A stretch of DNA of 64,000 nucleotides, from NCBI RefSeq assembly GCF_001936115.1, contig NZ_MPDM01000001.1, positions 146,123 through 210,122 on the forward strand, read 5' to 3'. This stretch comes from Boudabousia marimammalium (GTDB lineage: Bacteria; Actinomycetota; Actinomycetes; Actinomycetales; Actinomycetaceae). Position 1 is the stretch's first letter. Each line of letters starts with the position of its first letter. A program made the translations under genes and the position numbers. This document shows, one piece after another, positions 1 through 64,000 of this stretch. The notes below the pieces were generated by a model, which did not search any database, was not told the origin of the DNA, and was given only the letters and a program-made list of their open reading frames with translations.

Positions 1-336
1 CCTGGCCGTGAGCGCCGGCCTTTGCAGTCTGCGCATGAGCTGGCGAAGGAACTGGTTGAGGCGATCACCGCCGACTTGGACTTCACTGGCGGCCCGGTAA
101 TCGCCATGTTGGGCGGCATGGGTGCGTCCCCGCTGTCTGAACTGTACTTGATGTATGGTGAATGCGAAGCACTGCTAGCTGAGAAGGGGATTAAAGTGGC
201 CCGTTCTTTGGTTGGCAACTATGTAACCAGCTTGGATATGGCTGGCTGTGCCCTTTCAGTATGTCGCGCTGATGATGAGATGCTGAAACTTTGGGACGCT
301 CCAGTTAAGACCGCCGGATTGCAGTGGGGAGAGTAA
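1..336 (+). CDS. dhaK: Dihydroxyacetone kinase DhaK subunit, C-terminal part (truncated by window start)
   Basis: The ORF runs off the 5' edge of the window. It is immediately followed by DhaL-like and DhaM-like genes, and its C-terminal sequence is consistent with DhaK. Confidence 0.55.
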   Translation, partial: PGRERRPLQSAHELAKELVEAITADLDFTGGPVIAMLGGMGASPLSELYLMYGECEALLAEKGIKVARSLVGNYVTSLDMAGCALSVCRADDEMLKLWDAPVKTAGLQWGE

Positions 337-340
337 AACA

Positions 341-985
341 ATGAGCGCAACAGTAGAGCAGATTCTGAAGTGGATGGATGATTACGCCGTCCTGATTCGC
401 CGTCATGCGGCTGATTTAACTGAGCTGGATCGCCTGATTGGCGACGCTGACCATGGGGCCAATATGCAGCGCGGCATGGAAGCTGTTCTGAAGTTGGAGG
501 GTAAAGAGTTCCATGATGCCTCCACTTTGCTCAAGCGCGTTGGAATGACCCTGGTCTCGTCTGTGGGCGGGTCTTCCGGCCCGCTTTACGGCACTTTCTT
601 CATCCGTATGGCGGCTGCTTTTGCCGCCGAATCGGAGGATCAGAAACTAATCAGCGCGGAGACTTTCGGTAAGGGTCTCCATGCTGGTGTCGAAGGTATT
701 GCTGCCCGCGGCAAAGCTGAGGCGGGAGATAAAACCATGCTTGACGCCTGGTATCCGGCTTTGGCTGCCTACGACAAGGCCCTCGCTGAGGGCAAGGGTT
801 TCCACGATTCCTTGGAGGCTGCGGTTTTGGCTGCAGAGCAGGGAGCGGAGGACACCATTCCGATGGTGGCGCACAAGGGTCGCGCCTCCTACCTGGGTGA
901 GCGTTCAGCCGGGGTGAAAGATCCCGGCGCGGCTTCTTCAGCTTTGCTGTTGCGTGCCGCATTCGACACCTTCACTCAGGAATAG
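341..985 (+). CDS. dhaL: Dihydroxyacetone kinase ADP-binding subunit DhaL
   Basis: ATG start at 341. It has the DhaL-type motif DADHGANMQRGM and the size and architecture of DhaL. It lies between the DhaK and DhaM genes. Confidence 0.8.
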   Translation: MSATVEQILKWMDDYAVLIRRHAADLTELDRLIGDADHGANMQRGMEAVLKLEGKEFHDASTLLKRVGMTLVSSVGGSSGPLYGTFFIRMAAAFAAESEDQKLISAETFGKGLHAGVEGIAARGKAEAGDKTMLDAWYPALAAYDKALAEGKGFHDSLEAAVLAAEQGAEDTIPMVAHKGRASYLGERSAGVKDPGAASSALLLRAAFDTFTQE

Positions 986-1219
986 TCGGAGAACATTTCC
1001 TTAGTGTTCTAGGTGTGGGCTGGTCGGGATTCTCGGCCAGCCCACATTTTTGGCCGCACGTTACCCGGTTTTCGCTGACGGGTTGCCGGGGTCATCCTCG
1101 TCCCCTCCTAGGCTACCCGTCGGAGCCGTATCTGACGGCCTGCCTTATCTGCCCCCGACCCGCCGACACTGTATCTGCCCGCCCACTATCCCGTCCCTTT
1201 GACTTTTAGGAGTTTTCCC

Positions 1220-1990
1220 ATGATTGGTATTGTTTTGGTTTCTCACTCTCACGCGCTGGCGGCCGCGGCCCGGGATTTAGCGCAAATCATGCTGCCCGAT
1301 GACGGCCCAAAGCTGCTGCTGGCGGCCGGCATTGAGGGCGGCGCGGGTTTCGGCACTGACGCGGTCGCAGTCTCTGAGGCGATCGCTGAGGCTGATAGTG
1401 GGGACGGCGTGCTGGTGCTGGTTGATATGGGTTCCGCCCTGATTTCCACAGATATGGCTTTCGAGTTCTTGGATCCGGAGCTGGCGGAGCGCACTCGCGT
1501 GGCGGCGGCTCCTTTCGTGGAGGGCCTGGTCGCCGCGGCGGTGACCGCTGCGGGCGGCGGCTCTTTGGCGGCGGTGGCGGCTTCCGCGGAGTCCGCTTTG
1601 GAGGCGAAGCGGGAGGCTCTAGCGAATTCGAGCCTTCCGGCCATGACGATTTCCGAGGACGAGGGCGAGGGTGCGGCGGCCGCTGAATCCGCGGTTTCCG
1701 CTGCACCAAGTGGTGGAGGCGATGATTCCCTCACTAAGATCCTCACCATTAATGATCCGGTCGGTTTGCATGCCCGTCCGGCAGCGGTGCTGGCCACCGC
1801 GATGGGTGAATTCGATGCGGAGATTGAGGCCTTCAATGACACGGATGGCACCGGCCCGGTCGATGCGGCTTCGGTAATGATGCTGACGACGCTGGGCGTG
1901 AAGGGCGGCGGCCAACTACGTTTAGTGGCTTCCGGCCCGGATGCGGCAGCGGCCCTCGCTAAGGCCGAGGAAGTTGTCGCCGACCTCTAG
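1220..1990 (+). CDS. dhaM: PTS-dependent dihydroxyacetone kinase phosphotransferase subunit DhaM (EIIA-Man-like plus HPr-like domains)
   Basis: ATG at 1220 is preceded by an AGGAG ribosome-binding site. The N-terminus has an EIIA(mannose)-like MIGIVLVSHS motif and the C-terminus an HPr-like GLHARPAA motif. Confidence 0.75.
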   Translation: MIGIVLVSHSHALAAAARDLAQIMLPDDGPKLLLAAGIEGGAGFGTDAVAVSEAIAEADSGDGVLVLVDMGSALISTDMAFEFLDPELAERTRVAAAPFVEGLVAAAVTAAGGGSLAAVAASAESALEAKREALANSSLPAMTISEDEGEGAAAAESAVSAAPSGGGDDSLTKILTINDPVGLHARPAAVLATAMGEFDAEIEAFNDTDGTGPVDAASVMMLTTLGVKGGGQLRLVASGPDAAAALAKAEEVVADL

Positions 1991-2005
1991 CCATAAACCG
2001 TTTAC

Positions 2006-2063
2006 GTATGAGTTATTCCCCAAAACGGGCTGTTTTTGGCCTGTTTTGGGGAATAACTCATAC
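2006..2063. terminator. Long perfect hairpin (21-bp arms GTATGAGTTATTCCCCAAAAC) between convergent dhaM and peptidase genes; bidirectional terminator
   Basis: A perfect inverted repeat is read directly from the sequence in the intergenic space between a + gene and a - gene. Confidence 0.6.
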
Positions 2064-2093
2064 ACAACTGTGGAGCTTCTGTGAGCTCAGGGT

Positions 2094-3410
2094 TCAGGCG
2101 CGAATCATGTCCAGCAGCCGAGAATAAATCCCCGCCCCATCAGTGCCAATCCCAGAATGCTGGAAAACATTAGTAATGTAGGGTTTCAAACCAATCAGCT
2201 CAGCGGTCCGAATGGACGGCTCCAGCGGCACAAAAATATCGTCATAATAGATGGCGGCCGCGCCGGGGACATCAACCTCGGCCAGAACCTCCGGCAGGTA
2301 GAGCGGCGGCCAGTCCGTGTACTGCGCCAAAGCCATGGCGGCAGGTTTCAATGCTCTGAGCGCGGGGTCCTCATCGAACTGCCAGGGGTAAATGTGTTCG
2401 CCCGTCAGATAGAACGGCTCATTAAGATTCCGCGAATCTGCATCCTCGGCGAACCCGGGAACCTCGGCCCGCATCCGGTGCGCCGCCCAGTTAGTCGCCT
2501 GCCCCGCCAAGGCTGGGGTGGCGCCCGCATAGATGGCCTCATGTATAAGGCCGTAGAGCGGCCCGCCCGCGAAGGAGAGGTCCGCGCCGATTTCGTTGAG
2601 GAAGCCGAGGGAGAGGCGCTTTTCCCCGCCCACGGTAACGAAGGGATCTTCCAGCAGGTAGCGCAGGGCGGTGAAGCCGGTGTCGCGGCCCAAGTTGATG
2701 CCCAGCATCCGGAAGCGGCGGGAGGTGAGGCGTTCACCGGTGGGAAGGAACTCTTCCACATTGTCTAGGTGATGGCAGATTTCGCGGATTCGCGCGTCAG
2801 CAAAGGGGACTTGCTGGTAGAACTCGCGGCTCCGTTTGGCGACCTTCGCGTAGGTGAGGCGATACAGTTCGTCAGCATTCTGATCAAGGGTCGGGGTGCC
2901 GCCCGTGTAGAGCACGCTGGTCAGCGCGTCAGGATGATAAGACAGGTAGGTGGTGATACAGAAACCGCCATAGGATTGGCCGCACACTGCCCAAGGTTTA
3001 CCGTCGTTAAGCTCCGCCCGGAAGGCTTCCGCATCTTCAACAATCTGGTCGGTGCGCAGCAGCCGCAAATGCTGAACCTGCGCCTCCACGTCACCGTGCG
3101 CCAGAATCGTGTGCGCATCTTGGCGGGTAGAGCGGCCGGTGCCGCGCTGATCTAGCAGCAGCACTCGGTATTCTTTAAGTAGTCGGCCAATCCAGCCGCC
3201 CTCCAGGTTCAACGGGCGCGGGCTTCTCCCGCCCGGCCCGCCCTGGAAGAACATAATGTACGGGTAATCTTCCCCGCCCGGCGGCACGATTTCACGCACG
3301 AAAACATCTAGTGTTCCCAGAGTTTTCACCGGATCGTGATGATCCCAGGGGACTTCTAGGGTGTGGTCATGAACGGTGTGGCCTTGCAGGCGCCATGTTT
3401 CAGTTCGCAT
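2094..3410 (-). CDS. S33-family prolyl aminopeptidase / alpha-beta hydrolase
   Basis: It has a GQSYGG nucleophile elbow and HGGPGG-like oxyanion region (FQGGPGG) typical of proline iminopeptidases. ATG start at 3410. Confidence 0.6.
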   Translation of the reverse strand: MRTETWRLQGHTVHDHTLEVPWDHHDPVKTLGTLDVFVREIVPPGGEDYPYIMFFQGGPGGRSPRPLNLEGGWIGRLLKEYRVLLLDQRGTGRSTRQDAHTILAHGDVEAQVQHLRLLRTDQIVEDAEAFRAELNDGKPWAVCGQSYGGFCITTYLSYHPDALTSVLYTGGTPTLDQNADELYRLTYAKVAKRSREFYQQVPFADARIREICHHLDNVEEFLPTGERLTSRRFRMLGINLGRDTGFTALRYLLEDPFVTVGGEKRLSLGFLNEIGADLSFAGGPLYGLIHEAIYAGATPALAGQATNWAAHRMRAEVPGFAEDADSRNLNEPFYLTGEHIYPWQFDEDPALRALKPAAMALAQYTDWPPLYLPEVLAEVDVPGAAAIYYDDIFVPLEPSIRTAELIGLKPYITNVFQHSGIGTDGAGIYSRLLDMIRA

Positions 3411-3487
3411 GCCGTCAGTTTACTATGATGGCCCACGATTCACGACCAAAAACAGCAGAGTCAGCGCAGCAGCATCAGCCGACAGAT

Positions 3488-4306
3488 TTACCGCCAGCCG
3501 CCCTGCCAGACCGCGTCATTCGGCATATTCAGGGGCTGACGATGATCGATCGCGTGAGTCACGAACTCACGGGCGACCGACACGGCTGCTTCCACCTCGG
3601 CCCCCTTCGCAAGCTCGGCGGTAATCGCGGCAGCCAAAGTACACCCCGCCCCATTCAAAGGTTGATCCCCGCGTTTGCGGGCCCTGAACTCGGTAATCTC
3701 GGAGCCATCCCAGAGGACGTCAACGGCGTCCTCGCCCGGCAGTCCCAGGCCGCCCTTCGCCACCACGTAGGGGACGCCCAGGTCGCCAATCGCCCGTGCC
3801 GCATCCTTCAACTCGTCCAGGGTGGTGACCTGACGGCCCGACAGTGCCTGCGTCTCAAACAGGTTCGGGGTGACCACGGTGGCGGACGGCAAAATATGCT
3901 CAATCAGCGCCTGATCCACCGCCAAAGCGGAGGACGCCTCCTGGCCTTTGCAAATCAGCACCGGATCCAAAACCACATGCTTCCACTGCTGCAAAGACAA
4001 GCCCTCAGCGGTGGCCTCAATGGAGGGAACCGTCCCCAGCATGCCAATCTTGGTTACCTCAATGGGGCGAATCTGGATGGCGGAACGAATCTGCTGCAGG
4101 ATTTGTTCAGGCGGAATCGGGAAGAAACTATGACCCCAGCCGGCATCCGCCTGGAAAGACACCAGGCAGGTGACCGCACCCATGCCGTAGACGCCCAGCT
4201 CATGGAAAGTTTTCAAATCCACGGGCAGGCCGCCAGCACCGGAGGCAGCGTTCCCGGCAATCGTCAAAGCAGTGGGGACAAAAGCAGAATCATTCACAGT
4301 TTTCAT
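3488..4306 (-). CDS. ThiD/PdxK-family kinase (phosphomethylpyrimidine or pyridoxal kinase)
   Basis: The N-terminal TIAGxxxSGGAGxxxDLKT motif and ribokinase-like fold are characteristic of the ThiD/PdxK family. Confidence 0.65.
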   Translation of the reverse strand: MKTVNDSAFVPTALTIAGNAASGAGGLPVDLKTFHELGVYGMGAVTCLVSFQADAGWGHSFFPIPPEQILQQIRSAIQIRPIEVTKIGMLGTVPSIEATAEGLSLQQWKHVVLDPVLICKGQEASSALAVDQALIEHILPSATVVTPNLFETQALSGRQVTTLDELKDAARAIGDLGVPYVVAKGGLGLPGEDAVDVLWDGSEITEFRARKRGDQPLNGAGCTLAAAITAELAKGAEVEAAVSVAREFVTHAIDHRQPLNMPNDAVWQGGWR

Positions 4307-4392
4307 GCAAAAATACTACACCGGGTAGGCAAAACCGTGACATTGCGGCCAGCTGACCGCGAACACTGGGAAATGACGGTAGAATACCCTAC

Positions 4393-5205
4393 ATGATTGG
4401 AAACACTAAAAAAGCAGTAATTCTGGCGCGTGGCCTCGGCACCCGGATGCGGGCTGAAGCTGAAGGAGCACAGCTCAATGATGAGCAGGCGAAAGCAGCG
4501 AACGCTGGCGTGAAGGGCATGATCGATGTGGGCCGCCCCTTCCTTGACTATGTGATGAGCGCCCTTGCGGACGCCGGCTGCACCGAGATTTGCTTAGTAA
4601 TTGGCCCCGAACACGACATGATGCGCGACTACTACGGCAACTTGAACTCGGAGCGAATCAACGTTCACTTCGCCATTCAGGAAAAGCCGCTGGGCACCGC
4701 TGACGCCGTGTTGGCTGCGGAAGAGTTCGCCGGCGATGACGCTTTCATCGTGGTTAACTCTGACAACTACTACTCTGCGGCGGCGCTCACCAAACTGGCC
4801 GCCCTCGACACTGCGGGCCTCCTCGGCTATGAACGTAACGCCCTGATTGAGCAGTCCAATATTCCCGCTGACCGGATTGCGGCCTTCGCCATCATGGACT
4901 ACCTGGAGGACGGCACTTTCAACGGCATCCTCGAAAAGCCTGCCCCGGAGGTTTTGGCGGCCCGCCCCGACGCCGGCATTTCCATGAACGCGTGGCGCTT
5001 CACGAAGCCTATTTTTGCGGCTTGCAAGAACATTGAGTCCTCCATTCGGGGCGAGTACGAGCTAGCTGACGCAGTCCGTTACGCTATCGATCACGGCACC
5101 CCGTTCAGCGTGGTGGATGTGGCCGAGGGCGTCCTCGACATGTCTCGCCGGACCGATATTGCGGCAGTTAAAGAGGCTCTTTCCGACGTGGTGGTAACGC
5201 TTTGA
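4393..5205 (+). CDS. Sugar-1-phosphate nucleotidyltransferase (NTP-transferase fold)
   Basis: It has the N-terminal A(I)LAxGxGTRM signature of sugar nucleotidyltransferases. Its stop codon overlaps the start of the downstream GHMP kinase (TTGA). Confidence 0.6.
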   Translation: MIGNTKKAVILARGLGTRMRAEAEGAQLNDEQAKAANAGVKGMIDVGRPFLDYVMSALADAGCTEICLVIGPEHDMMRDYYGNLNSERINVHFAIQEKPLGTADAVLAAEEFAGDDAFIVVNSDNYYSAAALTKLAALDTAGLLGYERNALIEQSNIPADRIAAFAIMDYLEDGTFNGILEKPAPEVLAARPDAGISMNAWRFTKPIFAACKNIESSIRGEYELADAVRYAIDHGTPFSVVDVAEGVLDMSRRTDIAAVKEALSDVVVTL

Positions 5206-6479
5206 ACCAATCCTTAACAGTTCCGCCCGAGCTGCTTCACGACGCGCTGCCGACCACGGCGAAGCGGGTCAGCTGGTTTGTTCCCGGGCGGATTGAAGTG
5301 CTGGGTAAACACACTGACTATGCGGGTGGGCGTTCCCTGCTGGCGGCCGCGAATGTGGGTATCACTTTCGTTGCGGAAGCTAATGACGAGGGCGTGGTGC
5401 GGATTTCTTCCGACGCCGTTGAGGGAACTGTTGAGCTGCCGCTGGCAGAAAATATTGAAGGCTACGACAACGGTCACTGGGCTGGCTACGCCCGCGCCGT
5501 AGTGACCCGTCTGGTGTTGAACTTCGGTGATCAGGTTGTGGGCGCGAATATTCACATGACGACGACCCTGCCGTTGGCGTCGGGGATGTCTTCTTCGTCC
5601 GCAATGGTGGTGGGTTTGGCCCGCTGCCTGATGGATCTGTCCGGGATTGAGTCCACTGACTTGTTCCGCCGTAATATTTCCAGTGCTGAAGAGTTCGCCG
5701 CCTATCTGGCTTGCATTGAAAACGGCATGAGTTTTGGTGAACTGGTAGGGCATCGCGGTGTTGGTACTTTTGGTGGCTCCGAGGATCACACCGCCATGCT
5801 GTGCGGCGTGGAGGATTCCCTAGTGCAGTACGCTTTCTGCCCGGTCCGTCGCGAAGCCGTAGTGCCGTTCGCCTTGGATCATAGTTTTGTGGTCGCCGTT
5901 TCTGGTGTTTTGGCGGAAAAGTCGGGTGCGGCGCGGGATGCGTACAATCGTGCCTCCCAGTCGACGCGCGACATTTTGGCGCAGTGGAATGAGCACACTG
6001 GACGTGAGGATAGTTTCCTAGCTGACGCGATTGCGGCCACCCCGGAAGCTGCGGAGCAGATCCGTGGGCTGCTGGGCGAAGGCAACTATTTGCGTAAGCG
6101 TTTCGAGCAGTTCCTGATTGAATCCGATCAGCTGGTAGTGCAGGCGGCTGACGCCCTGCTGGCCGGCGACCTGGAGGATTTCGGTCGCGTCGTGGATTTG
6201 TCTCAGCATTGGACTGACGTGGGCTTACAGAACCAGGTGGATGAGACGCGGGCTCTGGCTGCTTTGGCGCGCGAGGAAGGTGCGGTTGCTGCTTCCGCTT
6301 TCGGCGCTGGATTCGGCGGCTCCGTCTGGGCTTTAGTTCCAACCACCGAGGCGGAAGAATTCGCTGGCCGCTGGTTAGAGAAGTATATTGCCCAGTTCCC
6401 CGAGGTTGCTGGGCGGGCACACACTGTGATTACCCGCCCGGGATCTAGGGCAACCCGCCTGGAGTTAGAGCTGGCCTAG
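5202..6479 (+). CDS. GHMP-family sugar kinase (galactokinase-like)
   Basis: It has the galactokinase N-terminal signature GRIEVLGKHTDYAGG and the GHMP ATP motif PLASGMSSSSA. Confidence 0.7.
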   Translation: MNQSLTVPPELLHDALPTTAKRVSWFVPGRIEVLGKHTDYAGGRSLLAAANVGITFVAEANDEGVVRISSDAVEGTVELPLAENIEGYDNGHWAGYARAVVTRLVLNFGDQVVGANIHMTTTLPLASGMSSSSAMVVGLARCLMDLSGIESTDLFRRNISSAEEFAAYLACIENGMSFGELVGHRGVGTFGGSEDHTAMLCGVEDSLVQYAFCPVRREAVVPFALDHSFVVAVSGVLAEKSGAARDAYNRASQSTRDILAQWNEHTGREDSFLADAIAATPEAAEQIRGLLGEGNYLRKRFEQFLIESDQLVVQAADALLAGDLEDFGRVVDLSQHWTDVGLQNQVDETRALAALAREEGAVAASAFGAGFGGSVWALVPTTEAEEFAGRWLEKYIAQFPEVAGRAHTVITRPGSRATRLELELA

Positions 6480-7837
6480 AGGCCGCCGGTGTCCCCGCGA
6501 TCTTCCGCCATATTCTGGAAGCGTGAATAGTGGCCTTGGAAGATTGCACCCACGGTTCGTGTCTCACCATTACGGTGCTTAGCGACAATAATGTCGGCTT
6601 CGCCTTTGCGTTCCATGTCGTCTTCTTTGCCGTAATAGTCCGGCCGGTGCAGCAGCATAATCACGTCAGCGTCCTGCTCCAGTGAACCAGATTCACGCAG
6701 GTCAGCCATCATTGGTTTCTTGTCGTTACGCTGTTCCGGGCCACGGTTCAGCTGAGCAGCTGCCACGACCGGCACCTGTAGTTCCTTGGCCAACAGTTTC
6801 AGGTTACGTGAAATCTCTGAGACTTCCTGCTGACGCGACTCCACTCGCTTATTCGTAGTCATCAGCTGCAGGTAGTCAATCACGACCAGTTTCAGGTCAT
6901 GCTGCTGCTTGAGCCGGCGAGCCTTCGCCCTAATTTCTGGGAGCGTCAGGTTCGGGGAGTCATCAATGAACAGTGGCGCATCATGCATCCGGCCGATTCT
7001 CTTTGCCAACCGATCCCAGTCGCGGTCCTCCAGCTCTGCCCGGTTAATGGAAGACAGGAAGACCTCACTCTCCGCGGAGAGCATACGTTTCACAATTTCG
7101 TCGCGGCCCATTTCCAAGCTGAAGAAAACCGAAGCCATGCCATGATGAATTGAGGCGGAACGACAAAAGTCCAGAGCCAGCGTGGATTTACCCATCGAAG
7201 GACGAGCCGCCACAATAATCAGCTGACCCGGATGCAGGCCGTTCGTCAGCTCATCCAGACGAGCCAAACCGGTGGGCACACCAGCAGAATCCTGAGCTGT
7301 GGAAGACCCCAACAGCTCCATCATCTCATCCACCACCGGGCCAATCTGCACGAAATCCTCAGTAGTGGAATCCATTGAAACGGACATGATTTCGCGCTGC
7401 GCGGCATCAACTAGATCGTCGACATCCCCGCCCTCGTCGGCGTAACCCAACTGCACAATCTTCGTGCCCGCATTCACGAGGTTACGCAAGATAGCCTGCT
7501 CGCGGACAATATGCGCATAGTAGGTGGCGTTCGCGGCGGTCGGGACAGAAGCAATCAGGGTGTGCAGGTAGGTGGCGCCGCCAACCCGGTTGAGGTCGCC
7601 GCGGCGGTTCAGCTCCGCCGCCACAGTGATAGCGTCAGCGGGCTCACCCTTCGCGAAAAGCTCCAGTGCGACCTGGAAAATAGTGGCATGCGCGGGACGG
7701 TAGAAAGCATCAGCGGTGATGATTGCGTCCACATCCGCAATAGCTTCCTTAGACAGCAGCATGGCGCCTAGGACCGAGATTTCGGCGTCAATGTCCTGAG
7801 GTGGGGTGCGGTCGAAGCCGTCTTCTTCGGGATCCAT
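6476..7837 (-). CDS. dnaB: Replicative DNA helicase DnaB (no intein)
   Basis: It has a Walker A motif GKSTLALDF, the H4 motif and a DnaB N-terminal domain. It is full length at 453 aa. Confidence 0.9.
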   Translation of the reverse strand: MDPEEDGFDRTPPQDIDAEISVLGAMLLSKEAIADVDAIITADAFYRPAHATIFQVALELFAKGEPADAITVAAELNRRGDLNRVGGATYLHTLIASVPTAANATYYAHIVREQAILRNLVNAGTKIVQLGYADEGGDVDDLVDAAQREIMSVSMDSTTEDFVQIGPVVDEMMELLGSSTAQDSAGVPTGLARLDELTNGLHPGQLIIVAARPSMGKSTLALDFCRSASIHHGMASVFFSLEMGRDEIVKRMLSAESEVFLSSINRAELEDRDWDRLAKRIGRMHDAPLFIDDSPNLTLPEIRAKARRLKQQHDLKLVVIDYLQLMTTNKRVESRQQEVSEISRNLKLLAKELQVPVVAAAQLNRGPEQRNDKKPMMADLRESGSLEQDADVIMLLHRPDYYGKEDDMERKGEADIIVAKHRNGETRTVGAIFQGHYSRFQNMAEDRGDTGGL

Positions 7838-8059
7838 GCCTTTTCCTTCCCTAGTTGCCTATGTTGCCGGTGCTACAAGCGCCAGCGTTGCCGGCGTTTC
7901 TGGTGTTGCCAGTAATGCCAGCATTTCAACTCCACGCTACTTTTCAGGGGCGTTTTCTGGGTTTTTACCTTACACCTTCGGTTTACAGCAACTACGCTAA
8001 CCGACTGATTTAAGTTCACTCCTTTGATTATGCCTTCTCACCCGCACATAGTCGACACC

Positions 8060-8235
8060 AATAATGTGGATAATCGGTGGATAATATGTGCACGACACGC
8101 GAGGGCACTGTGGAAACAGTTGTGGGGAAAACTCGGGGTTTTTCTGACGGATTCATAAATGTATTGAGTTTTCCGCAGAATCCTCTATCCACATGTTATT
8201 AACAGGCTGTGGAAAAACACCTGTGGGTAACTGGC
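8060..8235. promoter_or_regulatory. Cluster of 7 or more DnaA-box-like 9-mers (TGTGGATAA, GGTGGATAA, CTATCCACA, TGTGGGTAA and others) in the AT-rich dnaB–MATE intergenic region
   Basis: The motifs were read directly from the sequence. TTATCCACA is the canonical DnaA box. Confidence 0.4.
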
Positions 8236-8313
8236 GAGTGGTAATTGCGACATTCCTCTTCCTCGACCCAACTCGGGTTACTCTCCGCTGGAAGCATCCG
8301 TTAGGGTGAGAGT

Positions 8314-9672
8314 ATGAAAGAGCGCAAACCCACCCCGACCGAACCGGATGTGACTCCCGCGGCCAACAGCAAAGACGTTGACAAACAGATTCTGGGGCTG
8401 GCGCTGCCTGCCTTGGGGGCGCTGATTGTTGAGCCGCTCATGGTGCTGGCCGACTCCGCAATGGTCGGACACTTGGGGACGAACCCGCTGGCTGGTTTGG
8501 CGCTGGGGTCAACCATCATGCTGACCATCGTGGGCCTGTTCATTTTCTTGGCCTACACGACTACCGCGGTGGCGTCTCGGCAACTGGGCGCCGGTGATGA
8601 GGCAGGGGCGATTCGGTCGGGAGTGGAAGGCATCTGGTTCGCCGGATTCCTAGGGCTGCTAATGGCGCCCCTGATGTGGCTGTTAGCGCCGACCGTGGTG
8701 GGCTGGTTCAGCCCGGAGCCGGCAGTTTTCATCCACGCAGTCGCCTACGTGCGCTGGGGCTCGCCCGGACTACTCGGCATGTTTTTGGTGCTGGGCGGCA
8801 CCGGAGCGCTACGGGGCTTATTGGATAATCGCAGCCCCATGTATGTTTCAGTGGGCGGCGCCATTTTGAACGTTATTTTCAATGCCACCTTGATTTATGG
8901 ATTCGACATGGGAGTGGCAGGTTCTGCTGCGGGTACTTCTTTGGCGCAAACATTAATGGCTGTCGCTTTGACTGTGCTGATTTCTCGGGGGGCGCGCCGG
9001 CACGGGGTGTCTTTGCGTCCCACTTTCCATGGGGCTCGCGCCGTGGGCGCAGCCGGCGCGCCTTTGATGGCCCGTACCGCGGCTTTGCGTGCTGCTTTCT
9101 TGCTGACCACTTGGGCGGCCACCTCGGCTGGTGCTGTTCCTTTAGCCGGTCACCAGATCACTATTGCTTTGTGGGGTTTGGGCTCCTACGGGATGGATGC
9201 TTTAGCGATCGCGTCGCAAGCACTGATTGGTCACGGTCTGGGTACTGGTTCATCGGAGCGGATCCGCCAGGTACTGCGGCGTTGTCTGACCTGGGGCTGG
9301 TGGATTGGCTCCGCTGTCGGTGTGATTTTCTTGGTTTTGTCCCCGGTACTGCCGTGGCTGTTCACCCAGGACCAGCCAGTGTTCTGGCCGACCACGGTGG
9401 CGTTGATTATCTGTGGCTTGTCTCAGCCAATGACCGGCTATGTGTTCATTTTGGATGGCGTCCTGATTGGGGCTAATCGAACCAAGTATTTGGCTGTTGC
9501 CGCGGTGATTAACCTGGCCGTCTATCTGCCTTTCGTCTTGCTGATTGGCTGGTACTCGGCTGCTTGGGGAAATGTTTGGGCTTTGGGCGCACTGTGGTTT
9601 GCTTTCAGTTTCATCTACACCGGGATGCGGGCGGTAACCAACCGCTACGGCGCCAAAGACCTGCTCCGCTAG
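8314..9672 (+). CDS. MATE-family multidrug/toxic-compound efflux transporter
   Basis: It has 12 predicted TM segments and the MATE N-lobe/C-lobe repeat. ATG start at 8314. Confidence 0.8.
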   Translation: MKERKPTPTEPDVTPAANSKDVDKQILGLALPALGALIVEPLMVLADSAMVGHLGTNPLAGLALGSTIMLTIVGLFIFLAYTTTAVASRQLGAGDEAGAIRSGVEGIWFAGFLGLLMAPLMWLLAPTVVGWFSPEPAVFIHAVAYVRWGSPGLLGMFLVLGGTGALRGLLDNRSPMYVSVGGAILNVIFNATLIYGFDMGVAGSAAGTSLAQTLMAVALTVLISRGARRHGVSLRPTFHGARAVGAAGAPLMARTAALRAAFLLTTWAATSAGAVPLAGHQITIALWGLGSYGMDALAIASQALIGHGLGTGSSERIRQVLRRCLTWGWWIGSAVGVIFLVLSPVLPWLFTQDQPVFWPTTVALIICGLSQPMTGYVFILDGVLIGANRTKYLAVAAVINLAVYLPFVLLIGWYSAAWGNVWALGALWFAFSFIYTGMRAVTNRYGAKDLLR

Positions 9673-9712
9673 CCGCCGACGCGCCACAGCTCCCGCACCG
9701 GATGCTGTTCAT

Positions 9713-9778
9713 CGGTTCGGTATGACTTTCCGCCACAAATAGCCCAAAAACACCACTTTTCAAGCCCAAACCCATACC
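9713..9778. repeat. Left terminal inverted repeat (~66 bp) of the DUF559-gene element
   Basis: The reverse complement matches 11055-11120 with about 5 mismatches in 66 positions. Confidence 0.6.
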
Positions 9779-9835
9779 AAAACAGACATTCCCCCCGTCA
9801 CCACGAAATATATCCACAGGTTCCTTATCCACAAC

Positions 9836-10912
9836 TTGGAGAACTACAGGTTTCAGAAAGCCGTATTGGCGCGATACACCTTAGTCATGACACTACTAAG
9901 GGAAATTCATGTGGCAAGAGCAAGTGAGATACCCAGGATCCGCTACTCATCCAACGACAATGACACCAAGCGCCCCGAAATTATGCGGGTAAAACGTGGA
10001 TGCTACCTAACGGGACTACCAAATAGAGAGCCTAGTGGATACTGGGAAGCAGCCAGGATCGTCGCGATAGCTAGAGTGCTTGCACATCAGATTGCGAGAC
10101 CGACAGCCACATTCACCCTAGAATCTGCCTGCGTAGTTTACGGATTTGCTGTTAATGACGCAAATCCTCCAATCATCACTCTCTCGGATAGAAAACACAA
10201 CAGGCAGACCACTGTATTCCCAGCGCTAACCATTGGTACGCACAGTGTGGATGCCGCCCACCTGAAAATGATTTCCTACCGGGGCGTACCGAAAGAAAAT
10301 CGCCAGATTGAGGGTATAAATGTGGTGGATCCAGTAGAGCTTATTTGCACATTCTTGCGATATCGTAAGCCGCTTGACGCGATGACTTCGGTGGACAGCA
10401 TTTGTGTTGCCCTTTGCCGGGCGGATGCCCGGGCGCGGGGCCAGACGGAGCAGCGCTTCAAGCATTTGAAAAAGCAGGTGCTGACTAGGTTAGATGAGCT
10501 GCATGGGTGTCACGGGCTGAAGCGGGCCCGGCAGCTGATTGAGCTGATGACGCCGTGGGCGCACTCGCCACTTGAGACTCGGTTTCGTCTGCTTTGTGCC
10601 GCGTATGGCTTCCCGCGGCCGGTCTTGCAGCAGCGCATGGATACGGGGCGGGGCCTGTTTTTCTTGGACGCATATTTTCCGCAGCAGCGGCTGGGTGTGG
10701 AATTGGATGGTTTGATGAAATACCGGTCCGCCAGCGTTTTGCGGGAGGAGAAGCTCCGAGACGTCGCGATTGAGCGAGAGGGTTTGCGGATCCTGCACTA
10801 TGTTTTCGCGCAGCTAAGGCGGCCGGAGCTGGTGGCGCGGGAGATTGCTGAGTGGGTGGCGCCTTCACGGCCTTTGGTGGTGATCTGCCCAGAGTTCTTA
10901 GAGGGTTGGTAG
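9836..10912 (+). CDS. AbiEi-like N-terminal domain / DUF559 (Vsr-like endonuclease fold) protein
   Basis: The C-terminal region GVELDG…REEKLRDVAIEREGLRILHY resembles the DUF559 family. The likely ATG start is at 9887. Confidence 0.5.
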   Translation: MENYRFQKAVLARYTLVMTLLREIHVARASEIPRIRYSSNDNDTKRPEIMRVKRGCYLTGLPNREPSGYWEAARIVAIARVLAHQIARPTATFTLESACVVYGFAVNDANPPIITLSDRKHNRQTTVFPALTIGTHSVDAAHLKMISYRGVPKENRQIEGINVVDPVELICTFLRYRKPLDAMTSVDSICVALCRADARARGQTEQRFKHLKKQVLTRLDELHGCHGLKRARQLIELMTPWAHSPLETRFRLLCAAYGFPRPVLQQRMDTGRGLFFLDAYFPQQRLGVELDGLMKYRSASVLREEKLRDVAIEREGLRILHYVFAQLRRPELVAREIAEWVAPSRPLVVICPEFLEGW

Positions 10913-11054
10913 TTGTTTTGGCCGAGGACGAGGGTGTGCCAGTTTCCCTACCGGCTGTTTGGGTATGAGTAAACGCCAAAAAAGTCCAGATTTAGAGCAA
11001 TTCCCGGCAAAAAGTCATACCCAACCGAACTTTTCTGAAGGAAAGTCTTGTTTA

Positions 11055-11120
11055 GGTATGGGTTTAGGCTTGAAAAGTGGTGTTTTTGGGCTATTTGTGG
11101 CAAAAAGTCATACCCAACCG
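11055..11120. repeat. Right terminal inverted repeat (~66 bp) of the DUF559-gene element
   Basis: It is the reverse complement of 9713-9778. Confidence 0.6.
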
Positions 11121-11149
11121 CTGAAAGGCCGGTGGGCTGCTGCACCAGA

Positions 11150-11202
11150 GCACAAAAAGAACTGAGGATGGCGGATGCCACAACATCATCCACCATCCTC
11201 AG
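11150..11202 (-). terminator. Rho-independent terminator for metPS (10-bp stem CTGAGGATGG, U-tract on minus strand)
   Basis: Hairpin and U-tract read from the sequence downstream of the metS stop. Confidence 0.5.
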
Positions 11203-11262
11203 TCCCATAGCCACCCCGGAAGATTAATCTACTCGGGGACGATTCGACTGTGGGCTAAGATT

Positions 11263-11478
11263 CTAGCCCAGCTCTTTATTCCGCTTGTAAAGACCAACTC
11301 GCTGGGATGCGGCCCTTGCCGCATCCTCACCCTCGGCCTCAATGGCGGAGATGAAAGACTCAACCTCTTCGGGAAGCTCCGGTGTCGGTTTGAAACGGAG
11401 GTTCCAGATCCAGTAGGCCAAGCCGCCCCAAACTAGCACCATGGACACAATCATCATTACGATCGCTTGGGTATTCAT
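11263..11478 (-). CDS. metS: Small membrane subunit of the methionine/alanine NSS importer (MetS-like)
   Basis: It is a 71-aa single-TM protein, translationally coupled (overlap ATGA) to the NSS transporter gene upstream. This arrangement is known from Corynebacterium MetPS. Confidence 0.55.
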   Translation of the reverse strand: MNTQAIVMMIVSMVLVWGGLAYWIWNLRFKPTPELPEEVESFISAIEAEGEDAARAASQRVGLYKRNKELG

Positions 11479-13211
11479 CGGGTTTCTCCTTCAGTTGCGG
11501 CGGATGCGCCAGCCGCGTCGGCAGCGGCACCGGCAGATTGGTACTGCGCGCCATATTCAAAATCATCGTCTTGTTCACGGTCACCCGTTACCTTGGGAGC
11601 GACCGGCATGAGGGAGACACCCTCGTCCTCGCGTAGCAAACGACCGTAACGGTCACGTGGCCGGTGCGGCAACGGCATGACAGTGAAGTCATCCACGTCA
11701 TTACGCCAGCGCGTCAGAGTCAAAACATAGGCGCCCACCAGCAGCAGACCCAAAGTACCCCAACCGAAGACACCTGTGTACCAGGACGGGTAGCCGCCGT
11801 AACCGTTTGAAATCAAATCCAGCACGGTCTGCACCCACATGCCAGCCAAAGCGGCAGGGATGACGAAACCGATGAGGAAATCCCACCAGCGACCGACCTT
11901 AACGGTGGACAGCAGGTTGAGGTGGCGACGCAGACGCGACAGACGCGGATGCAGAACGGCCACAATAACAGCAGTGGAGATGGCGGTAAAGACCACGCCG
12001 ACCTCGTTAATATACTTATCCACAATGTCCAAGGTCAGCAGTCCGGACGTGGTGGAGAAGAACGCTAGGGACAGCACCATTGAGGGCACTGACACGGAGA
12101 TGGCGGCACGGGAAGGCGACCAGTTGAACTTGTCTTGGAAGCCGGCGGACACCACCTGGATCAGTGACACGATGGAGGTCAGGCCAGCAACCACAAGGCT
12201 GGTGAAGAAGAGAACACCGAAGACTGCTCCGCCGGGCATAGCACCGATGATGGCGGGGAAAGTGATGAAGGACAGGGAAACACCGGTGATGCCTTCCAAG
12301 TCTGACACTAGGATTCCCTGCTGGTGAGCCATGAAACCGAGGGCGCCGAAGACGCCGATGCCGGCCAAGATTTCAAAGGAGGAGTTAGCGAAAGCCGCGA
12401 CGAATGCGGTGCCGCCTAGGTTCGAGCGACGCGGCAGGTAGGACGCGTAGGTGACCATGATGCCGAAAGCGATTGACAGGGAGAAGAAAATCTGGCTGAA
12501 GGCGGCCAACCAGACGCTACCGTCGGCGAGGGCGGGCCAGTTCGGGGTGAAGAATGCGTTCAGGCCGTCAACTGCGCCGGGCAGGGTGACGGAGCGGATC
12601 ACGACCGCTGCGAACAGTACCACTAGCAGGGGCAGGAAGATTCGGTTGAGGCGCTCGACACCTTTTTGCACGCCGAGGGCGAGGATCGCAATCACGATTA
12701 CCCATACTGCAAGCAGGGGAAGTGCAACACCCCAAACCGGGCTGAAGCTGAGGCTGTCGCTGAGTTCTAGGAATTCTCCGAAGAAGAAGCCTTTGGGGTC
12801 GTCTCCCCACGCTAAGGTAACCGAGAAGAAAGCGTACTTAGCTGCCCAGGCGATGATGACGGCGTAGTAGGTCATGATGACGAAGGAAATTAAGACTTTC
12901 ACCCAGCCGATCATTTCTACGCGGATATGAATTCGCCTGAATACGGTGGGGACTGCACCACGTAGCCGGTGTCCTAGTGAATAGTCTAGGAGTAGGAATG
13001 AGACACCTGCGACGAAGAGAGCTACCAAATACGGAATCATGAAGGCGCCGCCACCATTGGTGTAGGCAACTCCAGGGAAACGCCAAATGTTGCCGAGGCC
13101 GACCGCTGAGCCGACTGCAGCAAGCAAGAAGCCGGTCTGAGAGGACCATGTTTCTCTGTCTCCGTTTGCGGCACCCTGCTTTGGGGGAGCCGCCTTTGTT
13201 CGGGTAGTCAT
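11475..13211 (-). CDS. metP: Sodium-dependent NSS/SNF-family transporter (MetP-like)
   Basis: It has the GLGNIWRFP signature of neurotransmitter:sodium symporters and is multi-TM. Confidence 0.8.
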   Translation of the reverse strand: MTTRTKAAPPKQGAANGDRETWSSQTGFLLAAVGSAVGLGNIWRFPGVAYTNGGGAFMIPYLVALFVAGVSFLLLDYSLGHRLRGAVPTVFRRIHIRVEMIGWVKVLISFVIMTYYAVIIAWAAKYAFFSVTLAWGDDPKGFFFGEFLELSDSLSFSPVWGVALPLLAVWVIVIAILALGVQKGVERLNRIFLPLLVVLFAAVVIRSVTLPGAVDGLNAFFTPNWPALADGSVWLAAFSQIFFSLSIAFGIMVTYASYLPRRSNLGGTAFVAAFANSSFEILAGIGVFGALGFMAHQQGILVSDLEGITGVSLSFITFPAIIGAMPGGAVFGVLFFTSLVVAGLTSIVSLIQVVSAGFQDKFNWSPSRAAISVSVPSMVLSLAFFSTTSGLLTLDIVDKYINEVGVVFTAISTAVIVAVLHPRLSRLRRHLNLLSTVKVGRWWDFLIGFVIPAALAGMWVQTVLDLISNGYGGYPSWYTGVFGWGTLGLLLVGAYVLTLTRWRNDVDDFTVMPLPHRPRDRYGRLLREDEGVSLMPVAPKVTGDREQDDDFEYGAQYQSAGAAADAAGASAATEGETR

Positions 13212-13358
13212 GTTATTACTCCTAATTTTTCAACTATTCGAGCTTCTATTTAAGCATTCTTTACCTTTACTTGAAACGGCAGAGCCAATTAAAGTGGGTT
13301 TTGTTATCTATTTGAAACGCTACCTGCGTAAATATGCACCTTGTCTTACAATTAACGG

Positions 13359-13775
13359 GTGATTGAAGTAAAGACCGAGGGTTCTGTGCGCATCGACGTC
13401 TGGTTGTGGGCGGTCCGACAGGTTAAAACGCGCTCTTTAGCAACCAGCGAATGCAAAGCTGGCCATGTGAGAATTAATAACGAGCCAGTAAAGCCTTCGC
13501 AAAAAGTTCAAATCGGCGACACGGTCCGCTACCGTTTTCAAGGTTTTGACCGAGTGCTAGAAGTTACGGGCCTGTTGTCGAAGCGGGCGTCTGCGGCACT
13601 AGCGCAACAGTGCTACATTGATCATTCTCCGCCGCGACCCACCCGGCTTAACGCCCCGGCCCCGATTGTGCGAGCACGCGGAACGGGCCGTCCCACCAAG
13701 AAAGAACGACGCGCCCTCGACCGCTTGCGGGCGCAGGAGCGGAGTGCTTTCGCGGAGCTTTGGGATGATGAGTAG
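13359..13775 (+). CDS. S4-domain RNA-binding protein (Hsp15-like)
   Basis: It has the S4 motif RIDVWLWAVR…GDTV. GTG start. Confidence 0.6.
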   Translation: MIEVKTEGSVRIDVWLWAVRQVKTRSLATSECKAGHVRINNEPVKPSQKVQIGDTVRYRFQGFDRVLEVTGLLSKRASAALAQQCYIDHSPPRPTRLNAPAPIVRARGTGRPTKKERRALDRLRAQERSAFAELWDDE

Positions 13776-13850
13776 CGCCTTGAGGGGAGGGCCCGAGGGC
13801 GCACAGAGCCAGAGCCAGGCAGGGCAAGGCTGAGCTGTCCGAGGGTGCGT

Positions 13851-15929
13851 CTACTTTCCGGCCCGCAGTTTGCTGACTTTTTCTAGCGCCTGGTTGATGG
13901 CCGCCACATAGTACTGTTCTCCAGATGGTCGCGGATGCACTAAATCCCGGTACAGGGTGTCTTCATGTCCCTTAATTGTTTCGTCAAAGGGCGCAATCAC
14001 AATCCGATTCGGATATTTGGCTTGGGCTTCACGGATCAGGTTATTAGAATCCCAAATGTATTTTTCGGCGGGGCGACCATGCCCCGTGACTAGCACTAGG
14101 GTCCGGTCAGGGCCGGCCAACTCCAGCCAGCTTTCCACCTGTTGCATGCGCAGGGTGGAGTTGCTGGTGACCCCAATGATGACGACGGAGCGGAGCTCTC
14201 CTTTGTCGGCATATTGTTTCATCAGGCCGGCAACCTGCGGGGAGGCCCGGTTTTTTAGGCCGTCAATAATCATTTCAGGCCATTTGTTTTTCAGGCTTTT
14301 TTCCACCATGACGGTGACTGAGTCGCCAATGAAAGTGATCTGGTTGGCGGGAATCGGCGTAGCTTCTGGGCTCTGCTCACTGCCCGCAGCACTACCCGCA
14401 GCACTGCCCCCAGCACTGCCCCCAGCACCTTCTGGACTGTGCGTTTCGGTCGTGCCCGCTACCGCGCCACCGGCTACTGTGCCCGCAGTGCCACCTTCAG
14501 CAGTAGCGTCTGCCGCGCCGGCTCCACCATTTCCTTCCGGGGTTTCGCCGGTGCCTTCAACCGTGGCAGCACCCGGCTCTTGCGCTTGGCTGAGCTCATT
14601 TTGGGCGGGAGCGAAAGCACTCACCGCTAAGAACGCGGCAACTAGGCCGCCGACGGCTCCGCGCCGAATCCAGGCGGGCCGCACGTCTGCGCCCTCGTCC
14701 TCGGGCAGCCGCAACCAAGTCTTGAGGGTCGCGATAATCCCGTTTTTACGCATCGGGCTTTCCACGAAAGTGAAGGACAGGGCGGCCAGCACGGTAGCTA
14801 GGATCAGGACGATGATTGAGGTGACGCCCTCGGACAGGCCCGGGAACAGGTACCAGAGCACCACCAGGATGGGCCAGTGCCACAGGTACACCCCGTAGGA
14901 GCGCTCACCGAACCAGACCAGCGGCTCTCTATCTAGGAAGCGGCGCAGGGTTCTGGCCGGGCCGACCTGGTTTTGCACTGGCGCGACGAAAGCTTGAATC
15001 ATGGCGGCGGTCGCGAAACAAGCCATCAGCGTCACCCACGGGTAGCTGACGGCGGCTTCGTCACTGGCCACCGCGAACGCTACCAGCATGACAGCGAACC
15101 CTGACCAGGCGACCAGGCCGCGCACATAGGCGGACTCCGCGGCAACGACTTCCCTGCTGGGTTCGACGACGCGCCCCAGCCACAGCGCCAGCGCTGCCCC
15201 CAGCATCAGTCCGAAGCTGTGCGTGTCCGTTCCTAGGTAGGCGCGAGATGGGTCCGCCATCCCGTAAGCAAGATAGGCCATGCCGACGGCTGAAGCAATG
15301 CCGAGGACGAGGGGGAGCGCCGCAGATTCCCGCCGGTTTAGCGGAATCAGCAGCAGCACTATCGGCCACAGCAGGTAGAACTGTTGCTCCACTGAAAGCG
15401 TCCACATATTAGTCAATAGTTGCGGCACGCGGGAATCAAAATAGGAGCTGTCCGTCCAGATCAGCACCCAGTTGTGTGTGAAACTGAGGGCGCCGGCGGC
15501 TTGGCTCCGGATTCCGGCAACCAGGTCCAGGCTGAAAACCGCGGCGACCGGAACCATCACAATCACCATTAGAGCGACCGCCGGGAAGAGGCGACGAATC
15601 CGGCGCAGCCAGAACTGCCCGATCGCAATCTTCCCGTCCCGATGCCACTCTTTCACCAGCAGACCAGTGATCAGGAAACCAGACAGCACGAAGAACACGT
15701 CCACACCCAGGAAACCGCCCCCAAACTTTGAGGGGAAAGCGTGGTACAGCACTACCGCGATAGCGGCGAAGGCACGCACCCCATCTAGGCCCCCCAGTCT
15801 GAACTGAGCGGCCTGCGCCTGAGACTTAGTTTTAGGCGTCCGCGGCTGCGCTTGCGCGGCCTGCGCCTGAGTTTTAGGCGTTCGCCCCTTAACTTTCGGG
15901 GCCCGCGCCGATGGTTTTTTCTGCTGCAC
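13851..15929 (-). CDS. Acyltransferase-3 (OafA-like) membrane O-acyltransferase fused to a C-terminal SGNH hydrolase domain
   Basis: It has the acyltransferase-3 motif LDGVRAFAAIAVVLYH and 10 or more TM segments. The C-terminal FIGDSVT is a GDSx/SGNH motif. A Gly/Ser/Ala-rich linker lies between the two domains. Confidence 0.75.
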   Translation of the reverse strand: MQQKKPSARAPKVKGRTPKTQAQAAQAQPRTPKTKSQAQAAQFRLGGLDGVRAFAAIAVVLYHAFPSKFGGGFLGVDVFFVLSGFLITGLLVKEWHRDGKIAIGQFWLRRIRRLFPAVALMVIVMVPVAAVFSLDLVAGIRSQAAGALSFTHNWVLIWTDSSYFDSRVPQLLTNMWTLSVEQQFYLLWPIVLLLIPLNRRESAALPLVLGIASAVGMAYLAYGMADPSRAYLGTDTHSFGLMLGAALALWLGRVVEPSREVVAAESAYVRGLVAWSGFAVMLVAFAVASDEAAVSYPWVTLMACFATAAMIQAFVAPVQNQVGPARTLRRFLDREPLVWFGERSYGVYLWHWPILVVLWYLFPGLSEGVTSIIVLILATVLAALSFTFVESPMRKNGIIATLKTWLRLPEDEGADVRPAWIRRGAVGGLVAAFLAVSAFAPAQNELSQAQEPGAATVEGTGETPEGNGGAGAADATAEGGTAGTVAGGAVAGTTETHSPEGAGGSAGGSAAGSAAGSEQSPEATPIPANQITFIGDSVTVMVEKSLKNKWPEMIIDGLKNRASPQVAGLMKQYADKGELRSVVIIGVTSNSTLRMQQVESWLELAGPDRTLVLVTGHGRPAEKYIWDSNNLIREAQAKYPNRIVIAPFDETIKGHEDTLYRDLVHPRPSGEQYYVAAINQALEKVSKLRAGK
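14379..14430. repeat. In-frame 12-bp tandem repeat (CACTRCCCSCAG x4) encoding (AGSA)n in the acyltransferase linker
   Basis: Read directly from the sequence. It encodes …GGSAGGSAAGSAAGS…. Confidence 0.5.
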
Positions 15930-16254
15930 AACTCCACATTAACCAGCGCGCGGGACATTAACAATCAACACGTCTGACTGTCGAAACAATTGGAACGCGG
16001 GCATTCTCACACCGGCGTTACCCGGCGGTACTTTCACAAAGATGCTACCCTCTTGGTAGACGTTCTTTAAGGCGATCCTGTGAGGTCGCGAAGGTGTCGA
16101 ACAAGGTTAGGATACGGCCCTGCAACCACGAACAGTGGCTGCTGCGGTTTCAGGATTCTGCCGTGGATTGTGTGCTTTCGCCCTCATAGGCGGAAGCTAT
16201 TTTTGTTTCCCCGGAAACGGGCAGGCAAAGGTGGCGCAAATATTGGAGTAGCAC

Positions 16255-17202
16255 ATGACCCAGCCAACCAGCCCGGCCGCTCACCTTCTCAGCATTGCTG
16301 ATTTAAGTATCGAGGATGTGCTTTCCCTCCTTGATCGCGCCGCAGAGTTCAAACAGGGCGCCACCCCAAAGATCCCGTCAGGCCTGGTCGCTATCAATAT
16401 GTTCTTTGAGAACTCGACCCGCACGATGACTTCCTTCCAGATGGCTGAGCACCGTCTCGGCATGAAGGTACTGGATTTTAATCCTGACCATTCCAGCCTG
16501 ACCAAAGGGGAAAGCCTCTACGATTCGGTTCGCACAGTGGACGCGATTGGGGCGCATGTGGCGGTGATTCGCCATCATCAAAACGCCTACTATGATGAGC
16601 TGCTGGAAACCGGCCACCTGCGCCTCTCCATTGTTAATGGCGGTGACGGCTCCGGCCAGCATCCCAGCCAGTGCCTGCTGGACCTGCTGACGATTCGGGA
16701 AGAATTCGGTCACTTTGAGGGACTGAAGGTTGCTATCAGCGGCGATATTGCACACTCTCGGGTGGCTCGCTCCAACGCGGAAGTCCTCACCCGGCTGGGA
16801 GCCACCGTGTATTTCACCGGCCCGCATGAATGGATGGATGAAAGCATCACCGCCTGGGGCACGGTCGCTAGGCTTGATGAAATCTTGCCGCAACTAGATG
16901 TCTGCATGATGCTGCGCGTCCAGCATGAGCGTTTCGATGCCGGCCCCGACTTTAAAGCCAGCGACTACCTGGCCGCCTACGGTCTTACTGAGGAGCGGGC
17001 CGCCCGCATGCCCAAGCACGCCATCATTATGCATCCCGCCCCGGTGAACCGCGGCTGCGAACTAGCTGACGCCCTGATGGAAGCCCCCCAGTCACGAATT
17101 TTCCCGCAAATGACGAACGGGGTACTGGTCCGCATGGCCATGCTGGAGCGCGTCCTACTGAACAACTCTGCCGCTCAACAACAGAAAGCGCTTGCGAAAT
17201 GA
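16255..17202 (+). CDS. pyrB: Aspartate carbamoyltransferase catalytic subunit
   Basis: It has STRTR-like motifs and the ATCase fold. Its stop overlaps the pyrC start (ATGA). Confidence 0.9.
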   Translation: MTQPTSPAAHLLSIADLSIEDVLSLLDRAAEFKQGATPKIPSGLVAINMFFENSTRTMTSFQMAEHRLGMKVLDFNPDHSSLTKGESLYDSVRTVDAIGAHVAVIRHHQNAYYDELLETGHLRLSIVNGGDGSGQHPSQCLLDLLTIREEFGHFEGLKVAISGDIAHSRVARSNAEVLTRLGATVYFTGPHEWMDESITAWGTVARLDEILPQLDVCMMLRVQHERFDAGPDFKASDYLAAYGLTEERAARMPKHAIIMHPAPVNRGCELADALMEAPQSRIFPQMTNGVLVRMAMLERVLLNNSAAQQQKALAK

Positions 17203-18521
17203 ACCCCAGTCAGCCACTGCTCATCACCAACGCACGCACCCTCGGCGCCGGCACTTCCGACAGCCTAGAGGCCACCCAGATTCTGGTGGCAGACGGCAAG
17301 GTTAAAGCCATCGTCACGGGCCGCGCTGACGCCCCACAACAGACCGACGCCCGCGTGATCGACGTCCAAGGCGCCCTCGTCACCCCCGGCCTAGTGGATA
17401 TTCACGTCCACCTGCGCGAGCCGGGTGAAACCCATAAGGAAACCATTGCGACCGGCACGGCAGCGGCGGCGCGCGGCGGCTGGACCACGGTTTGCGCCAT
17501 GCCGAACACCGTCCCCGACCCGCACACCCCGCAGCTGCTAGCCCAGGTGCAAGAACTCATCCGGGAGCACGCCGTCATCAATGTTCACGCCTACTCCCCC
17601 ATCACGCGCGGTCTCACCTCAGATGACGTGGTTGATATTATTGCGCAGGCCGAGGCGGGGGCCGTCGGCTTCTCCAACGACGGCAAAGGCGTGCAAAAAG
17701 CCGGCACCATGTGGCGGGCCATGCAGCTGGCCGCGCAGGTGAACCGCCCCGTCGCCACCCATGCGGAAGATGAATCCATTAAAGGTGAAGGCGTCATTAA
17801 CGAGGGTGAAGCCTCCGCCCGCCTTGACCTGCCGGGCATTCACCGCCTCGCGGAAACCGTGCAGGTGGCACGCGACGCCCTAATTGCGGAAGCGACCGGC
17901 GCCCACTATCACCTCTGCCATGCTTCCACGGTGGAATCCATGCGGATTCTACGCCGCGCCCAAGCGGACGGCGTCAACATGAGCGCGGAAGCAACGCCGC
18001 ATCACCTGCTGCTGACGGATGCGGATATTCCCGCCGACGACGCCAACTGGAAGGTCAATCCGCCGCTGCGCTCACAGCTGGATGCCGCCGCCGTCCTAGA
18101 GGGCTTAAACGACGGCACGATTTCCGCTATCGCCACCGATAACGCCCCCCACACTGACCCGGAAAAGCACTGCTCTTTCCGTACCGGCGCTTTCGGCCTA
18201 GTCACCAATGAGCACAGTTTCGCACTGCTCTACACGCACCTGGTCCGCACCGGAAAACTCAGCCTGCGCCGCCTGGTGGAGCTGCTCACCACCGGCCCCG
18301 CCGACCTGTATCACCTGGATGCCGGCCGGCTGAGCGTGGGCGTCCCGGCAGATCTGGCGGCCTACGCCCTCGACTCGCAAAGCCTGATTGACCCGGCCGC
18401 TTTCGTCGGCATGGGCCATAACAATCCCTTCGTGAACACGCCCGTACAAGGTGACTGTGTCCTCACGCTCTGCGGCGGACGGGTCGTCAACTGGCAGCCC
18501 ACCCTCGGCCCCCAAAACTAG
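17199..18521 (+). CDS. pyrC: Dihydroorotase
   Basis: It has the amidohydrolase DIHVHLREPG motif. Confidence 0.9.
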   Translation: MNPSQPLLITNARTLGAGTSDSLEATQILVADGKVKAIVTGRADAPQQTDARVIDVQGALVTPGLVDIHVHLREPGETHKETIATGTAAAARGGWTTVCAMPNTVPDPHTPQLLAQVQELIREHAVINVHAYSPITRGLTSDDVVDIIAQAEAGAVGFSNDGKGVQKAGTMWRAMQLAAQVNRPVATHAEDESIKGEGVINEGEASARLDLPGIHRLAETVQVARDALIAEATGAHYHLCHASTVESMRILRRAQADGVNMSAEATPHHLLLTDADIPADDANWKVNPPLRSQLDAAAVLEGLNDGTISAIATDNAPHTDPEKHCSFRTGAFGLVTNEHSFALLYTHLVRTGKLSLRRLVELLTTGPADLYHLDAGRLSVGVPADLAAYALDSQSLIDPAAFVGMGHNNPFVNTPVQGDCVLTLCGGRVVNWQPTLGPQN

Positions 18522-18573
18522 CCAAATCCCCCAAATCTCAACTGAAATCAGCAAACCCAAATAAAGGATGAAA

Positions 18574-19661
18574 ATGAGTAGTCGCTTTCGCACCCTCCTG
18601 TTAGCGGATGGCTCCACGCATGTGGGCCGCGCCTTCGGGTCGGATACTGAAACTACCGCGGAGGTGGTTTTCACGACCGGCATGACCGGCTATCAGGAGA
18701 CGCTAACCGACCAGTCCTACAACGGGCAGATCGTGACTTTCACCTACCCGCTGATTGGCAACACCGGCATTAACCGCGACGACATGGAGACCCTGTTCCC
18801 CACCACGGCGGGCCTGATTTGCCGTGAGGTTCCCCGCCGGCCCTCCAACTGGCGCTCCGACCTGGGCCTGTCCGAGTTCATGGCGACACACGGCATTCCG
18901 GGGCTGGCTGAGATTGACACGCGCGCCCTGGTGCGCAGGCTTCGGGCCGAGGGCGTCATGAAGGGCACCTTCCTCAATGGCCAGCCGGGCGTTGATTTTG
19001 CGGTCGAAGTTGAGCTAGAACGCCTGCATGAGCGGGAACTGCCGCGCGATCAGGTGCAGCAGGTTTCCACCCAGAACTCTTACGCTAATCCGAATACGGG
19101 CCATAACGTGGTGCTTTTCGATTTCGGTTTGAAGCATTCGATTCTGCGTGAGCTGAGCGCCCGCGGCTGTGCGATTACGGTGGTGCCGCATGATATTAGC
19201 GCGGAGCGGGTGCGGGCTTTGCATCCGGACGGAATCATGCTGTCGAATGGTCCGGGCGACCCGAAAGATCACCTGGAAGTGCTGGATGTGATCCGGGATT
19301 TGCAAGAGGATTTCCCCATGTTTGGTATCTGCCTGGGTCATCAGCTGATGTGCCTGGCGAACGGCGCGGACACTTATAAGCTGCCTTTCGGACACCGCGG
19401 ATTTAACCATCCGGTGCGGGAGCTGGCCACCGGCCGGGTTGATTTCACCAGCCAAAACCACGGTTATGCCGTGGAGAAAGCCTCCCTGGCGGGAACCGAC
19501 CTGGAGGTTACGCACGTGCAGATTAATGACGACACGGTGGAGGGCGTGCGCCATCGCAGCCGCCCCGCTTTCAGCGTGCAGTTCCACCCCGACGCGGCGG
19601 CCGGCCCGCATGATGCCGTCCACATGTTCGACCAGTTCATTGACTTGATGGAGGCCAACTG

Positions 19662-19662
<1 letters not shown>
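18574..19662 (+). CDS. carA: Carbamoyl-phosphate synthase small (glutaminase) subunit
   Basis: It has a class-I glutamine amidotransferase domain with a GICLGHQ motif. An AAAGGA ribosome-binding site lies 6 nt upstream of the ATG at 18574. Confidence 0.9.
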
Positions 19663-22859
<3,197 letters not shown>

Positions 22860-22866
22860 TTGGTAA

Positions 22867-24676
<1,810 letters not shown>

Positions 24677-24677
<1 letters not shown>

Positions 24678-25387
24678 TGGATACGTCTCGACCGATTATT
24701 GCCCTGGATGTGCCGAGCGCGCAGGCTGCCCTAGATTTTGTTCGTCTTTTCGAGGGCGAGTCCCTGTTCGTGAAGGTCGGCATGGAGCTGTTTTATGCGG
24801 CCGGCCCGCAGGTGGTGACGCAGATGCGGGAGGCCGGGCATGACGTGTTCTGCGACCTGAAACTGCACGACATTCCCAACACTGTGCGCGGCGCGGCGCG
24901 GAGTTTGTCGCGTTTGGGCGCGAGCCTGCTGACTGTGCATGCGGCGGGCGGGCAGGCCATGATGGAGGCCGCCTTGGAGGGTTTGCGTGAGGGCGCTGGG
25001 GCCGAGGGTGAGCAGCCGTCGGTTGTCGCAATCACGCAGCTGACTTCCACTAGCCCGGAAGCTATGCGTCGCGAGCAGCTCATTGAGGTGCCTTTGCAAG
25101 AGTCTGTTTTGAACTATGCGCGGGTGGCGCAGGCCGCTGGTGTGGCGGGCGTGGTCTGCTCTGCTTGGGAGGCTGCCGCCATTAAGGACGCCACCAGTGA
25201 GGACTTTTTACGGATCACGCCGGGTATTCGTCCTGAGGGCGCCGATATTGGCGACCAGGCCCGCGTGGTGACCCCGTCGAAGGCCGCGCAGATGGCTTCT
25301 TCGGGAATCGTGGTGGGCCGTCCCATTGTGCAGGCCGCTGACCCGGTCGCCGCGTATCATGAGATTAAAGCCGCCTGGAACAGCTGA
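24677..25387 (+). CDS. pyrF: Orotidine 5'-phosphate decarboxylase
   Basis: It has the OMP decarboxylase fold and the conserved D-x-K-x-x-D region (FCDLKLHDIP). Confidence 0.85.
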
Positions 25388-25450
25388 TTTTGGCGGCTGA
25401 ACACCCCCTCGTCCTACCCAAACCCACCCTTGTTTTTTGAAAGGATCCCC

Positions 25451-26101
25451 ATGACTGTCTCCGACCCGAAACTTGCCGCCCAGGTGGCCGCCGCCCTGCT
25501 GGATTGCGAGGCCGTGTCTTTGCGCCCGACCGATCCGTTTACCTGGGCGTCGGGGCTGCGTTCCCCGATTTACTGCGATAACCGGGTGACCTTGTCGGTT
25601 CCGGCAACGCGCTCTTTGCTGGCCGAGGGTTTAGCGGCTTTGGTGCGGGCGCAGTTCCCGGAAGCCACCGTCGTGGCTGGTACCGCTACCGCCGGGATTG
25701 CGCACGCGGCGCTGGCGGCTGACCGTTTGGGTTTGCCGATGGCGTATGTGCGGGCTGCCGCGAAGACTCACGGCAAGGGCAATCAGATTGAGGGACGGAT
25801 TAGGCCGGGCGCGAAGGTCGTCATGGTGGAGGATCTGATTTCTACGGGTGGTTCCGTGTTGGAGGCAGCGAAGGCAGTGCAGGCGGCAGGCGCTACCGTG
25901 TTGGGTGTGATCGCGCTGTTCTCTTATGAGCTGCAGGCAGGTAAGGACGCTTTCGAGGCGGCCGGTTTGCCCCTGTTCACGCTGTCTAACTACCCGACTT
26001 TGGTTGAGGTGGCAATGACCGAGGGTAAGATTAGCGAGGCCGAGGAAGCCGCACTGTCTACTTGGTCAGCGGACCCGCAGGCTTGGTCTGACGCCCACTG
26101 A
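25451..26101 (+). CDS. pyrE: Orotate phosphoribosyltransferase
   Basis: It has the PRTase PRPP-binding motif VMVEDLISTGGS. The ATG is preceded by AAAGGA. Confidence 0.85.
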   Translation: MTVSDPKLAAQVAAALLDCEAVSLRPTDPFTWASGLRSPIYCDNRVTLSVPATRSLLAEGLAALVRAQFPEATVVAGTATAGIAHAALAADRLGLPMAYVRAAAKTHGKGNQIEGRIRPGAKVVMVEDLISTGGSVLEAAKAVQAAGATVLGVIALFSYELQAGKDAFEAAGLPLFTLSNYPTLVEVAMTEGKISEAEEAALSTWSADPQAWSDAH

Positions 26102-26168
26102 CTATTGGTGCAGGTGCAGCACATAATTCATCAACGACTGTTTAACTATACTGCTATTCTTGGTGAGT

Positions 26169-26975
26169 ATGAGCAGAAAGTTTCCTAGTATTGAGGTTGG
26201 GATTGGCGCTATCGGCACTAGCTTGGACAGCTCCTCCGCGACTCTTACGAATTTTCGTTCAGAAGCACGCCATCTGTTTTTCGACCTTAGTAACGAATGG
26301 TTGAATGAAGAAGTTGACCATCCTCCCTTGTGGCACACTTTTTATGAGGACGGAGAGCCGGAAGGCTTAGCTGATGCTGTGCTTGCTTTCGTGGAGATGA
26401 TGGTCGACTCTCAACATAATATTTCAGTCTCACTCCTATTCCAGGCTTTACAAAACTGTTTGGATTACCTTGGGGATAATCAAGTCGACGGCTATTTCCT
26501 TAGCGTGGGATCTTTCGTAAATCCGGTCGATGATTCTCTGCTTTGGTATTGGACCGACGGAGAACGTAGTCTTAAAAGAGCTAGGTTCTTTATTCCGGAT
26601 GTGCGGCTCGGCGCAGATTTAGCTTGCTTGAGCAGACGCCAGAGCAACAACACCCGAGTTGAAATCAGCCTACTTACCCCGCAAAAACCCGGCATTGAAG
26701 CTCAGCTAGCTGAGGTTTCAGAAATCTTTTTAGAAGCTATCACCCTAGAGCAACCAGCGCTAATAAACTTCGCAGAAGCGGATTCAACCACTGTTTCCAG
26801 TCCCGCTTCCTACATTGAGATACCCCAGGAGGTAGCTGAGCTGCACCTAGTCGGGGAGCTGCCTGGCCTGAACCCCATCTACGCTGGGGTGGCTGTGCGT
26901 AGCGTGCTTGAAGCCTGCTATCGAGCGGGCATCTCCATACCAATCCAACTGGCTGTCAAAAAGCGGCTGAGCTAG
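26169..26975 (+). CDS. Hypothetical protein (no recognisable domain), low GC, first gene of the accessory island
   Basis: It is a long ORF in a ~48% GC segment. The ATG at 26169 is in frame with the TTG at 26160. Confidence 0.4.
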   Translation: MSRKFPSIEVGIGAIGTSLDSSSATLTNFRSEARHLFFDLSNEWLNEEVDHPPLWHTFYEDGEPEGLADAVLAFVEMMVDSQHNISVSLLFQALQNCLDYLGDNQVDGYFLSVGSFVNPVDDSLLWYWTDGERSLKRARFFIPDVRLGADLACLSRRQSNNTRVEISLLTPQKPGIEAQLAEVSEIFLEAITLEQPALINFAEADSTTVSSPASYIEIPQEVAELHLVGELPGLNPIYAGVAVRSVLEACYRAGISIPIQLAVKKRLS

Positions 26976-27180
26976 GCACGCACCAGACGCGTCCGCTGAC
27001 ACCCACATTTATCAATGTTGTGTGACTAAAAGCCAGAAGTACCCGGTTGTGTGTGAACAAATCCCACACAACTTCGATACTGTGTGCGAAAAAACCAAAA
27101 ACAGCCCAAAATCAGCCCAAATTTGGCTTTTACCACACACAAATAGTACTCACAATCCTTTCCCGACTTTAGGGACACTT

Positions 27181-29733
27181 CTATCGCGGTCTGAGCGCCT
27201 CTACGATAGTGAGCTGACGCGCTAGCATCCAAGCTGGAACGCTCAGACCAGTACTAACTATGCCAAGAACGATAGCAAACACTGAGATGCTACCTGCTGA
27301 AGGCACAGAGAAGAGAACTGGAATAACATTGCTGTGCTTCAGTAATAGCACGGCGCTATGTCCACCCACCACTCCGATAGGTACTCCTACAATTACACCG
27401 AAGAACACTATAATGAGAGTTTCATACATAGACGTGCGGAATAATTGCCAAGTAGACATACCCATAGCTTTCGCGGTTGCCAATAAGGGAAATTGTCTCC
27501 GAGTGGCTACCAGCTGTAAGTACACCAAGCCACTAACGGCTACGAGGAAAGACACCCCAAGGATGGTAATAAGGAAAACAAAGAGTCCCTGAGTTTGTCT
27601 TGAAGTTTCGTCCACATAAGTCTGTTTCAATACTAGATTGTAATCGGAATGCGTTCGCGTGTATTGGATCAAGTCCTCTTCAATATCCTTGCCATCATTC
27701 GGAGTCACCATCAACACACTGGGTTCGATCTGCCTAAAAGTTCCTCCTCGTGCTACCTCTTTTGGAATAATCAGTTCCCCATGCAACAAGTGGCTATCGA
27801 CTATCGCACCTATCTTGACCGTCGTGCAATGCCCTTCATTGTCGGAGATAGAAATCCGGTCACCAATCCTAAATCCCCTATCAGAAGCGTAACTCTGATT
27901 CAAAATCGCAAAGTCACTGCTGCGCGAATTATCGGCCAATAGATTGTCTAAACTACCGTCAACTAGAGGCAAACTAGCGGCAATAGAAAACGACTCGAAA
28001 TCCAATAAATTCACGTTTACCGCTTGCGATTCTATGTTTTTGCTGGGAGCAGATTCACACAAGGGCGCAACGAAGAGCCCTGTAGAACCATCTACAGATG
28101 CTACATTTGGCAGATTTCTAATTTTTGTAATATCTTCATTAAAAGTCTCCGTATCAGCATAGGTCGTGAGCAAATACGGCGCTTTTAGCTCCTCCGTAAT
28201 AGTTTTCGAGATGCCCTTTTCGAGACTTGCTTGTACGAAAAGGCCGGAGATAACCACCCCCGAGGCTAACATGATTGCAACTGTGCCAAAAGATAGCCGT
28301 TTCCGATCGTTGAGCAAGGAATTAAGCGAAAGAGCTAGAGCTACTCTCTTCCTGCCGGTCAAACGTTGCACCTGTAGTAAAAGATATGAAACAAGGTATC
28401 CGGAGACCAGGATACCTGCTAGGTAAAGCAGGAAAGACAGAATAAGCTTAAGTCTTGCATCAGCAGAAAAGAGCAAAGCCAGCGCAACTGCTCCCAATGA
28501 AACAAAACCCACAATGTGCAAGTAGTTCAACTTCACATGGTTAACATCAGTTTCTTTTCGATTTTTGGTGCTGGTGTATCTTGCCGCCGCGACTGCCGCA
28601 GAAACCGCAAATATAATGATTGATGTTGCTAAGCCTACAACCGCCACTAGGATACTAAATCGGTAACGAATTGGGGGCAAACCTAGCTCAAAGAACAGCC
28701 GATTAATCGCAATAGAACTTGGAACGGACAACAGCACGCCAGTAAGCCCCGCAATTACCCCGGCCGACAAGAATCGTCTGAGAGTTAACCCAATAACTTG
28801 TTTCCTAGACATCCCTAGAATCTGCAGTTCTTTTAATCTATCTGATTCAATTGTGAGCAGATAGTTTATCGAGTTAGTGGATAGGTACACTGCAACCAAA
28901 GCTGAAAGAACTAAGAGTAGTGCCACTATTGTTAAAGAGTTGAGCTGCCGCTGGAAACCGTCTTTGATTTCATCTCTCAATTGAACCTGAGTCCGTAGTT
29001 CTAGACCTGGTAGCTCGTATATTGTTGTCTTGACTTGCTCAAGCGTCAAGCTCTCGGAGCCATCTGGAGCAAGGCCAATCCGGTTAATCTGCTGCTCGCT
29101 ACGCACAAGTTTATCTCGGTCAGCATCACTAAGGTACAGGTGATGTTCGGATTTAGGTGCTGAATCATTTGAAATTACTGCAACAACTCTGCCTTGGGCT
29201 GTTTTACTTCCACTTATAACTTGAATGGGGTAGCCGAGACTAAGATTCAAAGTCTCAAACAGGTACCGATCAACTACTATTTCTCCGGGGGAATTGGAAA
29301 ACTCTCCTTCGATTACAGAATCTAGAGAATCACTGTAGGCAGACCAACGATCAGCAGCATATTTGGCTTGAATACCTGACCTAAGTACATGGTCACCAAT
29401 CTTGAGGTCAACCAATATCGGCGCCTCTGGCACTACCTGCCATCCCGGTAGCTGTTTCTCTATAATGGTTAGGGTTTCGTGGTCAATCCCAACCCGTGCA
29501 GGAGCTTTCAGCGTCACAGCATTTTCGTTTACCGTAGAATCTCTTTCTCCCACTACATACAAATCGTACTGTAATTTATCCAGCTCGGTTTTTTCTACAG
29601 TCTTTCCAACCGAAACTAGGCTGGTCATGATGCTGACCCCAAGCATGACAGTAATAGCAACAATGGCCACAATGCCAACCAGTCGCTTCCGTGAATCGGC
29701 AAACAGTTTTCGTGTAACTCTCCAATACCTCAT
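27181..29733 (-). CDS. MacB/FtsX-type ABC transporter permease with duplicated FtsX domains (850 aa)
   Basis: It has two 4-TM FtsX modules, each with a large extracytoplasmic domain, and is low GC. Confidence 0.8.
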   Translation of the reverse strand: MRYWRVTRKLFADSRKRLVGIVAIVAITVMLGVSIMTSLVSVGKTVEKTELDKLQYDLYVVGERDSTVNENAVTLKAPARVGIDHETLTIIEKQLPGWQVVPEAPILVDLKIGDHVLRSGIQAKYAADRWSAYSDSLDSVIEGEFSNSPGEIVVDRYLFETLNLSLGYPIQVISGSKTAQGRVVAVISNDSAPKSEHHLYLSDADRDKLVRSEQQINRIGLAPDGSESLTLEQVKTTIYELPGLELRTQVQLRDEIKDGFQRQLNSLTIVALLLVLSALVAVYLSTNSINYLLTIESDRLKELQILGMSRKQVIGLTLRRFLSAGVIAGLTGVLLSVPSSIAINRLFFELGLPPIRYRFSILVAVVGLATSIIIFAVSAAVAAARYTSTKNRKETDVNHVKLNYLHIVGFVSLGAVALALLFSADARLKLILSFLLYLAGILVSGYLVSYLLLQVQRLTGRKRVALALSLNSLLNDRKRLSFGTVAIMLASGVVISGLFVQASLEKGISKTITEELKAPYLLTTYADTETFNEDITKIRNLPNVASVDGSTGLFVAPLCESAPSKNIESQAVNVNLLDFESFSIAASLPLVDGSLDNLLADNSRSSDFAILNQSYASDRGFRIGDRISISDNEGHCTTVKIGAIVDSHLLHGELIIPKEVARGGTFRQIEPSVLMVTPNDGKDIEEDLIQYTRTHSDYNLVLKQTYVDETSRQTQGLFVFLITILGVSFLVAVSGLVYLQLVATRRQFPLLATAKAMGMSTWQLFRTSMYETLIIVFFGVIVGVPIGVVGGHSAVLLLKHSNVIPVLFSVPSAGSISVFAIVLGIVSTGLSVPAWMLARQLTIVEALRPR

Positions 29734-29774
29734 GCATGATTCCTAACTTGTATCCTAAAAGCGATAGAACCAAC

Positions 29775-30488
29775 TCATAAAGACGAGTCAGCTAGTTCGG
29801 ATAAACTCGACTCGGCAAGAACACCGTCTTGCATTGTTACAACACGCGAGGCATATCCTGCTGCTACCGGATCGTGGGTTACCATGACCAAAGACTGTCC
29901 GAAATCAGTAACGGTTTCTCTAAATATTTCCAACAAATCTTTAGACGCCTTGGAATCTAGCGCTCCTGTAGGCTCATCTGCGAAAATTAACTTGGGTTTT
30001 GTGATTAATGCTCTAGCGCATGCTACACGTTGTTGTTGGCCTCCAGATAGTTCCTGAGGTTTTCTATGTAAGACTTGGTCGATGCCTAGCCGGCGAGCGA
30101 TTTCTTGGAAATAACTACCATCCACCTCACCCTGGGAAATAGCTAGTGGTAACAGAATGTTCTCTTCCGCCGTGAGTGTCGGAATCAGTTGGTAGTTTTG
30201 AAAAATAAATCCGAAAGTTCTCCGCCGCAGTTCTACGAGTTGCCTACTGTCTTTAGGATTAAAGCGTTTCCCTTGCACCAATATTTCGCCAGAGTCTGGA
30301 ATGTCGAGTCCGGCCAAGCAATTCAGAAGTGTCGACTTACCAGAACCTGAAGCTCCCATAATCGCCAAAAAATCGCCCCTAAAAATGGACAAGGAAACGT
30401 TTTTAAGTGCATGGACTTTAGCCAATCCGCTTCCGTAGGTCTTAGACACTTCAGTAGCTTCCATGATTAGACTTGCATTGAGACTCAT
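29775..30488 (-). CDS. ABC transporter ATP-binding protein (MacB/LolD-type)
   Basis: It has a Walker A motif GASGSGKST, an ABC signature LSGGQQQR and a Walker B motif FADEPT. Confidence 0.9.
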   Translation of the reverse strand: MSLNASLIMEATEVSKTYGSGLAKVHALKNVSLSIFRGDFLAIMGASGSGKSTLLNCLAGLDIPDSGEILVQGKRFNPKDSRQLVELRRRTFGFIFQNYQLIPTLTAEENILLPLAISQGEVDGSYFQEIARRLGIDQVLHRKPQELSGGQQQRVACARALITKPKLIFADEPTGALDSKASKDLLEIFRETVTDFGQSLVMVTHDPVAAGYASRVVTMQDGVLAESSLSELADSSL

Positions 30489-30799
30489 AATTGACCCCTT
30501 CGTAAATCATGTAAACACACTTAAAAATCACTATCAACAGATTCCAAGTTTGCCAAGTATTTCACAGTATATCGTTTCACAGCTGATTTTTTAGCTTTCC
30601 CTGCACGAATTGAAAGTAAATACCGGCTGGAGTAGCTATTATCTGGGTGAAACTACTCTTCCAAACACAAACTGTGCGGGAATCTTCCACACACAAACCG
30701 CACTCAATGGTTTTGTGCTGAAAAAGTACAATTGTCTTATGGCTACTGGCTGCTTTCCAAGCTGTCAGCATGGGATAACACTTAACTCTCACCCATTCG

Positions 30800-30860
30800 C
30801 GGACATAAAAATCGGGCGCTACCTGTCTGCAAAGATTGCCTTGCCAGATAGCGCCCGATT
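30800..30860 (-). terminator. Rho-independent terminator after the His-rich gene (12-bp perfect arms AATCGGGCGCTA, U-tract on minus strand)
   Basis: Read from the sequence. Confidence 0.5.
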
Positions 30861-30869
30861 CGTTTAGTC

Positions 30870-31169
30870 TCAGTGCTCGTCGTAATGATCGCCGTCAGGA
30901 TGATGCAAATGCCCATCATGCAGATAATCAGTATGATCCCCATGCTTCACGGCTGGGTGTCCGCAGTCCTTACCGTGATCATGGTCGACGTGAGCTTCAG
31001 CGATTACTTCCTCGGTAACCTCATGCTCGTCGTAATGATCACCGTCGGCATGGTGCAAATGCCCATCATGGAGGAAATCTGTGTGATCCTCACGCTCAAT
31101 CGCGGGGTGCCCACAATCCTTGCCGTGATCATGGTCGGGATGGGGTTCAGCAATTTTGTGATCGCTCAT
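30870..31169 (-). CDS. Histidine/aspartate-rich small protein with a tandem ~40-aa duplication (putative metal-binding)
   Basis: It carries two repeats of HxDHDHGKDCGHPA…DHTDxLHDGHLHHxDGDHYDEH. ATG start at 31169. Confidence 0.55.
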   Translation of the reverse strand: MSDHKIAEPHPDHDHGKDCGHPAIEREDHTDFLHDGHLHHADGDHYDEHEVTEEVIAEAHVDHDHGKDCGHPAVKHGDHTDYLHDGHLHHPDGDHYDEH

Positions 31170-31319
31170 CGGTTTGCTCCTCTAAGTCTTAGAACAGTAA
31201 ATGTTACTGTCTTTACAGCATACAAGATATCCTGCATCCAACCTAGACCCAGGCAAGGCGGCCTCTAAAACTGCGCTGCTCTTTGCGATTTCGGAAAAGA
31301 TCGGATTTTTGCCGGCGAC

Positions 31320-32681
31320 CTAGTTATCCGCGTCCACGCCCCCGTCCGCATCGTTGCTTTCGGTCAGGCCTTGGGCAATGCCTTGCCCCACCATCCTACC
31401 TTGCAACATGGCAGCCAAATCCAGGCCGGTAGCTGCCTTCATTGACTCAAATACGCCAGACATTGCGACCGGCATTTCCTGAGACAAATTTTCGCCGGCA
31501 GAGGCCTGGCCGCTGCCACCAACAATCGTAATCTTGCCAATCTTCGCGTAACCGTCAGCGAAAGCCATCATCAGTTCTGGCAAAATCTCCAAAGCTCTCT
31601 GCGCTAGGATGGCGTCCTGATTCTCCCGCAAGGCTTGCGCTTCAGCAAGGATAGCTTCCGCCTTAGCTTGACCAGCAAGTTTAACCACTTCCGCATCCGC
31701 CTCGGCCTCGATCTTCCTTGCTTCCGCCTCCCGCTGCCGGCGATACAGTTCGGCGTCAGCTACCTGGCGAACCTCAGCGTCCAAACTGGATCGCTTGTTC
31801 AAGGCCTGCTGCTTCAAAACTCGTTCAGTGGCAGCTTCCCGGGCCAGCCGCTCAGCCTGCTCCGCCTCCGCATTAGCTTTACCGGTAGTGGCATTAGCTT
31901 CCGCCTGATTGCGCTTAAACTCAGTGTTTTCGATCAGGTTCTGTTCTTCATTGGCGATACGCTGTTTAGTAATGGCACGTTCAGCGTCAGTCTTAGCGAT
32001 TTCAGCGGCCTGCCGTTTCGCCTCAGCCTCCGGCGTTCCCAAGGATTCAATGTAGCCGATGCTGTCACGAATTTCCTTAATGGAGAAAGAGTCAAGCACC
32101 AGACCCTGCTTTTCTAGGTCTGGACGAATTTCCGTGAAAATATGGTCAGAGAAAATCTGCCGAGACTCCATCAGCTCAGTAACTTTTTGTTTCGCGATGA
32201 CCCCTCGGAGAGCACCCTCCAACTGTTCCCGAATAAAGACCTCAATGACTTCATCCTGGCTGGCGAAACGCTCAGCCGCAAGACGAACCAGGTCAGGGGT
32301 GTTACCGATCTTCACCAGTGCCACAGCCTCAACATCAACCTCAATCTTGTCCAAAGACTGCGCCTGCGCATTAACAATCACCTGACGCGATCGCAAAGAA
32401 ATAATCTCATGCCGTTGCGTAATCGGATTAACCAGTGATTTCCCGTTAACGATTACGGTAACAGGACTCTCAGTGCCGTCCTCTAGCACTTGCCTCTTAC
32501 CTGAAATGACTAGTGCTTCGTCGGCCCGAGCCACTTTAATCCAAGCGCGCGATGCCAGCACAAAAATTGCTGTAACCACCGCCGCGATGATAAGAAAAAT
32601 AATCAAGGCAACTAGGAAGCCGCCGATTTTGATTGTGGTGACTGTATTGTCTATGACATCAAGTCCCTTGTAGGAAAACAT
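31320..32681 (-). CDS. Flotillin-like SPFH/band-7 protein (YqiK/FloT-like)
   Basis: It has an N-terminal TM segment, an SPFH domain and a long Ala/Glu/Lys-rich coiled coil. The probable ATG is at 32681 with a GGAAGGTGGGG ribosome-binding site. Confidence 0.75.
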   Translation of the reverse strand: MFSYKGLDVIDNTVTTIKIGGFLVALIIFLIIAAVVTAIFVLASRAWIKVARADEALVISGKRQVLEDGTESPVTVIVNGKSLVNPITQRHEIISLRSRQVIVNAQAQSLDKIEVDVEAVALVKIGNTPDLVRLAAERFASQDEVIEVFIREQLEGALRGVIAKQKVTELMESRQIFSDHIFTEIRPDLEKQGLVLDSFSIKEIRDSIGYIESLGTPEAEAKRQAAEIAKTDAERAITKQRIANEEQNLIENTEFKRNQAEANATTGKANAEAEQAERLAREAATERVLKQQALNKRSSLDAEVRQVADAELYRRQREAEARKIEAEADAEVVKLAGQAKAEAILAEAQALRENQDAILAQRALEILPELMMAFADGYAKIGKITIVGGSGQASAGENLSQEMPVAMSGVFESMKAATGLDLAAMLQGRMVGQGIAQGLTESNDADGGVDADN

Positions 32682-32819
32682 TTCCCCACCTTCCGCTAGT
32701 GTAATAATGTTGCCATTATATACGTCCGACACTAGCTGAAAAGCCCCCAAGATCAACTTCACCCCCGAAAGCAACTAGGTCTTTCGGGGGTGAACTTCTG
32801 GGGGTAATAACCTAAGCGT

Positions 32820-34973
32820 TTAGAGCATGCAAGAGACGCAGTTATCTACTTCGGTGCCCTGCAGCGCCATCTGTCGCAGGCGAATGTAGTACAGCGTCTT
32901 GATGCCCTTACGCCAAGCGTAAATCTGCGCCTTGTTCAAATCACGTGTAGTCACATTGTCCGGGAAGAACAATGTCAGTGACAGACCCTGATCCACGTGC
33001 TGGGTAGCTACCGCGTAGGTATCAATAATGGCTTCCGGGCCAATCTGGTAGGCGTCCCGGTAGTATTCCATGTTGTCGTTAGTCATATATGGCGCCGGGT
33101 AGTAGACGCGGCCAATCTTGCCTTCCTTACGGATTTCAATCTTGGAAGCAATCGGGTGAATCGACGACGTGGAGTTATTAATGTAGGAGATGGAGCCGGT
33201 CGGCGGAATAGCCTGCAGGTTCTGGTTGTACATGCCGTACTCGTGTACGTCAGCGGCCAGCTGCTTCCAATCCTCCTGGGTGGGAATCTCCACACCAAAC
33301 TGCTCGAACATGTCCCGCACCCGGTCAGTGGCAGGCACCCATTCCTGGGTCACGTACTTTTCAAAGTACTTGCCGCTGTAGTAGTCGGAACGCTCGAAAC
33401 CATCGAAGCTCTCCCCCCGCTCACGCGCAATCTGGTTCGAAGCCTTAATGGCATGGTAGACCACGGTGTAGAAGTACATGTTGGTGAAGTCCAAGGCTTC
33501 CTCGGAGCCGTAATGAATATGCTCACGGGCCAAGAAACCATGCAGGTTCATCTGCCCCAAACCAATCGCGTGGCTCATGGCGTTACCGCGGGCAATCGGC
33601 GGAACCGCCTGCACATTGGACTGGTCAGAAACCGCAGTCAGGGCGCGAATCGCCACGTTCACGGCCTCACCAATATTGCCTGAATCCATCACCTTCGCAA
33701 TGTTCAAGGAGCCCAGGTTGCAGGAAATATCCTTACCCACCTTCGCGTAGGTGAGATCCTCATTCAGTTCCGAGGCTTCCGAGACCTGCAAGATTTCGGA
33801 GCACAGGTTCGACATGATGATGCGGCCATCAATCGGGTTCGCCTTATTGACGGTGTCCTCGAACAGAATGTACGGGTAGCCGGACTCGAACTGGATTTCC
33901 GCAATCGTCTGGAAGAACTTACGGGCCTTAATTTTCCTCTTGCGGATGCGGCCATCGTCCACCATTTCACGGTAGTGCTCAGTCACGGAAATATCAGACA
34001 GCGGCTTACCGTAGACGCGCTCCACATCATAAGGGCTGAAGAGGTACATGTCCTCATTCTTCTTCGCCAGCTCGAAAGTAATATCCGGAATGACAACACC
34101 CAAAGACAAAGACTTAATCCGGATCTTCTCATCCGCGTTCTCACGCTTCGTATCCAAGAACGCCATAATGTCCGGGTGGTGGGCGTGCAGGTAAACCGCG
34201 CCCGCACCCTGACGGGCACCCAGCTGGTTAGCGTAGCTGAAGGAATCTTCCAGAATCTTCATCACCGGAATCACGCCAGAGGACTGGTTTTCAATCTTCT
34301 TAATCGGGGCACCAGATTCCCGCAGATTCGTCAACGACAACGCCACGCCACCGCCACGCTTAGACAACTGCAGTGAAGCATTCACGGCCCGGGAGATCGA
34401 CTCCATGTTATCTTCCACGCGCACCAAGAAGCAGGAAATCAGTTCGCCACGCTGCGCCTTACCGGCGTTCAAGAAGGTCGGCGTAGCAGGCTGGAAACGA
34501 CCGGAGAGCATCTCATCAACCAGGCGCTCAGCCAGCCGCTCATCCCCCTCGGCCAAAGTCAACGCAACCATGCAAACCCGGTCCTCAAAGCGTTCCAGGT
34601 AGCGGCGTCCGTCGAAAGTCTTCAGGGTGTAGGAAGTGTAGTATTTGAAGGCGCCGAGGAAGGTCGGGAAGCGGAACTTCTTCGCGTAAGCCCGCTGATA
34701 CAGCGACTTAATGAAGTCGAAGTTGTAGCGCTCCAGTACCTCAGGCTCGTAGTACTTTTCCTCCACCAGGTAGTCCAGTTTCTCCTGCAGGTTATGGAAG
34801 AAAACCGTGTTCTGGTTGACGTGCTGCAAGAAGTACTGGCGGGCGGCCTGACGGTCCGCGTCGAACTGGATCTTGCCGTCCTTGTCGTAGAGGTTCAGCT
34901 GCGCGTTTAGCGCATGGTAATCGACCTCATCTGGGATCTTCTCTACGCCGGTATCTGTGAGATTTTCTGCCAA
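32820..34973 (-). CDS. nrdE: Class Ib ribonucleotide reductase alpha subunit
   Basis: It is 717 aa with RNR large-subunit motifs and follows nrdI and nrdH. Confidence 0.9.
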
Positions 34974-35359
34974 AACTTACTCAATCCTTCTTGGACTTTC
35001 TGAACATCCTCAGGGGTTCCAAGGAGTTCGAACTTGTACATGTGGGGGACCCCAAGCTTTTTGGCGACAATGTCACCAGCCAGCCCGAAAGCGGGGCCAA
35101 AGTTAGTATTTCCAGCGGAAATGACGCCGCGACAAAGCGACCGGTTGTGCTCATCGTTTAGGAACGCAATCACCTGTTTCGGGACTGCCCCACTAATTTT
35201 TCCGCCCCCGTAAGTGGGAACAATCAACACGAACGGCTCATCAACCCGTAAGAAAGGGTCATTGCGACGCAGAGGAATCCGCAAGGCGGGCATCCCCAGC
35301 TTCATGACGAAACGGTGGGTGTTATTGGTGGCGGAAGAGAAATACACGATTTGCGGCAT
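34943..35359 (-). CDS. nrdI: Flavodoxin-like NrdI
   Basis: It has the N-terminal VYFSSxTGNT-like motif [10 protein letters not shown]. Confidence 0.85.
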
Positions 35360-35389
35360 GCTTATCCCTCCCTAGTTCCAAAACGTTGG

Positions 35390-35635
35390 TCAGCCGTTAG
35401 CCACTGCGGAGGCCTGCGCAACCTGCTTAATCAGGTCGGGGCGGAAGCCCGCCCAGTTCAGGTCGCCGGCAACTACGACGGGGGCCTGTGCGTGGCCGAG
35501 AGAGCGGACGAAATCCAAAGCTTCAGCATCGGTGGAGATGTCAACCGTTGAGTAGCTGACGCCCTGCTTGTCCAAGGCCCGGTAGGTGGCCGTGCACTGT
35601 ACACAGTTCGGCTTGCTGTAAACGGTGATCGTCAT
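35390..35635 (-). CDS. nrdH: Glutaredoxin-like NrdH
   Basis: It has a CVQC active site and is 81 aa. Confidence 0.8.
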   Translation of the reverse strand: MTITVYSKPNCVQCTATYRALDKQGVSYSTVDISTDAEALDFVRSLGHAQAPVVVAGDLNWAGFRPDLIKQVAQASAVANG

Positions 35636-35749
35636 GGTGACTCTCCTTCTTCGTGGGCCGTTTCAACGCTGGGGGCGCGACCCGTTTCCATCTCATTTTC
35701 GTCTTTGGTTGATTCGGTGACAGCTACCTAGCTATCTCTTGAACCAACA

Positions 35750-35808
35750 CGCAGAACACTACACCTAGTGGTTGAACTTTGCTACTACCCCAATATGTCG
35801 TGTCGCAC
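35750..35808 (-). promoter_or_regulatory. Two candidate NrdR boxes (imperfect palindromes ACACTACACCTAGTG and CGACACGACATATTGG) upstream of nrdH
   Basis: The palindromes resemble the NrdR box consensus (acaCwAtATaTwGtgt) and are about 3 helical turns apart. Confidence 0.3.
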
Positions 35809-36104
35809 CCATTTTTCCCTTTCTGCCTGTGGGTAGCTTGTGGACAAGTTACACCGATGTGGTTTATTCGAACCATTCCAGTCAATCAGGCAGGCGGGAC
35901 ATTTAAGATGTTTACCGGCCACAAAGCAATTTCCAGCCTCTCAGACCCACCAAAAACACCCGCACACATCCTGTGGATAACTTTATTAACAGGAGGAAAA
36001 AATTGTGAATAACATGACTGTGATTTACTTTCCGACAGCCATCATAAAACCCGCAGCCAACCGCCCATTCTGACAAATTAGCCGACGGGTGTCAGAATGG
36101 CCTC

Positions 36105-37754
36105 TTAGCACTCCACCACGTTGACAGCTAGGCCGCCCACACTGGTTTCCTTGTATTTACTCAACATGTCGCGGCCCGTTTGCCACATTGTTTTAATCGC
36201 CGCATCTAAAGTCACGGTATGCCGCCCATCCCCCCACAGGGCCATCCGCGCCGCGTTAATCGCCTTCACCGCCGCGATTGCGTTACGTTCAATGCACGGC
36301 ACCTGCACTAGCCCCGCCACCGGGTCACAGGTCAGGCCGAGGGAGTGTTCCATCGCGATCTCCGCCGCGTTCTCCACCTGTTGCGGGGTTCCCCCCAGCG
36401 CCTGCGCCAAACCGGCCGCCGCCATGGCAGAAGCAGAACCAACTTCACCCTGGCAACCCACCTCAGCGCCAGCAATCGAAGCATTAGTCTTAATCAAGGC
36501 GCCCACCGCAGTGGAGGCCAGCAGGAAGTCGCGTACCAAATCAACATTCACATGGCCGCGACAATCAGCGCTGCGGACCCGCTCAGCTTCATCCACCGCA
36601 CCCTCCGCCGGATAGCAATCATTGCAATCCTCGTCCCCACACAAGAAACGACCCTCGGGGCAGAAAAACTCCAAATATCCCAATACTGCGGGAATTACCC
36701 CGGCCGCCCCGTTCGTCGGCGCGGTCACCACCCGGTGCCCAGCAGCGTTCTCCTCATTAACTGCCAGCGCGTAAAGATTCACCCATTCCATCGCCCGCAA
36801 CGGGTCATCGAGGGTGGCCGCCCAGCGGTGCTCCTGGGCGGGCTGGCCGAGGCGACGCGACAGCCGATCCGCCATGTAGGGGGCGCGGCGGCGCACGTTC
36901 AAACCGCCCGGCAAGATTCCTTCCCCGCGGCAGCCCGAATCCACACAGGCGTTCATTGCGTCGTAAATATAGTCCAGGTAGTCATTCACTTCGAAAGCTG
37001 AGCGGGCCGCCTCCTCATTCGCGCGCACAATCTGCGCAATCGACAAGCCTGTCTGTTCACAGTGCTCCAGCAGCTGCGCGGCGGTAGAGAACGGGTAGGG
37101 CGCCACCACATCCGCCACCGAAAGTGCTTCCGCAGAAGCAATCGCCTCCACCTCCGGACGGAAAACATCATCATTGGTTTGCGCCATGACGAAGCCACCG
37201 CCCACCGAATAGTAGGTGCGGCGCAGAATCTGCCCTTCCTCTGGTTCCGCACAGTAGCCGTCAGAGCAGCGGGTCAAAGCGGTAATCGTTAAAGCATTCA
37301 CATGGTAGGGCAGGACAATGCTAGGCAGGAAACGCATATCACGTTCTAGGACGTACTCGACCTCTTTACCGCCCAGTAAAGTGAAACGTTCAGACTGGCG
37401 AATCTGGTCAATAATGGTCTTCACCGTCTCCAAATCCACGGTTTGCGGGTCGTGTCCAGCCAATCCCAGCAGGGCCGCCCGGTCGGTGGAGTGTCCCCGG
37501 CCGGTCGCCCCTAAAGAACCAAATAGATCGACCGTCAGATGGGTCGGTTCAGGAGCCCCTTCAGCACACATTTGGGCCAGTTCTTCAGCGAAAGCTAAAC
37601 CGGCCCGCATGGGGCCTACCGTATGCGATGAAGAGGGGCCAACCCCCACCCGGAACATATCAAAAACGCTCAACGGGCGGATTGCGTCTGCTGCTTCCAC
37701 CTCACCGGAGATCAGATCGGCGGGCAGAGAAAACTGACTAGTATTCGATTCCAT
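36105..37754 (-). CDS. sdaA: L-serine dehydratase (single-chain, Fe-S dependent)
   Basis: It has an N-terminal [21 protein letters not shown] motif. Confidence 0.85.
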
Positions 37755-37875
37755 ACCACTATTGCAACATATCAACGCCGGACCGGCGCGTTAAATCATT
37801 CATGGCAACACTGTCGGCTGGGCACTCCGCGCCCCCTCGGCCCCACCTCGGGAAGCTCACGATAAACTTAAGCTC

Positions 37876-38343
37876 ATGAATGATAAACGCATGAACACTG
37901 AGTCTTTTAATCTTGACCATCGCACGGTGGCGGCGCCTTATGTGCGGGCCGCGGACCGGAAGGTGCTGCCGGGCGGGGATGTCCTCATCAAGTATGATGT
38001 CCGTTTCGCGCAGCCGAATCGGGCGCATATTGACATTCAAGCGGTCCATTCGATTGAGCATATGACGGCGGAGTTCATGCGCAACCATACGGATCGGCTG
38101 ATTGATTTTTCCCCGATGGGTTGCCTCACGGGCTTCTACTGCCTGACATTGGGTTTGGAGTTGGATGAGTTCTTACCGATCCTGGAGGCCAGTTTTAAGG
38201 ATATTTTGGGGGCCGAGGAAGTGCCCGCCGCCAATGAGGTACAGTGCGGTTGGGGCGTTAATCATTCCTTGGAGAAAGCCCAGGCGGCGGTGCGTGATTT
38301 TTTGGCGGCCCGCCCCGAATGGGAGCAGGTTACTAAACAGTAG
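37876..38343 (+). CDS. luxS: S-ribosylhomocysteine lyase
   Basis: It has the HxxEH metal motif (HSIEH). An alternative start is at 37891. Confidence 0.8.
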   Translation: MNDKRMNTESFNLDHRTVAAPYVRAADRKVLPGGDVLIKYDVRFAQPNRAHIDIQAVHSIEHMTAEFMRNHTDRLIDFSPMGCLTGFYCLTLGLELDEFLPILEASFKDILGAEEVPAANEVQCGWGVNHSLEKAQAAVRDFLAARPEWEQVTKQ

Positions 38344-38438
38344 CTACGGTAAGATTCTCTGTCACCCTTAACTGAAACTATTGTCGCAACACTGTGGCCG
38401 CTCTCGGGGTAGTGGTCGCACTTATTCTGGGAGTAACC

Positions 38439-39191
38439 ATGTTTGTACCTGCAACCGACGCCGCGGCTGACAGTCAAAAGTCTTTGCTTGACGCAGTCGT
38501 TATCTGCGCCATGGATTCTGAGGCTGCGCCTTTCTTGGCCATGTCCACCCTCGACCCGAAACCTGACCCACTGAAACCAGATTTTAAGAACGGCAAAGCT
38601 GAGGGCTGGGTCATTAGAATCGGTGAGCATCAGCTGCTGGTGGTGAAGTCCGGGATCGGTATTTCGAATGCTTCAGCGGCCGCCACTTGGGCGATCAACC
38701 TGACGGCAGCGCCCCTCCTGTTCTCTGCTGGTTCTGCTGGCGGTCTGGCCGCTTCGGTGAATGTGGGTGAAGTGATTGTTTCTTCCGCATCCCGCTATTC
38801 TCAAGTGGATGCGACCGCTTTTGGTTATGAAAAGGGCCAGCTCCCGGGTGAGCCCGTCAGCTTTGATTCCCCCGCTGAGCTAGTGAAGCTGGCTACCGAG
38901 AACGGTGGTATTGCCGGCCAGATTATTTCCGCTGACCGTTTCGTCATGTCCGACACGGTGGACAGGTTCCGCACTGATTTCCCGGAGGCTCTAGCGGTGG
39001 ATATGGAGACTGCCGGGCTCGCCCAGGTGGCCAGCCATTTCAACACTCCGTTCATGTCAGTGCGCGGCATCTCTGACCTGTGCGGACCGGCCGCCGACCA
39101 AGATCATCACCGTGAGGTTGATGAGGTCGCAGCCTCTGCCGCGAAGGTAGTTATGGCTGTGATTGACGGCCATAAGGCTGCTCAAAACTAA
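38439..39191 (+). CDS. mtnN: 5'-methylthioadenosine / S-adenosylhomocysteine nucleosidase
   Basis: It has the Pfs motifs VVICAMDSEA and (D)METAGLA. The longer ORF from 38394 adds a hydrophobic N-terminus. Confidence 0.75.
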   Translation: MFVPATDAAADSQKSLLDAVVICAMDSEAAPFLAMSTLDPKPDPLKPDFKNGKAEGWVIRIGEHQLLVVKSGIGISNASAAATWAINLTAAPLLFSAGSAGGLAASVNVGEVIVSSASRYSQVDATAFGYEKGQLPGEPVSFDSPAELVKLATENGGIAGQIISADRFVMSDTVDRFRTDFPEALAVDMETAGLAQVASHFNTPFMSVRGISDLCGPAADQDHHREVDEVAASAAKVVMAVIDGHKAAQN

Positions 39192-39303
39192 AGCTCCGGG
39201 GTTACGGCCGGAGACTTAGAGACGTGAACTGCAACCTATTCGAATATATTTTCCCTTTTGCGTTTGCTAAGAAGCCGGGCTTTCATTTATTATTACTTGG
39301 CAC

Positions 39304-39387
39304 GCGCGAGTGGCGGAATAGGCAGACGCGCACGGTTCAGGTCCGTGTGCCCGAAAGGGCGTGGGGGTTCAACTCCCCCCTCGCGCA
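39304..39387 (+). tRNA. tRNA-Leu (anticodon CAG), long variable arm
   Basis: The cloverleaf was folded by hand. It has a 7-bp acceptor GCGCGAG/CTCGCGC, U8, anticodon stem-loop CACGG-TTCAGGT-CCGTG, T-arm GGGGG-TTCAACT-CCCCC and discriminator A. It is close to E. coli tRNA-Leu(CAG). Confidence 0.8.
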
Positions 39388-39396
39388 CGTGAAAAG

Positions 39397-39438
39397 AATC
39401 GCGGTACTACCGAAGTAGTACCGCGATTCTTATTTTTT
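39397..39438 (+). terminator. Rho-independent terminator after tRNA-Leu (14-bp stem, tetraloop CGAA, tail CTTATTTTTT)
   Basis: Read from the sequence. Confidence 0.6.
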
Positions 39439-39498
39439 GCGCGATTCTTATCTTTGCTCAGGGACTAGCCATCAGCCATTGATGACTACTATGAAGCC

Positions 39499-39798
39499 TC
39501 AGTCGTTGCGATTGTTTTCTTCGCGAACATCAGGGGTAATACCGTACACGCCGTAAATGTAACCGGGCTCAGGAGCATTCCACTGACGACGGAACTGGAA
39601 ACCACCATAGAAAGCCATAGCGAAACCGATTACTGAAACCGGGTATCCGATGTATGCCATGTCGAAACCTGAAAAGAGTACTCCCAGCAGGAAGACTACG
39701 ATTCCAGCAATAAAGATTGCGTAGATTTTCTTATCGGTACGCTTCAACATCTCACCGAGGGAGACATTAGGATCAGCTGTTTGCCCACCCTTTTCCAT
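39499..39798 (-). CDS. Hypothetical small 2-TM membrane protein
   Basis: A 99-aa ORF lying in a lower-GC segment immediately 3' of tRNA-Leu. Confidence 0.4.
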   Translation of the reverse strand: MEKGGQTADPNVSLGEMLKRTDKKIYAIFIAGIVVFLLGVLFSGFDMAYIGYPVSVIGFAMAFYGGFQFRRQWNAPEPGYIYGVYGITPDVREENNRND

Positions 39799-39952
39799 TG
39801 TCGTTTCCTTTCATATATGACAAGAGATGTTCATTTGAACTCTCTATAGTCAGCTTATCGCACGCTTTATGCAAAAATTAAGGAAATCGTGACTAAAAAG
39901 GGCAAATTTTCCCAAAGCAGAATTTGAGATAAAAGGGGGATTCTTCCCTGTT

Positions 39953-40888
39953 TCACAGCCGATTCAGGGGGTCGTCGTCCGCGTCCTCGTCCTCATCTTC
40001 TTCACCCATCTGGTACTTATCCGGGTAACCCACATCGAGGGGGCCGAAATATCCAAAGAGGAGGCTGTCGATTGGGCCGGTCCCCGGCGGGAGTTTCCAG
40101 TGGCGTTGATAGATGAAACCGGAGGCAACCAGCAGGGCAATACCCGCCAAAACCAGTATCAGAACGCCGATCCCTTTAACCTCCAAACCCGCCAAAGCTA
40201 GGCCCAGAATCAGCGAGATCGCACCCGCCACACCGGTAATAATGAAGCTCTTACCGGTTTTCAGCAAAATGTTCTTAGTGGAGGTTTCGTCGAAGATTTT
40301 TTCCTGCTGCTCACGCTCAACTTCTTCGCGGCGACGGGCCTCCCGCTGCAGCTGCGCATACTCCGTGGAATGAGCGGAGAAACCGCGGCCTTCCGGCAGT
40401 ACTTCAGCGGGCTCAAAACCAGCGCGGTCAAAGAAATCCCCCTCAGTCTCCACCCAGTCGGGACGCTCCCCGCTGCGGACCTGCTCAGAGAGCTGAATCA
40501 GCAAATCCCAGAACTGCTCCACGCTGGTGAAACTGGCCAACTCCAAAATGTCTAACTGTAGCTGATAATCTTGCGCGGTCAGCAGCAGGTAGTCAGAAAA
40601 CTGTTTGAACTGGCGTGACCAAAGCGGCTGATTCATTTCCAGGAACAGGGCCGCGGTCGCAATATTATTTTGCAGGGTTTCACGCGGCAGGTCGAGGGCG
40701 GGTAGCGCCTCCACATCAAACTGGTTTACCGCATCAACCATTTCCTGACGATGCTCACGCAGGGTCTGCGGGTCCAGCAGAAGCATCCAAAATACGGGCA
40801 GGCTGTTGTAGGCCTCAAACAGATTGAACTTTTCAGCTTTCCCAGTCTCGGCCGCCTTGGTGGCGGTCAAATAAACCTGTTGTCCCAT
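39953..40888 (-). CDS. Hypothetical protein with C-terminal 2-TM anchor and acidic tail
   Basis: A 311-aa ORF with no recognisable catalytic motif, in a lower-GC segment. Confidence 0.45.
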   Translation of the reverse strand: MGQQVYLTATKAAETGKAEKFNLFEAYNSLPVFWMLLLDPQTLREHRQEMVDAVNQFDVEALPALDLPRETLQNNIATAALFLEMNQPLWSRQFKQFSDYLLLTAQDYQLQLDILELASFTSVEQFWDLLIQLSEQVRSGERPDWVETEGDFFDRAGFEPAEVLPEGRGFSAHSTEYAQLQREARRREEVEREQQEKIFDETSTKNILLKTGKSFIITGVAGAISLILGLALAGLEVKGIGVLILVLAGIALLVASGFIYQRHWKLPPGTGPIDSLLFGYFGPLDVGYPDKYQMGEEDEDEDADDDPLNRL

Positions 40889-40978
40889 AATCTATTCTCT
40901 CTTTACGTCAGTTTTCACGGGGTCTCCCCCACCGCTGCCAGCCCCCGAACCAGGCTGTGGTTCAGCTCGGTCTCAATC

Positions 40979-42007
40979 TTAGCGGCCCAGACGCGGTAAT
41001 AACAGGTTCACCACGCAACCGGTGTGCGCAACATTATTGCTGATGGAAACGCTGCCGCCGTGAGCTTCCACAATGGTTTTCACAATCGCTAAGCCCAGTC
41101 CAGAACCGCCAGAGTTTAATGCTTTACTCCCGGTTTTTTGCGGAGTACGGGCAATATCGCCGCGCCAGCCGGCCGTAAAAATATGTTCCAGTTCTTCCGC
41201 CTGCAAACCGGCGCATTCGTCGGCAACCTGCACCCGCAGGTCCGAACCAACCGCATCCAGCTTCACGGTGACAGTGGAGTCAGTTTTCGTGTACTGAACC
41301 GCGTTCATAATCACGTTCTGGAGGGCTCTTGTCAGCAGCACACCATCACCAATCATGTCTGATTCTGACACTAGGGTTTCACCCTCTAGGCGTACGGTTT
41401 TCGCTTCTGCGACCGGTTCAATCTGGGCGATCAGGTCAGAAACCAAATCGGCTAGACTCACTGCTTCGGTCTGTAGTTTGACCGTACCTGAACGCAGGCT
41501 GGCCATTGCCATCAGATCATTAACCATAACTGTGGTGCGCTGCGCGGATTCAATGATCTGCCCATAGTAGGCTCGCGGGTCTGAGGCAACGCCATCCTCT
41601 AGGGCTTCAGCCATGGCGCGGATCCCGGCCAGTGGCGTACGCAGATCATGAGACAGCCAGGTGATGAGTTCACGGCGGCCTTCCTCGACTTCGCGGCGGC
41701 GGCGCTCAAGTTCCAGTTCGGCTTGCGCCTGCTCCATCATCCGCTGGTTCTTCACCGACACGAAAACCCCCACCAGTAACGCTACCGGCGCGGTCGCCAG
41801 CAGAATCAGCAGGGGCACTTGCACTTCTGACACCAGCATCACTTGCATGCCGACCAGTAGCCCGGCCGCGACCGCCAACACCACGGACAGGGGTGCTAAG
41901 ATAGCTGCCCACCGCACAGATCGGCGGGCCACTCGCAACGTCACGAAGGCGCACAGCAGCCCGGTCAGGAGGGTCGCGGCAATGGCTTCCAGCAAATGAA
42001 TCGTCAT
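40979..42007 (-). CDS. Two-component sensor histidine kinase
   Basis: It has 2 TM segments, the HisKA H-box WLSHDLRTPL and a HATPase_c domain with a G-box. Confidence 0.8.
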   Translation of the reverse strand: MTIHLLEAIAATLLTGLLCAFVTLRVARRSVRWAAILAPLSVVLAVAAGLLVGMQVMLVSEVQVPLLILLATAPVALLVGVFVSVKNQRMMEQAQAELELERRRREVEEGRRELITWLSHDLRTPLAGIRAMAEALEDGVASDPRAYYGQIIESAQRTTVMVNDLMAMASLRSGTVKLQTEAVSLADLVSDLIAQIEPVAEAKTVRLEGETLVSESDMIGDGVLLTRALQNVIMNAVQYTKTDSTVTVKLDAVGSDLRVQVADECAGLQAEELEHIFTAGWRGDIARTPQKTGSKALNSGGSGLGLAIVKTIVEAHGGSVSISNNVAHTGCVVNLLLPRLGR

Positions 42008-42018
42008 TAGTTACTCTT

Positions 42019-42750
42019 TCAGTTTTCTGGCGTCTCGGCGGGTTCCCACCGGTAGCCGCGACCCCAGACAGTGACTAGGCGTTTCGGGGCGGACGCATCC
42101 GCCTCAATCTTGCCGCGCAAGCGCCGCACATGAACCGTCACAGTGGAAGGGTCCCCGTATTCGGAGCCCCAAACTTCCACCATGAGTTTCTCCCGGGAAA
42201 ACACCTCGTTCGGGTGGGTCACCAGAAAGGCCAGCAGGTCATGCTCACGCAGAGTCAAACCGAGCGGCTGACCATCGCGGCTGGCTTTGCCTGCTTTCAG
42301 GTCCAAAGCCAGGTCACCATCTTCAACAATCTGGCGGGTTTCCTCCGCAGACTGCTCATCCTCGGCGCCCCGGCCGCGACGCAAAACCGACTGGATGCGT
42401 AGAACCAGCTCACGTGGGCTGAAGGGTTTAGTCAGGTAGTCGTCCGCACCCAGCTCGAAGCCGAGGATGCGGTCAGCTTCCTCCCCGCGGGCAGTCAACA
42501 TGACTACCGCGGAGTTCACTTGGCTTTGGCGCAGGCGCCGGAACACTTCCAGACCGTCAATATGCGGCAACATCAGGTCCAGGACCAGCAGGTCGTAGCC
42601 GCCGGTGCGGGCCATCTCTAAGCCCTGCAAGCCGTCGCTGGCCTGATCGACCTCCATCCCGGAGGCTTTCAGGTAGTCAGCGACCACTCCGCGCACTGTG
42701 GAATCGTCATCTACAACAAGAATCTTTGGCACACCCCCATCATATTCCAT
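42019..42750 (-). CDS. OmpR-family response regulator
   Basis: It has the receiver domain motif KILVVDDD and a winged-helix C-terminus. The probable ATG is at 42750. Confidence 0.8.
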   Translation of the reverse strand: MEYDGGVPKILVVDDDSTVRGVVADYLKASGMEVDQASDGLQGLEMARTGGYDLLVLDLMLPHIDGLEVFRRLRQSQVNSAVVMLTARGEEADRILGFELGADDYLTKPFSPRELVLRIQSVLRRGRGAEDEQSAEETRQIVEDGDLALDLKAGKASRDGQPLGLTLREHDLLAFLVTHPNEVFSREKLMVEVWGSEYGDPSTVTVHVRRLRGKIEADASAPKRLVTVWGRGYRWEPAETPEN

Positions 42751-42775
42751 GAGGGTGAAGCCGCGGACCTCAGGA

Positions 42776-44473
42776 TTATCCGAAGGTGAAGGCATTGGCG
42801 CTCACACCCTTATCGAAAGTCAAAGTGACTTGGGTGCCTTCGGTGATTTCAGGCAGTTCAACCAGACGGTACAGCCGGTAGTCTTGCACTTTCACCTGGC
42901 CGTCTTTCACGTCCATGCCGCCGGGCTGACTGATTCCATCAACCATGACTTTCACCTGGCTGGAGGCTCCGGCAGGTACACCCTCGGCCCCCATCACGAG
43001 GAACATTTTCTTCCCGGTGAAACGGTAGCTTAAAGTGGCGCCAGCAGATTTGGCGGTGATTTTTTCGCCGTCAACCTCCCAGTCGCCGCCTAGGGTCCAC
43101 TCGTTTTGGGTGATACTTTCCGCCGGCTGATAGGTGTTCAACCCAGCCTGCAGGTGAGGGGTGCCCACGAATCCACGGGCCCGGTTCACGCCCAGGTAGG
43201 TTTCCGGGGACTGCTTTTCGGAGCTGGTTTCAACCATCCCTTGGGGTTTGGCCGAGGGCGCGTCCACATTCAGAAGCTGCTGGATAGCTGATTCGGTCTG
43301 CTCATAATCGCCTTCCCCAAAATGGGTGTAGCGGATGTCGCCGTTCTTGTCGATCAGGTATTTGGCCGGCCAGTAGCGGTTATTGAAAGCACGCCAGGTG
43401 GTGAAGTTATTGTCTAGGGCTACCGGGTATTTAATGCCGGCTTCTTGGACAGCGTTTTCTACGTTGGCGGGGACTTTTTCGAAAGCAAATTCGGGGGCGT
43501 GCACGCCAATGATTTCAAAGCCTTTGTCATGGTAGTTGTCGTACCAGGCGTTCAGGTACGGCTGGGTGCGTTGGCAATTAATGCAAGAGTACGTCCAGAA
43601 GTCGATGAGGACTACTTTGCCTTTGAGCTGCTCTAAGGTGGTGGGGTTGGAGTTGATCCATTCTTGCAGGCCAGCCAGTTCCGGCGCCTGCGTGCCAGCG
43701 GGCAACAGCTCACCGGCAGGGGATTCCTCAGCGCCGGCACCATTATCGGAGTCCGGGATGAGGCTTTCTTCTAACTGGGTGATGGAAGGGGCCCAGTCTA
43801 CCGCCCAGGTTTGGATTTTTTTGTCCACGCCGGTGACGATGGAGATACCCACCAGAATGAAGAGGATAGCGAGTGCGCGCTGGAACCAACCGTAGGGGTT
43901 AGCCAGCCAGCCGAGCTTGGTTATTAGGGCGCGGCCCAGCATGGCGATAGCCAAGAGGACAATAGCCAGACCAATGCAGTACATGGCCAGATAGAACAGG
44001 CCGACAGCCGGTTCGGCGGGCAGCACGGTCGCAATCACCCACGCATAGGTGGGGCTGCAGCTGGAGAAAACGGGGCCGAGGGCGGCGCCGGTTAAGATAG
44101 CGGACCAGGTGCCGTTATTTTTGCTGCGGGCGTTGTCCAGCATTTCATGGGATTTATTTCCCAGTTTGGTCCAGGTCATGACACGGGCCCAGAGGCTGGG
44201 GAAGAGCATGACGAAGCCAAGGATGATTACCAGGATGCCGGAAATGAACGGCCAAACACCGGGGTCAATATCAATCAGGAGGGTGCTGGCTTTAAGCAAA
44301 ACTGTGAAGACCAGCAGTGAAGTCACCAGGGAGGCGGACACAATCAGGGGGCGTTTCCAGCCGCCTTTGTTGTCGAGGCTGCCGCCCACAATGATGGGCA
44401 GGAAGGGTAACACGCAAGGCGCGAGGGCGGAAAGCATGCCCGCCAGGAGCGAAAGTAGGGCGATTATTAGCAT
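42776..44473 (-). CDS. DipZ-like fusion: CcdA/DsbD transmembrane domain plus TlpA/ResA-like thioredoxin domain (CxxC = CINC) plus C-terminal domain
   Basis: The N-terminus has the CcdA-type motif MLSALAPCVLPFLP. The central domain reads LIDFWTYSCINCQRT. The architecture matches mycobacterial DipZ. Confidence 0.7.
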   Translation of the reverse strand: MLIIALLSLLAGMLSALAPCVLPFLPIIVGGSLDNKGGWKRPLIVSASLVTSLLVFTVLLKASTLLIDIDPGVWPFISGILVIILGFVMLFPSLWARVMTWTKLGNKSHEMLDNARSKNNGTWSAILTGAALGPVFSSCSPTYAWVIATVLPAEPAVGLFYLAMYCIGLAIVLLAIAMLGRALITKLGWLANPYGWFQRALAILFILVGISIVTGVDKKIQTWAVDWAPSITQLEESLIPDSDNGAGAEESPAGELLPAGTQAPELAGLQEWINSNPTTLEQLKGKVVLIDFWTYSCINCQRTQPYLNAWYDNYHDKGFEIIGVHAPEFAFEKVPANVENAVQEAGIKYPVALDNNFTTWRAFNNRYWPAKYLIDKNGDIRYTHFGEGDYEQTESAIQQLLNVDAPSAKPQGMVETSSEKQSPETYLGVNRARGFVGTPHLQAGLNTYQPAESITQNEWTLGGDWEVDGEKITAKSAGATLSYRFTGKKMFLVMGAEGVPAGASSQVKVMVDGISQPGGMDVKDGQVKVQDYRLYRLVELPEITEGTQVTLTFDKGVSANAFTFG

Positions 44474-44585
44474 CGTTATGGCTTTCAGGTTTGAGGGTGT
44501 AGGTAGGCCCGGATCTGCCAGTGCCTGCGCAAGAGTTGCGGTTCTTGCCTAGGAACTAGCGGATCCGGGCCGGAAGAGGAACTGG

Positions 44586-45134
44586 TTACTTGCTGAGCTT
44601 CTTCGCTAGGTCCGCGGCGTTGGTGCCGGTCCACTGGTTCAGGGCTTTGCCGTCTTTATCTACCTGCACGAAGGTGTGCTGCATGGTGACGCCGTACTTC
44701 TTACGTAGGTCAGTGTGGGTGTCGTAGTCAACGGAGACGACGGTTGCGTTTTCCGGGATGAGGGACATATCGGATTTGAAGGCTTCATCGGCGGCGCGGC
44801 AGGCGGGGCACCAGGTGGCGTTAAAGAAGAGCACCACGTCGCGGTTCATGTAGGAGTCCATGTGGCCCATGTATTCGTCGTATTTGACGTAGGAGGCGGG
44901 CTTCATCATGCCGTCAGGGGTCATGGCTTTATCCATATTTTCCATGCTCTCCGGAGTCATGGACTTGTCCATTTTCTCCATTGATTCTGGGGTCATGGTC
45001 ATTTCCATGGTTTTTTCCATGGTCATGCCGTCGGGGGTCATCGCATCTTTGGGCTCATCCGCACTGGAGCACCCGGCAAGGGTGGTGGCTAGTACGGCGG
45101 CGGCGGACATTGCAATCATTACTGTTTTTCTCAT
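44586..45134 (-). CDS. Thioredoxin-fold lipoprotein (WCPAC) with an N-terminal methionine-rich repeat region
   Basis: It has a signal peptide with lipobox LAGC. The repeats MTPESMEKMDKSMTPESMENMDKAMTPDGMM are followed by a thioredoxin CxxC fold. Confidence 0.6.
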   Translation of the reverse strand: MRKTVMIAMSAAAVLATTLAGCSSADEPKDAMTPDGMTMEKTMEMTMTPESMEKMDKSMTPESMENMDKAMTPDGMMKPASYVKYDEYMGHMDSYMNRDVVLFFNATWCPACRAADEAFKSDMSLIPENATVVSVDYDTHTDLRKKYGVTMQHTFVQVDKDGKALNQWTGTNAADLAKKLSK

Positions 45135-45308
45135 GTCTTTAACTCTGTCACAGGAACCCTTACAGACTGGGGGAGGATTTTATTAACAAAGTATGAACAG
45201 TTCTTTCGATTTGATTTTCTCTTGCTCTGGGGTGTTCACCCTCCCTGAATCTTTCGGGGCGGGTTAGAATATGGGTGTTGACCTATATCTTTATGGAGGA
45301 GTACTTAA

Positions 45309-46010
45309 ATGGGACTATTCGACAAAGCAGAGCGCGCTGTCGAGAAGTCGGTAAATAGCGTCTTCTCAAAGATGTCTCATGCTCCTTTAAAGTCTGTTGA
45401 TTTAGCTGCTGAGCTCAAACGCAGCATGGATGAAGCGATGCCTGTTGAGGGAACCCCGGACGTGCATTACAACTTCTTCACGGTGGCGCTTTCTCCGCAG
45501 GATTTTGAGAGTCTCACTAAGGACAGTTCGATTAGTCAGCTCTCTGAGTCTTTAGCTGATGAGCTTTACTTTTATGCGGAGGAGCAGCAGTTTTACCTGC
45601 TCGGCGATATTTCGGTGACTGTGGTTTCCAGTGAGAGCACTGGCGCGGGCCGCATCATGGTGACTCCGCAGATTCATCACACGGCGACCGCTCCGGCTTT
45701 TAACTATGCGGCGACCGCTGCGCATCCCATTATTGAGCTTGATGGCCGTCTCTACCGCCTGAATCAGCCGGTGATTGTGATGGGCCGGGGCACGCAGGCC
45801 GATATTCGTTTGAATGATAATGGGGTTTCGCGTGAGCATTTGGAGCTGAAGAACACTGACCAGGGCATGATTGCGACCGATTTGAACTCTACGAATGGCA
45901 CTTTCGTGGAGGATCAGCGGGTCACGCTGGTTCGTTTGGTGGATGAGAACCTGGTGCGAATCGGCAATACGACTTTCACTTTCTTCACTGGTGATGAGGG
46001 TGGGATTTAA
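45309..46010 (+). CDS. fhaA: FHA-domain protein FhaA (DUF3662 plus FHA)
   Basis: It has a C-terminal FHA domain and sits at the conserved position before fhaB and pstP. Confidence 0.8.
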   Translation: MGLFDKAERAVEKSVNSVFSKMSHAPLKSVDLAAELKRSMDEAMPVEGTPDVHYNFFTVALSPQDFESLTKDSSISQLSESLADELYFYAEEQQFYLLGDISVTVVSSESTGAGRIMVTPQIHHTATAPAFNYAATAAHPIIELDGRLYRLNQPVIVMGRGTQADIRLNDNGVSREHLELKNTDQGMIATDLNSTNGTFVEDQRVTLVRLVDENLVRIGNTTFTFFTGDEGGI

Positions 46011-46534
46011 TGAGCAATGAACTGTTAGTTACCCTCATCCGGGTGGGTTACCTGGCCCTGTTGTGGCTGATGGTGATTGCCTGCCTGTCGGTTTTGCGCC
46101 GAGATATTTTTGGCACCATGGTGACGCCTCGGGGACGAGGGCGCGGCGCCGCTACGCGTCGCCGGGCTGCGGTTGCGCCGGCTAACGCGGCGGAAGCTCC
46201 GCCGTTGCCGGGCGCTGCTACTTTCCCGAAATCCGACGGTAAAGCTCCGCTGCGTCTGATTGTGATGTCTGGTCCTTTGGCAGGCACCAGTCTGCCTTTA
46301 GATAATTCTCCGATTGTGATTGGTCGTTCCCCGACTTCGACTTTGGCTTTGCGGGATGATTATGCTTCCAGTCAGCATGCGCGTTTGTTCCCGAATCAGC
46401 AGGGCTGGTGGCTGGAGGATCTGGGTTCTCGGAATGGCACTTTCGTTGATGATGAGAGACTAGTTGAGGCACGGCCTGTGCATGAGGGTGTGCAGTTCCG
46501 GATTGGCAGCACCACTTTGCAGATTGGACGATAG
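46010..46534 (+). CDS. fhaB: FHA-domain membrane protein FhaB/FipA
   Basis: It has an N-terminal TM segment and a C-terminal FHA domain. Its start overlaps the fhaA stop (TAATG). Confidence 0.8.
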   Translation: MSNELLVTLIRVGYLALLWLMVIACLSVLRRDIFGTMVTPRGRGRGAATRRRAAVAPANAAEAPPLPGAATFPKSDGKAPLRLIVMSGPLAGTSLPLDNSPIVIGRSPTSTLALRDDYASSQHARLFPNQQGWWLEDLGSRNGTFVDDERLVEARPVHEGVQFRIGSTTLQIGR

Positions 46535-46536
46535 TC

Positions 46537-47862
46537 ATGCCGATCGAGTTACGTTACGCGGCCCGCTCCGATGTGGGTTTGGTCCGCAAACAGAATCAAG
46601 ATTCCGGCTATGCGGGTCAGCATCTACTGGTACTAGCTGATGGCATGGGTGGTCCTGCCGGTGGCGATATTGCCTCATCGGTGGCGGTCGCTCACCTATC
46701 TGCTTTAGATCAGGATGCTTTCGCAGCGGAGGAGCTCCTCCCCAATTTGAAGCAGGCTATCCAGGCGGCTCACGATGAGCTGGTGGCGCGCTCTCAGGCG
46801 GACACTGAGCTGGAAGGCTTGGGCACTACCTGCATTGCAATGCTGCGTTCGGGCCGAAAACTGGCGATGGTCCATATTGGTGATTCACGCGCCTACGTGC
46901 TTAACGGTGGCGTGTTAACCCAGGTGACGAAAGATCATTCTTTTGTCCAGTACCTGGTTGATACCGGCCAGATTACGGAGGAGCAGGCAGAGCATCACCC
47001 TCAAAAGTCCGTGATTTTACGGGTTTTGGGTGATTCTGAATCCGATGTGGTCCCGGATGAGTCTTTGCGTGAAGCCGTGCCGGGTGACCGCTGGCTACTG
47101 TGCTCTGATGGTCTTCATGGCGTGGTCAGTAAAGAAACCATCACTGAGGTTTTAACTACTTTCAAGAATCTCGATGAGTGCGCCGATAAGCTGGTGGAGC
47201 TAGCGCTTCGCGGCGGAGGCCCCGATAACGTCACGGTGGTGGTCGCTGATGTGGTCTCCCAGGTTTCTGATGTGCCGCAAAATATTCCCCAAATTGTGGG
47301 TTCAGCTGCTACTGATCGTTTGAAGAAAACTACCGATGAAACTTCCTCGGCCTCACGCGCTGCCGCTTTGACAGCGAACTCCACGCAGCTGGAAGACCCG
47401 CAGGGTGAAGAGGCGAAAGAGAATCATCAGCCGCGGAAGCGGCGCAAACTGTGGCGCGGGTTGCTGGCCGCCGTCTTGGTGCTGGCCGCGCTGACGGGTG
47501 CGGGCGTGGCCGCCTACCAGTGGGTGAGCAGTCAGTACTACGCCATTTTGGATGATGAAAGTATCGTGATCTATAACGGACTGCCGCAGCAGATTGGCCC
47601 CTGGGTTTTAGCTTCCGAGGTGGAAGTCCGTCACGATGACCGGATTGCTGACTTGCTCCCGGCCACCAAGAATCGGCTGAAAGAGCCGGTTCGCCGGGAT
47701 TCTTTGCAGGCGCTGGATGAGTATTTGGATAATCTGTTTGAGACCGATTTCCAGCAGCGTTTAGAAGCAAAAATGGAAGAAGACCGGGCTAAATCTTTTA
47801 CCCCGGAGACTTTGACCACCCCCGAGTCTACTCCTTCGGCCCCGGCGCCCAAGCAGGAGTGA
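46537..47862 (+). CDS. pstP: PP2C-family Ser/Thr phosphatase PstP
   Basis: It has PP2C motifs (DGMGG), a TM segment and an extracellular tail. Confidence 0.85.
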   Translation: MPIELRYAARSDVGLVRKQNQDSGYAGQHLLVLADGMGGPAGGDIASSVAVAHLSALDQDAFAAEELLPNLKQAIQAAHDELVARSQADTELEGLGTTCIAMLRSGRKLAMVHIGDSRAYVLNGGVLTQVTKDHSFVQYLVDTGQITEEQAEHHPQKSVILRVLGDSESDVVPDESLREAVPGDRWLLCSDGLHGVVSKETITEVLTTFKNLDECADKLVELALRGGGPDNVTVVVADVVSQVSDVPQNIPQIVGSAATDRLKKTTDETSSASRAAALTANSTQLEDPQGEEAKENHQPRKRRKLWRGLLAAVLVLAALTGAGVAAYQWVSSQYYAILDDESIVIYNGLPQQIGPWVLASEVEVRHDDRIADLLPATKNRLKEPVRRDSLQALDEYLDNLFETDFQQRLEAKMEEDRAKSFTPETLTTPESTPSAPAPKQE

Positions 47863-47869
47863 TGGGCTG

Positions 47870-49330
47870 ATGGCAACTATTTCTGTTCGGCCTGCCCGAC
47901 CGGGGCGCCTGCCTGAACTATTCCTCATGTTCATGGCAGTCCTCATTGGCGTGGGCGGATATGCAGCCACCGCTTATTCACGGACCGGCACCCTCCCGCA
48001 AGGTTTCACCACCCATATTGCGGCTTTCTTGGGACTAGCTGTGGTCGCCTCAGTGCTGGTCAAAATCTACGCCCCCTACGCTGACCCGGTGATTATGCCG
48101 GTCGCAGTAGCTTTGAATGGCCTGGGTTTAGCCATGATTTACCGGCTTGATCAGTCATATATTGAGGCAGGAAAAACCCTCTATGTGACTGGTACCAGGC
48201 AGCTGACCTGGACCTTTTTAGGGATTGGTGTGGCCGCCCTGATTCTGATTCTGCTGACTTCGCATCGCCGGCTTCGCACCACGCCTTTGCTGTGGATGAT
48301 TCTGTCTCTGATTCTGTTGGTAAGCCCGCTGATTCCCTTCATTGGACGCAGCATCAATGGCGCCACCATTTGGGTGAAGATCGGCCCTATTAGCGGCCAG
48401 CCTGCTGAGCTCGCCAAAGTGACTTTGGCGATTGCTTTCGCCGGCTACCTGGTGGCTTACCGTGACCGCCTGACTTTGGGCGGGAAAAAATTCTTAGGGA
48501 TTCGCTTGCCCAGGCTGCAAGACCTCGGCCCCCTCGTCATCGTTTGGGCCATGTCTATTGTGGTGCTGGTACTGCAGCGCGACCTCGGCACCAGCTTGCT
48601 GCTCTTTGGCCTGTTCGTTGCCATGCTGTATGTGGCGACCGACCGGGTTTCCTGGATTGTGCTGGGCCTGACCATGTTCTTTGGCGCGGCGGCTGTCGCG
48701 GTGCAATACATTTCGCATGTGGGCGCTCGCATCACCGTCTGGCTCCACACTTTCGACCCGGACGTTTATTCCGCTCCGCGTGGCTCCTGGCAGCTGGCGC
48801 AAGCCCAGTTCGGGATGGCTTCAGGCGGCATGTTCGGTTACGGCTGGGGCCGCGGCTATCCGACGGAGGTTTACGCCGCGCATTCCGATATGATTCTGGC
48901 CAGTTTCGGTGAAGAACTGGGCTTGACGGGTCTGCTGGCAATCTTCATGCTGTACCTGATTTTGCTGGAGCGCGGCATGCGTGCTGCCGTCAGCGTCCGC
49001 GATGGTTTCGGCAAACTATTGGCGACTGGCCTGACTTTCTCCATCGCTTTCCAACTGTTCGTGGTGGGCGGCGGTATCCTGCGCATTATTCCGCTGACCG
49101 GTCTGACTGCGCCGTTCTTGGCGGCGGGCGGCTCTTCCTTGGTTTCCAGTTGGATTATTGTTGCCTTGCTGCTGCGCCTGTCCGATGCGGCTCGTCGTCC
49201 GGCTGAAGATCCGCTGACCTCCACTAGGTCGGTACAAAAACTGTCCAATTGGTGGAAGAAACGACAGGCCGAAGGCGCCGAGGAAGATGCAAACACTGAT
49301 TCTGATGTGGCAGCGGAGGTGATGTCATGA
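47870..49330 (+). CDS. rodA: SEDS-family peptidoglycan glycosyltransferase RodA/FtsW
   Basis: It has the FtsW/RodA/SpoVE family fold with about 10 TM segments. Confidence 0.85.
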   Translation: MATISVRPARPGRLPELFLMFMAVLIGVGGYAATAYSRTGTLPQGFTTHIAAFLGLAVVASVLVKIYAPYADPVIMPVAVALNGLGLAMIYRLDQSYIEAGKTLYVTGTRQLTWTFLGIGVAALILILLTSHRRLRTTPLLWMILSLILLVSPLIPFIGRSINGATIWVKIGPISGQPAELAKVTLAIAFAGYLVAYRDRLTLGGKKFLGIRLPRLQDLGPLVIVWAMSIVVLVLQRDLGTSLLLFGLFVAMLYVATDRVSWIVLGLTMFFGAAAVAVQYISHVGARITVWLHTFDPDVYSAPRGSWQLAQAQFGMASGGMFGYGWGRGYPTEVYAAHSDMILASFGEELGLTGLLAIFMLYLILLERGMRAAVSVRDGFGKLLATGLTFSIAFQLFVVGGGILRIIPLTGLTAPFLAAGGSSLVSSWIIVALLLRLSDAARRPAEDPLTSTRSVQKLSNWWKKRQAEGAEEDANTDSDVAAEVMS

Positions 49331-50769
49331 ATCCGCAGATTCGTAAACTTACTGTAGCGATGGCCATCATGATTGTCTCACTCCTAGTGATGGCCACTTA
49401 CGTGCAGTTCTGGCGGGCCCCGGAGCTTTCCAATGATGCCCGTAACCGCCGTGACACTTACCAGTCGTGGGGGCAAGATCGTGGCCCCATTATTGTGGAC
49501 GGCACAGAGATTGCCCTTTCTGAAAAGAATCAGGCGGGTGATCGGTATCATCGTGTCTACCCGGAGGGGCCGCTCTACGCTGCGGTGACCGGCTATTCGG
49601 CAGAAAGAATCCATGTTTCCACTGGTTTGGAGCGGGTTGCCGCTTCGGAGTTGGATGGTTCTTCTAATACTTTTTTTGCGCAGCGGATTAAAGCCATGTT
49701 CACGGGTAAGGACCCGCAGGGCGGCGCCATCCAGTTGACCTTGAATCCGCAAATGCAAAAAGCTGCTTTTGCGGCGTTGGGGGATCGGCGCGGCGCCGTC
49801 GTAGCTTTGGATGTGAAGACCGGTGCGATTAAGGCACTGGTTTCCACGCCTTCTTTCGATCCTAATCTGCTCACCATGGAAGATGGTAAGACGGCTCAAA
49901 CAAATCTGGAAACCCTGCAGGATGACCCGCGCGCTCCACTGGTCAACCGGGCAATTTCTGGTAATCGTTATCCGCCTGGCTCGGTGTTCAAGATTGTCAC
50001 CGCGGCAGCGGCTCTTCAGGCTAATGATTTGTCCCCGGAAACAGTGATTGACGCTCCGCGGGAACTGCAGTTACCGGGTTCAACTGCCACTATTAAGAAT
50101 GATGGTGGGGCGGCCTGCGGTAGCGGCACGGTTCCCTTCAAGGAGGCGTTCGCCCGCTCTTGCAATACAGTGTTTGCGCAAATGTCCATGGATTTAGGTC
50201 AGGCAGCCATGCAGAAGCAGGCCGCTGACTTTGGTTTCGGTGAGGATCTGGCGACGCCGTTGGCTGTCACCCCCTCGATCTTCCCCGATACGAAATCAGC
50301 CCCGCAGTTAGCGCAAAGCGGCATCGGCCAGTTCGAGGTGCAAGTCACTCCGATGCAGGTCGCTTTGATTTCCGCGGCGGTCGCCAACCAGGGCAAGATG
50401 ATGTACCCGTACCTGATTGAATCCACCGCTGACCGTGACTTGGTGGTGCGGGCGAAGACCGCTCCGCGCGTGTGGAAGCAGGCAATCAGCCCGCAGGTCG
50501 CGCAGCAGCTCACCAACATGATGGTTGAAGTAGTCAATAGCGGCACCGGTAAGCGGGCCGCGATCAAAGGCATTCAGGTGGCCGGCAAGACCGGCACCGC
50601 TGAGACTGGCCGAGGGGGTGCGCACGCCTGGTTCACTGGTTTCGCGCCTGCCGGCGATCCCCGATACGCGGTCGCTGTGATTGTTGAATCTGAGGACGGG
50701 AAAGCCTTCCATGGTGGACAGGTCGCTGCCCCGATTGCCGCTGAGGTTTTGAAAGCGGGGCTGAGATGA
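49327..50769 (+). CDS. pbpA: Penicillin-binding protein 2 (transpeptidase) PbpA
   Basis: It has the transpeptidase motifs SVFK, SGN and KTGT. Confidence 0.85.
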   Translation: MNPQIRKLTVAMAIMIVSLLVMATYVQFWRAPELSNDARNRRDTYQSWGQDRGPIIVDGTEIALSEKNQAGDRYHRVYPEGPLYAAVTGYSAERIHVSTGLERVAASELDGSSNTFFAQRIKAMFTGKDPQGGAIQLTLNPQMQKAAFAALGDRRGAVVALDVKTGAIKALVSTPSFDPNLLTMEDGKTAQTNLETLQDDPRAPLVNRAISGNRYPPGSVFKIVTAAAALQANDLSPETVIDAPRELQLPGSTATIKNDGGAACGSGTVPFKEAFARSCNTVFAQMSMDLGQAAMQKQAADFGFGEDLATPLAVTPSIFPDTKSAPQLAQSGIGQFEVQVTPMQVALISAAVANQGKMMYPYLIESTADRDLVVRAKTAPRVWKQAISPQVAQQLTNMMVEVVNSGTGKRAAIKGIQVAGKTGTAETGRGGAHAWFTGFAPAGDPRYAVAVIVESEDGKAFHGGQVAAPIAAEVLKAGLR

Positions 50770-52160
50770 TTCATAAAGGCGCGGTCTACGGCGGCCGCTA
50801 TGAACTGACTGACCATATTGCGGTCGGCGGCATGGGGGAAGTGTGGAAAGCACATGACCGGCTCCGTGACCGTGAGGTTGCCATTAAGGTACTCCGTGAT
50901 GATCTGGCTGGTGATAAGCATTTCTTGCAGCGGCTGGCGATTGAAGCGCAGAATGCGCAGCGGATGAAACATCCGAATCTGGCTGCAGTCCTTGACCACG
51001 GTGAAGATAATCAGGTGGGATGGCTAGTCATGGAACTAGTTGAAGGCTACCCGCTGGTTGACTATGTGGCGAACGGTCACACCCTGACGGTGGAGCAGCT
51101 TCTTCCTTTGCTTTACCAGGTGGCTTTAGCTCTGACTGCCGTGCATGCGGCGGGCGTAGTCCACCGCGATATTAAACCCGGTAATTTCCTGATTGACACA
51201 GCCGGGCATTTGAAGCTGACTGATTTTGGGATTTCGCGGGCCGCCCAGCAAGCTGATTTGACTGAGGTCGGCATGGTGATGGGGACCGCCCAGTATTTGC
51301 CGCCCGAACAAGCCAAGGGTGAGGTCGCTACCCCGCTGGGAGACCTCTACAGTGTCGGCATTATCGCCTATGAGGCACTGGTTGGGCACCGTCCTTTCAC
51401 TGGTGAAACCCAGGTTGATATTGCTATCGCACATGTGAATCAGAAGGTTCCGCCACTACCGGAGACTATTCCGGCGCTGATGCGCACCCTGGTGATGTCT
51501 TTGCTGCAGAAGAACCCTGCGAACCGTCCGAAGGATGCCATCGCTTTCGCCCGGCAGGTCGCCTATGTGGCTCAGCAGCTTGAAGTGTCTTTGCAACCGG
51601 TACCGTTAGGCCCGCCCGATGCGGAGCAACTGGCCACCCCGAAGGTTACGCCCCCGGCGGCGAATGCGTCCTCGGCGCAGCCCCCTCGTCCTGCCTCCGA
51701 AACAGTGCAGGCAGCGTCGCAGCAGTCAGCGTCGGGAGCTAAATCGGCTGAGCCCGCCGCCAGACGAGTGGTACGAAAAACCGTTGCTACGAAACCCGCC
51801 CCAGCCCAGAGTACGGTCTTGGATCCAGTCCAAAGCAGCGAATGGCATCACTTCGAGCAGTCCTGGGATAGCCTTGTCAGTGAAGAAAACACTGATCTTC
51901 CAGAGGATTCCGCAGGGGCCCACAATTTTGCGGATGCGCCCGCTAAGGAGCGCAAATCTGACCACGTTACGACCAGTTTTACCCTAAAAAATGGTAATCT
52001 CACACAAAATAGCCCACTATGGCTACTAGCTGTGATTGTTCTGGTCCTCATAATAATCGCAGTACTGATGCAGTTTGGTTTGCACACTTTGAGCTACTCC
52101 GGCTCATACATTCAGGAGATGGAGGGAACCTTATGGTTGAATCACGCGCTCAGCGTCTAG
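50766..52160 (+). CDS. pknA: Ser/Thr protein kinase PknA-like
   Basis: It has Hanks kinase motifs (HRDIKPGN, DFG), a Pro/Ala-rich linker and a C-terminal TM segment. Confidence 0.85.
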   Translation: MIHKGAVYGGRYELTDHIAVGGMGEVWKAHDRLRDREVAIKVLRDDLAGDKHFLQRLAIEAQNAQRMKHPNLAAVLDHGEDNQVGWLVMELVEGYPLVDYVANGHTLTVEQLLPLLYQVALALTAVHAAGVVHRDIKPGNFLIDTAGHLKLTDFGISRAAQQADLTEVGMVMGTAQYLPPEQAKGEVATPLGDLYSVGIIAYEALVGHRPFTGETQVDIAIAHVNQKVPPLPETIPALMRTLVMSLLQKNPANRPKDAIAFARQVAYVAQQLEVSLQPVPLGPPDAEQLATPKVTPPAANASSAQPPRPASETVQAASQQSASGAKSAEPAARRVVRKTVATKPAPAQSTVLDPVQSSEWHHFEQSWDSLVSEENTDLPEDSAGAHNFADAPAKERKSDHVTTSFTLKNGNLTQNSPLWLLAVIVLVLIIIAVLMQFGLHTLSYSGSYIQEMEGTLWLNHALSV

Positions 52161-53953
52161 CGGGACGCTACGAGTTACGAGGCCTGATTGGCCGAGGGGG
52201 CATGGCGGAAGTTCGCCTAGGCTACGATACGAGGCTGTCTCGTATTGTCGCAGTCAAGATGCTCCGCACCGATCTGGCCCGCGATTCGGTATTCCAAGAA
52301 CGGTTCCGCCGGGAAGCTCACGCAGCTGCTTCTTTGAACCATCCCGCGATTGTCGCAGTTTATGACACTGGGGAAGAGCTTCTGGTTGCCCCAGATGGCA
52401 GCAAAGTCAATGTTCCCTACATTGTGATGGAGTACGTGGAAGGCCACACTGTGCGTGATCTCCTTCAAGAAGGCACCCCTCTGCCCATTGATGAAGCCGT
52501 TGAAATTGTCGCGGGCGTGCTTTCCGCTTTGGAGTATTCCCACCACGAGGGCTTAGTCCACCGCGATATTAAGCCCGGCAATATTATGGTCACCAAAACC
52601 AACAAGATTAAGGTGATGGACTTCGGTATTGCCCGCGTCTTGGAGGACTCTCAGGCCACCATGACGCAAACTGACGCGGTGGTAGGTACCGCCCAGTATC
52701 TGTCTCCGGAGCAGGCGCAAGGGGAGCTGGTTGATGCCCGCTCCGACCTGTACTCCACAGGTTGTGTCCTCTTTGAGCTTTTAACCGGGCAGCCTCCCTT
52801 CAAGGGTGATTCTGCAGTCGCAGTAGCCTACCAGCATGTGTCTGAGCCTCCACGTCGTCCCTCCGCAGTCACTCCGGACGTGCCGTACGCTCTAGATCAG
52901 GTGGTTTTACGAGCTTTAGCGAAGCGGAAAGAAGACCGTTACGCTTCAGCATCTGATATGCGCGCTGATTTGATGCGTGCCGCTGCGGGCGGCGAAGTCG
53001 CCACAGTCCCGGATTCTGCTTTCCTTTCCACCCGCCGGATTGATCCAATCCAGCAGACGACTTCAATGCCACCTTTGCCGCCGCAGGCAACCTCCCCGAT
53101 TACGGGAGGCGTGCCCGCGCAGCTAGGTCACTCCACCGGTGCTTTACCGATGGTAAATGAGTCAGAGAAGCAAAAAAGTGGGAACCGTTGGGCATGGATT
53201 ATTGCGATTATTGTTGCAGTGATTGTGCTTGGTTCCGCTGCACTACTGTGGTGGTCTCAGTCAGGTGGCTCCGCTCCCGCAACGGTGGAACCCACTGCGG
53301 AACAGAGCACAACAGTCCCGGATGTCACTAATATGACCCAGAATCAGGCCCGCGAGGCCCTAGAAAAGGCCGGCCTAGTGATGCGCCTACAGGATGAGCG
53401 GGTCTTCTCCGATGATGTCCCAGCTGATTCTGTGGTCTCCACTGATCCGGCTGCTGGAACCCCAGTGAGCCCGGACGCTACCGTTTATGTCACTTTATCT
53501 AAAGGCCCGGAAGCTAAGCCGCTACCGGAGCTGGCTGGCCAGAATCTTGACCAGGCGCAGCAACAACTGAAGGATGCCGGATATATTGTCACCCTGGAAA
53601 CCATGGATGACCCGAATATGGAGAAGGGACACGTCATATCCACTGAACCGGCTGCTGGCTCTGAGCTGGCTGCAGGTGGAACCGTGAAGCTCAAAGTTGC
53701 CTCCGGTTATGTGAAGATTCCTTCGAACTTGGCTGGCAAATCAGTTACCGAGGTAACTCAGGTTCTGGAAGGCTTGGGCCTGTCCGTGTCCACTACCGCG
53801 ATGGAAACCAATTCTAAAGCCCCTGACACGGTCCTGACGGTCAGCCCGATTGGTTCCGTGGAGATTCATTCCGCCGTGAACGTGAAGTATGCGGTAGCCC
53901 CGCCGGTGGCCCCGAAGCCACCTTCGGAGGGTAGCTCCAGCCCGGAGAACTGA
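52133..53953 (+). CDS. pknB: Ser/Thr protein kinase PknB with C-terminal PASTA repeats
   Basis: It has a Hanks kinase domain, a TM segment and 3-4 PASTA domains. The ATG at 52133 overlaps the pknA 3' end by 28 nt. Confidence 0.85.
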   Translation: MVESRAQRLAGRYELRGLIGRGGMAEVRLGYDTRLSRIVAVKMLRTDLARDSVFQERFRREAHAAASLNHPAIVAVYDTGEELLVAPDGSKVNVPYIVMEYVEGHTVRDLLQEGTPLPIDEAVEIVAGVLSALEYSHHEGLVHRDIKPGNIMVTKTNKIKVMDFGIARVLEDSQATMTQTDAVVGTAQYLSPEQAQGELVDARSDLYSTGCVLFELLTGQPPFKGDSAVAVAYQHVSEPPRRPSAVTPDVPYALDQVVLRALAKRKEDRYASASDMRADLMRAAAGGEVATVPDSAFLSTRRIDPIQQTTSMPPLPPQATSPITGGVPAQLGHSTGALPMVNESEKQKSGNRWAWIIAIIVAVIVLGSAALLWWSQSGGSAPATVEPTAEQSTTVPDVTNMTQNQAREALEKAGLVMRLQDERVFSDDVPADSVVSTDPAAGTPVSPDATVYVTLSKGPEAKPLPELAGQNLDQAQQQLKDAGYIVTLETMDDPNMEKGHVISTEPAAGSELAAGGTVKLKVASGYVKIPSNLAGKSVTEVTQVLEGLGLSVSTTAMETNSKAPDTVLTVSPIGSVEIHSAVNVKYAVAPPVAPKPPSEGSSSPEN

Positions 53954-54070
53954 GTTTAAGCATCGGTTCCTTTCCGTAGCTTGGGGAGGAGCTAAGAAGC
54001 CGAAGGAGAACGCCCTCGGTACCTGTGATTGGTGCCGAGGGCGTCTCCTAGTTTGATGCTTAGTTTAGCC

Positions 54071-54229
54071 TTAACCGATATTGTTATCGTTCAATCCGAA
54101 GGTGGTGAATGCCCATGGATAAACCCATAGGAACAACACGATGGTCAGCAGGTACAGCAAGAACAGGCTCTCAATGATTCTGAGCCAGTTCGGTCCAAAG
54201 AGGACGTGACGGTAGAACCAGGCGTACAT
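54071..54229 (-). CDS. Small hydrophobic 52-aa protein translationally coupled to the sortase (stop/start TAATG)
   Basis: It is not in the ORF track (under 60 aa). It reads MYAWFYRHVLFGPNWLRIIESLFLLYLLTIVLFLWVYPWAFTTFGLNDNNIG. Confidence 0.3.
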   Translation of the reverse strand: MYAWFYRHVLFGPNWLRIIESLFLLYLLTIVLFLWVYPWAFTTFGLNDNNIG

Positions 54230-55404
54230 TAGTTGCCTCCTGACTGGGTTAGTTCAACTGGAATGCCGCTAGAGCGCGGCACCCAGTGATCAAGTTTCAG
54301 ATGCTGAATATAGCGGTGAGAGTTACCGAACTGGCCACCGGTCGCAGTAGCACAGGTAGTTAGTGTCATCAGGCGTTCGGTTGGTTCTGTACCCATCGGT
54401 TGTCCAGGAACCGGATGAATCACTTCGACTTGTTCAGGTAGCACCAGTTGATGCTGGTACACGTGGAAGATCAAATATGCGTCCTTGGTTTCCACGACAA
54501 TCGGGTCGCCGGGTTGTAAGGTGTCGATCTCCCTGAAGGAGTTACCGTAGGAGCGTCGGTGCGCGGCCACAGAGAAGTTTCCGAGCTCCCCAGGCATCGC
54601 GGTTTTAATACTGTTCACATAATGACCGGCAAAAGCCTGATCGAGGATGTACTGGTCTTCTCCCTGGGCAATCGGGATGGCTAACATATTCCATCTCGGC
54701 ACGTACATGGTGGCGAAAACGTCACCATGGTTGACCGGTCCAATCGGGGGTGGAGCATCATAACGCAGGTCGTTGGAGACTGTTTGCGGGGCTTCTGGAA
54801 GCTGTTCATGCCACGTGGATACTTGTTCTTGACGAACACCTTCCACCTCGAAGGTTGTCCAGTAGACCTGCCAAACCAGGAACATGCCGACCACATAGGC
54901 CGCCAGAATGAAGATTTCTCCGATTGCGCCAATTAGGTTGAAGAAGCCCCAACGAAACCATTGCTTCGCGGTACGCGGCTGTTTGCTGGTGGTAGCTGCC
55001 ACTGTTTCAAATGCTCCGACTTCGTCTTCAAAGATTGGTTGGAGGCTGCCCGGGAAGGGGCCAGGATCAGGCTCTGTTGCCGTGCTTACCGTCGCGGGGA
55101 CGGGGGAGATAGCTGACTGCGTGACGCCGGCTTCCACCGCGCTACCTGGCGCAGGGCCACTGGCCGCGGGGGTGGGCATTGGTTCGCGCGGGGCCGAGGG
55201 CGTCTGCGGCGCCAAGTATGAGGCACCCGCAACGGGAATGCTGTGTGGGTGAAAAGTGGGTGTGGCATCGGTTTGAGATGAACCTAGTAGCTCGCTCCTA
55301 AACTGTTCCCGGATTTCATTTCCTTCGGTTTCAACCTTTCTGGCGCGAACGCGCGAAGGAATCCGAAGAGTCGGTTCCGGAGGATTATTCTCCAAGTCCG
55401 TCAT
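54229..55404 (-). CDS. Class E sortase
   Basis: It has the catalytic TLTTC motif and a His/Arg triad region, plus a Pro-rich N-terminal extension and a TM segment. Confidence 0.8.
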   Translation of the reverse strand: MTDLENNPPEPTLRIPSRVRARKVETEGNEIREQFRSELLGSSQTDATPTFHPHSIPVAGASYLAPQTPSAPREPMPTPAASGPAPGSAVEAGVTQSAISPVPATVSTATEPDPGPFPGSLQPIFEDEVGAFETVAATTSKQPRTAKQWFRWGFFNLIGAIGEIFILAAYVVGMFLVWQVYWTTFEVEGVRQEQVSTWHEQLPEAPQTVSNDLRYDAPPPIGPVNHGDVFATMYVPRWNMLAIPIAQGEDQYILDQAFAGHYVNSIKTAMPGELGNFSVAAHRRSYGNSFREIDTLQPGDPIVVETKDAYLIFHVYQHQLVLPEQVEVIHPVPGQPMGTEPTERLMTLTTCATATGGQFGNSHRYIQHLKLDHWVPRSSGIPVELTQSGGN

Positions 55405-56117
55405 GAATTCTCCAGTGTGCTAGCAACCATGTAGGTGGGCTGTTTAGTACCAGCCGGGAAATTCAGTGTATCACTGACTTCCTCCAGATAGCCTAAACCG
55501 TAACGCTTCACATACTGTTGGTAGATTTCCAAAGTGTCATCCTGCTTTAATGCTTCCTGCAGGGATTTCGGATCACCGATTGCGGCAATCTCGTAGGGGG
55601 GTGAGAAAACTTCACCATCCACGTAGATGACGTTGCCGACGCAACGAATCTTACTGTTTAAGGTCACTCTGGCTCCTTGAACAGTCATGGCTTCCGCTCT
55701 GCCACTCCACAGCGCGTTCATTACTGCTTCCACGTCCTGCTGGTGCACCACATAAATGTCCGGGTTGGAGGCATCCTCGGCCACGGGCGCGTCAGTGAGC
55801 TGCACAACCACACCGGGACCGCGCACCGGCTTGGAGGCGCTGAGCAAGGTCTCATTCACAGTCACTTGAGTTTTTGAATTTTCTTGGTTTTGAATCAGGG
55901 AGTCTACTTCTTTGCGGAGTTTAGCGTTATGCTTTTCAGCTTTCTTCACCGACTGCACTTGATCCAGCACTGAGGCTTGAAGGTCACCCGCCCTCGTCCT
56001 CGGCTCTGAGCCCGGATTGAGAGCGGAAACACTCAAAAGCACGCCCGCTACCACCATGACCAGCATGGTGATTAGCTGCACGGGACGAAACTTTTGTCGC
56101 TTTCTGGCGCTTTCCAT
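55401..56117 (-). CDS. DUF881 family membrane protein
   Basis: It has an N-terminal TM segment and a conserved C-terminus. This family is the usual neighbour of crgA and the sortase in actinobacteria. Confidence 0.6.
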   Translation of the reverse strand: MESARKRQKFRPVQLITMLVMVVAGVLLSVSALNPGSEPRTRAGDLQASVLDQVQSVKKAEKHNAKLRKEVDSLIQNQENSKTQVTVNETLLSASKPVRGPGVVVQLTDAPVAEDASNPDIYVVHQQDVEAVMNALWSGRAEAMTVQGARVTLNSKIRCVGNVIYVDGEVFSPPYEIAAIGDPKSLQEALKQDDTLEIYQQYVKRYGLGYLEEVSDTLNFPAGTKQPTYMVASTLENS

Positions 56118-56237
56118 GGCGTCCCCCCTCTCAATCTTGCTAAACTGCTTTAGTATCGATACAACATTAGTGTGTCACGTTCGGGCTATCTTCCGCATGC
56201 GAAACCGAATCCGGTGACATTCATTGAAGGAGGCATC

Positions 56238-56516
56238 ATGCCCGAGTCGCGTAAGCGCAAGAAGAACGGTAAGTCCGTATCTCAAATCGCGGAGAAGAAA
56301 ACTGAAATCAAACCCGACTGGACTGAGGGCATTAAGCCTTCGCCGTCGTGGTGGGCGCCGGTGTTCTGCACCCTGGCTATCATTGGTTTGATTTGGCTAG
56401 CTATCTACTACATGTGGTCCGCTCAGTACCCGATTCCGGGAATCGGCCACTGGAATATGGGAATCGGTTTGGGCTTTATTTTTGCCGGCTTCCTGATGGT
56501 GATGCGCTGGCGCTGA
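56238..56516 (+). CDS. crgA: Cell division protein CrgA
   Basis: It is 92 aa with 2 TM segments and a conserved basic N-terminus (SRKRKK). It has a GAAGGAGG ribosome-binding site. Confidence 0.75.
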   Translation: MPESRKRKKNGKSVSQIAEKKTEIKPDWTEGIKPSPSWWAPVFCTLAIIGLIWLAIYYMWSAQYPIPGIGHWNMGIGLGFIFAGFLMVMRWR

Positions 56517-56639
56517 GCCGCTGTTTAGCTTCTTAAAATCCCCGATTCGCTACCTGATTGGTTAACGAATCGGGGATTTTAGATTTCACAGATTATCTAT
56601 GTGAAGCTAACCTTCACTTGTGCGCAGGAATCCAAGTGG

Positions 56640-57296
56640 TTACTCGGATTCTTTCGGATCCTTCAGTTCCATATTGGCAACTGCTTCTTCGACTGCTTCT
56701 TCAGCTTCGGCGGCTTCGGTAGCGAAGTCAACCTTAGTGGTTTTAGCTTCCAGGTCGGCCCAGTACTCTTCAGCCCAGGGATCTTCAATCGGCTGACTAC
56801 GACGCCACAGCACATATCCGGCGGCGCCCACTACTACTGCCAGCAGTGAGAAGCCAAAGCCCTTGAGGACAGGGTGGCCCTTCTTCACCGGCTTGGTTAG
56901 CGCAGTGGAGGTAGCTTCAGCAACAGCGCCGGCTTTCTCCTTGAGGGAGCCTTCCACCTGTGCGGCATCAGCGGCATCGCGCATGGCGCGCTGTACGCGC
57001 GGCAGGTAGTCGTCAACCAGCTTTTCGTGGGCGGCATCGACATGCGGACGAACTGCCTCGGAAGCGGCCTCAATCTTGGGGGCAGCTACCTTAACGGTTT
57101 CGCTCCATGCCTGCTGCGCCTTGGGGGCGGCCCAGTCCATGGTTTTTTCTGCCAGTTCCTGAGCGCGTTCGCCTAGTTCAACCAAGTCAATCGAAGCCAC
57201 AGCATCTTTGGCGGCTTTCGTGGTCTTGGCGGCTTGATCAGCGACCGTAGTGGTTGCCTCACGGACAGCCTTGCGGCGAGATGAACAGAACAACAT
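56640..57296 (-). CDS. Hypothetical Ala/Lys/Glu-rich protein with one TM segment (amphipathic helical)
   Basis: The ORF has a probable ATG at 57296 (MLFCSSRRK…). Confidence 0.4.
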   Translation of the reverse strand: MLFCSSRRKAVREATTTVADQAAKTTKAAKDAVASIDLVELGERAQELAEKTMDWAAPKAQQAWSETVKVAAPKIEAASEAVRPHVDAAHEKLVDDYLPRVQRAMRDAADAAQVEGSLKEKAGAVAEATSTALTKPVKKGHPVLKGFGFSLLAVVVGAAGYVLWRRSQPIEDPWAEEYWADLEAKTTKVDFATEAAEAEEAVEEAVANMELKDPKESE

Positions 57297-57427
57297 AGTG
57301 AACTCCTTTGTCTTACCCGCCAAGTTAGACAGGTTTACCTTTACTATTGTGCCGTGAATTGGGCCACTGTGCAGAACTTTTCGCTTCCGAAGAAGAAAAA
57401 CCCGGCAAGTTATGCCAGTATGAGGAT

Positions 57428-57937
57428 ATGAAAGCAACACTACATACTAATCACGGCGATATTGTTATTGAACTTTACCCTAATCATGCTCCGGTGACAG
57501 TGAAAAACTTTACCGAGTTGGCAAAGGGTGAGCGCGAATGGACCCACCCCATGACGGGAGAGAAGAGCACCGCTCCGCTTTACGACGGAGTTATCTTCCA
57601 CCGCATCATTGACGGTTTCATGATTCAAGGCGGCGACCCGACCGGCACCGGCATGGGCGGCCCGGGCTATCGTTTCGGTGATGAGTTCCATCCGGAGCTC
57701 ACTTTCTCTGAACCCTACCTGTTGGCTATGGCTAATGCCGGCCCGGCCACGAACGGCTCCCAGTTCTTCATTACGGTGGCTCCAACCCCGCACCTGAACC
57801 GTCGTCACACCATTTTTGGCAAGGTCGAGGATGAGGCTTCCCGCCGCGTCGTTGATGAGATTGCGAAGGTTCGCGTTGACGGCCGCGATAAGCCCCTTGA
57901 AGACGTCGTCATCAACAACATTACGGTTACCGACTAG
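57428..57937 (+). CDS. ppiA: Cyclophilin-type peptidyl-prolyl cis-trans isomerase
   Basis: It has the cyclophilin motifs [14 protein letters not shown] and GSQFFIT. Confidence 0.85.
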
Positions 57938-57950
57938 TCAGTATCTGCTG

Positions 57951-58771
57951 ATGAAGTTCTTTGGTTCTTCAAACTCTGACGATTCTGTTCCGTCATTTAA
58001 TAACAGCTTTTCAACTGCTGGGCGTGGGCATCCAAAAGCAAAATCTTGGATGCCCACCCCAGTAGTTGCTGTTTTAATCGCGATTTGCGTGTTCTTCGGC
58101 GTCATTAGCGTGGTCACCGATGTGGTGGATCAGCAGCTGGCTTTTGTCAGTTTTTTGAGTTATTCACAGCCTTGGCGCTTTGTGCCTCTGCTTTCATTCA
58201 TTTCGGTCCGGCTCACCTGTTGTTGAATATGTGGGTCTTGTATCTGGTTGGTCCGCCTTTAGAGATCGCTGTCGGCAAGATGCGATTCTTAGCTCTGTAT
58301 CTGTTCAGCATTTTGGGTGGTTCCACTTTCGTTTTGTTTTGGGAGACTTTGCCGGGCACTCAGTTGGCTTTGACCGCTGGGGCTTCGGGAGCAATTTTTG
58401 GCCTTTTTGGCGCCTTAATTGTGCTGCAACGACAGTTGCAGCAAGATATCCGGGCGATGGTCACTTTGGTTGTGATCAACTTTGCGTGGGGTTTCGTGCA
58501 ACCAGGAATTTCTTGGCAGGGACATTTTGGTGGTCTCCTCGCGGGCGTCGTTTACGCTGTTGTGGTTTTGCTTTTGACCCCGAGGTTGCGCGCTGTCGCT
58601 AAACGCCGGAAAGCTGTGAGTAGCGGTTTACCCTATTCTGAAATTCGCACCTCGGTTTTTGATCAGCCGGCAGTTTTAACCACTCTTCAAGTCGTTTTGA
58701 CATTGGTTTTAGGAGCCGGATTATATCTCTTGAATCTTTCGTTAATATATTTTGTTGGATTACCTTCCTGA
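57951..58771 (+). pseudogene. Rhomboid-family intramembrane serine protease with an apparent frameshift near 58177
   Basis: The N-terminal TM1 and …SQPWR are in frame 0 up to a stop at 58226. The rest, FIHFGPAHLLLNMW … GASGAIFG … QGHFGG (catalytic Ser and His), is in another frame from 58172. Confidence 0.55.
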
Positions 58772-58904
58772 TTGGTTATGCTTCGTTCTTTATCGAGTAT
58801 TCACCTTTCTTGGAGCGCACCCGGCCGGTCTGGAGTGAACCGAAGGTTACTCCCTGCCGTTTGATCTAAGGAAAACTACTTAGGTGGGTAAGTTACACGC
58901 ATGT

Positions 58905-58972
58905 AATTCATCCACAACTGTGCACAAGCCTGTGGATAACTCCGTTTTTGTGTCCACACCTGTGGATAACCT
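58905..58972. promoter_or_regulatory. Cluster of DnaA boxes: two perfect TTATCCACA (as TGTGGATAA) plus TCATCCACA and TGTCCACAC within 70 bp
   Basis: Read from the sequence in the AT-rich intergenic region between the rhomboid gene and yhhQ. Confidence 0.4.
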
Positions 58973-59139
58973 TAATATGGTTGATTTATCGCCGAATTGT
59001 GGCGAATCCTAAACTCGTTCAATTCACAGGCCTGCGCACAGCGTAGTAGGCTAGATGCTTGGTGAGAGCCTAGTTCCCTAGGTTCCCCAAACAAGCGAAT
59101 ATTTAGTGCGTATTACGCACACAGATTGTGGTGCCGGTG

Positions 59140-59182
59140 GCAGGGGCATCACCTAACAGCCCCTACCCGCGAAAGGACACCC
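59140..59182 (+). ncRNA. Candidate preQ1-I-like riboswitch/leader hairpin overlapping the yhhQ ribosome-binding site
   Basis: A 5-bp stem GGGGC/GCCCC with an 11-nt loop AUCACCUAACA (similar to the preQ1-I loop UCGCAGUAAC) is followed by a tail containing AAAGGA immediately before the ATG. Confidence 0.25.
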
Positions 59183-59929
59183 ATGTCTGAAAATTCTTCC
59201 AGCCACGCCATCCCCGCCGCGACCGTGCGCACGCAAGGAACCGCCGCCGAACTTGGTAACCGCGTCCCCCGCTACTTCGACATTGTGGTCGTAGGTTTCG
59301 TTGGATTCCTCCTGCTTTCTAATATCACCGCAACCAAGCTGATTGATATTAACGTCGGCGTCGGCCACCTGATCTTTGATGGCGGCGCCATCCTCTTCCC
59401 CCTCACCTATATTCTGGGTGACGTCCTCACCGAAATCTACGGGCTCAAGCGCGCGAAGCGTGCCATCTACCTGGGTTTCGCCATGTCGGTGATTGCCGCC
59501 CTCGTGTTCTTCCTCGTCCAGATCGCCCCACCCGCTGAAGGCTACGAAAACCAGTCCGCCTATGAGGCTGTCCTCGGTTTCGTGCCGCGGATTGTTTTGG
59601 CCTCCCTGTTGGGATACCTGTTCGGTCAGCTACTTAACGCCCTCGTCCTCGACAAGCTGCGGGCGCGCTTCGGTGAGAACAATATGTGGATCCGCCTGAT
59701 TGGCTCCACCCTGGTGGGCGAGTTCGCTGACACGTTGATCTTTTGCACCGTCGCCTTCTACGGCATCATCACGGGCGCCGATTTCCTCAACTACCTAATC
59801 ACCGGCTACGTTTACAAGGTGGCTGTCGAGGTTATCTTGCTGCCCGTCACCTACCTGGTGATTGGCTGGTTCAAGCGCCATGAGCCCGGCTGGGTAGGCA
59901 AGTCCGACCCGAACCTGCGGCTTTCTTGA
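59183..59929 (+). CDS. yhhQ: Queuosine-precursor transporter (YhhQ/DUF165 family)
   Basis: It is a multi-TM protein with the conserved YhhQ motif FPLTYILGDVLTEIYG. Confidence 0.75.
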   Translation: MSENSSSHAIPAATVRTQGTAAELGNRVPRYFDIVVVGFVGFLLLSNITATKLIDINVGVGHLIFDGGAILFPLTYILGDVLTEIYGLKRAKRAIYLGFAMSVIAALVFFLVQIAPPAEGYENQSAYEAVLGFVPRIVLASLLGYLFGQLLNALVLDKLRARFGENNMWIRLIGSTLVGEFADTLIFCTVAFYGIITGADFLNYLITGYVYKVAVEVILLPVTYLVIGWFKRHEPGWVGKSDPNLRLS

Positions 59930-60012
59930 GGACGAGGGGGTGGCGACCACTAACCCCCTCGGCAAGCAAACTCTTATCCTTTACCTGAATGAACTAGCGC
60001 GAAAGCGGCATA

Positions 60013-61311
60013 ATGGACAGTATGACTGATGATTCTTTGACCTTGACACCAGCCCAGACGGGGAATGCGCAGGAGGAAACCTGCTTCACCGTAGGTACCC
60101 GACTGGAGTCCGGTTACGGCCTAGGCCGGACCGGGACGATCCACACGCCGCACGGTGAGATTCAAACTCCCGCTTTCATTCCGGTCGGCACTAAAGCGAC
60201 CGTGAAGACAGTGCTGCCGGAAACGGTAGCGGAGCTAGGCGCGCAGGCGGTACTGGCGAACGCCTACCACCTGTACTTACAGCCCGGCTCCGATATTGTC
60301 GATGAGGCCGGCGGCCTGGGTAAGTTCATGAACTGGCCGGGACCAACCTACACGGATTCGGGTGGCTTCCAGGTGCTCTCACTGGGTTCAGGCTTTAAAA
60401 AGGTACTGAGCCAACAGTTCGCGGGCACGGCGAATGCGGACACGGACGTCGCAGAGGATAAGATTCGCCGCGCCCAAGTCGATGACGACGGGGTTTGGTT
60501 CAAATCACATCTGGATGGTTCCATGCACCGGTTTACCTCGGAAATTTCGATGCGGATCCAGCATGAGCTGGGGGCGGATATTATTTTCGCTTTCGATGAG
60601 CTCACTACTTTGTTGAACTCTTATGAGTATCAGGTGGAGTCCCTAGAGCGGACCCGCCTGTGGGCGGAGCGTTGCCTGCGGGCGCACGGTCAGCTGACCG
60701 CACAGCGGGCCGGTAAACCCCGGCAACTGCTGTTCGGGGTAGTCCAGGGAGCCCAGTATGAGGATTTGCGGCGCAAGGCTGCCCGAGACCTAGCGGCCAT
60801 GGAAGTGGACGGCTGGCGTTTCGACGGCTTTGGTTTGGGCGGCGCCTTGGAAAAAGAGAATCTGGGGAAGATTTGCGCCTGGGTGTGCGAAGAGCTGCCG
60901 GAAGATCGCCCTCGTCACCTGCTGGGCATTAGTGAGCCTGATGATTTCTTCCGCGCCATTGAGGCGGGCGCGGACACCTTCGACTGCGTTTCCCCCTCCC
61001 GCGTGGCCCGCACTTCCGCGGTGTATTTGCCGACCGGACGGAAAAACCTGACCCGCGCAGAGTTTAAGCGTGATTTCCGGCCCTTGGATGAGACCTGCGG
61101 CTGCTACACCTGCCAGCATTACTCCCGCGCCTACCTGCATCATTTGTTTAAGGCGAAAGAGATGCTGGGGAAGACCCTGGCGACCATCCACAATGAGTAC
61201 TTCACTGTGCATCTGGTGGACCGTATCCGTCAGTCCATTGAGGATGGCACCTATGAGGAGCTGAAGGCTGAAGTGCTGGGCAACTATTACGGGTCAAGCT
61301 CCGCAAGCTAG
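60013..61311 (+). CDS. tgt: Queuine tRNA-ribosyltransferase
   Basis: It has the Tgt TIM barrel with the DSGGFQ motif and the Zn-site C-x-C-x2-C-x29-H region (CGCYTCQHYSRAYLHH). Confidence 0.9.
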   Translation: MDSMTDDSLTLTPAQTGNAQEETCFTVGTRLESGYGLGRTGTIHTPHGEIQTPAFIPVGTKATVKTVLPETVAELGAQAVLANAYHLYLQPGSDIVDEAGGLGKFMNWPGPTYTDSGGFQVLSLGSGFKKVLSQQFAGTANADTDVAEDKIRRAQVDDDGVWFKSHLDGSMHRFTSEISMRIQHELGADIIFAFDELTTLLNSYEYQVESLERTRLWAERCLRAHGQLTAQRAGKPRQLLFGVVQGAQYEDLRRKAARDLAAMEVDGWRFDGFGLGGALEKENLGKICAWVCEELPEDRPRHLLGISEPDDFFRAIEAGADTFDCVSPSRVARTSAVYLPTGRKNLTRAEFKRDFRPLDETCGCYTCQHYSRAYLHHLFKAKEMLGKTLATIHNEYFTVHLVDRIRQSIEDGTYEELKAEVLGNYYGSSSAS

Positions 61312-61425
61312 TACCTTCAGCGCGGCCCCTCCTGCGCACCAGCGGTTCAGCATACCCCTCCTGCGCGCCGACGGTTCAGCGCACCCCCTCCAGCTCGCCC
61401 GCCGGTCCAGCGCACCCAGCCAGCC

Positions 61426-61490
61426 GACAGCATCGTGCACCTTAGCAACAATTGTGCACGTTGCAAGGCACACAATTGTTGCTAAGGTAC
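61426..61490. repeat. Copy 1 of a ~60-bp repeat containing a nested palindrome (CCTTAGCAACAATTGTGCAC-GTTGCAAG-GCACACAATTGTTGCTAAGG)
   Basis: Read from the sequence. It is homologous to 62618-62678, including the shared 5' extension AGCATC…GTGCACCTTA. Confidence 0.55.
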
Positions 61491-61591
61491 ACATTTGTCT
61501 GCGCAGACGCTTTAGAATCAGGGTAAGACAGTGTCACATTGATACGCCTCAGCCTGACGTGAGACGAGGGCGCCCGCACGAAAGGTACATA

Positions 61592-62590
61592 ATGAGATCA
61601 GCTACCCTTACTATCCCCTTGGACAGGAAAGCTCGGAGACTACTAAGGTATCGCTGGCATGGCCTTGTCTTCACTATGTCCCTGATAGTCACGTTCATTA
61701 CCGTTTTCTTTGCGGTAATGTTTGCCGGTTTACTCGCTTTCGTCCCTGAGTTAGAGGAAGTCTTCGATGGTGCAACTATCGCAGAGTTCCATAGATTTAT
61801 TTCGCTGGTGCTGATTTTTCCTTTCGGTTTAGGCTTTTTGCGTCTGTTGGATTCCGCGAAGTCGAAGTCTCGCGGACCCACGGTCAACCACAATCAGTTC
61901 CCCGCTGTGCTGGAAATTGTGCAGGATTTATCTAAGAAGGCCGGCTTGAAGACAGTTCCTACAGTTGTAGTGGTTTCTGGTTTGACTGGGCTTTCGAACT
62001 CTGTGCAGGGCAGCGGCGAGTCCGTCATCATGGTTCATTCTGATCTACTGGACTCTCCCCGCCCTAACGGTGATTTAGGAGCACTACGTTTCGCTATTGC
62101 TCGCGAGATTGGAAACTTGAGCGCGAATCATCAAAAGGTCTGGTATGAGATTGCTACTACCGTCACCCAGTCCGTACCCTACCTGCAGAATCTGCTGAAA
62201 TGGACTGAAACCTACACTGCGGACCGTTACGGTGCCGCTTTAGCCCCCGAGTATGCAGGTGACTACTTCGCGGTGGCCGGCGTTTCTAAAGATTGCTGGC
62301 TGGAATTCTATATCGCTGAAGTACTCCGTAGAGTCGGAAAAGAGAAACTGATTAACCTCCTAGCTGCTTGGACTAACCCAGTACCACCACTGACTTGGCG
62401 GATGCTGGCCCTAGCTGAGCTAGGTGTTTTCCGCGATGAAATCGTGAAACAACCTGAAATCAAAACCACAGACCTGAAACGTCATTACGGCAGACTATTC
62501 ATTAAGCCAAACCGAGTCTCCGAAACACACCTGACTGAACTAGTCACCGAAAGCGAAATGCAAGACTACTTAGAGCGCATCGCCGCTTAA
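61592..62590 (+). CDS. Hypothetical 2-TM membrane protein with a degenerate M48-peptidase-like region (low GC)
   Basis: It is a 333-aa ORF with a GAAAGG ribosome-binding site and about 48% GC. The region AIAREIGNLSANH…E…ADRYGA loosely resembles an HExxH…E…AD M48 layout without the canonical HExxH. Confidence 0.4.
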   Translation: MRSATLTIPLDRKARRLLRYRWHGLVFTMSLIVTFITVFFAVMFAGLLAFVPELEEVFDGATIAEFHRFISLVLIFPFGLGFLRLLDSAKSKSRGPTVNHNQFPAVLEIVQDLSKKAGLKTVPTVVVVSGLTGLSNSVQGSGESVIMVHSDLLDSPRPNGDLGALRFAIAREIGNLSANHQKVWYEIATTVTQSVPYLQNLLKWTETYTADRYGAALAPEYAGDYFAVAGVSKDCWLEFYIAEVLRRVGKEKLINLLAAWTNPVPPLTWRMLALAELGVFRDEIVKQPEIKTTDLKRHYGRLFIKPNRVSETHLTELVTESEMQDYLERIAA

Positions 62591-62617
62591 TCTTCACCGA
62601 CTATCCCGACTATCCCG

Positions 62618-62678
62618 AGCATCAATTGTGCACCTTATTGACAATTGTGCACCTTGCAACGTGCACAATTGTCAATAA
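62618..62678. repeat. Copy 2 of the ~60-bp palindromic repeat (TTATTGACAATTGTGCAC-CTTGCAAC-GTGCACAATTGTCAATAA, perfect 18-bp arms) preceded by an extra CAATTGTGCACC half-site
   Basis: Read from the sequence. Confidence 0.55.
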
Positions 62679-62856
62679 CGATCACAGTCGCGCACCACGA
62701 TCAACGATTAAGCCACTACACGGGCTACTAGTTGCCTGTAGTGCCAGCCAAACATCTTCCGTCCTGTGAGTGTTAAGAAACCGCTCCTAAACCCTCTAAC
62801 TCAGTGGTAATCCTACTCTGGTTCACCAAGGTTCATGGCTGACTTTTAAACGAAAA

Positions 62857-62888
62857 ATCCCGCTATCTCAACGATAACGGGATTTAAT
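62857..62888 (-). terminator. Hairpin plus U-tract terminator 3' of tRNA-Ala
   Basis: It has AAATCCCGCTATC/GATAACGGGATTT arms followed on the minus strand by TTTTCGTTT. Confidence 0.5.
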
Positions 62889-62891
62889 CCG

Positions 62892-62964
62892 TGGAGCCTA
62901 CGGGACTCGAACCCGTAACCCCCTGCTTGCAAAGCAGGTGCGCTACCAATTGCGCCAAGGCCCC
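62892..62964 (-). tRNA. tRNA-Ala (anticodon TGC)
   Basis: The cloverleaf was folded by hand. It has the G3:U70 identity pair, anticodon loop TTTGCAA and T-loop GGTTCGAGTCC. Confidence 0.85.
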
Positions 62965-62967
62965 TAT

Positions 62968-63099
62968 TTAGTTAGCTGAGCTAGTGACATCGTGCCAGAT
63001 TTCCCGGCGTAAGCCAAGATCACGAACCACGTTAATAGTCACCAACGCAAGCACAGTGGCAAACAAGGACAGGAACAAACTAACGAAAAACTTTTTCAT
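62968..63099 (-). CDS. Small 43-aa single-TM protein with a strong ribosome-binding site (GGAGGAAATCTGATG) between tRNA-Ile and tRNA-Ala
   Basis: It is not in the ORF track. It reads MKKFFVSLFLSLFATVLALVTINVVRDLGLRREIWHDVTSSAN. Confidence 0.35.
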   Translation of the reverse strand: MKKFFVSLFLSLFATVLALVTINVVRDLGLRREIWHDVTSSAN

Positions 63100-63126
63100 C
63101 AGATTTCCTCCTCATCATTGCTGCTG

Positions 63127-63200
63127 TGGGCCTAGCTGGACTCGAACCAGCGACCTCTTCCTTATCAGGGAAGCGCTCTAACCGACTGAGCTATAGGCCC
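63127..63200 (-). tRNA. tRNA-Ile (anticodon GAT)
   Basis: The cloverleaf was folded by hand. The anticodon loop is CTGATAA and the T-loop is GGTTCGAGTCC. Confidence 0.85.
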
Positions 63201-63341
63201 GCTTTACAATCGCAAACATGCAAGCAAGCTGCGTGTTAAGCACTCCGATAGTTTAACCTACGAAACAAAGCGCGGCAAAACGAAAGGGCGGGTGGTGATG
63301 CAGTCCACTATTACGAGCTACAGCAACCACCCTGCCAACGA

Positions 63342-63725
63342 TCATTCATCAATCAGATGAACCGAAATGCCACCCACCAATTTCACCAAAACATTGTAGA
63401 GCAAAGCACAAATCGTGGAAATCACCGTCATCAAAATCACGTTGATAACTGAAATAATCGCAGCCATCGACACGACCTTAGAGAACTGCAAATATTCCGC
63501 TACCGCAGCCATCTTTCCGGAGGCATCCACCTGGCCGATAATGTTTTCAATACCGGAGAAAACATGCATACCATTCAAAACGCCCCACATCAGTGCAACC
63601 GCCACAATCGTGGCAATACCGAAAGCCACTGACAGCAGGAACGACAAACGTAGCACCGACATAGGATCAACATGATCCACAGTCATCCGGTACCGGCGGG
63701 GAGCCGATTTAGTTGGCTCTGACAT
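63342..63725 (-). CDS. DUF3566 membrane protein (Rv0007-like C-terminal domain)
   Basis: It is a 2-TM protein at the conserved position between gyrA and the tRNA-Ile/tRNA-Ala pair. Confidence 0.65.
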   Translation of the reverse strand: MSEPTKSAPRRYRMTVDHVDPMSVLRLSFLLSVAFGIATIVAVALMWGVLNGMHVFSGIENIIGQVDASGKMAAVAEYLQFSKVVSMAAIISVINVILMTVISTICALLYNVLVKLVGGISVHLIDE

Positions 63726-63730
63726 GCGAA

Positions 63731-64000
63731 CTACTCCTTCTCAGCGGCATCACTGCCGGACTCATCAACTGAAGAGACTACTTCAGCTTCACCTGCGACC
63801 GATTCAACAGCGGCAGCCCCCTCGGCCTCCCCCTCGGACTGCTCATCCGAAGTAGACTCCAAGTCACGCTCCACGTTTCTAGTCACAGCTATAACTTTAT
63901 CGTCATTATCTAGGCGAACGAAAGTAACACCCTGAGTGGAACGACCAGTACGGCTCACATCCGTGACCGCAGCCCGGACAATCTTGCCGCCAGCCATAAT
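63731..64000 (-). CDS. gyrA: DNA gyrase subunit A, C-terminal end (truncated by window end)
   Basis: It has the last beta-pinwheel blade motifs and an acidic tail. Its position matches gyrA in the oriC region. Confidence 0.7.
   Translation of the reverse strand: MMAGGKIVRAAVTDVSRTGRSTQGVTFVRLDNDDKVIAVTRNVERDLESTSDEQSEGEAEGAAAVESVAGEAEVVSSVDESGSDAAEKE

What the first reader, a model, noticed from the sequence alone, without database searches (positions are those of the whole stretch)
26100..31170. Low-GC accessory island: hypothetical protein, MacB/FtsX-type ABC exporter and duplicated His-rich protein inserted between pyrE and a flotillin gene
GC drops markedly over about 4.5 kb. The island encodes a 268-aa protein with no recognisable domain (plus strand). 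Convergently on the minus strand, an ABC ATPase is followed by an 850-aa permease with two FtsX modules and large extracytoplasmic loops. That permease type is used by peptide/lipoprotein/antimicrobial exporters and immunity systems. The intergenic DNA of the island carries recurring CACACAAA / GTTGTGTG motifs (27040-27160, 30650-30700) that could be sites for an island-specific regulator. The substrate and the role of the partner hypothetical protein are unknown.
Basis: partly seen in the sequence, partly recalled or inferred. Interest (0 to 1): 0.6.

Follow-up and report, generated by a model that had tools for sequence, protein, structure and literature searches.

The report
Foreign ABC exporter islet after pyrE
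A roughly 4.7-kb stretch of foreign-looking, low-GC DNA at the end of the pyrimidine operon of Boudabousia marimammalium carries an uncharacterised MacB/FtsX-type ABC pump and an unrelated near-orphan gene; it is an ordinary kind of accessory islet, and the neighbouring histidine-rich gene is a separate, probably zinc-related unit.

Summary
GC falls from about 0.60-0.64 to 0.44-0.47 right after the pyrE stop codon. Third-position GC of the ABC genes (0.40-0.43) is the lowest of all long ORFs in the window (others 0.54-0.75). All named genes and the CACACAA/TTGTGTG motifs are present.

1. **ABC operon.** It encodes a MacB/LolD/BceA-type ATPase and an 850-aa permease. The permease is an internally duplicated module with 10 predicted TM helices and two extracytoplasmic domains. 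This is the topology of E. coli YbbP and M. tuberculosis Rv0987. It meets no equivalog threshold (Lol, FtsE, MacB, YbbA, ADOP, lactococcin-972).
2. **268-aa protein.** It is acidic and predicted cytoplasmic, with only two relatives among 1.84 billion representative proteins. Its full-length homolog lies in another actinobacterium with no ABC transporter nearby, so it is not a conserved partner.
3. **His-rich protein.** It belongs to a widespread family (641 hits, no Pfam or PDB match). Two of seven loci hold zinc-homeostasis genes, and a third has a near-consensus Zur box. In the window it has its own palindrome and terminator.

The motifs are arms of hairpins that bracket the ABC operon, more likely terminators than regulator sites. 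The substrate is unknown, and I could not compare gene order with sister species.

The parts
25430..26101 (+). pyrE, the last gene of the pyrB-pyrC-carA-carB-pyrK-pyrD-pyrF-pyrE operon. It is the native left flank (GC3 0.71).
   Evidence: NCBIfam pyrE TIGR00336 scores 139.5 bits against a cut-off of 106.8. The operon genes were identified.
26169..26975 (+). Near-orphan 268-aa acidic protein, predicted cytoplasmic, function unknown. It lies on the same strand as pyrE, 68 nt downstream.
   Evidence: It is 100% identical to P0001, a hypothetical protein of Boudabousia marimammalium. It has no Pfam, NCBIfam, PADLOC or PDB hit. An exhaustive HMMER search found only P0126 (40% identity, E 1.6e-48) and the fragment P0127. 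Its pI is 4.5 and it has no TM or signal-like segment. GC3 is 0.51.
26976..27180 (.). Convergent intergenic region. It carries four CACACAA/TTGTGTG copies that form nested hairpins, probably bidirectional terminators.
   Evidence: Motif positions are 27018, 27047, 27065 and 27136. RNA folding gives z = -2.39 on the + strand and -3.15 on the - strand. Terminator-like hits on the - strand lie at 27086-27065 and 27046-27033.
27047..27070 (+). Hairpin motif copy TTGTGTGTG-N6-TCCCACACA, downstream of the permease gene.
   Evidence: (I2: 24 nt, 79% complementary to 30673-30696).
27181..29733 (-). 850-aa permease of the MacB/FtsX (type VII ABC) superfamily. It is an internally duplicated module of TM1, extracytoplasmic domain and TM2-4, with two linker helices, giving 10 predicted TM helices. 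The extracytoplasmic domains span about residues 45-262 and 505-713.
   Evidence: Pfam finds FtsX (3.9e-14, two stretches) and MacB_PCD (27.7 bits, cut-off 27). The hydropathy profile shows 10 TM candidates. hhalign of the N half against the C half gives probability 99.9%, E 5.9e-31, over 360 columns. A profile against the PDB matches 5xu1_M at 2e-23, MacB at 8e-23, YtrF, LolF, LolE, YbbP at 3e-12 and BceB at 6e-8. Homologs align from residue 1, which favours the 850-aa start over the 829-aa annotation.
29775..30488 (-). ABC ATPase of the MacB/LolD/BceA type, first gene of the two-gene operon. Walker A, the signature motif, Walker B and the H-loop are all intact.
   Evidence: Pfam ABC_tran at 1.1e-36. 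The best PDB matches are BceA at 6e-60, PsdA and MacB. All NCBIfam equivalogs fall below cut-off: LolD 206.9 against 307.75, FtsE 183.6 against 264.85, YbbA 177.4 against 336, and the lactococcin-972 ABC model 193.2 against 254.85. The motifs were read from the translation.
30673..30696 (-). Second copy of the hairpin motif (TTGTGTGTGGAAGATTCCCGCACA), followed by GTTTGTGTTT. It lies about 185 nt upstream of the ATPase start. It is terminator-like and may shield the ABC operon from upstream transcription.
   Evidence: (I2, and direct repeat D13 at 30657-30698), and (terminator-like, - strand, 30693-30673).
30803..30860 (-). Intrinsic terminator of the His-rich gene: a 16-bp stem, 94% complementary, followed by TTTTAT.
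   Evidence: (I7) and the sequence read.
30870..31169 (-). 99-aa His/Asp-rich protein with 24 His and 2 Cys, built from two repeats of about 40 residues. It belongs to a widespread unannotated family and is probably a cytoplasmic zinc- or metal-binding protein. It is a separate transcription unit.
   Evidence: There are 641 homologs, none with a Pfam domain and all named 'hypothetical'. Invariant His, Cys and Gly columns are shown. It has no PDB or Pfam hit. Its relatives lie between a cation-efflux gene and a ZIP gene, next to RND-efflux genes, and with FUR, cobW, L33, L28 and DUF1826 genes. The 70%-identical homolog has a Zur-box-like site 29 nt upstream. The RBS AGAGGAG was read.
31194..31210 (.). 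Perfect 7-3-7 palindrome ACAGTAA-CAT-TTACTGT, 24 nt upstream of the His-rich start codon. It is a candidate operator, and it is not the actinobacterial Zur consensus.
   Evidence: Searches show it is the only exact match in the window. One search finds no Zur-consensus match with 3 or fewer mismatches in 31170-31320.
31320..32774 (-). SPFH/flotillin gene, the right flank (GC3 0.56).
   Evidence: Pfam Band_7 at 1.9e-18 and Flot at 4.3e-06.

Best explanation
The low-GC segment, from about 26102 to about 30800, is a small mosaic of horizontally acquired DNA at the 3' end of the pyrimidine operon of Boudabousia marimammalium. It holds two unrelated transcription units.

**Unit 1: the ABC operon.** This is a two-gene operon for a type VII (MacB/FtsX-superfamily) ABC machine.
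- Two copies of the ATPase would dock on one 850-aa permease.
- The permease is a fused pseudo-dimer with 10 TM helices. Porter/Sabre-type extracytoplasmic domains sit between TM1-2 and TM7-8, as in E. coli YbbP and M. tuberculosis Rv0987.
- By analogy with solved relatives, ATP binding zips the stalk helices together and moves the two outer domains (mechanotransmission). A hydrophobic or amphipathic compound would then be pulled out of, or kept off, the outer leaflet of the membrane rather than carried across it.
- The most likely benefit is resistance to an envelope-active peptide or lipid-like compound. That step is inferred, not shown.

**Unit 2: the 268-aa gene.** It encodes an acidic cytoplasmic protein from a three-member family, and it travels independently of the transporter.

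**Other features.** The CACACAA/TTGTGTG motifs are arms of hairpins at both ends of the ABC operon and probably act as terminators or insulators. The His-rich gene next door is a separate unit, probably zinc-related.
For: **Composition.** GC3 is 0.40-0.43 for the ABC genes against 0.54-0.75 for every other long ORF. That range includes other membrane proteins, with GC3 0.66-0.69.

**Lack of homologs.**
- The permease has nothing above 22% identity in the word-indexed search and no tblastn match on plasmids.
- The 268-aa protein has only 2 relatives among 1.84 billion representatives.

**Transporter family and architecture.**
- Pfam finds FtsX twice plus MacB_PCD.
- The profile matches MacB, Spr0695, YtrF, LolF, LolE, YbbP and BceB.
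- Hydropathy gives 10 TM candidates.
- The two halves are homologous over their full length, extracytoplasmic domains included.
- The YbbP topology and the mechanotransmission mechanism are taken from PMC12646458.
- The ATPase motifs are intact and its best PDB hits are BceA, PsdA and MacB.

**Independence of the 268-aa gene.**
- It is convergent to the operon.
- Its homolog P0126 lies in a different low-GC islet, next to MFS and DUF2087 genes, with no ABC genes within 10 kb.

**Hairpins.**, with the local enrichment shown.

**Separate His-rich unit.** Its terminator and palindrome are.

**A close analogue.** M. tuberculosis Rv0986-0988 is a 5.6-kb island of 53% GC in a 65.6% GC genome. It carries an ATPase and a duplicated permease with two extracellular domains (PMC3982062 and PMC7761784).
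Against: - No sister-species genome could be compared, so 'insertion' rests on composition and absence of homologs only.
- There is no integrase, tRNA or flanking direct repeat.
- The permease search scored only the 8000 candidates sharing the most words, and no exhaustive search was run on the permease, so moderately close relatives could have been missed.
- FtsX-type permeases diverge very fast. Two permeases whose ATPases are about 50% identical reach only BLASTP E = 0.014. Lack of close homologs is therefore weak evidence of rarity.
- The AlphaFold models were unusable (pLDDT 34 and 43). The 10-TM topology rests on hydropathy and profile alignment alone.
- The first extracytoplasmic domain has no direct Pfam hit.
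- Nothing bears on the substrate.
- The terminator role of the AT-rich hairpins is untested. The leader region as a whole is not unusually structured (z = -0.07).
Confidence: 0.7

Rival explanations
1. The pair is a BceAB-type detoxification module. It would sense a cell-wall-active peptide such as bacitracin or a lantibiotic and free its lipid target, signalling through a dedicated two-component system.
For: - The ATPase's best solved relatives are BceA (6e-60) and PsdA (3.5e-52).
- BceB also has 10 TM helices and is matched by the permease profile at 6e-8.
Against: - By established knowledge, BceB-type permeases are about 650 aa with one large outer domain, between TM7 and TM8. This permease is 850 aa with two homologous outer domains.
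- No histidine kinase or response regulator lies in the island or among the flanking genes examined (pyr operon, flotillin, nrdE, nrdI, serine dehydratase).
- MacB-type permeases score far better than BceB.
Confidence: 0.12
2. The 268-aa protein is the functional partner of the transporter, in the way TesA partners YbbAP or Rv0988/AttH partners Rv0986-7. The whole island would then be a single functional cassette.
For: - The genes are adjacent inside the same low-GC patch.
- Type VII ABC systems usually work with an extracytoplasmic partner protein (PMC12646458).
Against: - The protein has no signal peptide or TM segment and is acidic.
- It is transcribed convergently, not within the operon.
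- Its GC3 (0.51) differs from that of the ABC genes (0.40-0.43).
- Its only full-length homolog has no ABC transporter within 10 kb.
- It has no similarity to any hydrolase, lipocalin or other family.
Confidence: 0.06
3. The operon is a bacteriocin export and immunity system serving a peptide encoded next to it.
For: - The ATPase resembles the lactococcin-972-group and darobactin export ATPases (193 and 197 bits).
- A 71-codon Cys-containing ORF (30577-30792, - strand) lies upstream of the ATPase.
Against: - Both NCBIfam scores are below cut-off.
- The small ORFs match no family. The Cys codons of the 71-codon ORF come from the TGTGTG hairpin itself.
- No modification enzyme, C39 peptidase domain or Lcn972-like precursor is present.
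Confidence: 0.04
4. The CACACAA/GTTGTGTG repeats are operator sites for a transcription factor that controls the island genes.
For: - The motif is strongly enriched locally: 6 copies against 0.67 expected.
- It occurs in both non-coding regions.
- Upstream of the operon it forms a 16-nt direct repeat with 26-nt spacing (D13).
Against: - No regulator gene lies in the island.
- Four of the six copies sit between two convergent stop codons, where operators are not expected.
- The copies pair with each other into hairpins with significant folding energy and T-rich tails.
- The motif is absent around the homolog of the 268-aa gene.
Confidence: 0.12
5. The genes are native and only look foreign because of their amino-acid composition or expression level.
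For: - There are no mobility genes, tRNA or direct repeats at the borders.
- The flotillin gene next door also has a somewhat low GC3 of 0.56.
Against: - The soluble ATPase has the lowest GC3 of all (0.40).
- Other membrane-protein genes in the window have GC3 0.66-0.69.
- Synonymous choices shift: CTG is 19 of 120 Leu codons in the permease against 81 of 158 in native genes, and AAG is 11 of 33 Lys codons against 55 of 65.
- No ortholog was found in a database that includes NCBI nr.
Confidence: 0.05

Closest known systems
E. coli YbbAP(-TesA), a type VII ABC transporter (PDB 9GE6-9GE8; PMC12646458)
   Same: - A separate MacB/LolD-type ATPase is paired with a single permease of about 800-850 aa.
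- The permease has 10 TM helices, with large outer domains between TM1-2 and TM7-8 and two linker helices (TM5-6) joining duplicated halves.
- A mechanotransmission mechanism is expected.
   Different: - Sequence similarity is marginal. phmmer finds no YbbP match at E up to 1, and the profile reaches only 3e-12 over FtsX segments.
- The ATPase misses the YbbA equivalog cut-off, 177 against 336 bits.
- No TesA-like SGNH hydrolase is present.
- The host is Gram-positive and has no periplasm.
M. tuberculosis Rv0986-Rv0988 and Agrobacterium AttEFGH (PMC3982062, PMC7761784)
   Same: - It is a small low-GC island in a high-GC actinobacterium.
- It carries an FtsE/LolD-like ATPase and a duplicated permease with two extracellular domains and 10-12 predicted TM helices.
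- It is regarded as horizontally acquired.
   Different: - No AttH/Rv0988-like third gene is present here.
- No direct sequence comparison was possible with these tools.
- No virulence or adhesion phenotype is known for this locus.
BceAB-RS and PsdAB peptide-antibiotic resistance modules of Bacillus (PDB 7TCG, 9UGG)
   Same: - They hold the closest solved relatives of the ATPase.
- Their permease has 10 TM helices and belongs to the FtsX superfamily.
- They are a plausible functional analogy: protection against envelope-active peptides.
   Different: - BceB has one outer domain, not two, and is about 200 residues shorter.
- No cognate two-component system lies nearby.
- The permease profile matches BceB only weakly, at 6e-8.
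MacB, Spr0694-0695, YtrEF, LolCDE and LolDF homo- or heterodimeric type VII systems
   Same: - Each half of the permease aligns end to end with a whole MacB-type subunit of TM1, periplasmic core domain and TM2-4 (MacB residues 259-650 against profile positions 5-401).
- The ATPase subfamily is the same.
   Different: - Here the two subunits are fused into one chain with two extra helices.
- All Lol, FtsE and MacB equivalog scores are below cut-off.
- No MacA-like adaptor or LolA-like chaperone is present.
Zur-regulon accessory proteins and His-rich metal-storage proteins such as H. pylori Hpn (for the His-rich gene only; the Hpn comparison is from my own knowledge)
   Same: - It is a small, cytoplasmic, extremely His-rich protein.
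- Its relatives lie beside Zur/FUR, COG0523 (cobW), L33 and L28 genes, and beside cation-efflux, ZIP and RND-efflux transporter genes.
- A near-consensus actinobacterial Zur box precedes the closest homolog.
   Different: - The family has a fixed, duplicated motif with invariant positions, HxHGxxCGH...HxDYLxDGHLHH, rather than low-complexity His runs.
- It has no Pfam, NCBIfam or PDB relative.
- The copy in the window lacks a Zur-consensus site.

Membership tests
Type VII ABC transporters (MacB/FtsX superfamily) | FtsX-type four-helix permease module | tested here: met
   Pfam PF02687 at 3.9e-14 (53.2 bits, cut-off 25.5), with two stretches. The profile matches MacB, LolE, LolC, FtsX, YtrF and BceB chains.
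Type VII ABC transporters (MacB/FtsX superfamily) | Large extracytoplasmic core domain (Porter/Sabre) between TM1 and TM2 of the module | tested here: met
   MacB_PCD covers residues 486-686 at 27.7 bits against a cut-off of 27, which is borderline. The N-terminal outer domain has no direct Pfam hit. It does align with the C-terminal domain in hhalign (probability 99.9%) and with the MacB core domain at profile level.
Type VII ABC transporters (MacB/FtsX superfamily) | Cognate ATPase of the MacB/LolD/FtsE subfamily, encoded adjacent to the permease | tested here: met
   The ATPase gene ends 41 nt upstream of the permease start. Its best matches are LolD, MacB, DevA, FtsE and BceA.
YbbP-like fused type VII permeases | 10 TM helices, outer domains between TM1-2 and TM7-8, and duplicated halves linked by TM5-6 | tested here: met
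   The hydropathy profile gives 10 candidates at the expected positions. The internal duplication is shown. The reference topology comes from PMC12646458. No confident 3-D model was obtained (pLDDT 43).
YbbP-like fused type VII permeases | Orthology to YbbA and YbbP | tested here: not met
   The YbbA equivalog scores 177.4 against a cut-off of 336. phmmer of the permease against the PDB finds no YbbP match at E up to 1. The profile reaches only 3.4e-12 on short FtsX stretches.
YbbP-like fused type VII permeases | TesA-like (SGNH) hydrolase partner | tested here: not met
   No island protein matches any hydrolase family. The rest of the genome was not available.
BceAB-type peptide-antibiotic resistance transporters | Permease of about 650 aa with a single large outer domain between TM7 and TM8 | tested here: not met
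   The permease is 850 aa with two outer domains of about 210 aa each. The BceB topology is from established knowledge.
BceAB-type peptide-antibiotic resistance transporters | Adjacent BceRS-like two-component system | tested here: not met
   The island holds only the four genes listed. The flanks examined are pyr genes, flotillin, nrdE, nrdI and serine dehydratase.
LolCDE, FtsEX and MacB orthologs | Score above the NCBIfam equivalog cut-off | tested here: not met
   LolD 206.9 against 307.75; FtsE 183.6 against 264.85; MacB 202 against 966; LolC 15.4 against 473.
ADOP duplicated orphan permeases (TIGR03434) | Score above the family cut-off | tested here: not met
   25.3 bits against 622.3. 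In addition, this permease has an adjacent ATPase.
Lactococcin-972-type bacteriocin ABC systems | TIGR03608 ATPase above cut-off, plus an Lcn972-like precursor gene | tested here: not met
   193.2 bits against 254.85. No small ORF matches any family.
Rv0986-0988 / AttEFGH operons | AttH/Rv0988-like third gene, and sequence orthology | not tested
   The reference sequences could not be obtained with these tools, and no AttH-like domain was seen in the island proteins. The resemblance is architectural and compositional only.
Classical genomic island | Integrase or transposase, tRNA target, flanking direct repeats | tested here: not met
   The nearest tRNA (tRNA-Leu at 39304) lies outside the segment. 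No significant flanking direct repeats were found. The segment is almost fully occupied by the three genes.
Horizontally acquired DNA (compositional criterion) | Codon third-position composition outside the host range | tested here: met
   GC3 is 0.40-0.51 against 0.54-0.75 for all other long ORFs except one.
Horizontally acquired DNA (phyletic criterion) | Absence from sister species at the same site | not testable with these tools
   The single genome scan returned only distant pyrE loci, at most 71% identical. The flotillin scan of metagenomes gave at most 29% identity over full-length matches. The window's own proteins are not indexed for context look-up.
Actinobacterial Zur regulon (His-rich gene) | Zur box (TGAAAATGATTTTCA-like) in the promoter | tested here: not met
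   No match with 3 or fewer mismatches lies in 31170-31320. A different perfect palindrome is present there. The 70%-identical homolog in L082 does carry TGAAATTGATTTTCA, a 14 of 15 match.

The most novel reading that the evidence does not exclude
The duplicated His-rich protein (30870-31169) may represent a widespread and so far undescribed family of small cytoplasmic zinc-binding proteins, acting as buffers or chaperones.

- The family has a fixed two-fold motif, HxHGxxCGH...HxDYLxDGHLHH.
- It has at least 641 members across Acidobacteriota, Verrucomicrobiota, Planctomycetota, Proteobacteria and Actinomycetota.
- In some lineages it sits inside Zur- or zinc-transport gene clusters.
- Its position next to the ABC islet would be coincidental.

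A less likely novel reading, at about 5%, is that the near-orphan 268-aa protein is a new cytoplasmic accessory of the fused type VII transporter.
Probability: 0.45. Interest if true: 0.5.

Novelty: new member of a known kind. Interest (0 to 1): 0.3.

Why it matters
**The islet.** It adds one more example of a fused 10-TM type VII ABC system arriving on a tiny low-GC patch in a high-GC actinobacterium. This parallels the M. tuberculosis Rv0986-8 island. It also shows how fast these permeases diverge. The only solved example of this subclass, YbbAP-TesA, dates from 2025 and comes from a Gram-negative. A Gram-positive member with no obvious partner could therefore help define what the class does in organisms with a single membrane.

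**Annotation.** The analysis separates three units that a reader of the raw sequence would lump together. It also flags a probable start-codon error in the public annotation.

**By-products.** The two more interesting items are a three-member orphan family that sits in low-GC islets in two genomes, and a large unannotated His-rich family with zinc-related gene neighbours in some lineages.

**Overall.** None of this changes current understanding. It is a modest, ordinary accessory locus.

Tried and rejected
- **Gene order in relatives.**
It returned only Propionibacteriaceae and Firmicutes loci at no more than 71% identity.
  - The flotillin scan of metagenomes gave at most 29% identity over full-length matches.
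  - Exact-protein look-ups of the window's permease failed.
  - The empty-site test could therefore not be done.
- **Structure.**
  - AlphaFold2 of the 268-aa protein as a single sequence gave pLDDT 34.
  - AlphaFold2 of the permease with a 4-sequence alignment gave pLDDT 43.
  - Both models were unusable, so no fold search was run.
- **Mobile-element origin.**
  - tblastn found no plasmid match for the permease or the His-rich protein, and no plasmid or phage match for the 268-aa protein.
  - The 268-aa family was absent from the viral and metagenome scans.
  - Nothing relevant came from PADLOC beyond generic ATPase hits.
- **Donor lineage.** The best plasmid-borne relatives of the ATPase are 49-54% identical and split between Actinomycetota and Bacillota, which is uninformative.
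- **RNA elements.** Rfam gave no hit at E up to 1 across 25900-31400.
- **Bacteriocin-like small ORFs.** None matches any family.
- **Terminal inverted repeats.** I considered whether the two hairpin copies are the ends of a mobile element carrying the ABC operon (I2: 24 nt, 79% complementary). I rejected this as unsupported. Each copy is itself a palindrome, no transposase or target duplication is present, and similar-length chance pairs occur inside coding sequence (I1).
- **Zur control in the window.** There is no consensus box upstream of the His-rich gene. A weak 3-mismatch match lies at 30522-30536, upstream of the ATPase, and is within chance expectation.
- **Other palindrome matches.** The hits near 45.1 kb lie in or next to the coding sequence of a thioredoxin-like lipoprotein and look random.
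- **Literature.** A search for the His-rich motif strings found nothing.

Full report
**Source and setting**

The 268-aa protein and the permease are 100% identical to proteins of Boudabousia marimammalium, family Actinomycetaceae. Upstream of the finding lies a complete pyrimidine operon on the + strand. It runs pyrB, pyrC, carA, carB, pyrK, pyrD, pyrF, pyrE and spans 16252-26101. Downstream, on the - strand, lie a flotillin gene, nrdE and nrdI.

**Observation check**

- GC drops from 0.60-0.64 to 0.44-0.48 immediately after the pyrE stop codon at 26101. It recovers around 30.8-31.3 kb.
- GC3 is 0.70-0.73 for the pyr genes and nrdE. It is 0.51 for the 268-aa ORF, 0.43 for the permease and 0.40 for the ATPase.
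- Among all ORFs of at least 200 codons in the window, every other gene lies between 0.54 and 0.75, apart from one rhomboid gene at 0.48.
- Synonymous choices shift as well. Leu CTG is 19 of 120 in the permease against 81 of 158 in native genes. Lys AAG is 11 of 33 against 55 of 65.
- The effect is not a membrane-protein artefact. The soluble ATPase is the most extreme gene, and other membrane proteins in the window are compositionally normal.

**The ABC pair**

*ATPase (29775-30488, - strand).* It has intact Walker A, signature, Walker B and H-loop motifs. Its best solved relatives are BceA (6e-60), PsdA, MacB, MJ0796 and LolD. In NCBIfam it resembles LolD, MacB, DarD, the lactococcin-972 ABC model, DevA, FtsE and YbbA. 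It misses every curated cut-off.

*Permease (27181-29733, - strand).*
- Pfam finds two FtsX stretches and a borderline MacB_PCD hit.
- Hydropathy gives ten TM candidates: 18-36, 266-284, 325-343, 359-377, 405-423, 430-448, 482-500, 719-737, 773-791 and 816-834. Hydrophilic domains of about 210 residues follow TM1 and TM7.
- A profile-profile comparison of the N half with the C half aligns 360 columns at probability 99.9% and E = 6e-31, including the outer domains. The protein is therefore a fused pseudo-dimer of two MacB-type modules joined by two extra helices.
- A 5-sequence profile matches whole MacB-type subunits with each half: Spr0695 at 2e-23, MacB at 8e-23, then YtrF, LolF and LolE. 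YbbP (3e-12) and BceB (6e-8) match more weakly.
- This is exactly the topology reported for E. coli YbbP: 10 TM helices, periplasmic domains between TM1-2 and TM7-8, and TM5-6 as a linker. YbbP works by mechanotransmission and extracts hydrophobic compounds from the membrane for its partner TesA (PMC12646458).
- M. tuberculosis Rv0987 is described with the same features: 10-12 TM helices and two extracellular domains (PMC7761784).
- The homologs align from residue 1 of the 850-aa ORF. The public 829-aa annotation therefore probably starts too late and clips the first helix.

*How isolated is the permease?* The word-indexed search of 5.8 billion proteins found nothing above 22% identity. Plasmids gave no tblastn match at all. 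Two cautions apply.
- Only the 8000 candidates sharing the most words were scored.
- These permeases diverge very fast. The C. tetani plasmid system has an ATPase about 50% identical to this one and an 817-aa permease with two FtsX stretches. That permease reaches only BLASTP E = 0.014 against this one.

'No close homolog' is thus real but not remarkable for this class.

**The 268-aa protein**

- It has no Pfam, NCBIfam, PADLOC or PDB match, even at E up to 10.
- An exhaustive HMMER pass over 1.84 billion representatives found two relatives. P0126 is 296 aa, 40% identical, E = 1.6e-48. P0127 is a 156-aa fragment.
- The family shares a strongly conserved N-terminal half with the motif LSNEWLNE...LWHTFYED.
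- The protein is acidic (pI 4.5) and has no signal-like or TM segment.
- P0126 lies in another actinobacterium (GCA_053585205.1). There it also sits in a low-GC islet, at 0.40-0.47 against 0.51-0.57. Its neighbours are MFS and DUF2087 genes between housekeeping genes, with no ABC transporter within 10 kb.
- No relatives were found in the viral, metagenome, plasmid or phage collections.

I conclude it is an independently mobile cargo gene of unknown function, not a conserved partner of the pump. In the window it starts 68 nt after pyrE on the same strand, with no terminator between them. It may therefore be read through from the pyr operon; this is an inference.

**The His-rich gene**

The 99-aa product has 24 His, 28 Asp plus Glu, and 2 Cys. 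It consists of two repeats of about 40 residues. The DNA repeats are 80% identical (D1).

*Family.* It is not an orphan. There are 641 homologs, typically 110-120 aa, in many phyla. All are 'hypothetical' and none has a Pfam domain. An alignment shows 28 invariant columns, mostly His, Cys and Gly. There is no PDB relative, and no paper contains the motif strings.

*Gene neighbourhood in seven loci.*
- In L083 the gene lies between a cation-efflux gene and a ZIP gene, next to genes for an OEP/RND-type efflux system.
- In L088 it is followed by a FUR-family gene and surrounded by cobW (COG0523), L33, L28 and DUF1826 genes. From my own knowledge this is a typical Zur-regulon cluster.
- In L082 the closest homolog (70% identity) lies on a contig with sortase and pilin genes. 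It is preceded at 29 nt by TGAAATTGATTTTCA. This matches 14 of 15 positions of the Streptomyces Zur consensus TGAAAATGATTTTCA (PMC2823685).
- The other four loci show no metal genes.

*In the window.* The gene has a good RBS and a perfect palindrome, ACAGTAA-CAT-TTACTGT, 24 nt upstream of the start codon. That palindrome is unique in the window and does not match the Zur consensus. A strong terminator lies at 30803-30860. Its low GC3 (0.51) is largely explained by its His and Asp codons. The native genes themselves use only about 50-56% C-ending codons for these two residues.

The gene is thus a separate transcription unit. It is probably a zinc- or metal-binding protein, and it cannot be assigned to the island.

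**The motifs**

CACACAA/TTGTGTG is enriched about nine-fold in the island, and four copies lie within 125 bp.
- The four copies in 26976-27180 pair into nested hairpins, GTTGTGTG...CACACAAC and outer arms (I12 and I18). Folding energies lie well below those of shuffled sequence, at z = -2.4 and -3.2. The site is the meeting point of two convergent genes.
- A 24-nt version, TTGTGTGTG-N6-TCCCNCACA, recurs on the opposite strand at 30673-30696. It is followed by a T-rich tail, lies about 185 nt upstream of the ATPase start, and sits downstream of the His-rich terminator.
- No regulator is encoded in the island. Rfam finds nothing. The motif is absent around the homolog of the 268-aa gene.

The simplest reading is that these are terminator or insulator hairpins bracketing the ABC operon. 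They were possibly carried in with it. A regulatory-site role is not excluded.

**Is it an island?**

Composition and the absence of orthologs argue for foreign origin. Classical island hallmarks are missing. The decisive comparison with sister species could not be made. The different GC3 values, and the separate occurrence of the 268-aa family elsewhere, suggest at least two acquisition events or a mosaic donor.

The best analogue in the literature is the 5.6-kb island Rv0986-0988 of M. tuberculosis. It has 53% GC against a genome average of 65.6%. It carries the same kind of transporter and is held to be horizontally acquired (PMC3982062).

**Mechanism and verdict**

*Shown.*
- Foreign composition.
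- Family and architecture of the transporter.
- Independence of the three units.
- The hairpin nature of the motifs.

*Inferred.*
- The complex is two ATPase copies on one permease and works by mechanotransmission.
- It acts at the outer leaflet on an amphipathic or lipidic compound, most plausibly as a resistance determinant.
- The hairpins terminate transcription.
- The His-rich protein binds zinc.

The locus is a new and highly diverged member of a known kind of system, set in an ordinary accessory islet. The interesting leftovers are the three-member orphan family and the large unannotated His-rich family.

Noticed in passing
window 30870-31169 (-); loci L082, L083, L088: The His-rich protein belongs to a family of at least 641 small proteins with a fixed duplicated motif, HxHGxxCGH...HxDYLxDGHLHH, and no Pfam, NCBIfam or PDB annotation. 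In two loci the gene sits among zinc-homeostasis genes: cation-efflux, ZIP and RND-efflux genes in one, and FUR, cobW, L33, L28 and DUF1826 in the other. The closest homolog has a near-consensus actinobacterial Zur box.
   Followed up: partly
window 30874-31155; P0006 against P0007: The two repeats inside the His-rich gene are 80% identical in DNA. By my own manual count, they are about 82% identical within the protein, against 74-77% to the corresponding repeats of the 70%-identical ortholog. This hints at gene conversion or an independent re-duplication in the Actinomycetaceae subgroup. That subgroup also lacks the Cys-containing linker found in the rest of the family.
   Followed up: partly
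window 31194-31210: A perfect 7-3-7 palindrome, ACAGTAACATTTACTGT, lies 24 nt upstream of the His-rich start codon. It is unique in the window and does not match the actinobacterial Zur consensus. The regulator is unknown.
   Followed up: partly
window 29670-29733 (-): The public annotation of the permease (829 aa) probably starts 21 codons too late. Homologs align from the first residue of the 850-aa ORF, and the shorter start would truncate the conserved N-terminal segment and TM1.
   Followed up: partly
L087 8001-11000 (GCA_053585205.1): The only full-length homolog of the 268-aa protein also lies in a low-GC islet, at 0.40-0.47 against 0.51-0.57. It sits beside MFS and DUF2087 genes, between sulfate-permease and ackA-pta genes. 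The tiny family therefore seems to travel on AT-rich patches in actinobacteria.
   Followed up: partly
window 58109-58771 (+): A rhomboid-family gene has GC3 0.48. It is the only other long ORF in the window with clearly atypical composition.
   Followed up: no
window 39304-40900: A low-GC patch (0.46 at 39500-39999) lies immediately downstream of tRNA-Leu(CAG). It contains a 99-codon ORF (39499-39798, -) and a 311-aa ORF (39953-40888, -) with no Pfam hit. It may be another small acquired segment at a tRNA.
   Followed up: no
window 30522-30536 (-): A weak Zur-box-like sequence, TGATAGTGATTTTTA, has 3 mismatches and lies 34-48 nt upstream of the ABC ATPase start. It is within chance expectation, at 1.4 such matches per window.
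   Followed up: partly
window 31320-32774 (-): The flotillin gene has an intermediate GC3 of 0.56. No candidate NfeD-like gene was seen among the ORFs next to it. Whether it is native is unclear.
   Followed up: no
L081 194-7585: The most similar permease in the databases (P0003, 22% identity) lies on a 68%-GC metagenomic contig. That contig carries two tandem pairs of an ATPase and a permease of about 850 aa (MacB_PCD-FtsX-MacB_PCD-FtsX), separated by a 174-aa gene with no Pfam hit. Fused type VII systems can therefore occur as tandem paralogs.
   Followed up: no

Follow-up and report, generated by a model that had tools for sequence, protein, structure and literature searches.

A thioredoxin lipoprotein, DipZ and two-component system cassette in Boudabousia marimammalium and its possible role against oxidative damage of the envelope

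Do the four genes on the minus strand at positions 40979-45134 of a 64,000-nucleotide stretch of Boudabousia marimammalium DNA (the window) work as one unit, and what would such a unit do? They encode, in order, a Met-rich thioredoxin lipoprotein (trx, 44586-45134, 182 aa), a DipZ orthologue (dipZ, 42776-44473, 565 aa), an OmpR-type regulator (RR, 42019-42795, 258 aa) and a histidine kinase (HK, 40979-42007, 342 aa). A preliminary description, made from the sequence alone, had listed the same genes in the same order, and all four open reading frames are present where it had placed them. It had also called the genes tightly spaced, which applies to dipZ and RR, whose reading frames share 20 nt at the dipZ stop (an overlap also found in at least 7 other genera or species), and to RR and HK (gap of 11 nt), but not to trx and dipZ, which are 112 nt apart vs. 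only ~1-8 nt in related loci. Pfam searches, which that description had proposed, matched Thioredoxin in the lipoprotein (41.6 bits), PF17991 (120 bits) and Redoxin (58 bits) in the second gene, with DsbD_TM/DsbD_2 at or just below the cutoff, Response_reg and Trans_reg_C in the OmpR/PhoB-family regulator, and HisKA and HATPase_c in the kinase.

We compared the locus with a set of 81 non-redundant loci, whose retrieval patterns included QHTF. The order Trx-DipZ-RR-HK recurs, in unrelated surroundings, in Buchananella, Arachnia, Propionibacteriaceae, Dermabacteraceae and Corynebacterium argentoratense, and a two-component system (TCS) with homologous regulator and kinase adjoins trx in 33 of the 81 loci, in four different arrangements. 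A repeat of the type GTnAn-N6-GTAAG is found ~63 nt 5' of trx in 28 of these 33 TCS-linked loci; the pattern GT(C/A/T)A(C/G/A)-N6-GTAAG has a background of 0.044 matches per kb per strand, and the box is usually its sole match within ~14 kb. In the window, the putative response-regulator box is a direct repeat, GTTCA-N6-GTTAA, with an 11-bp period (45183-45198, minus strand, 49-64 nt 5' of the trx ATG), identical in sequence to that of the Actinomycetaceae TAE3-ERU4 locus (L005); two loci (L033 and L052) carry inverted box copies in the HK-trx spacer. Because the cassette recurs in unrelated neighbourhoods, the TCS stays attached to it through four arrangements and the direct repeat is conserved, the four genes can be regarded as one functional unit, as had been suggested; since the repeat is conserved upstream of trx in TCS-linked loci, it further points to autoregulation, presumably through binding of the regulator.

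A putative -10-like element, TGTAAGGGT (45156-45164, minus strand), lies 18 nt after the second half-site; a (C/T)GT(C/A)A(T/G) block keeps the same distance from the box across co-directional loci, and a sigma-70 consensus scan returned no promoter at the proposed site, a result that counts against the explanation favoured below. The trx-dipZ spacer contains a 66-nt hairpin (44506-44571, minus strand; dG -46.2 kcal/mol, z = -5.46; 0 of 200 shuffles equally stable) that is single-copy within the window, lacks a U tract and has no Rfam match. This hairpin may act on mRNA stability or terminate in part; it could also end transcription after trx, which counts against the same explanation.

In the product of trx, a signal peptide with its lipobox (aa 1-22; LAGC, Cys22) is followed by a disordered tether (aa ~23-80) and then by a Trx fold (aa 81-182); in an AlphaFold model, blocks of the Trx domain have pLDDT values of 93-98 and the tether ~50. 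The Pfam match and the lipobox confirm the earlier reading of a lipoprotein with a WCPAC thioredoxin fold (motif at 44799-44813, minus strand). The protein is a member of an as yet unnamed Trx subfamily that spans at least 559 species and in which His (QHT; Q152-H153-T154 at 44673-44681, minus strand) stands where thioredoxins near-universally have cis-Pro, and Phe stands in place of the buried Asp. In the alignment with solved thioredoxins, His153 falls on their cis-Pro, and 117 of 120 homologues have His at this position. The cis-Pro and the buried Asp are two hallmarks of working thioredoxins, and their absence is unusual in a plain electron shuttle, an observation that counts against the explanation favoured below.

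The tether has a Met content of about 28%, and the richest 50-residue stretch of the lipoprotein holds 14 Met, vs. 6 per 50 in the runner-up real protein in the window and a Met background of 2.7% (54 window ORFs), in agreement with the Met-rich N-terminal region noted before. The DNA-level tandem repeat noted with it is present (44917-45026, minus strand, coding MTPESME(K/N)MDK(S/A) units) but imperfect, with 75% matches in its period-36 part (44917-45008, 2.5 copies); the other part (44994-45026) has a period of 12 and 2.8 copies. Met-rich tethers recur in Actinomycetota and Patescibacteria with unrelated sequences, and track the DipZ-type partner (32 of 40 vs. 1 of 35, Fisher p = 1e-12, the phylogeny of the loci being ignored). 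Many environmental Actinomycetota have a Met-free tether rich in Ala, Pro, Ser and Thr. Because about half of the Trx family lacks a Met-rich tether, this element is accessory rather than core, and the core function does not depend on it.

The second gene encodes a CcdA membrane domain (aa 1-~225; Cys20, Cys139), a TlpA-like Trx domain (aa ~255-405; C297-x-x-C300, cis-Pro369) and a PF17991 beta-sandwich (aa 422-565). Together with the Pfam scores, its match to the solved C-terminal region of M. tuberculosis DipZ (PDB 2hyx/5cyy, E = 6e-65) bears out the proposed DipZ architecture, and the redox cysteines are conserved in 35 orthologues. A CcdA-type gene directly follows trx in all 81 loci, wherever the contig continues, and takes three forms: the DipZ fusion, CcdA alone and, in Patescibacteria, CcdA::MsrA::MsrB. 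The invariance of this pairing shows that the CcdA/DipZ protein has in the lipoprotein its dedicated partner outside the cytoplasm.

The patescibacterial members of the Trx subfamily carry Met-rich tethers, and their partners are CcdA::MsrA::MsrB or adjacent msrA/msrB. In one locus (L030), Trx(QHT) is followed by CcdA::PMSR::SelR; more than 120 full-length relatives of this fusion are listed, all with at least 85% of the query aligned and at least 63% identity, most of them with a DsbD_TM/DsbD_2 match as well as PMSR and SelR, and in each of three independent loci (L088, L090, L091) a QHT-type, Met-containing Trx lies 2-3 nt upstream of the fusion. Other loci have the order Trx-DipZ-MsrB-MsrA (L059 and L075) or Trx-DipZ-DUF2207-MsrA (L087). 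Since the patescibacterial partner gene is a CcdA::MsrA::MsrB fusion, the pairing implies that the QHT Trx subfamily feeds methionine sulfoxide reductases, and the suggestion of a response to oxidative envelope stress gains support. Relatives in other bacteria thus tie the cassette to the repair of oxidised methionine and not to copper. An exported Msr in Boudabousia is assumed, because no msr gene occurs in the window or in any of ~50 actinobacterial loci, which also counts against the explanation favoured below.

For the regulator, Met16 at 42750 is an alternative start. The kinase is of the intramembrane type (His119): in an alignment of 34 cassette-linked kinases, we observed three N-terminal TM helices with an outer loop of 2-4 residues, a Met (Met57) that all of them keep where TM2 reaches the outer side, no HAMP domain and no sensor or extracytoplasmic metal-binding domain.

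The explanation that we favour, with evenly divided confidence, is that the four genes make up an inducible, self-sufficient cassette, probably under positive autoregulation, which delivers reducing power to the cell surface and so protects envelope proteins from oxidative damage. Judging from its family, DipZ would pass electrons from cytoplasmic thioredoxin through the two CcdA cysteines to the CxxC of its TlpA-like domain outside the cytoplasm, and the lipoprotein would most likely shuttle them to surface repair enzymes or oxidised substrates, with the tether most likely serving, like MrpX, as an oxidant-scavenging, Msr-repairable sink or bait beside the reductase. As it has no external domain, the kinase would, speculatively, sense within the membrane, via CcdA or the lipoprotein partner, or possibly by oxidation of the invariant TM2 Met. 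It would then phosphorylate the regulator, which, as the conserved motif suggests, would bind GTTCA-N6-GTTAA overlapping the -35 region and activate trx-dipZ-RR-HK; the hairpin 3' of trx may raise the output of lipoprotein over that of the downstream genes.

A role in copper handling, half of the original suggestion, or in silver handling is unlikely, although it deserves some weight. Here, the reduced CxxC and His153 would form a Cys2His soft-metal site, the tether would capture Cu(I), DipZ would keep the cysteines reduced (cf. TlpA/ScoI, ScsB/ScsC) and the TCS would switch the cassette on under copper stress. Met-rich motifs are typical of Cu(I) proteins, and the conserved His stands in place of the cis-Pro, which, according to two papers (PMC2757866, PMC2665069, both citing Su et al. 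2007), is thought to block metal binding by CxxC thiolates. Moreover, the affinity of ScsC for Cu(I) is subpicomolar (PMC8900818), the thioredoxin-like tlpA of C. glutamicum, in the CopRS-dependent cg3286-cg3289 cluster, was up 235-fold in a copper-excess transcriptome (PMC3140484), and copper stress is linked with periplasmic Met oxidation in E. coli (PMC9302797). However, the 81 loci share no recurrent P1B-ATPase, multicopper oxidase, CopZ or CsoR (single regex matches, one locus each) and none is found in the window, the kinase has neither a periplasmic domain nor outward-facing His/Cys ligands, unlike CusS/CopS, the window tether contains no His, and half of the family does without Met-rich tethers. 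Partnership of the same subfamily with CcdA::MsrAB fusions argues for a redox shuttle.

Alternatively, the cassette might have a housekeeping task in the folding of secreted proteins, as a disulfide reductase or isomerase that complements the oxidising MdbA/VKOR pathway of actinobacteria on the reducing side, with the Met-rich stretch as a low-complexity spacer. CcdA/DipZ and Trx pairs are the standard reducing branch, the SdbB-CcdA2 pair of S. gordonii serves the oxidoreductase SdbA (PMC7034828), and the Met-free tethers of environmental Actinomycetota would suit a spacer. We nevertheless judge this decidedly improbable: the dedicated, conserved TCS and box imply inducible use, Met enrichment recurs with unrelated sequences in two phyla and goes with the architecture of the partner, isomerases do not typically lose cis-Pro and Asp, and the Msr fusions point to oxidative repair. 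Cytochrome c maturation by CcdA/ResA-type apocytochrome reduction is hardly credible despite the DsbD_TM/CcdA and ResA-like domain matches, given that the Trx-CcdA pair is widespread in Patescibacteria, which are generally considered to lack respiratory chains, that no ccsA/ccsB/resB is among the recurrent neighbour families, and that the cassette owns a stress-type TCS.

Among known systems, M. tuberculosis DipZ (Rv2874; PDB 2hyx, 5cyy) has the same three-part architecture, with CcdA cysteines, CxxC and PF17991. Its gene presumably belongs to the SigK regulon, beside mpt70/mpt53, and is not known to be accompanied by a QHT thioredoxin lipoprotein or to have a TCS of its own. The Scs system (ScsB-ScsC, Cpx-regulated; Salmonella, Proteus, Caulobacter) likewise combines a DsbD-type membrane reductase with a Trx-fold partner, is induced via an envelope-stress TCS and is tied to copper and oxidant stress (PMC10907172, PMC5524982, PMC8900818, PMC3322552). 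It differs in the N-terminal domain of ScsB and in having no Met-rich tether, and we found no sequence membership in Scs for the window cassette. ScsC is DsbA-like and retains the cis-Pro. CopRS of C. glutamicum, also an actinobacterial OmpR-type TCS, autoregulates via a single direct repeat of 11-bp period, TGAAGATTTnnTGAAGATTT, as proposed here, and induces the thioredoxin-like protein tlpA (cg3289); however, CopS senses extracytoplasmic copper according to the authors, and the regulon includes a copper ATPase and a multicopper oxidase, neither of which is in the window cassette (PMC3140484). Two inducible envelope systems are built around the repair of oxidised Met or a Met-rich protein that is sacrificed: MrpX - YedY (MsrP) - SigF/NrsF of Azospira suillum, in which MrpX is the sacrificial Met-rich periplasmic protein (PMC4436054), and HprSR (HypVW) - MsrPQ of E. 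coli, where the msrPQ-controlling kinase was proposed to use a Met redox switch, to which the invariant Met57 can be compared (bioRxiv 10.1101/2021.09.09.459708). Both use a molybdoenzyme reductase rather than a thiol relay, with sensors architecturally unrelated to the window kinase, and MrpX is free in the periplasm, whereas the Met-rich part in the window tethers a thioredoxin.

The claim that the arrangement is not a textbook operon was overstated, as two TCS-CcdA-Trx-lipoprotein(-MsrAB) operons have been described from S. gordonii (PMC7034828), and the Etrx/CcdA/MsrAB2 pathway of S. pneumoniae is a further precedent (PMC3914529). In these streptococci, too, a TCS and CcdA go with a surface thioredoxin lipoprotein (Sgo_1177/SdbB, Etrx1/2) and MsrAB (PMC7034828, PMC3914529). 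The streptococcal lipoproteins are, however, TlpA/ResA-like: PDB 2yp6 and 4hqz turn up as matches of the DipZ Trx domain, not among the best 60 PDB matches listed for the lipoprotein profile. The TlpA/ResA-like domain is fused to CcdA in the window vs. a separate lipoprotein in streptococci. The window's own lipoprotein is a minimal Trx that bears a Met-rich tether and has His in place of cis-Pro and Phe in place of Asp. Unlike the streptococcal pathways, the actinobacterial cassette lacks msrAB; the streptococcal CcdA-Trx-MsrAB pathways power extracellular repair of oxidative damage, and in Patescibacteria, too, the relatives of the window lipoprotein are linked to MsrA/MsrB.

ORF calling confirmed the four minus-strand genes of the preliminary description at 40979-45134, namely trx (44586-45134), dipZ (42776-44473), a response regulator gene (RR, 42019-42795) and a histidine kinase gene (HK, 40979-42007). 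Pfam and NCBIfam searches likewise bore out the domains expected of their products: Thioredoxin (182 aa), borderline DsbD_TM/DsbD_2 with Redoxin/AhpC-TSA and PF17991 (565 aa), an OmpR-type regulator, and a HisKA/HATPase_c kinase. The tight spacing that had been described holds for the distal genes (a 20-nt overlap between dipZ and RR, and 11 nt from RR to HK), whereas trx and dipZ are separated by 112 nt. This spacer contains a very stable 66-nt hairpin (44506-44571; dG -46 kcal/mol, z = -5.5) without a U tract, present in one copy in the window. The hairpin was not found in related loci, where the trx-dipZ gap is ~1-8 nt, and is unique to B. marimammalium among the loci compared. An Rfam scan of 40500-45400 returned no match and so did not assign it to a known RNA family; an attenuator, a stabiliser and an inserted element are candidate roles.

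The cassette and two further genes are enclosed by tRNA-Leu(CAG) (39304-39388) on one side and fhaA on the other (39304-45308). The two genes past the kinase, at 39953-40888 (311 aa, acidic tail, TM segment at the C-terminus) and 39499-39798 (99 aa, TM helices), gave no annotation and were rejected as cassette members because they have no homologues in the other loci. The fhaA-fhaB-pstP-rodA-pbpA-pknA-pknB cluster is intact at 45309-53953. On the tRNA side, luxS (37876-38343) precedes a 265-aa PNP_UDP_1 ORF (Pfs-like nucleosidase; 37876-39191 for the two), the N-terminus of which resembles a signal or TM segment (MAALGVVVALILGVTMFVPATDAAADS); this is unusual for a cytoplasmic MTA/SAH nucleosidase, and the start codon may be mis-set. 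The different location of the cassette in other genera suggests that it is mobile, although no GC anomaly was detected over it.

In the trx product, a tether (residues ~23-80) with 14 Met in 50 residues comes after the lipobox (LAGC), compared to a window background of 2.7% Met, and this Met-rich stretch is encoded, as had been noticed, by repeats at the DNA level (imperfect 36-nt and 12-nt units). In the AlphaFold model, residues 81-182 form a confident minimal Trx fold and the tether is disordered. Alignment of 18 diverse homologues identified the invariant pattern VLFFNAxWCxxC ... SVDYD ... YGVTxQHTFVQ, and profile alignment to solved thioredoxins placed His153 on the cis-Pro (‘MPTF’ to ‘QHTF’) and Phe103 on the buried catalytic Asp. 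Of the 120 best homologues, 117 have QHT (Q152-H153-T154), 115 have FFNA and none (0/120) has Pro at the cis-Pro site. The lipoprotein, with WCPAC, Phe103 and His153, does not match canonical TrxA (WCGPC, buried Asp26, cis-Pro76); its TIGR01068 score was 30.4 bits against a cutoff of 96.8, and none of the NCBIfam models reached its cutoff on this protein. A PDB search yielded no close relative. Because the best matches were ordinary thioredoxins only (~20-28% identity), His at the cis-Pro site has no structural precedent. In peroxiredoxins, an Arg at the equivalent position activates the cysteine (PMC2757866). When one genome per species was scanned, relatives turned up in at least 559 species from Actinomycetota and Patescibacteria, many of which live with a host; because QHTF was among the scan patterns, this set is biased towards the motif. 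This thioredoxin subfamily, unnamed until here, is referred to as the QHT subfamily.

In all of 81 non-redundant loci with relatives of the trx gene, a CcdA-type gene directly follows the Trx gene wherever the contig continues. The partner is a DipZ fusion in Actinomycetaceae, Propionibacteriaceae, Dermabacteraceae, C. argentoratense and many Patescibacteria, CcdA alone (about 243 aa) in many environmental Actinomycetota, and a split version in some Saccharibacteria. In the window, the second gene matched the solved C-terminal part of M. tuberculosis DipZ (Rv2874; PDB 2hyx/5cyy) over residues 253-499 (E = 6e-65), with a Redoxin domain (58 bits) followed by PF17991 ‘Thioredoxin_10’ (120 bits, cutoff 27.1). 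We accepted the CcdA/DsbD membrane domain as present at scores marginally under cutoff (25.9 vs. 27.1 bits for DsbD_TM, and 24.8 vs. 24.9 bits for DsbD_2). Across 35 orthologues, Cys20 and Cys139 each reach at least 95% conservation, the CxxC and cis-Pro of the Trx domain are also kept, and no Cys, His or Met that would point to a metal site is conserved in the C-terminal domain. By family expectation, DipZ would be a disulfide reductase fed by cytoplasmic thioredoxin.

The Trx-DipZ-RR-HK order recurs, in unrelated neighbourhoods, in Buchananella, Arachnia and one Actinomycetaceae isolate, and a homologous two-component system (TCS) adjoins the Trx gene in 33 of the 81 loci, in four arrangements (downstream co-directional in 20, upstream divergent in 8, downstream convergent in 3, and upstream co-directional in 2). 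The RR has the features of the OmpR/PhoB family (Response_reg, 107.8 bits; Trans_reg_C, 86.7 bits; and a direct repeat upstream of the operon). This repeat, GT(C/A/T)A(C/G/A)-N6-GTAAG with 11-bp spacing, occurs as a single copy upstream of trx in 28 of the 33 TCS loci, usually 63 nt 5' of the trx start codon, against a background of 0.044 per kb per strand; most high-GC loci have no other match in 14 kb. In two loci beyond these 28 (L033 and L052), the repeat is inverted and lies in the HK-trx spacer. The window copy, GTTCATACTTTGTTAA (45198-45183), has the same sequence as its counterpart in L005, the locus of Actinomycetaceae TAE3-ERU4, although the flanks differ. Box-like regex matches at 32467 and 32386, within a flotillin-like ORF (31320-32774), were dismissed as chance. 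A GT(C/A)A(T/G) block is conserved 17-18 nt downstream of the repeat; if, as is plausible, this is the -10 element, the repeat would lie over the -35 region. A sigma-70 promoter and terminator scan of 39300-45500 returned chance-level matches only, none at this proposed promoter. The repeat is the footprint to be expected of an OmpR/PhoB-type autoregulator and represents a predicted operator. Because this predicted operator is conserved upstream of trx and the TCS is kept alongside, a TCS that is transcribed separately and controls unrelated targets is unlikely. Five actinobacterial loci (L025, L036, L047, L063 and L065) have GTnAn-N6-GTAAG upstream of trx and no complete TCS pair in the fetched sequence; L063 has kept a neighbouring regulator gene, and the sequences of L025 and L047 stop shortly after the CcdA-type gene, which suggests control by a TCS that is encoded elsewhere or was lost at the contig end.

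All 34 cassette-linked kinases (34/34) share three TM helices, an outer loop of 2-4 residues and no conserved outward-facing Cys or His. From this short N-terminal TM bundle without an extracytoplasmic domain, the HK is predicted to be an intramembrane-type sensor, similar in concept to BceS/LiaS. Met57, at the outer end of TM2, is invariant in the window HK and in 33 related loci, often two residues after Arg or Gln, and could be an oxidation switch, for which the kinase controlling msrPQ provides a precedent (bioRxiv 10.1101/2021.09.09.459708). Because the kinase is found beside DipZ-type and CcdA-only partners alike, its signal would be independent of the Met-rich tether.

Neighbour-family clustering of the 81 loci detected only one recurrent family beyond the cassette, a gene pair of Patescibacteria. 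In these and similar MAGs (L006, L027, L037, L040, L048, L051, L056, L061, L062, L066, L075, L078, L084, L087, L088 and L091), the Trx-DipZ or Trx-CcdA::MsrAB pair lacks the TCS, and the Trx gene is preceded by genes for a 70-aa XRE-type HTH protein and a ~120-aa four-TM protein (DUF2178; conserved FWMPDM and DERE), and in 13 of these loci a palindrome, GTAAAG-N4-CTTTAC, lies 66-79 nt ahead of the Trx gene. These elements resemble a substitute control system for the module, made up of a membrane sensor, a repressor and an operator. In L005, the locus most closely related to the window cassette, a downstream TCS occurs together with a divergent upstream pair of an XRE-HTH gene and a 152-aa gene (L005:7124-7781), the HTH of which falls into one cluster with the patescibacterial regulators.

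Tethers rich in Met (10% Met or more) are found repeatedly, in sequences unrelated to one another: they are built of DAMSP or AMTP-type units in actinobacterial lipoproteins and of KDDAMMEK-type units in membrane-anchored patescibacterial proteins. They strongly track the DipZ-type partner (32/40 vs. 1/35, Fisher p = 1e-12, loci being counted irrespective of phylogeny). In a Candidatus Elulimicrobium MAG (locus L030), a Met-rich QHT thioredoxin gene is followed by a CcdA::MsrA::MsrB fusion gene (L030:1466-3301), and in three further independent loci a QHT-type, Met-containing Trx lies 2-3 nt upstream of such a fusion (L088:4001-5794, L090:4001-5806 and L091:4001-5809; all fusions about 600 aa), that is, upstream of the fusion in 4/4 loci examined. 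Among the matches listed, more than 120 were full-length relatives of the fusion (at least 63% identity), most also with a DsbD_TM/DsbD_2 Pfam match, and those with a source name came from Patescibacteria-group or unclassified MAGs; these tri-domain fusions appear to be common in Patescibacteria. In three more loci (L059, L075 and L087), msrB/msrA genes follow Trx-DipZ. Because of these Msr fusions and neighbours, the QHT thioredoxin can be considered the redox partner of extracytoplasmic methionine sulfoxide reductases in one phylum, which implies that it feeds these enzymes in Patescibacteria and that DipZ and CcdA::MsrAB would be interchangeable partners. We regard this link as the decisive comparative clue to the predicted function.

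Given the family membership, invariant synteny and conserved motif, the electron-relay and autoregulation parts of this interpretation are probable. Protection from oxidative damage, with the tether as a Met sink, is the best-supported function, at an even chance or slightly less; it is inferential for B. marimammalium because the actinobacterial cassette has no accompanying msr gene, and a motif search detected no MsrA/MsrB motifs in the window or in the actinobacterial loci. A sacrificial Met-rich protein of the envelope has a precedent in MrpX (PMC4436054), and a protein of that type would be oxidised by reactive chlorine species and regenerated by an Msr. The lipoprotein carries an export signal (lipobox) and is rich in Met, and Msr linkage was seen in its relatives only. 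More doubtful is the proposal that QHT thioredoxins form a distinct class, either self-tethered antioxidant thioredoxins with a Met57-sensing kinase or Cu(I)-buffering Cys2His thioredoxins. If the former were true, a surface thioredoxin would carry its own sacrificial Met-rich tether, recycled in cis by a CcdA-fused reductase (DipZ or MsrAB), and a sensor-less kinase would detect the oxidant directly via an invariant membrane-edge Met; if the latter, His in place of cis-Pro would create a Cys2His metal site, and a hitherto unrecognised extracytoplasmic Cu(I)-buffering thioredoxin would exist across Actinomycetota and Patescibacteria. A role in copper handling, as put forward in the preliminary description, is improbable: the His-for-Pro change and the Met motifs are all that speaks for it, whereas copper genes are not recurrent in any of the 81 loci and none was found in the window, so that this half of the original interpretation was not supported. 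A motif search of the window detected neither CPx-ATPase nor MxCxxC signatures. We also rejected a CusRS/CopRS-type copper sensor (the kinase has no periplasmic metal-binding domain and scored 125 bits against a cutoff of 292 with the cztS_silS_copS model) and a Sco/SenC copper chaperone (no SCO1-SenC Pfam match, CxxC rather than CxxxC, and plain thioredoxins as best structural matches). Cytochrome c maturation was rejected as the cassette function.

Taken together, these analyses define a thioredoxin subfamily, its invariant CcdA-type partner, a dedicated sensor-regulator pair and a predicted operator, and they offer testable hypotheses on the sensing and repair of oxidised envelope proteins in cells without a periplasm, on the use of a thioredoxin without a cis-proline, and on Met-rich tethers as built-in antioxidants. 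The cassette belongs to the extracytoplasmic CcdA-thioredoxin reducing pathways with a dedicated regulator. Extracytoplasmic reducing pathways in general shield Gram-positive surface proteins from host oxidants and are virulence and colonisation factors in streptococci. Experimental precedent also comes from streptococci: S. gordonii requires two TCS-CcdA-Trx lipoprotein(-MsrAB) operons to tolerate H2O2 (PMC7034828), and the Etrx system of pneumococci is similar (PMC3914529). Unlike the streptococcal CcdA-Etrx-MsrAB systems, the window cassette lacks msrAB, a feature encountered only in its patescibacterial relatives, and the streptococcal lipoproteins are homologous to the Trx domain fused within DipZ, not to the QHT lipoprotein. 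Like these systems, however, the window cassette joins CcdA, a surface Trx lipoprotein and a TCS in one predicted operon (PMC7034828).
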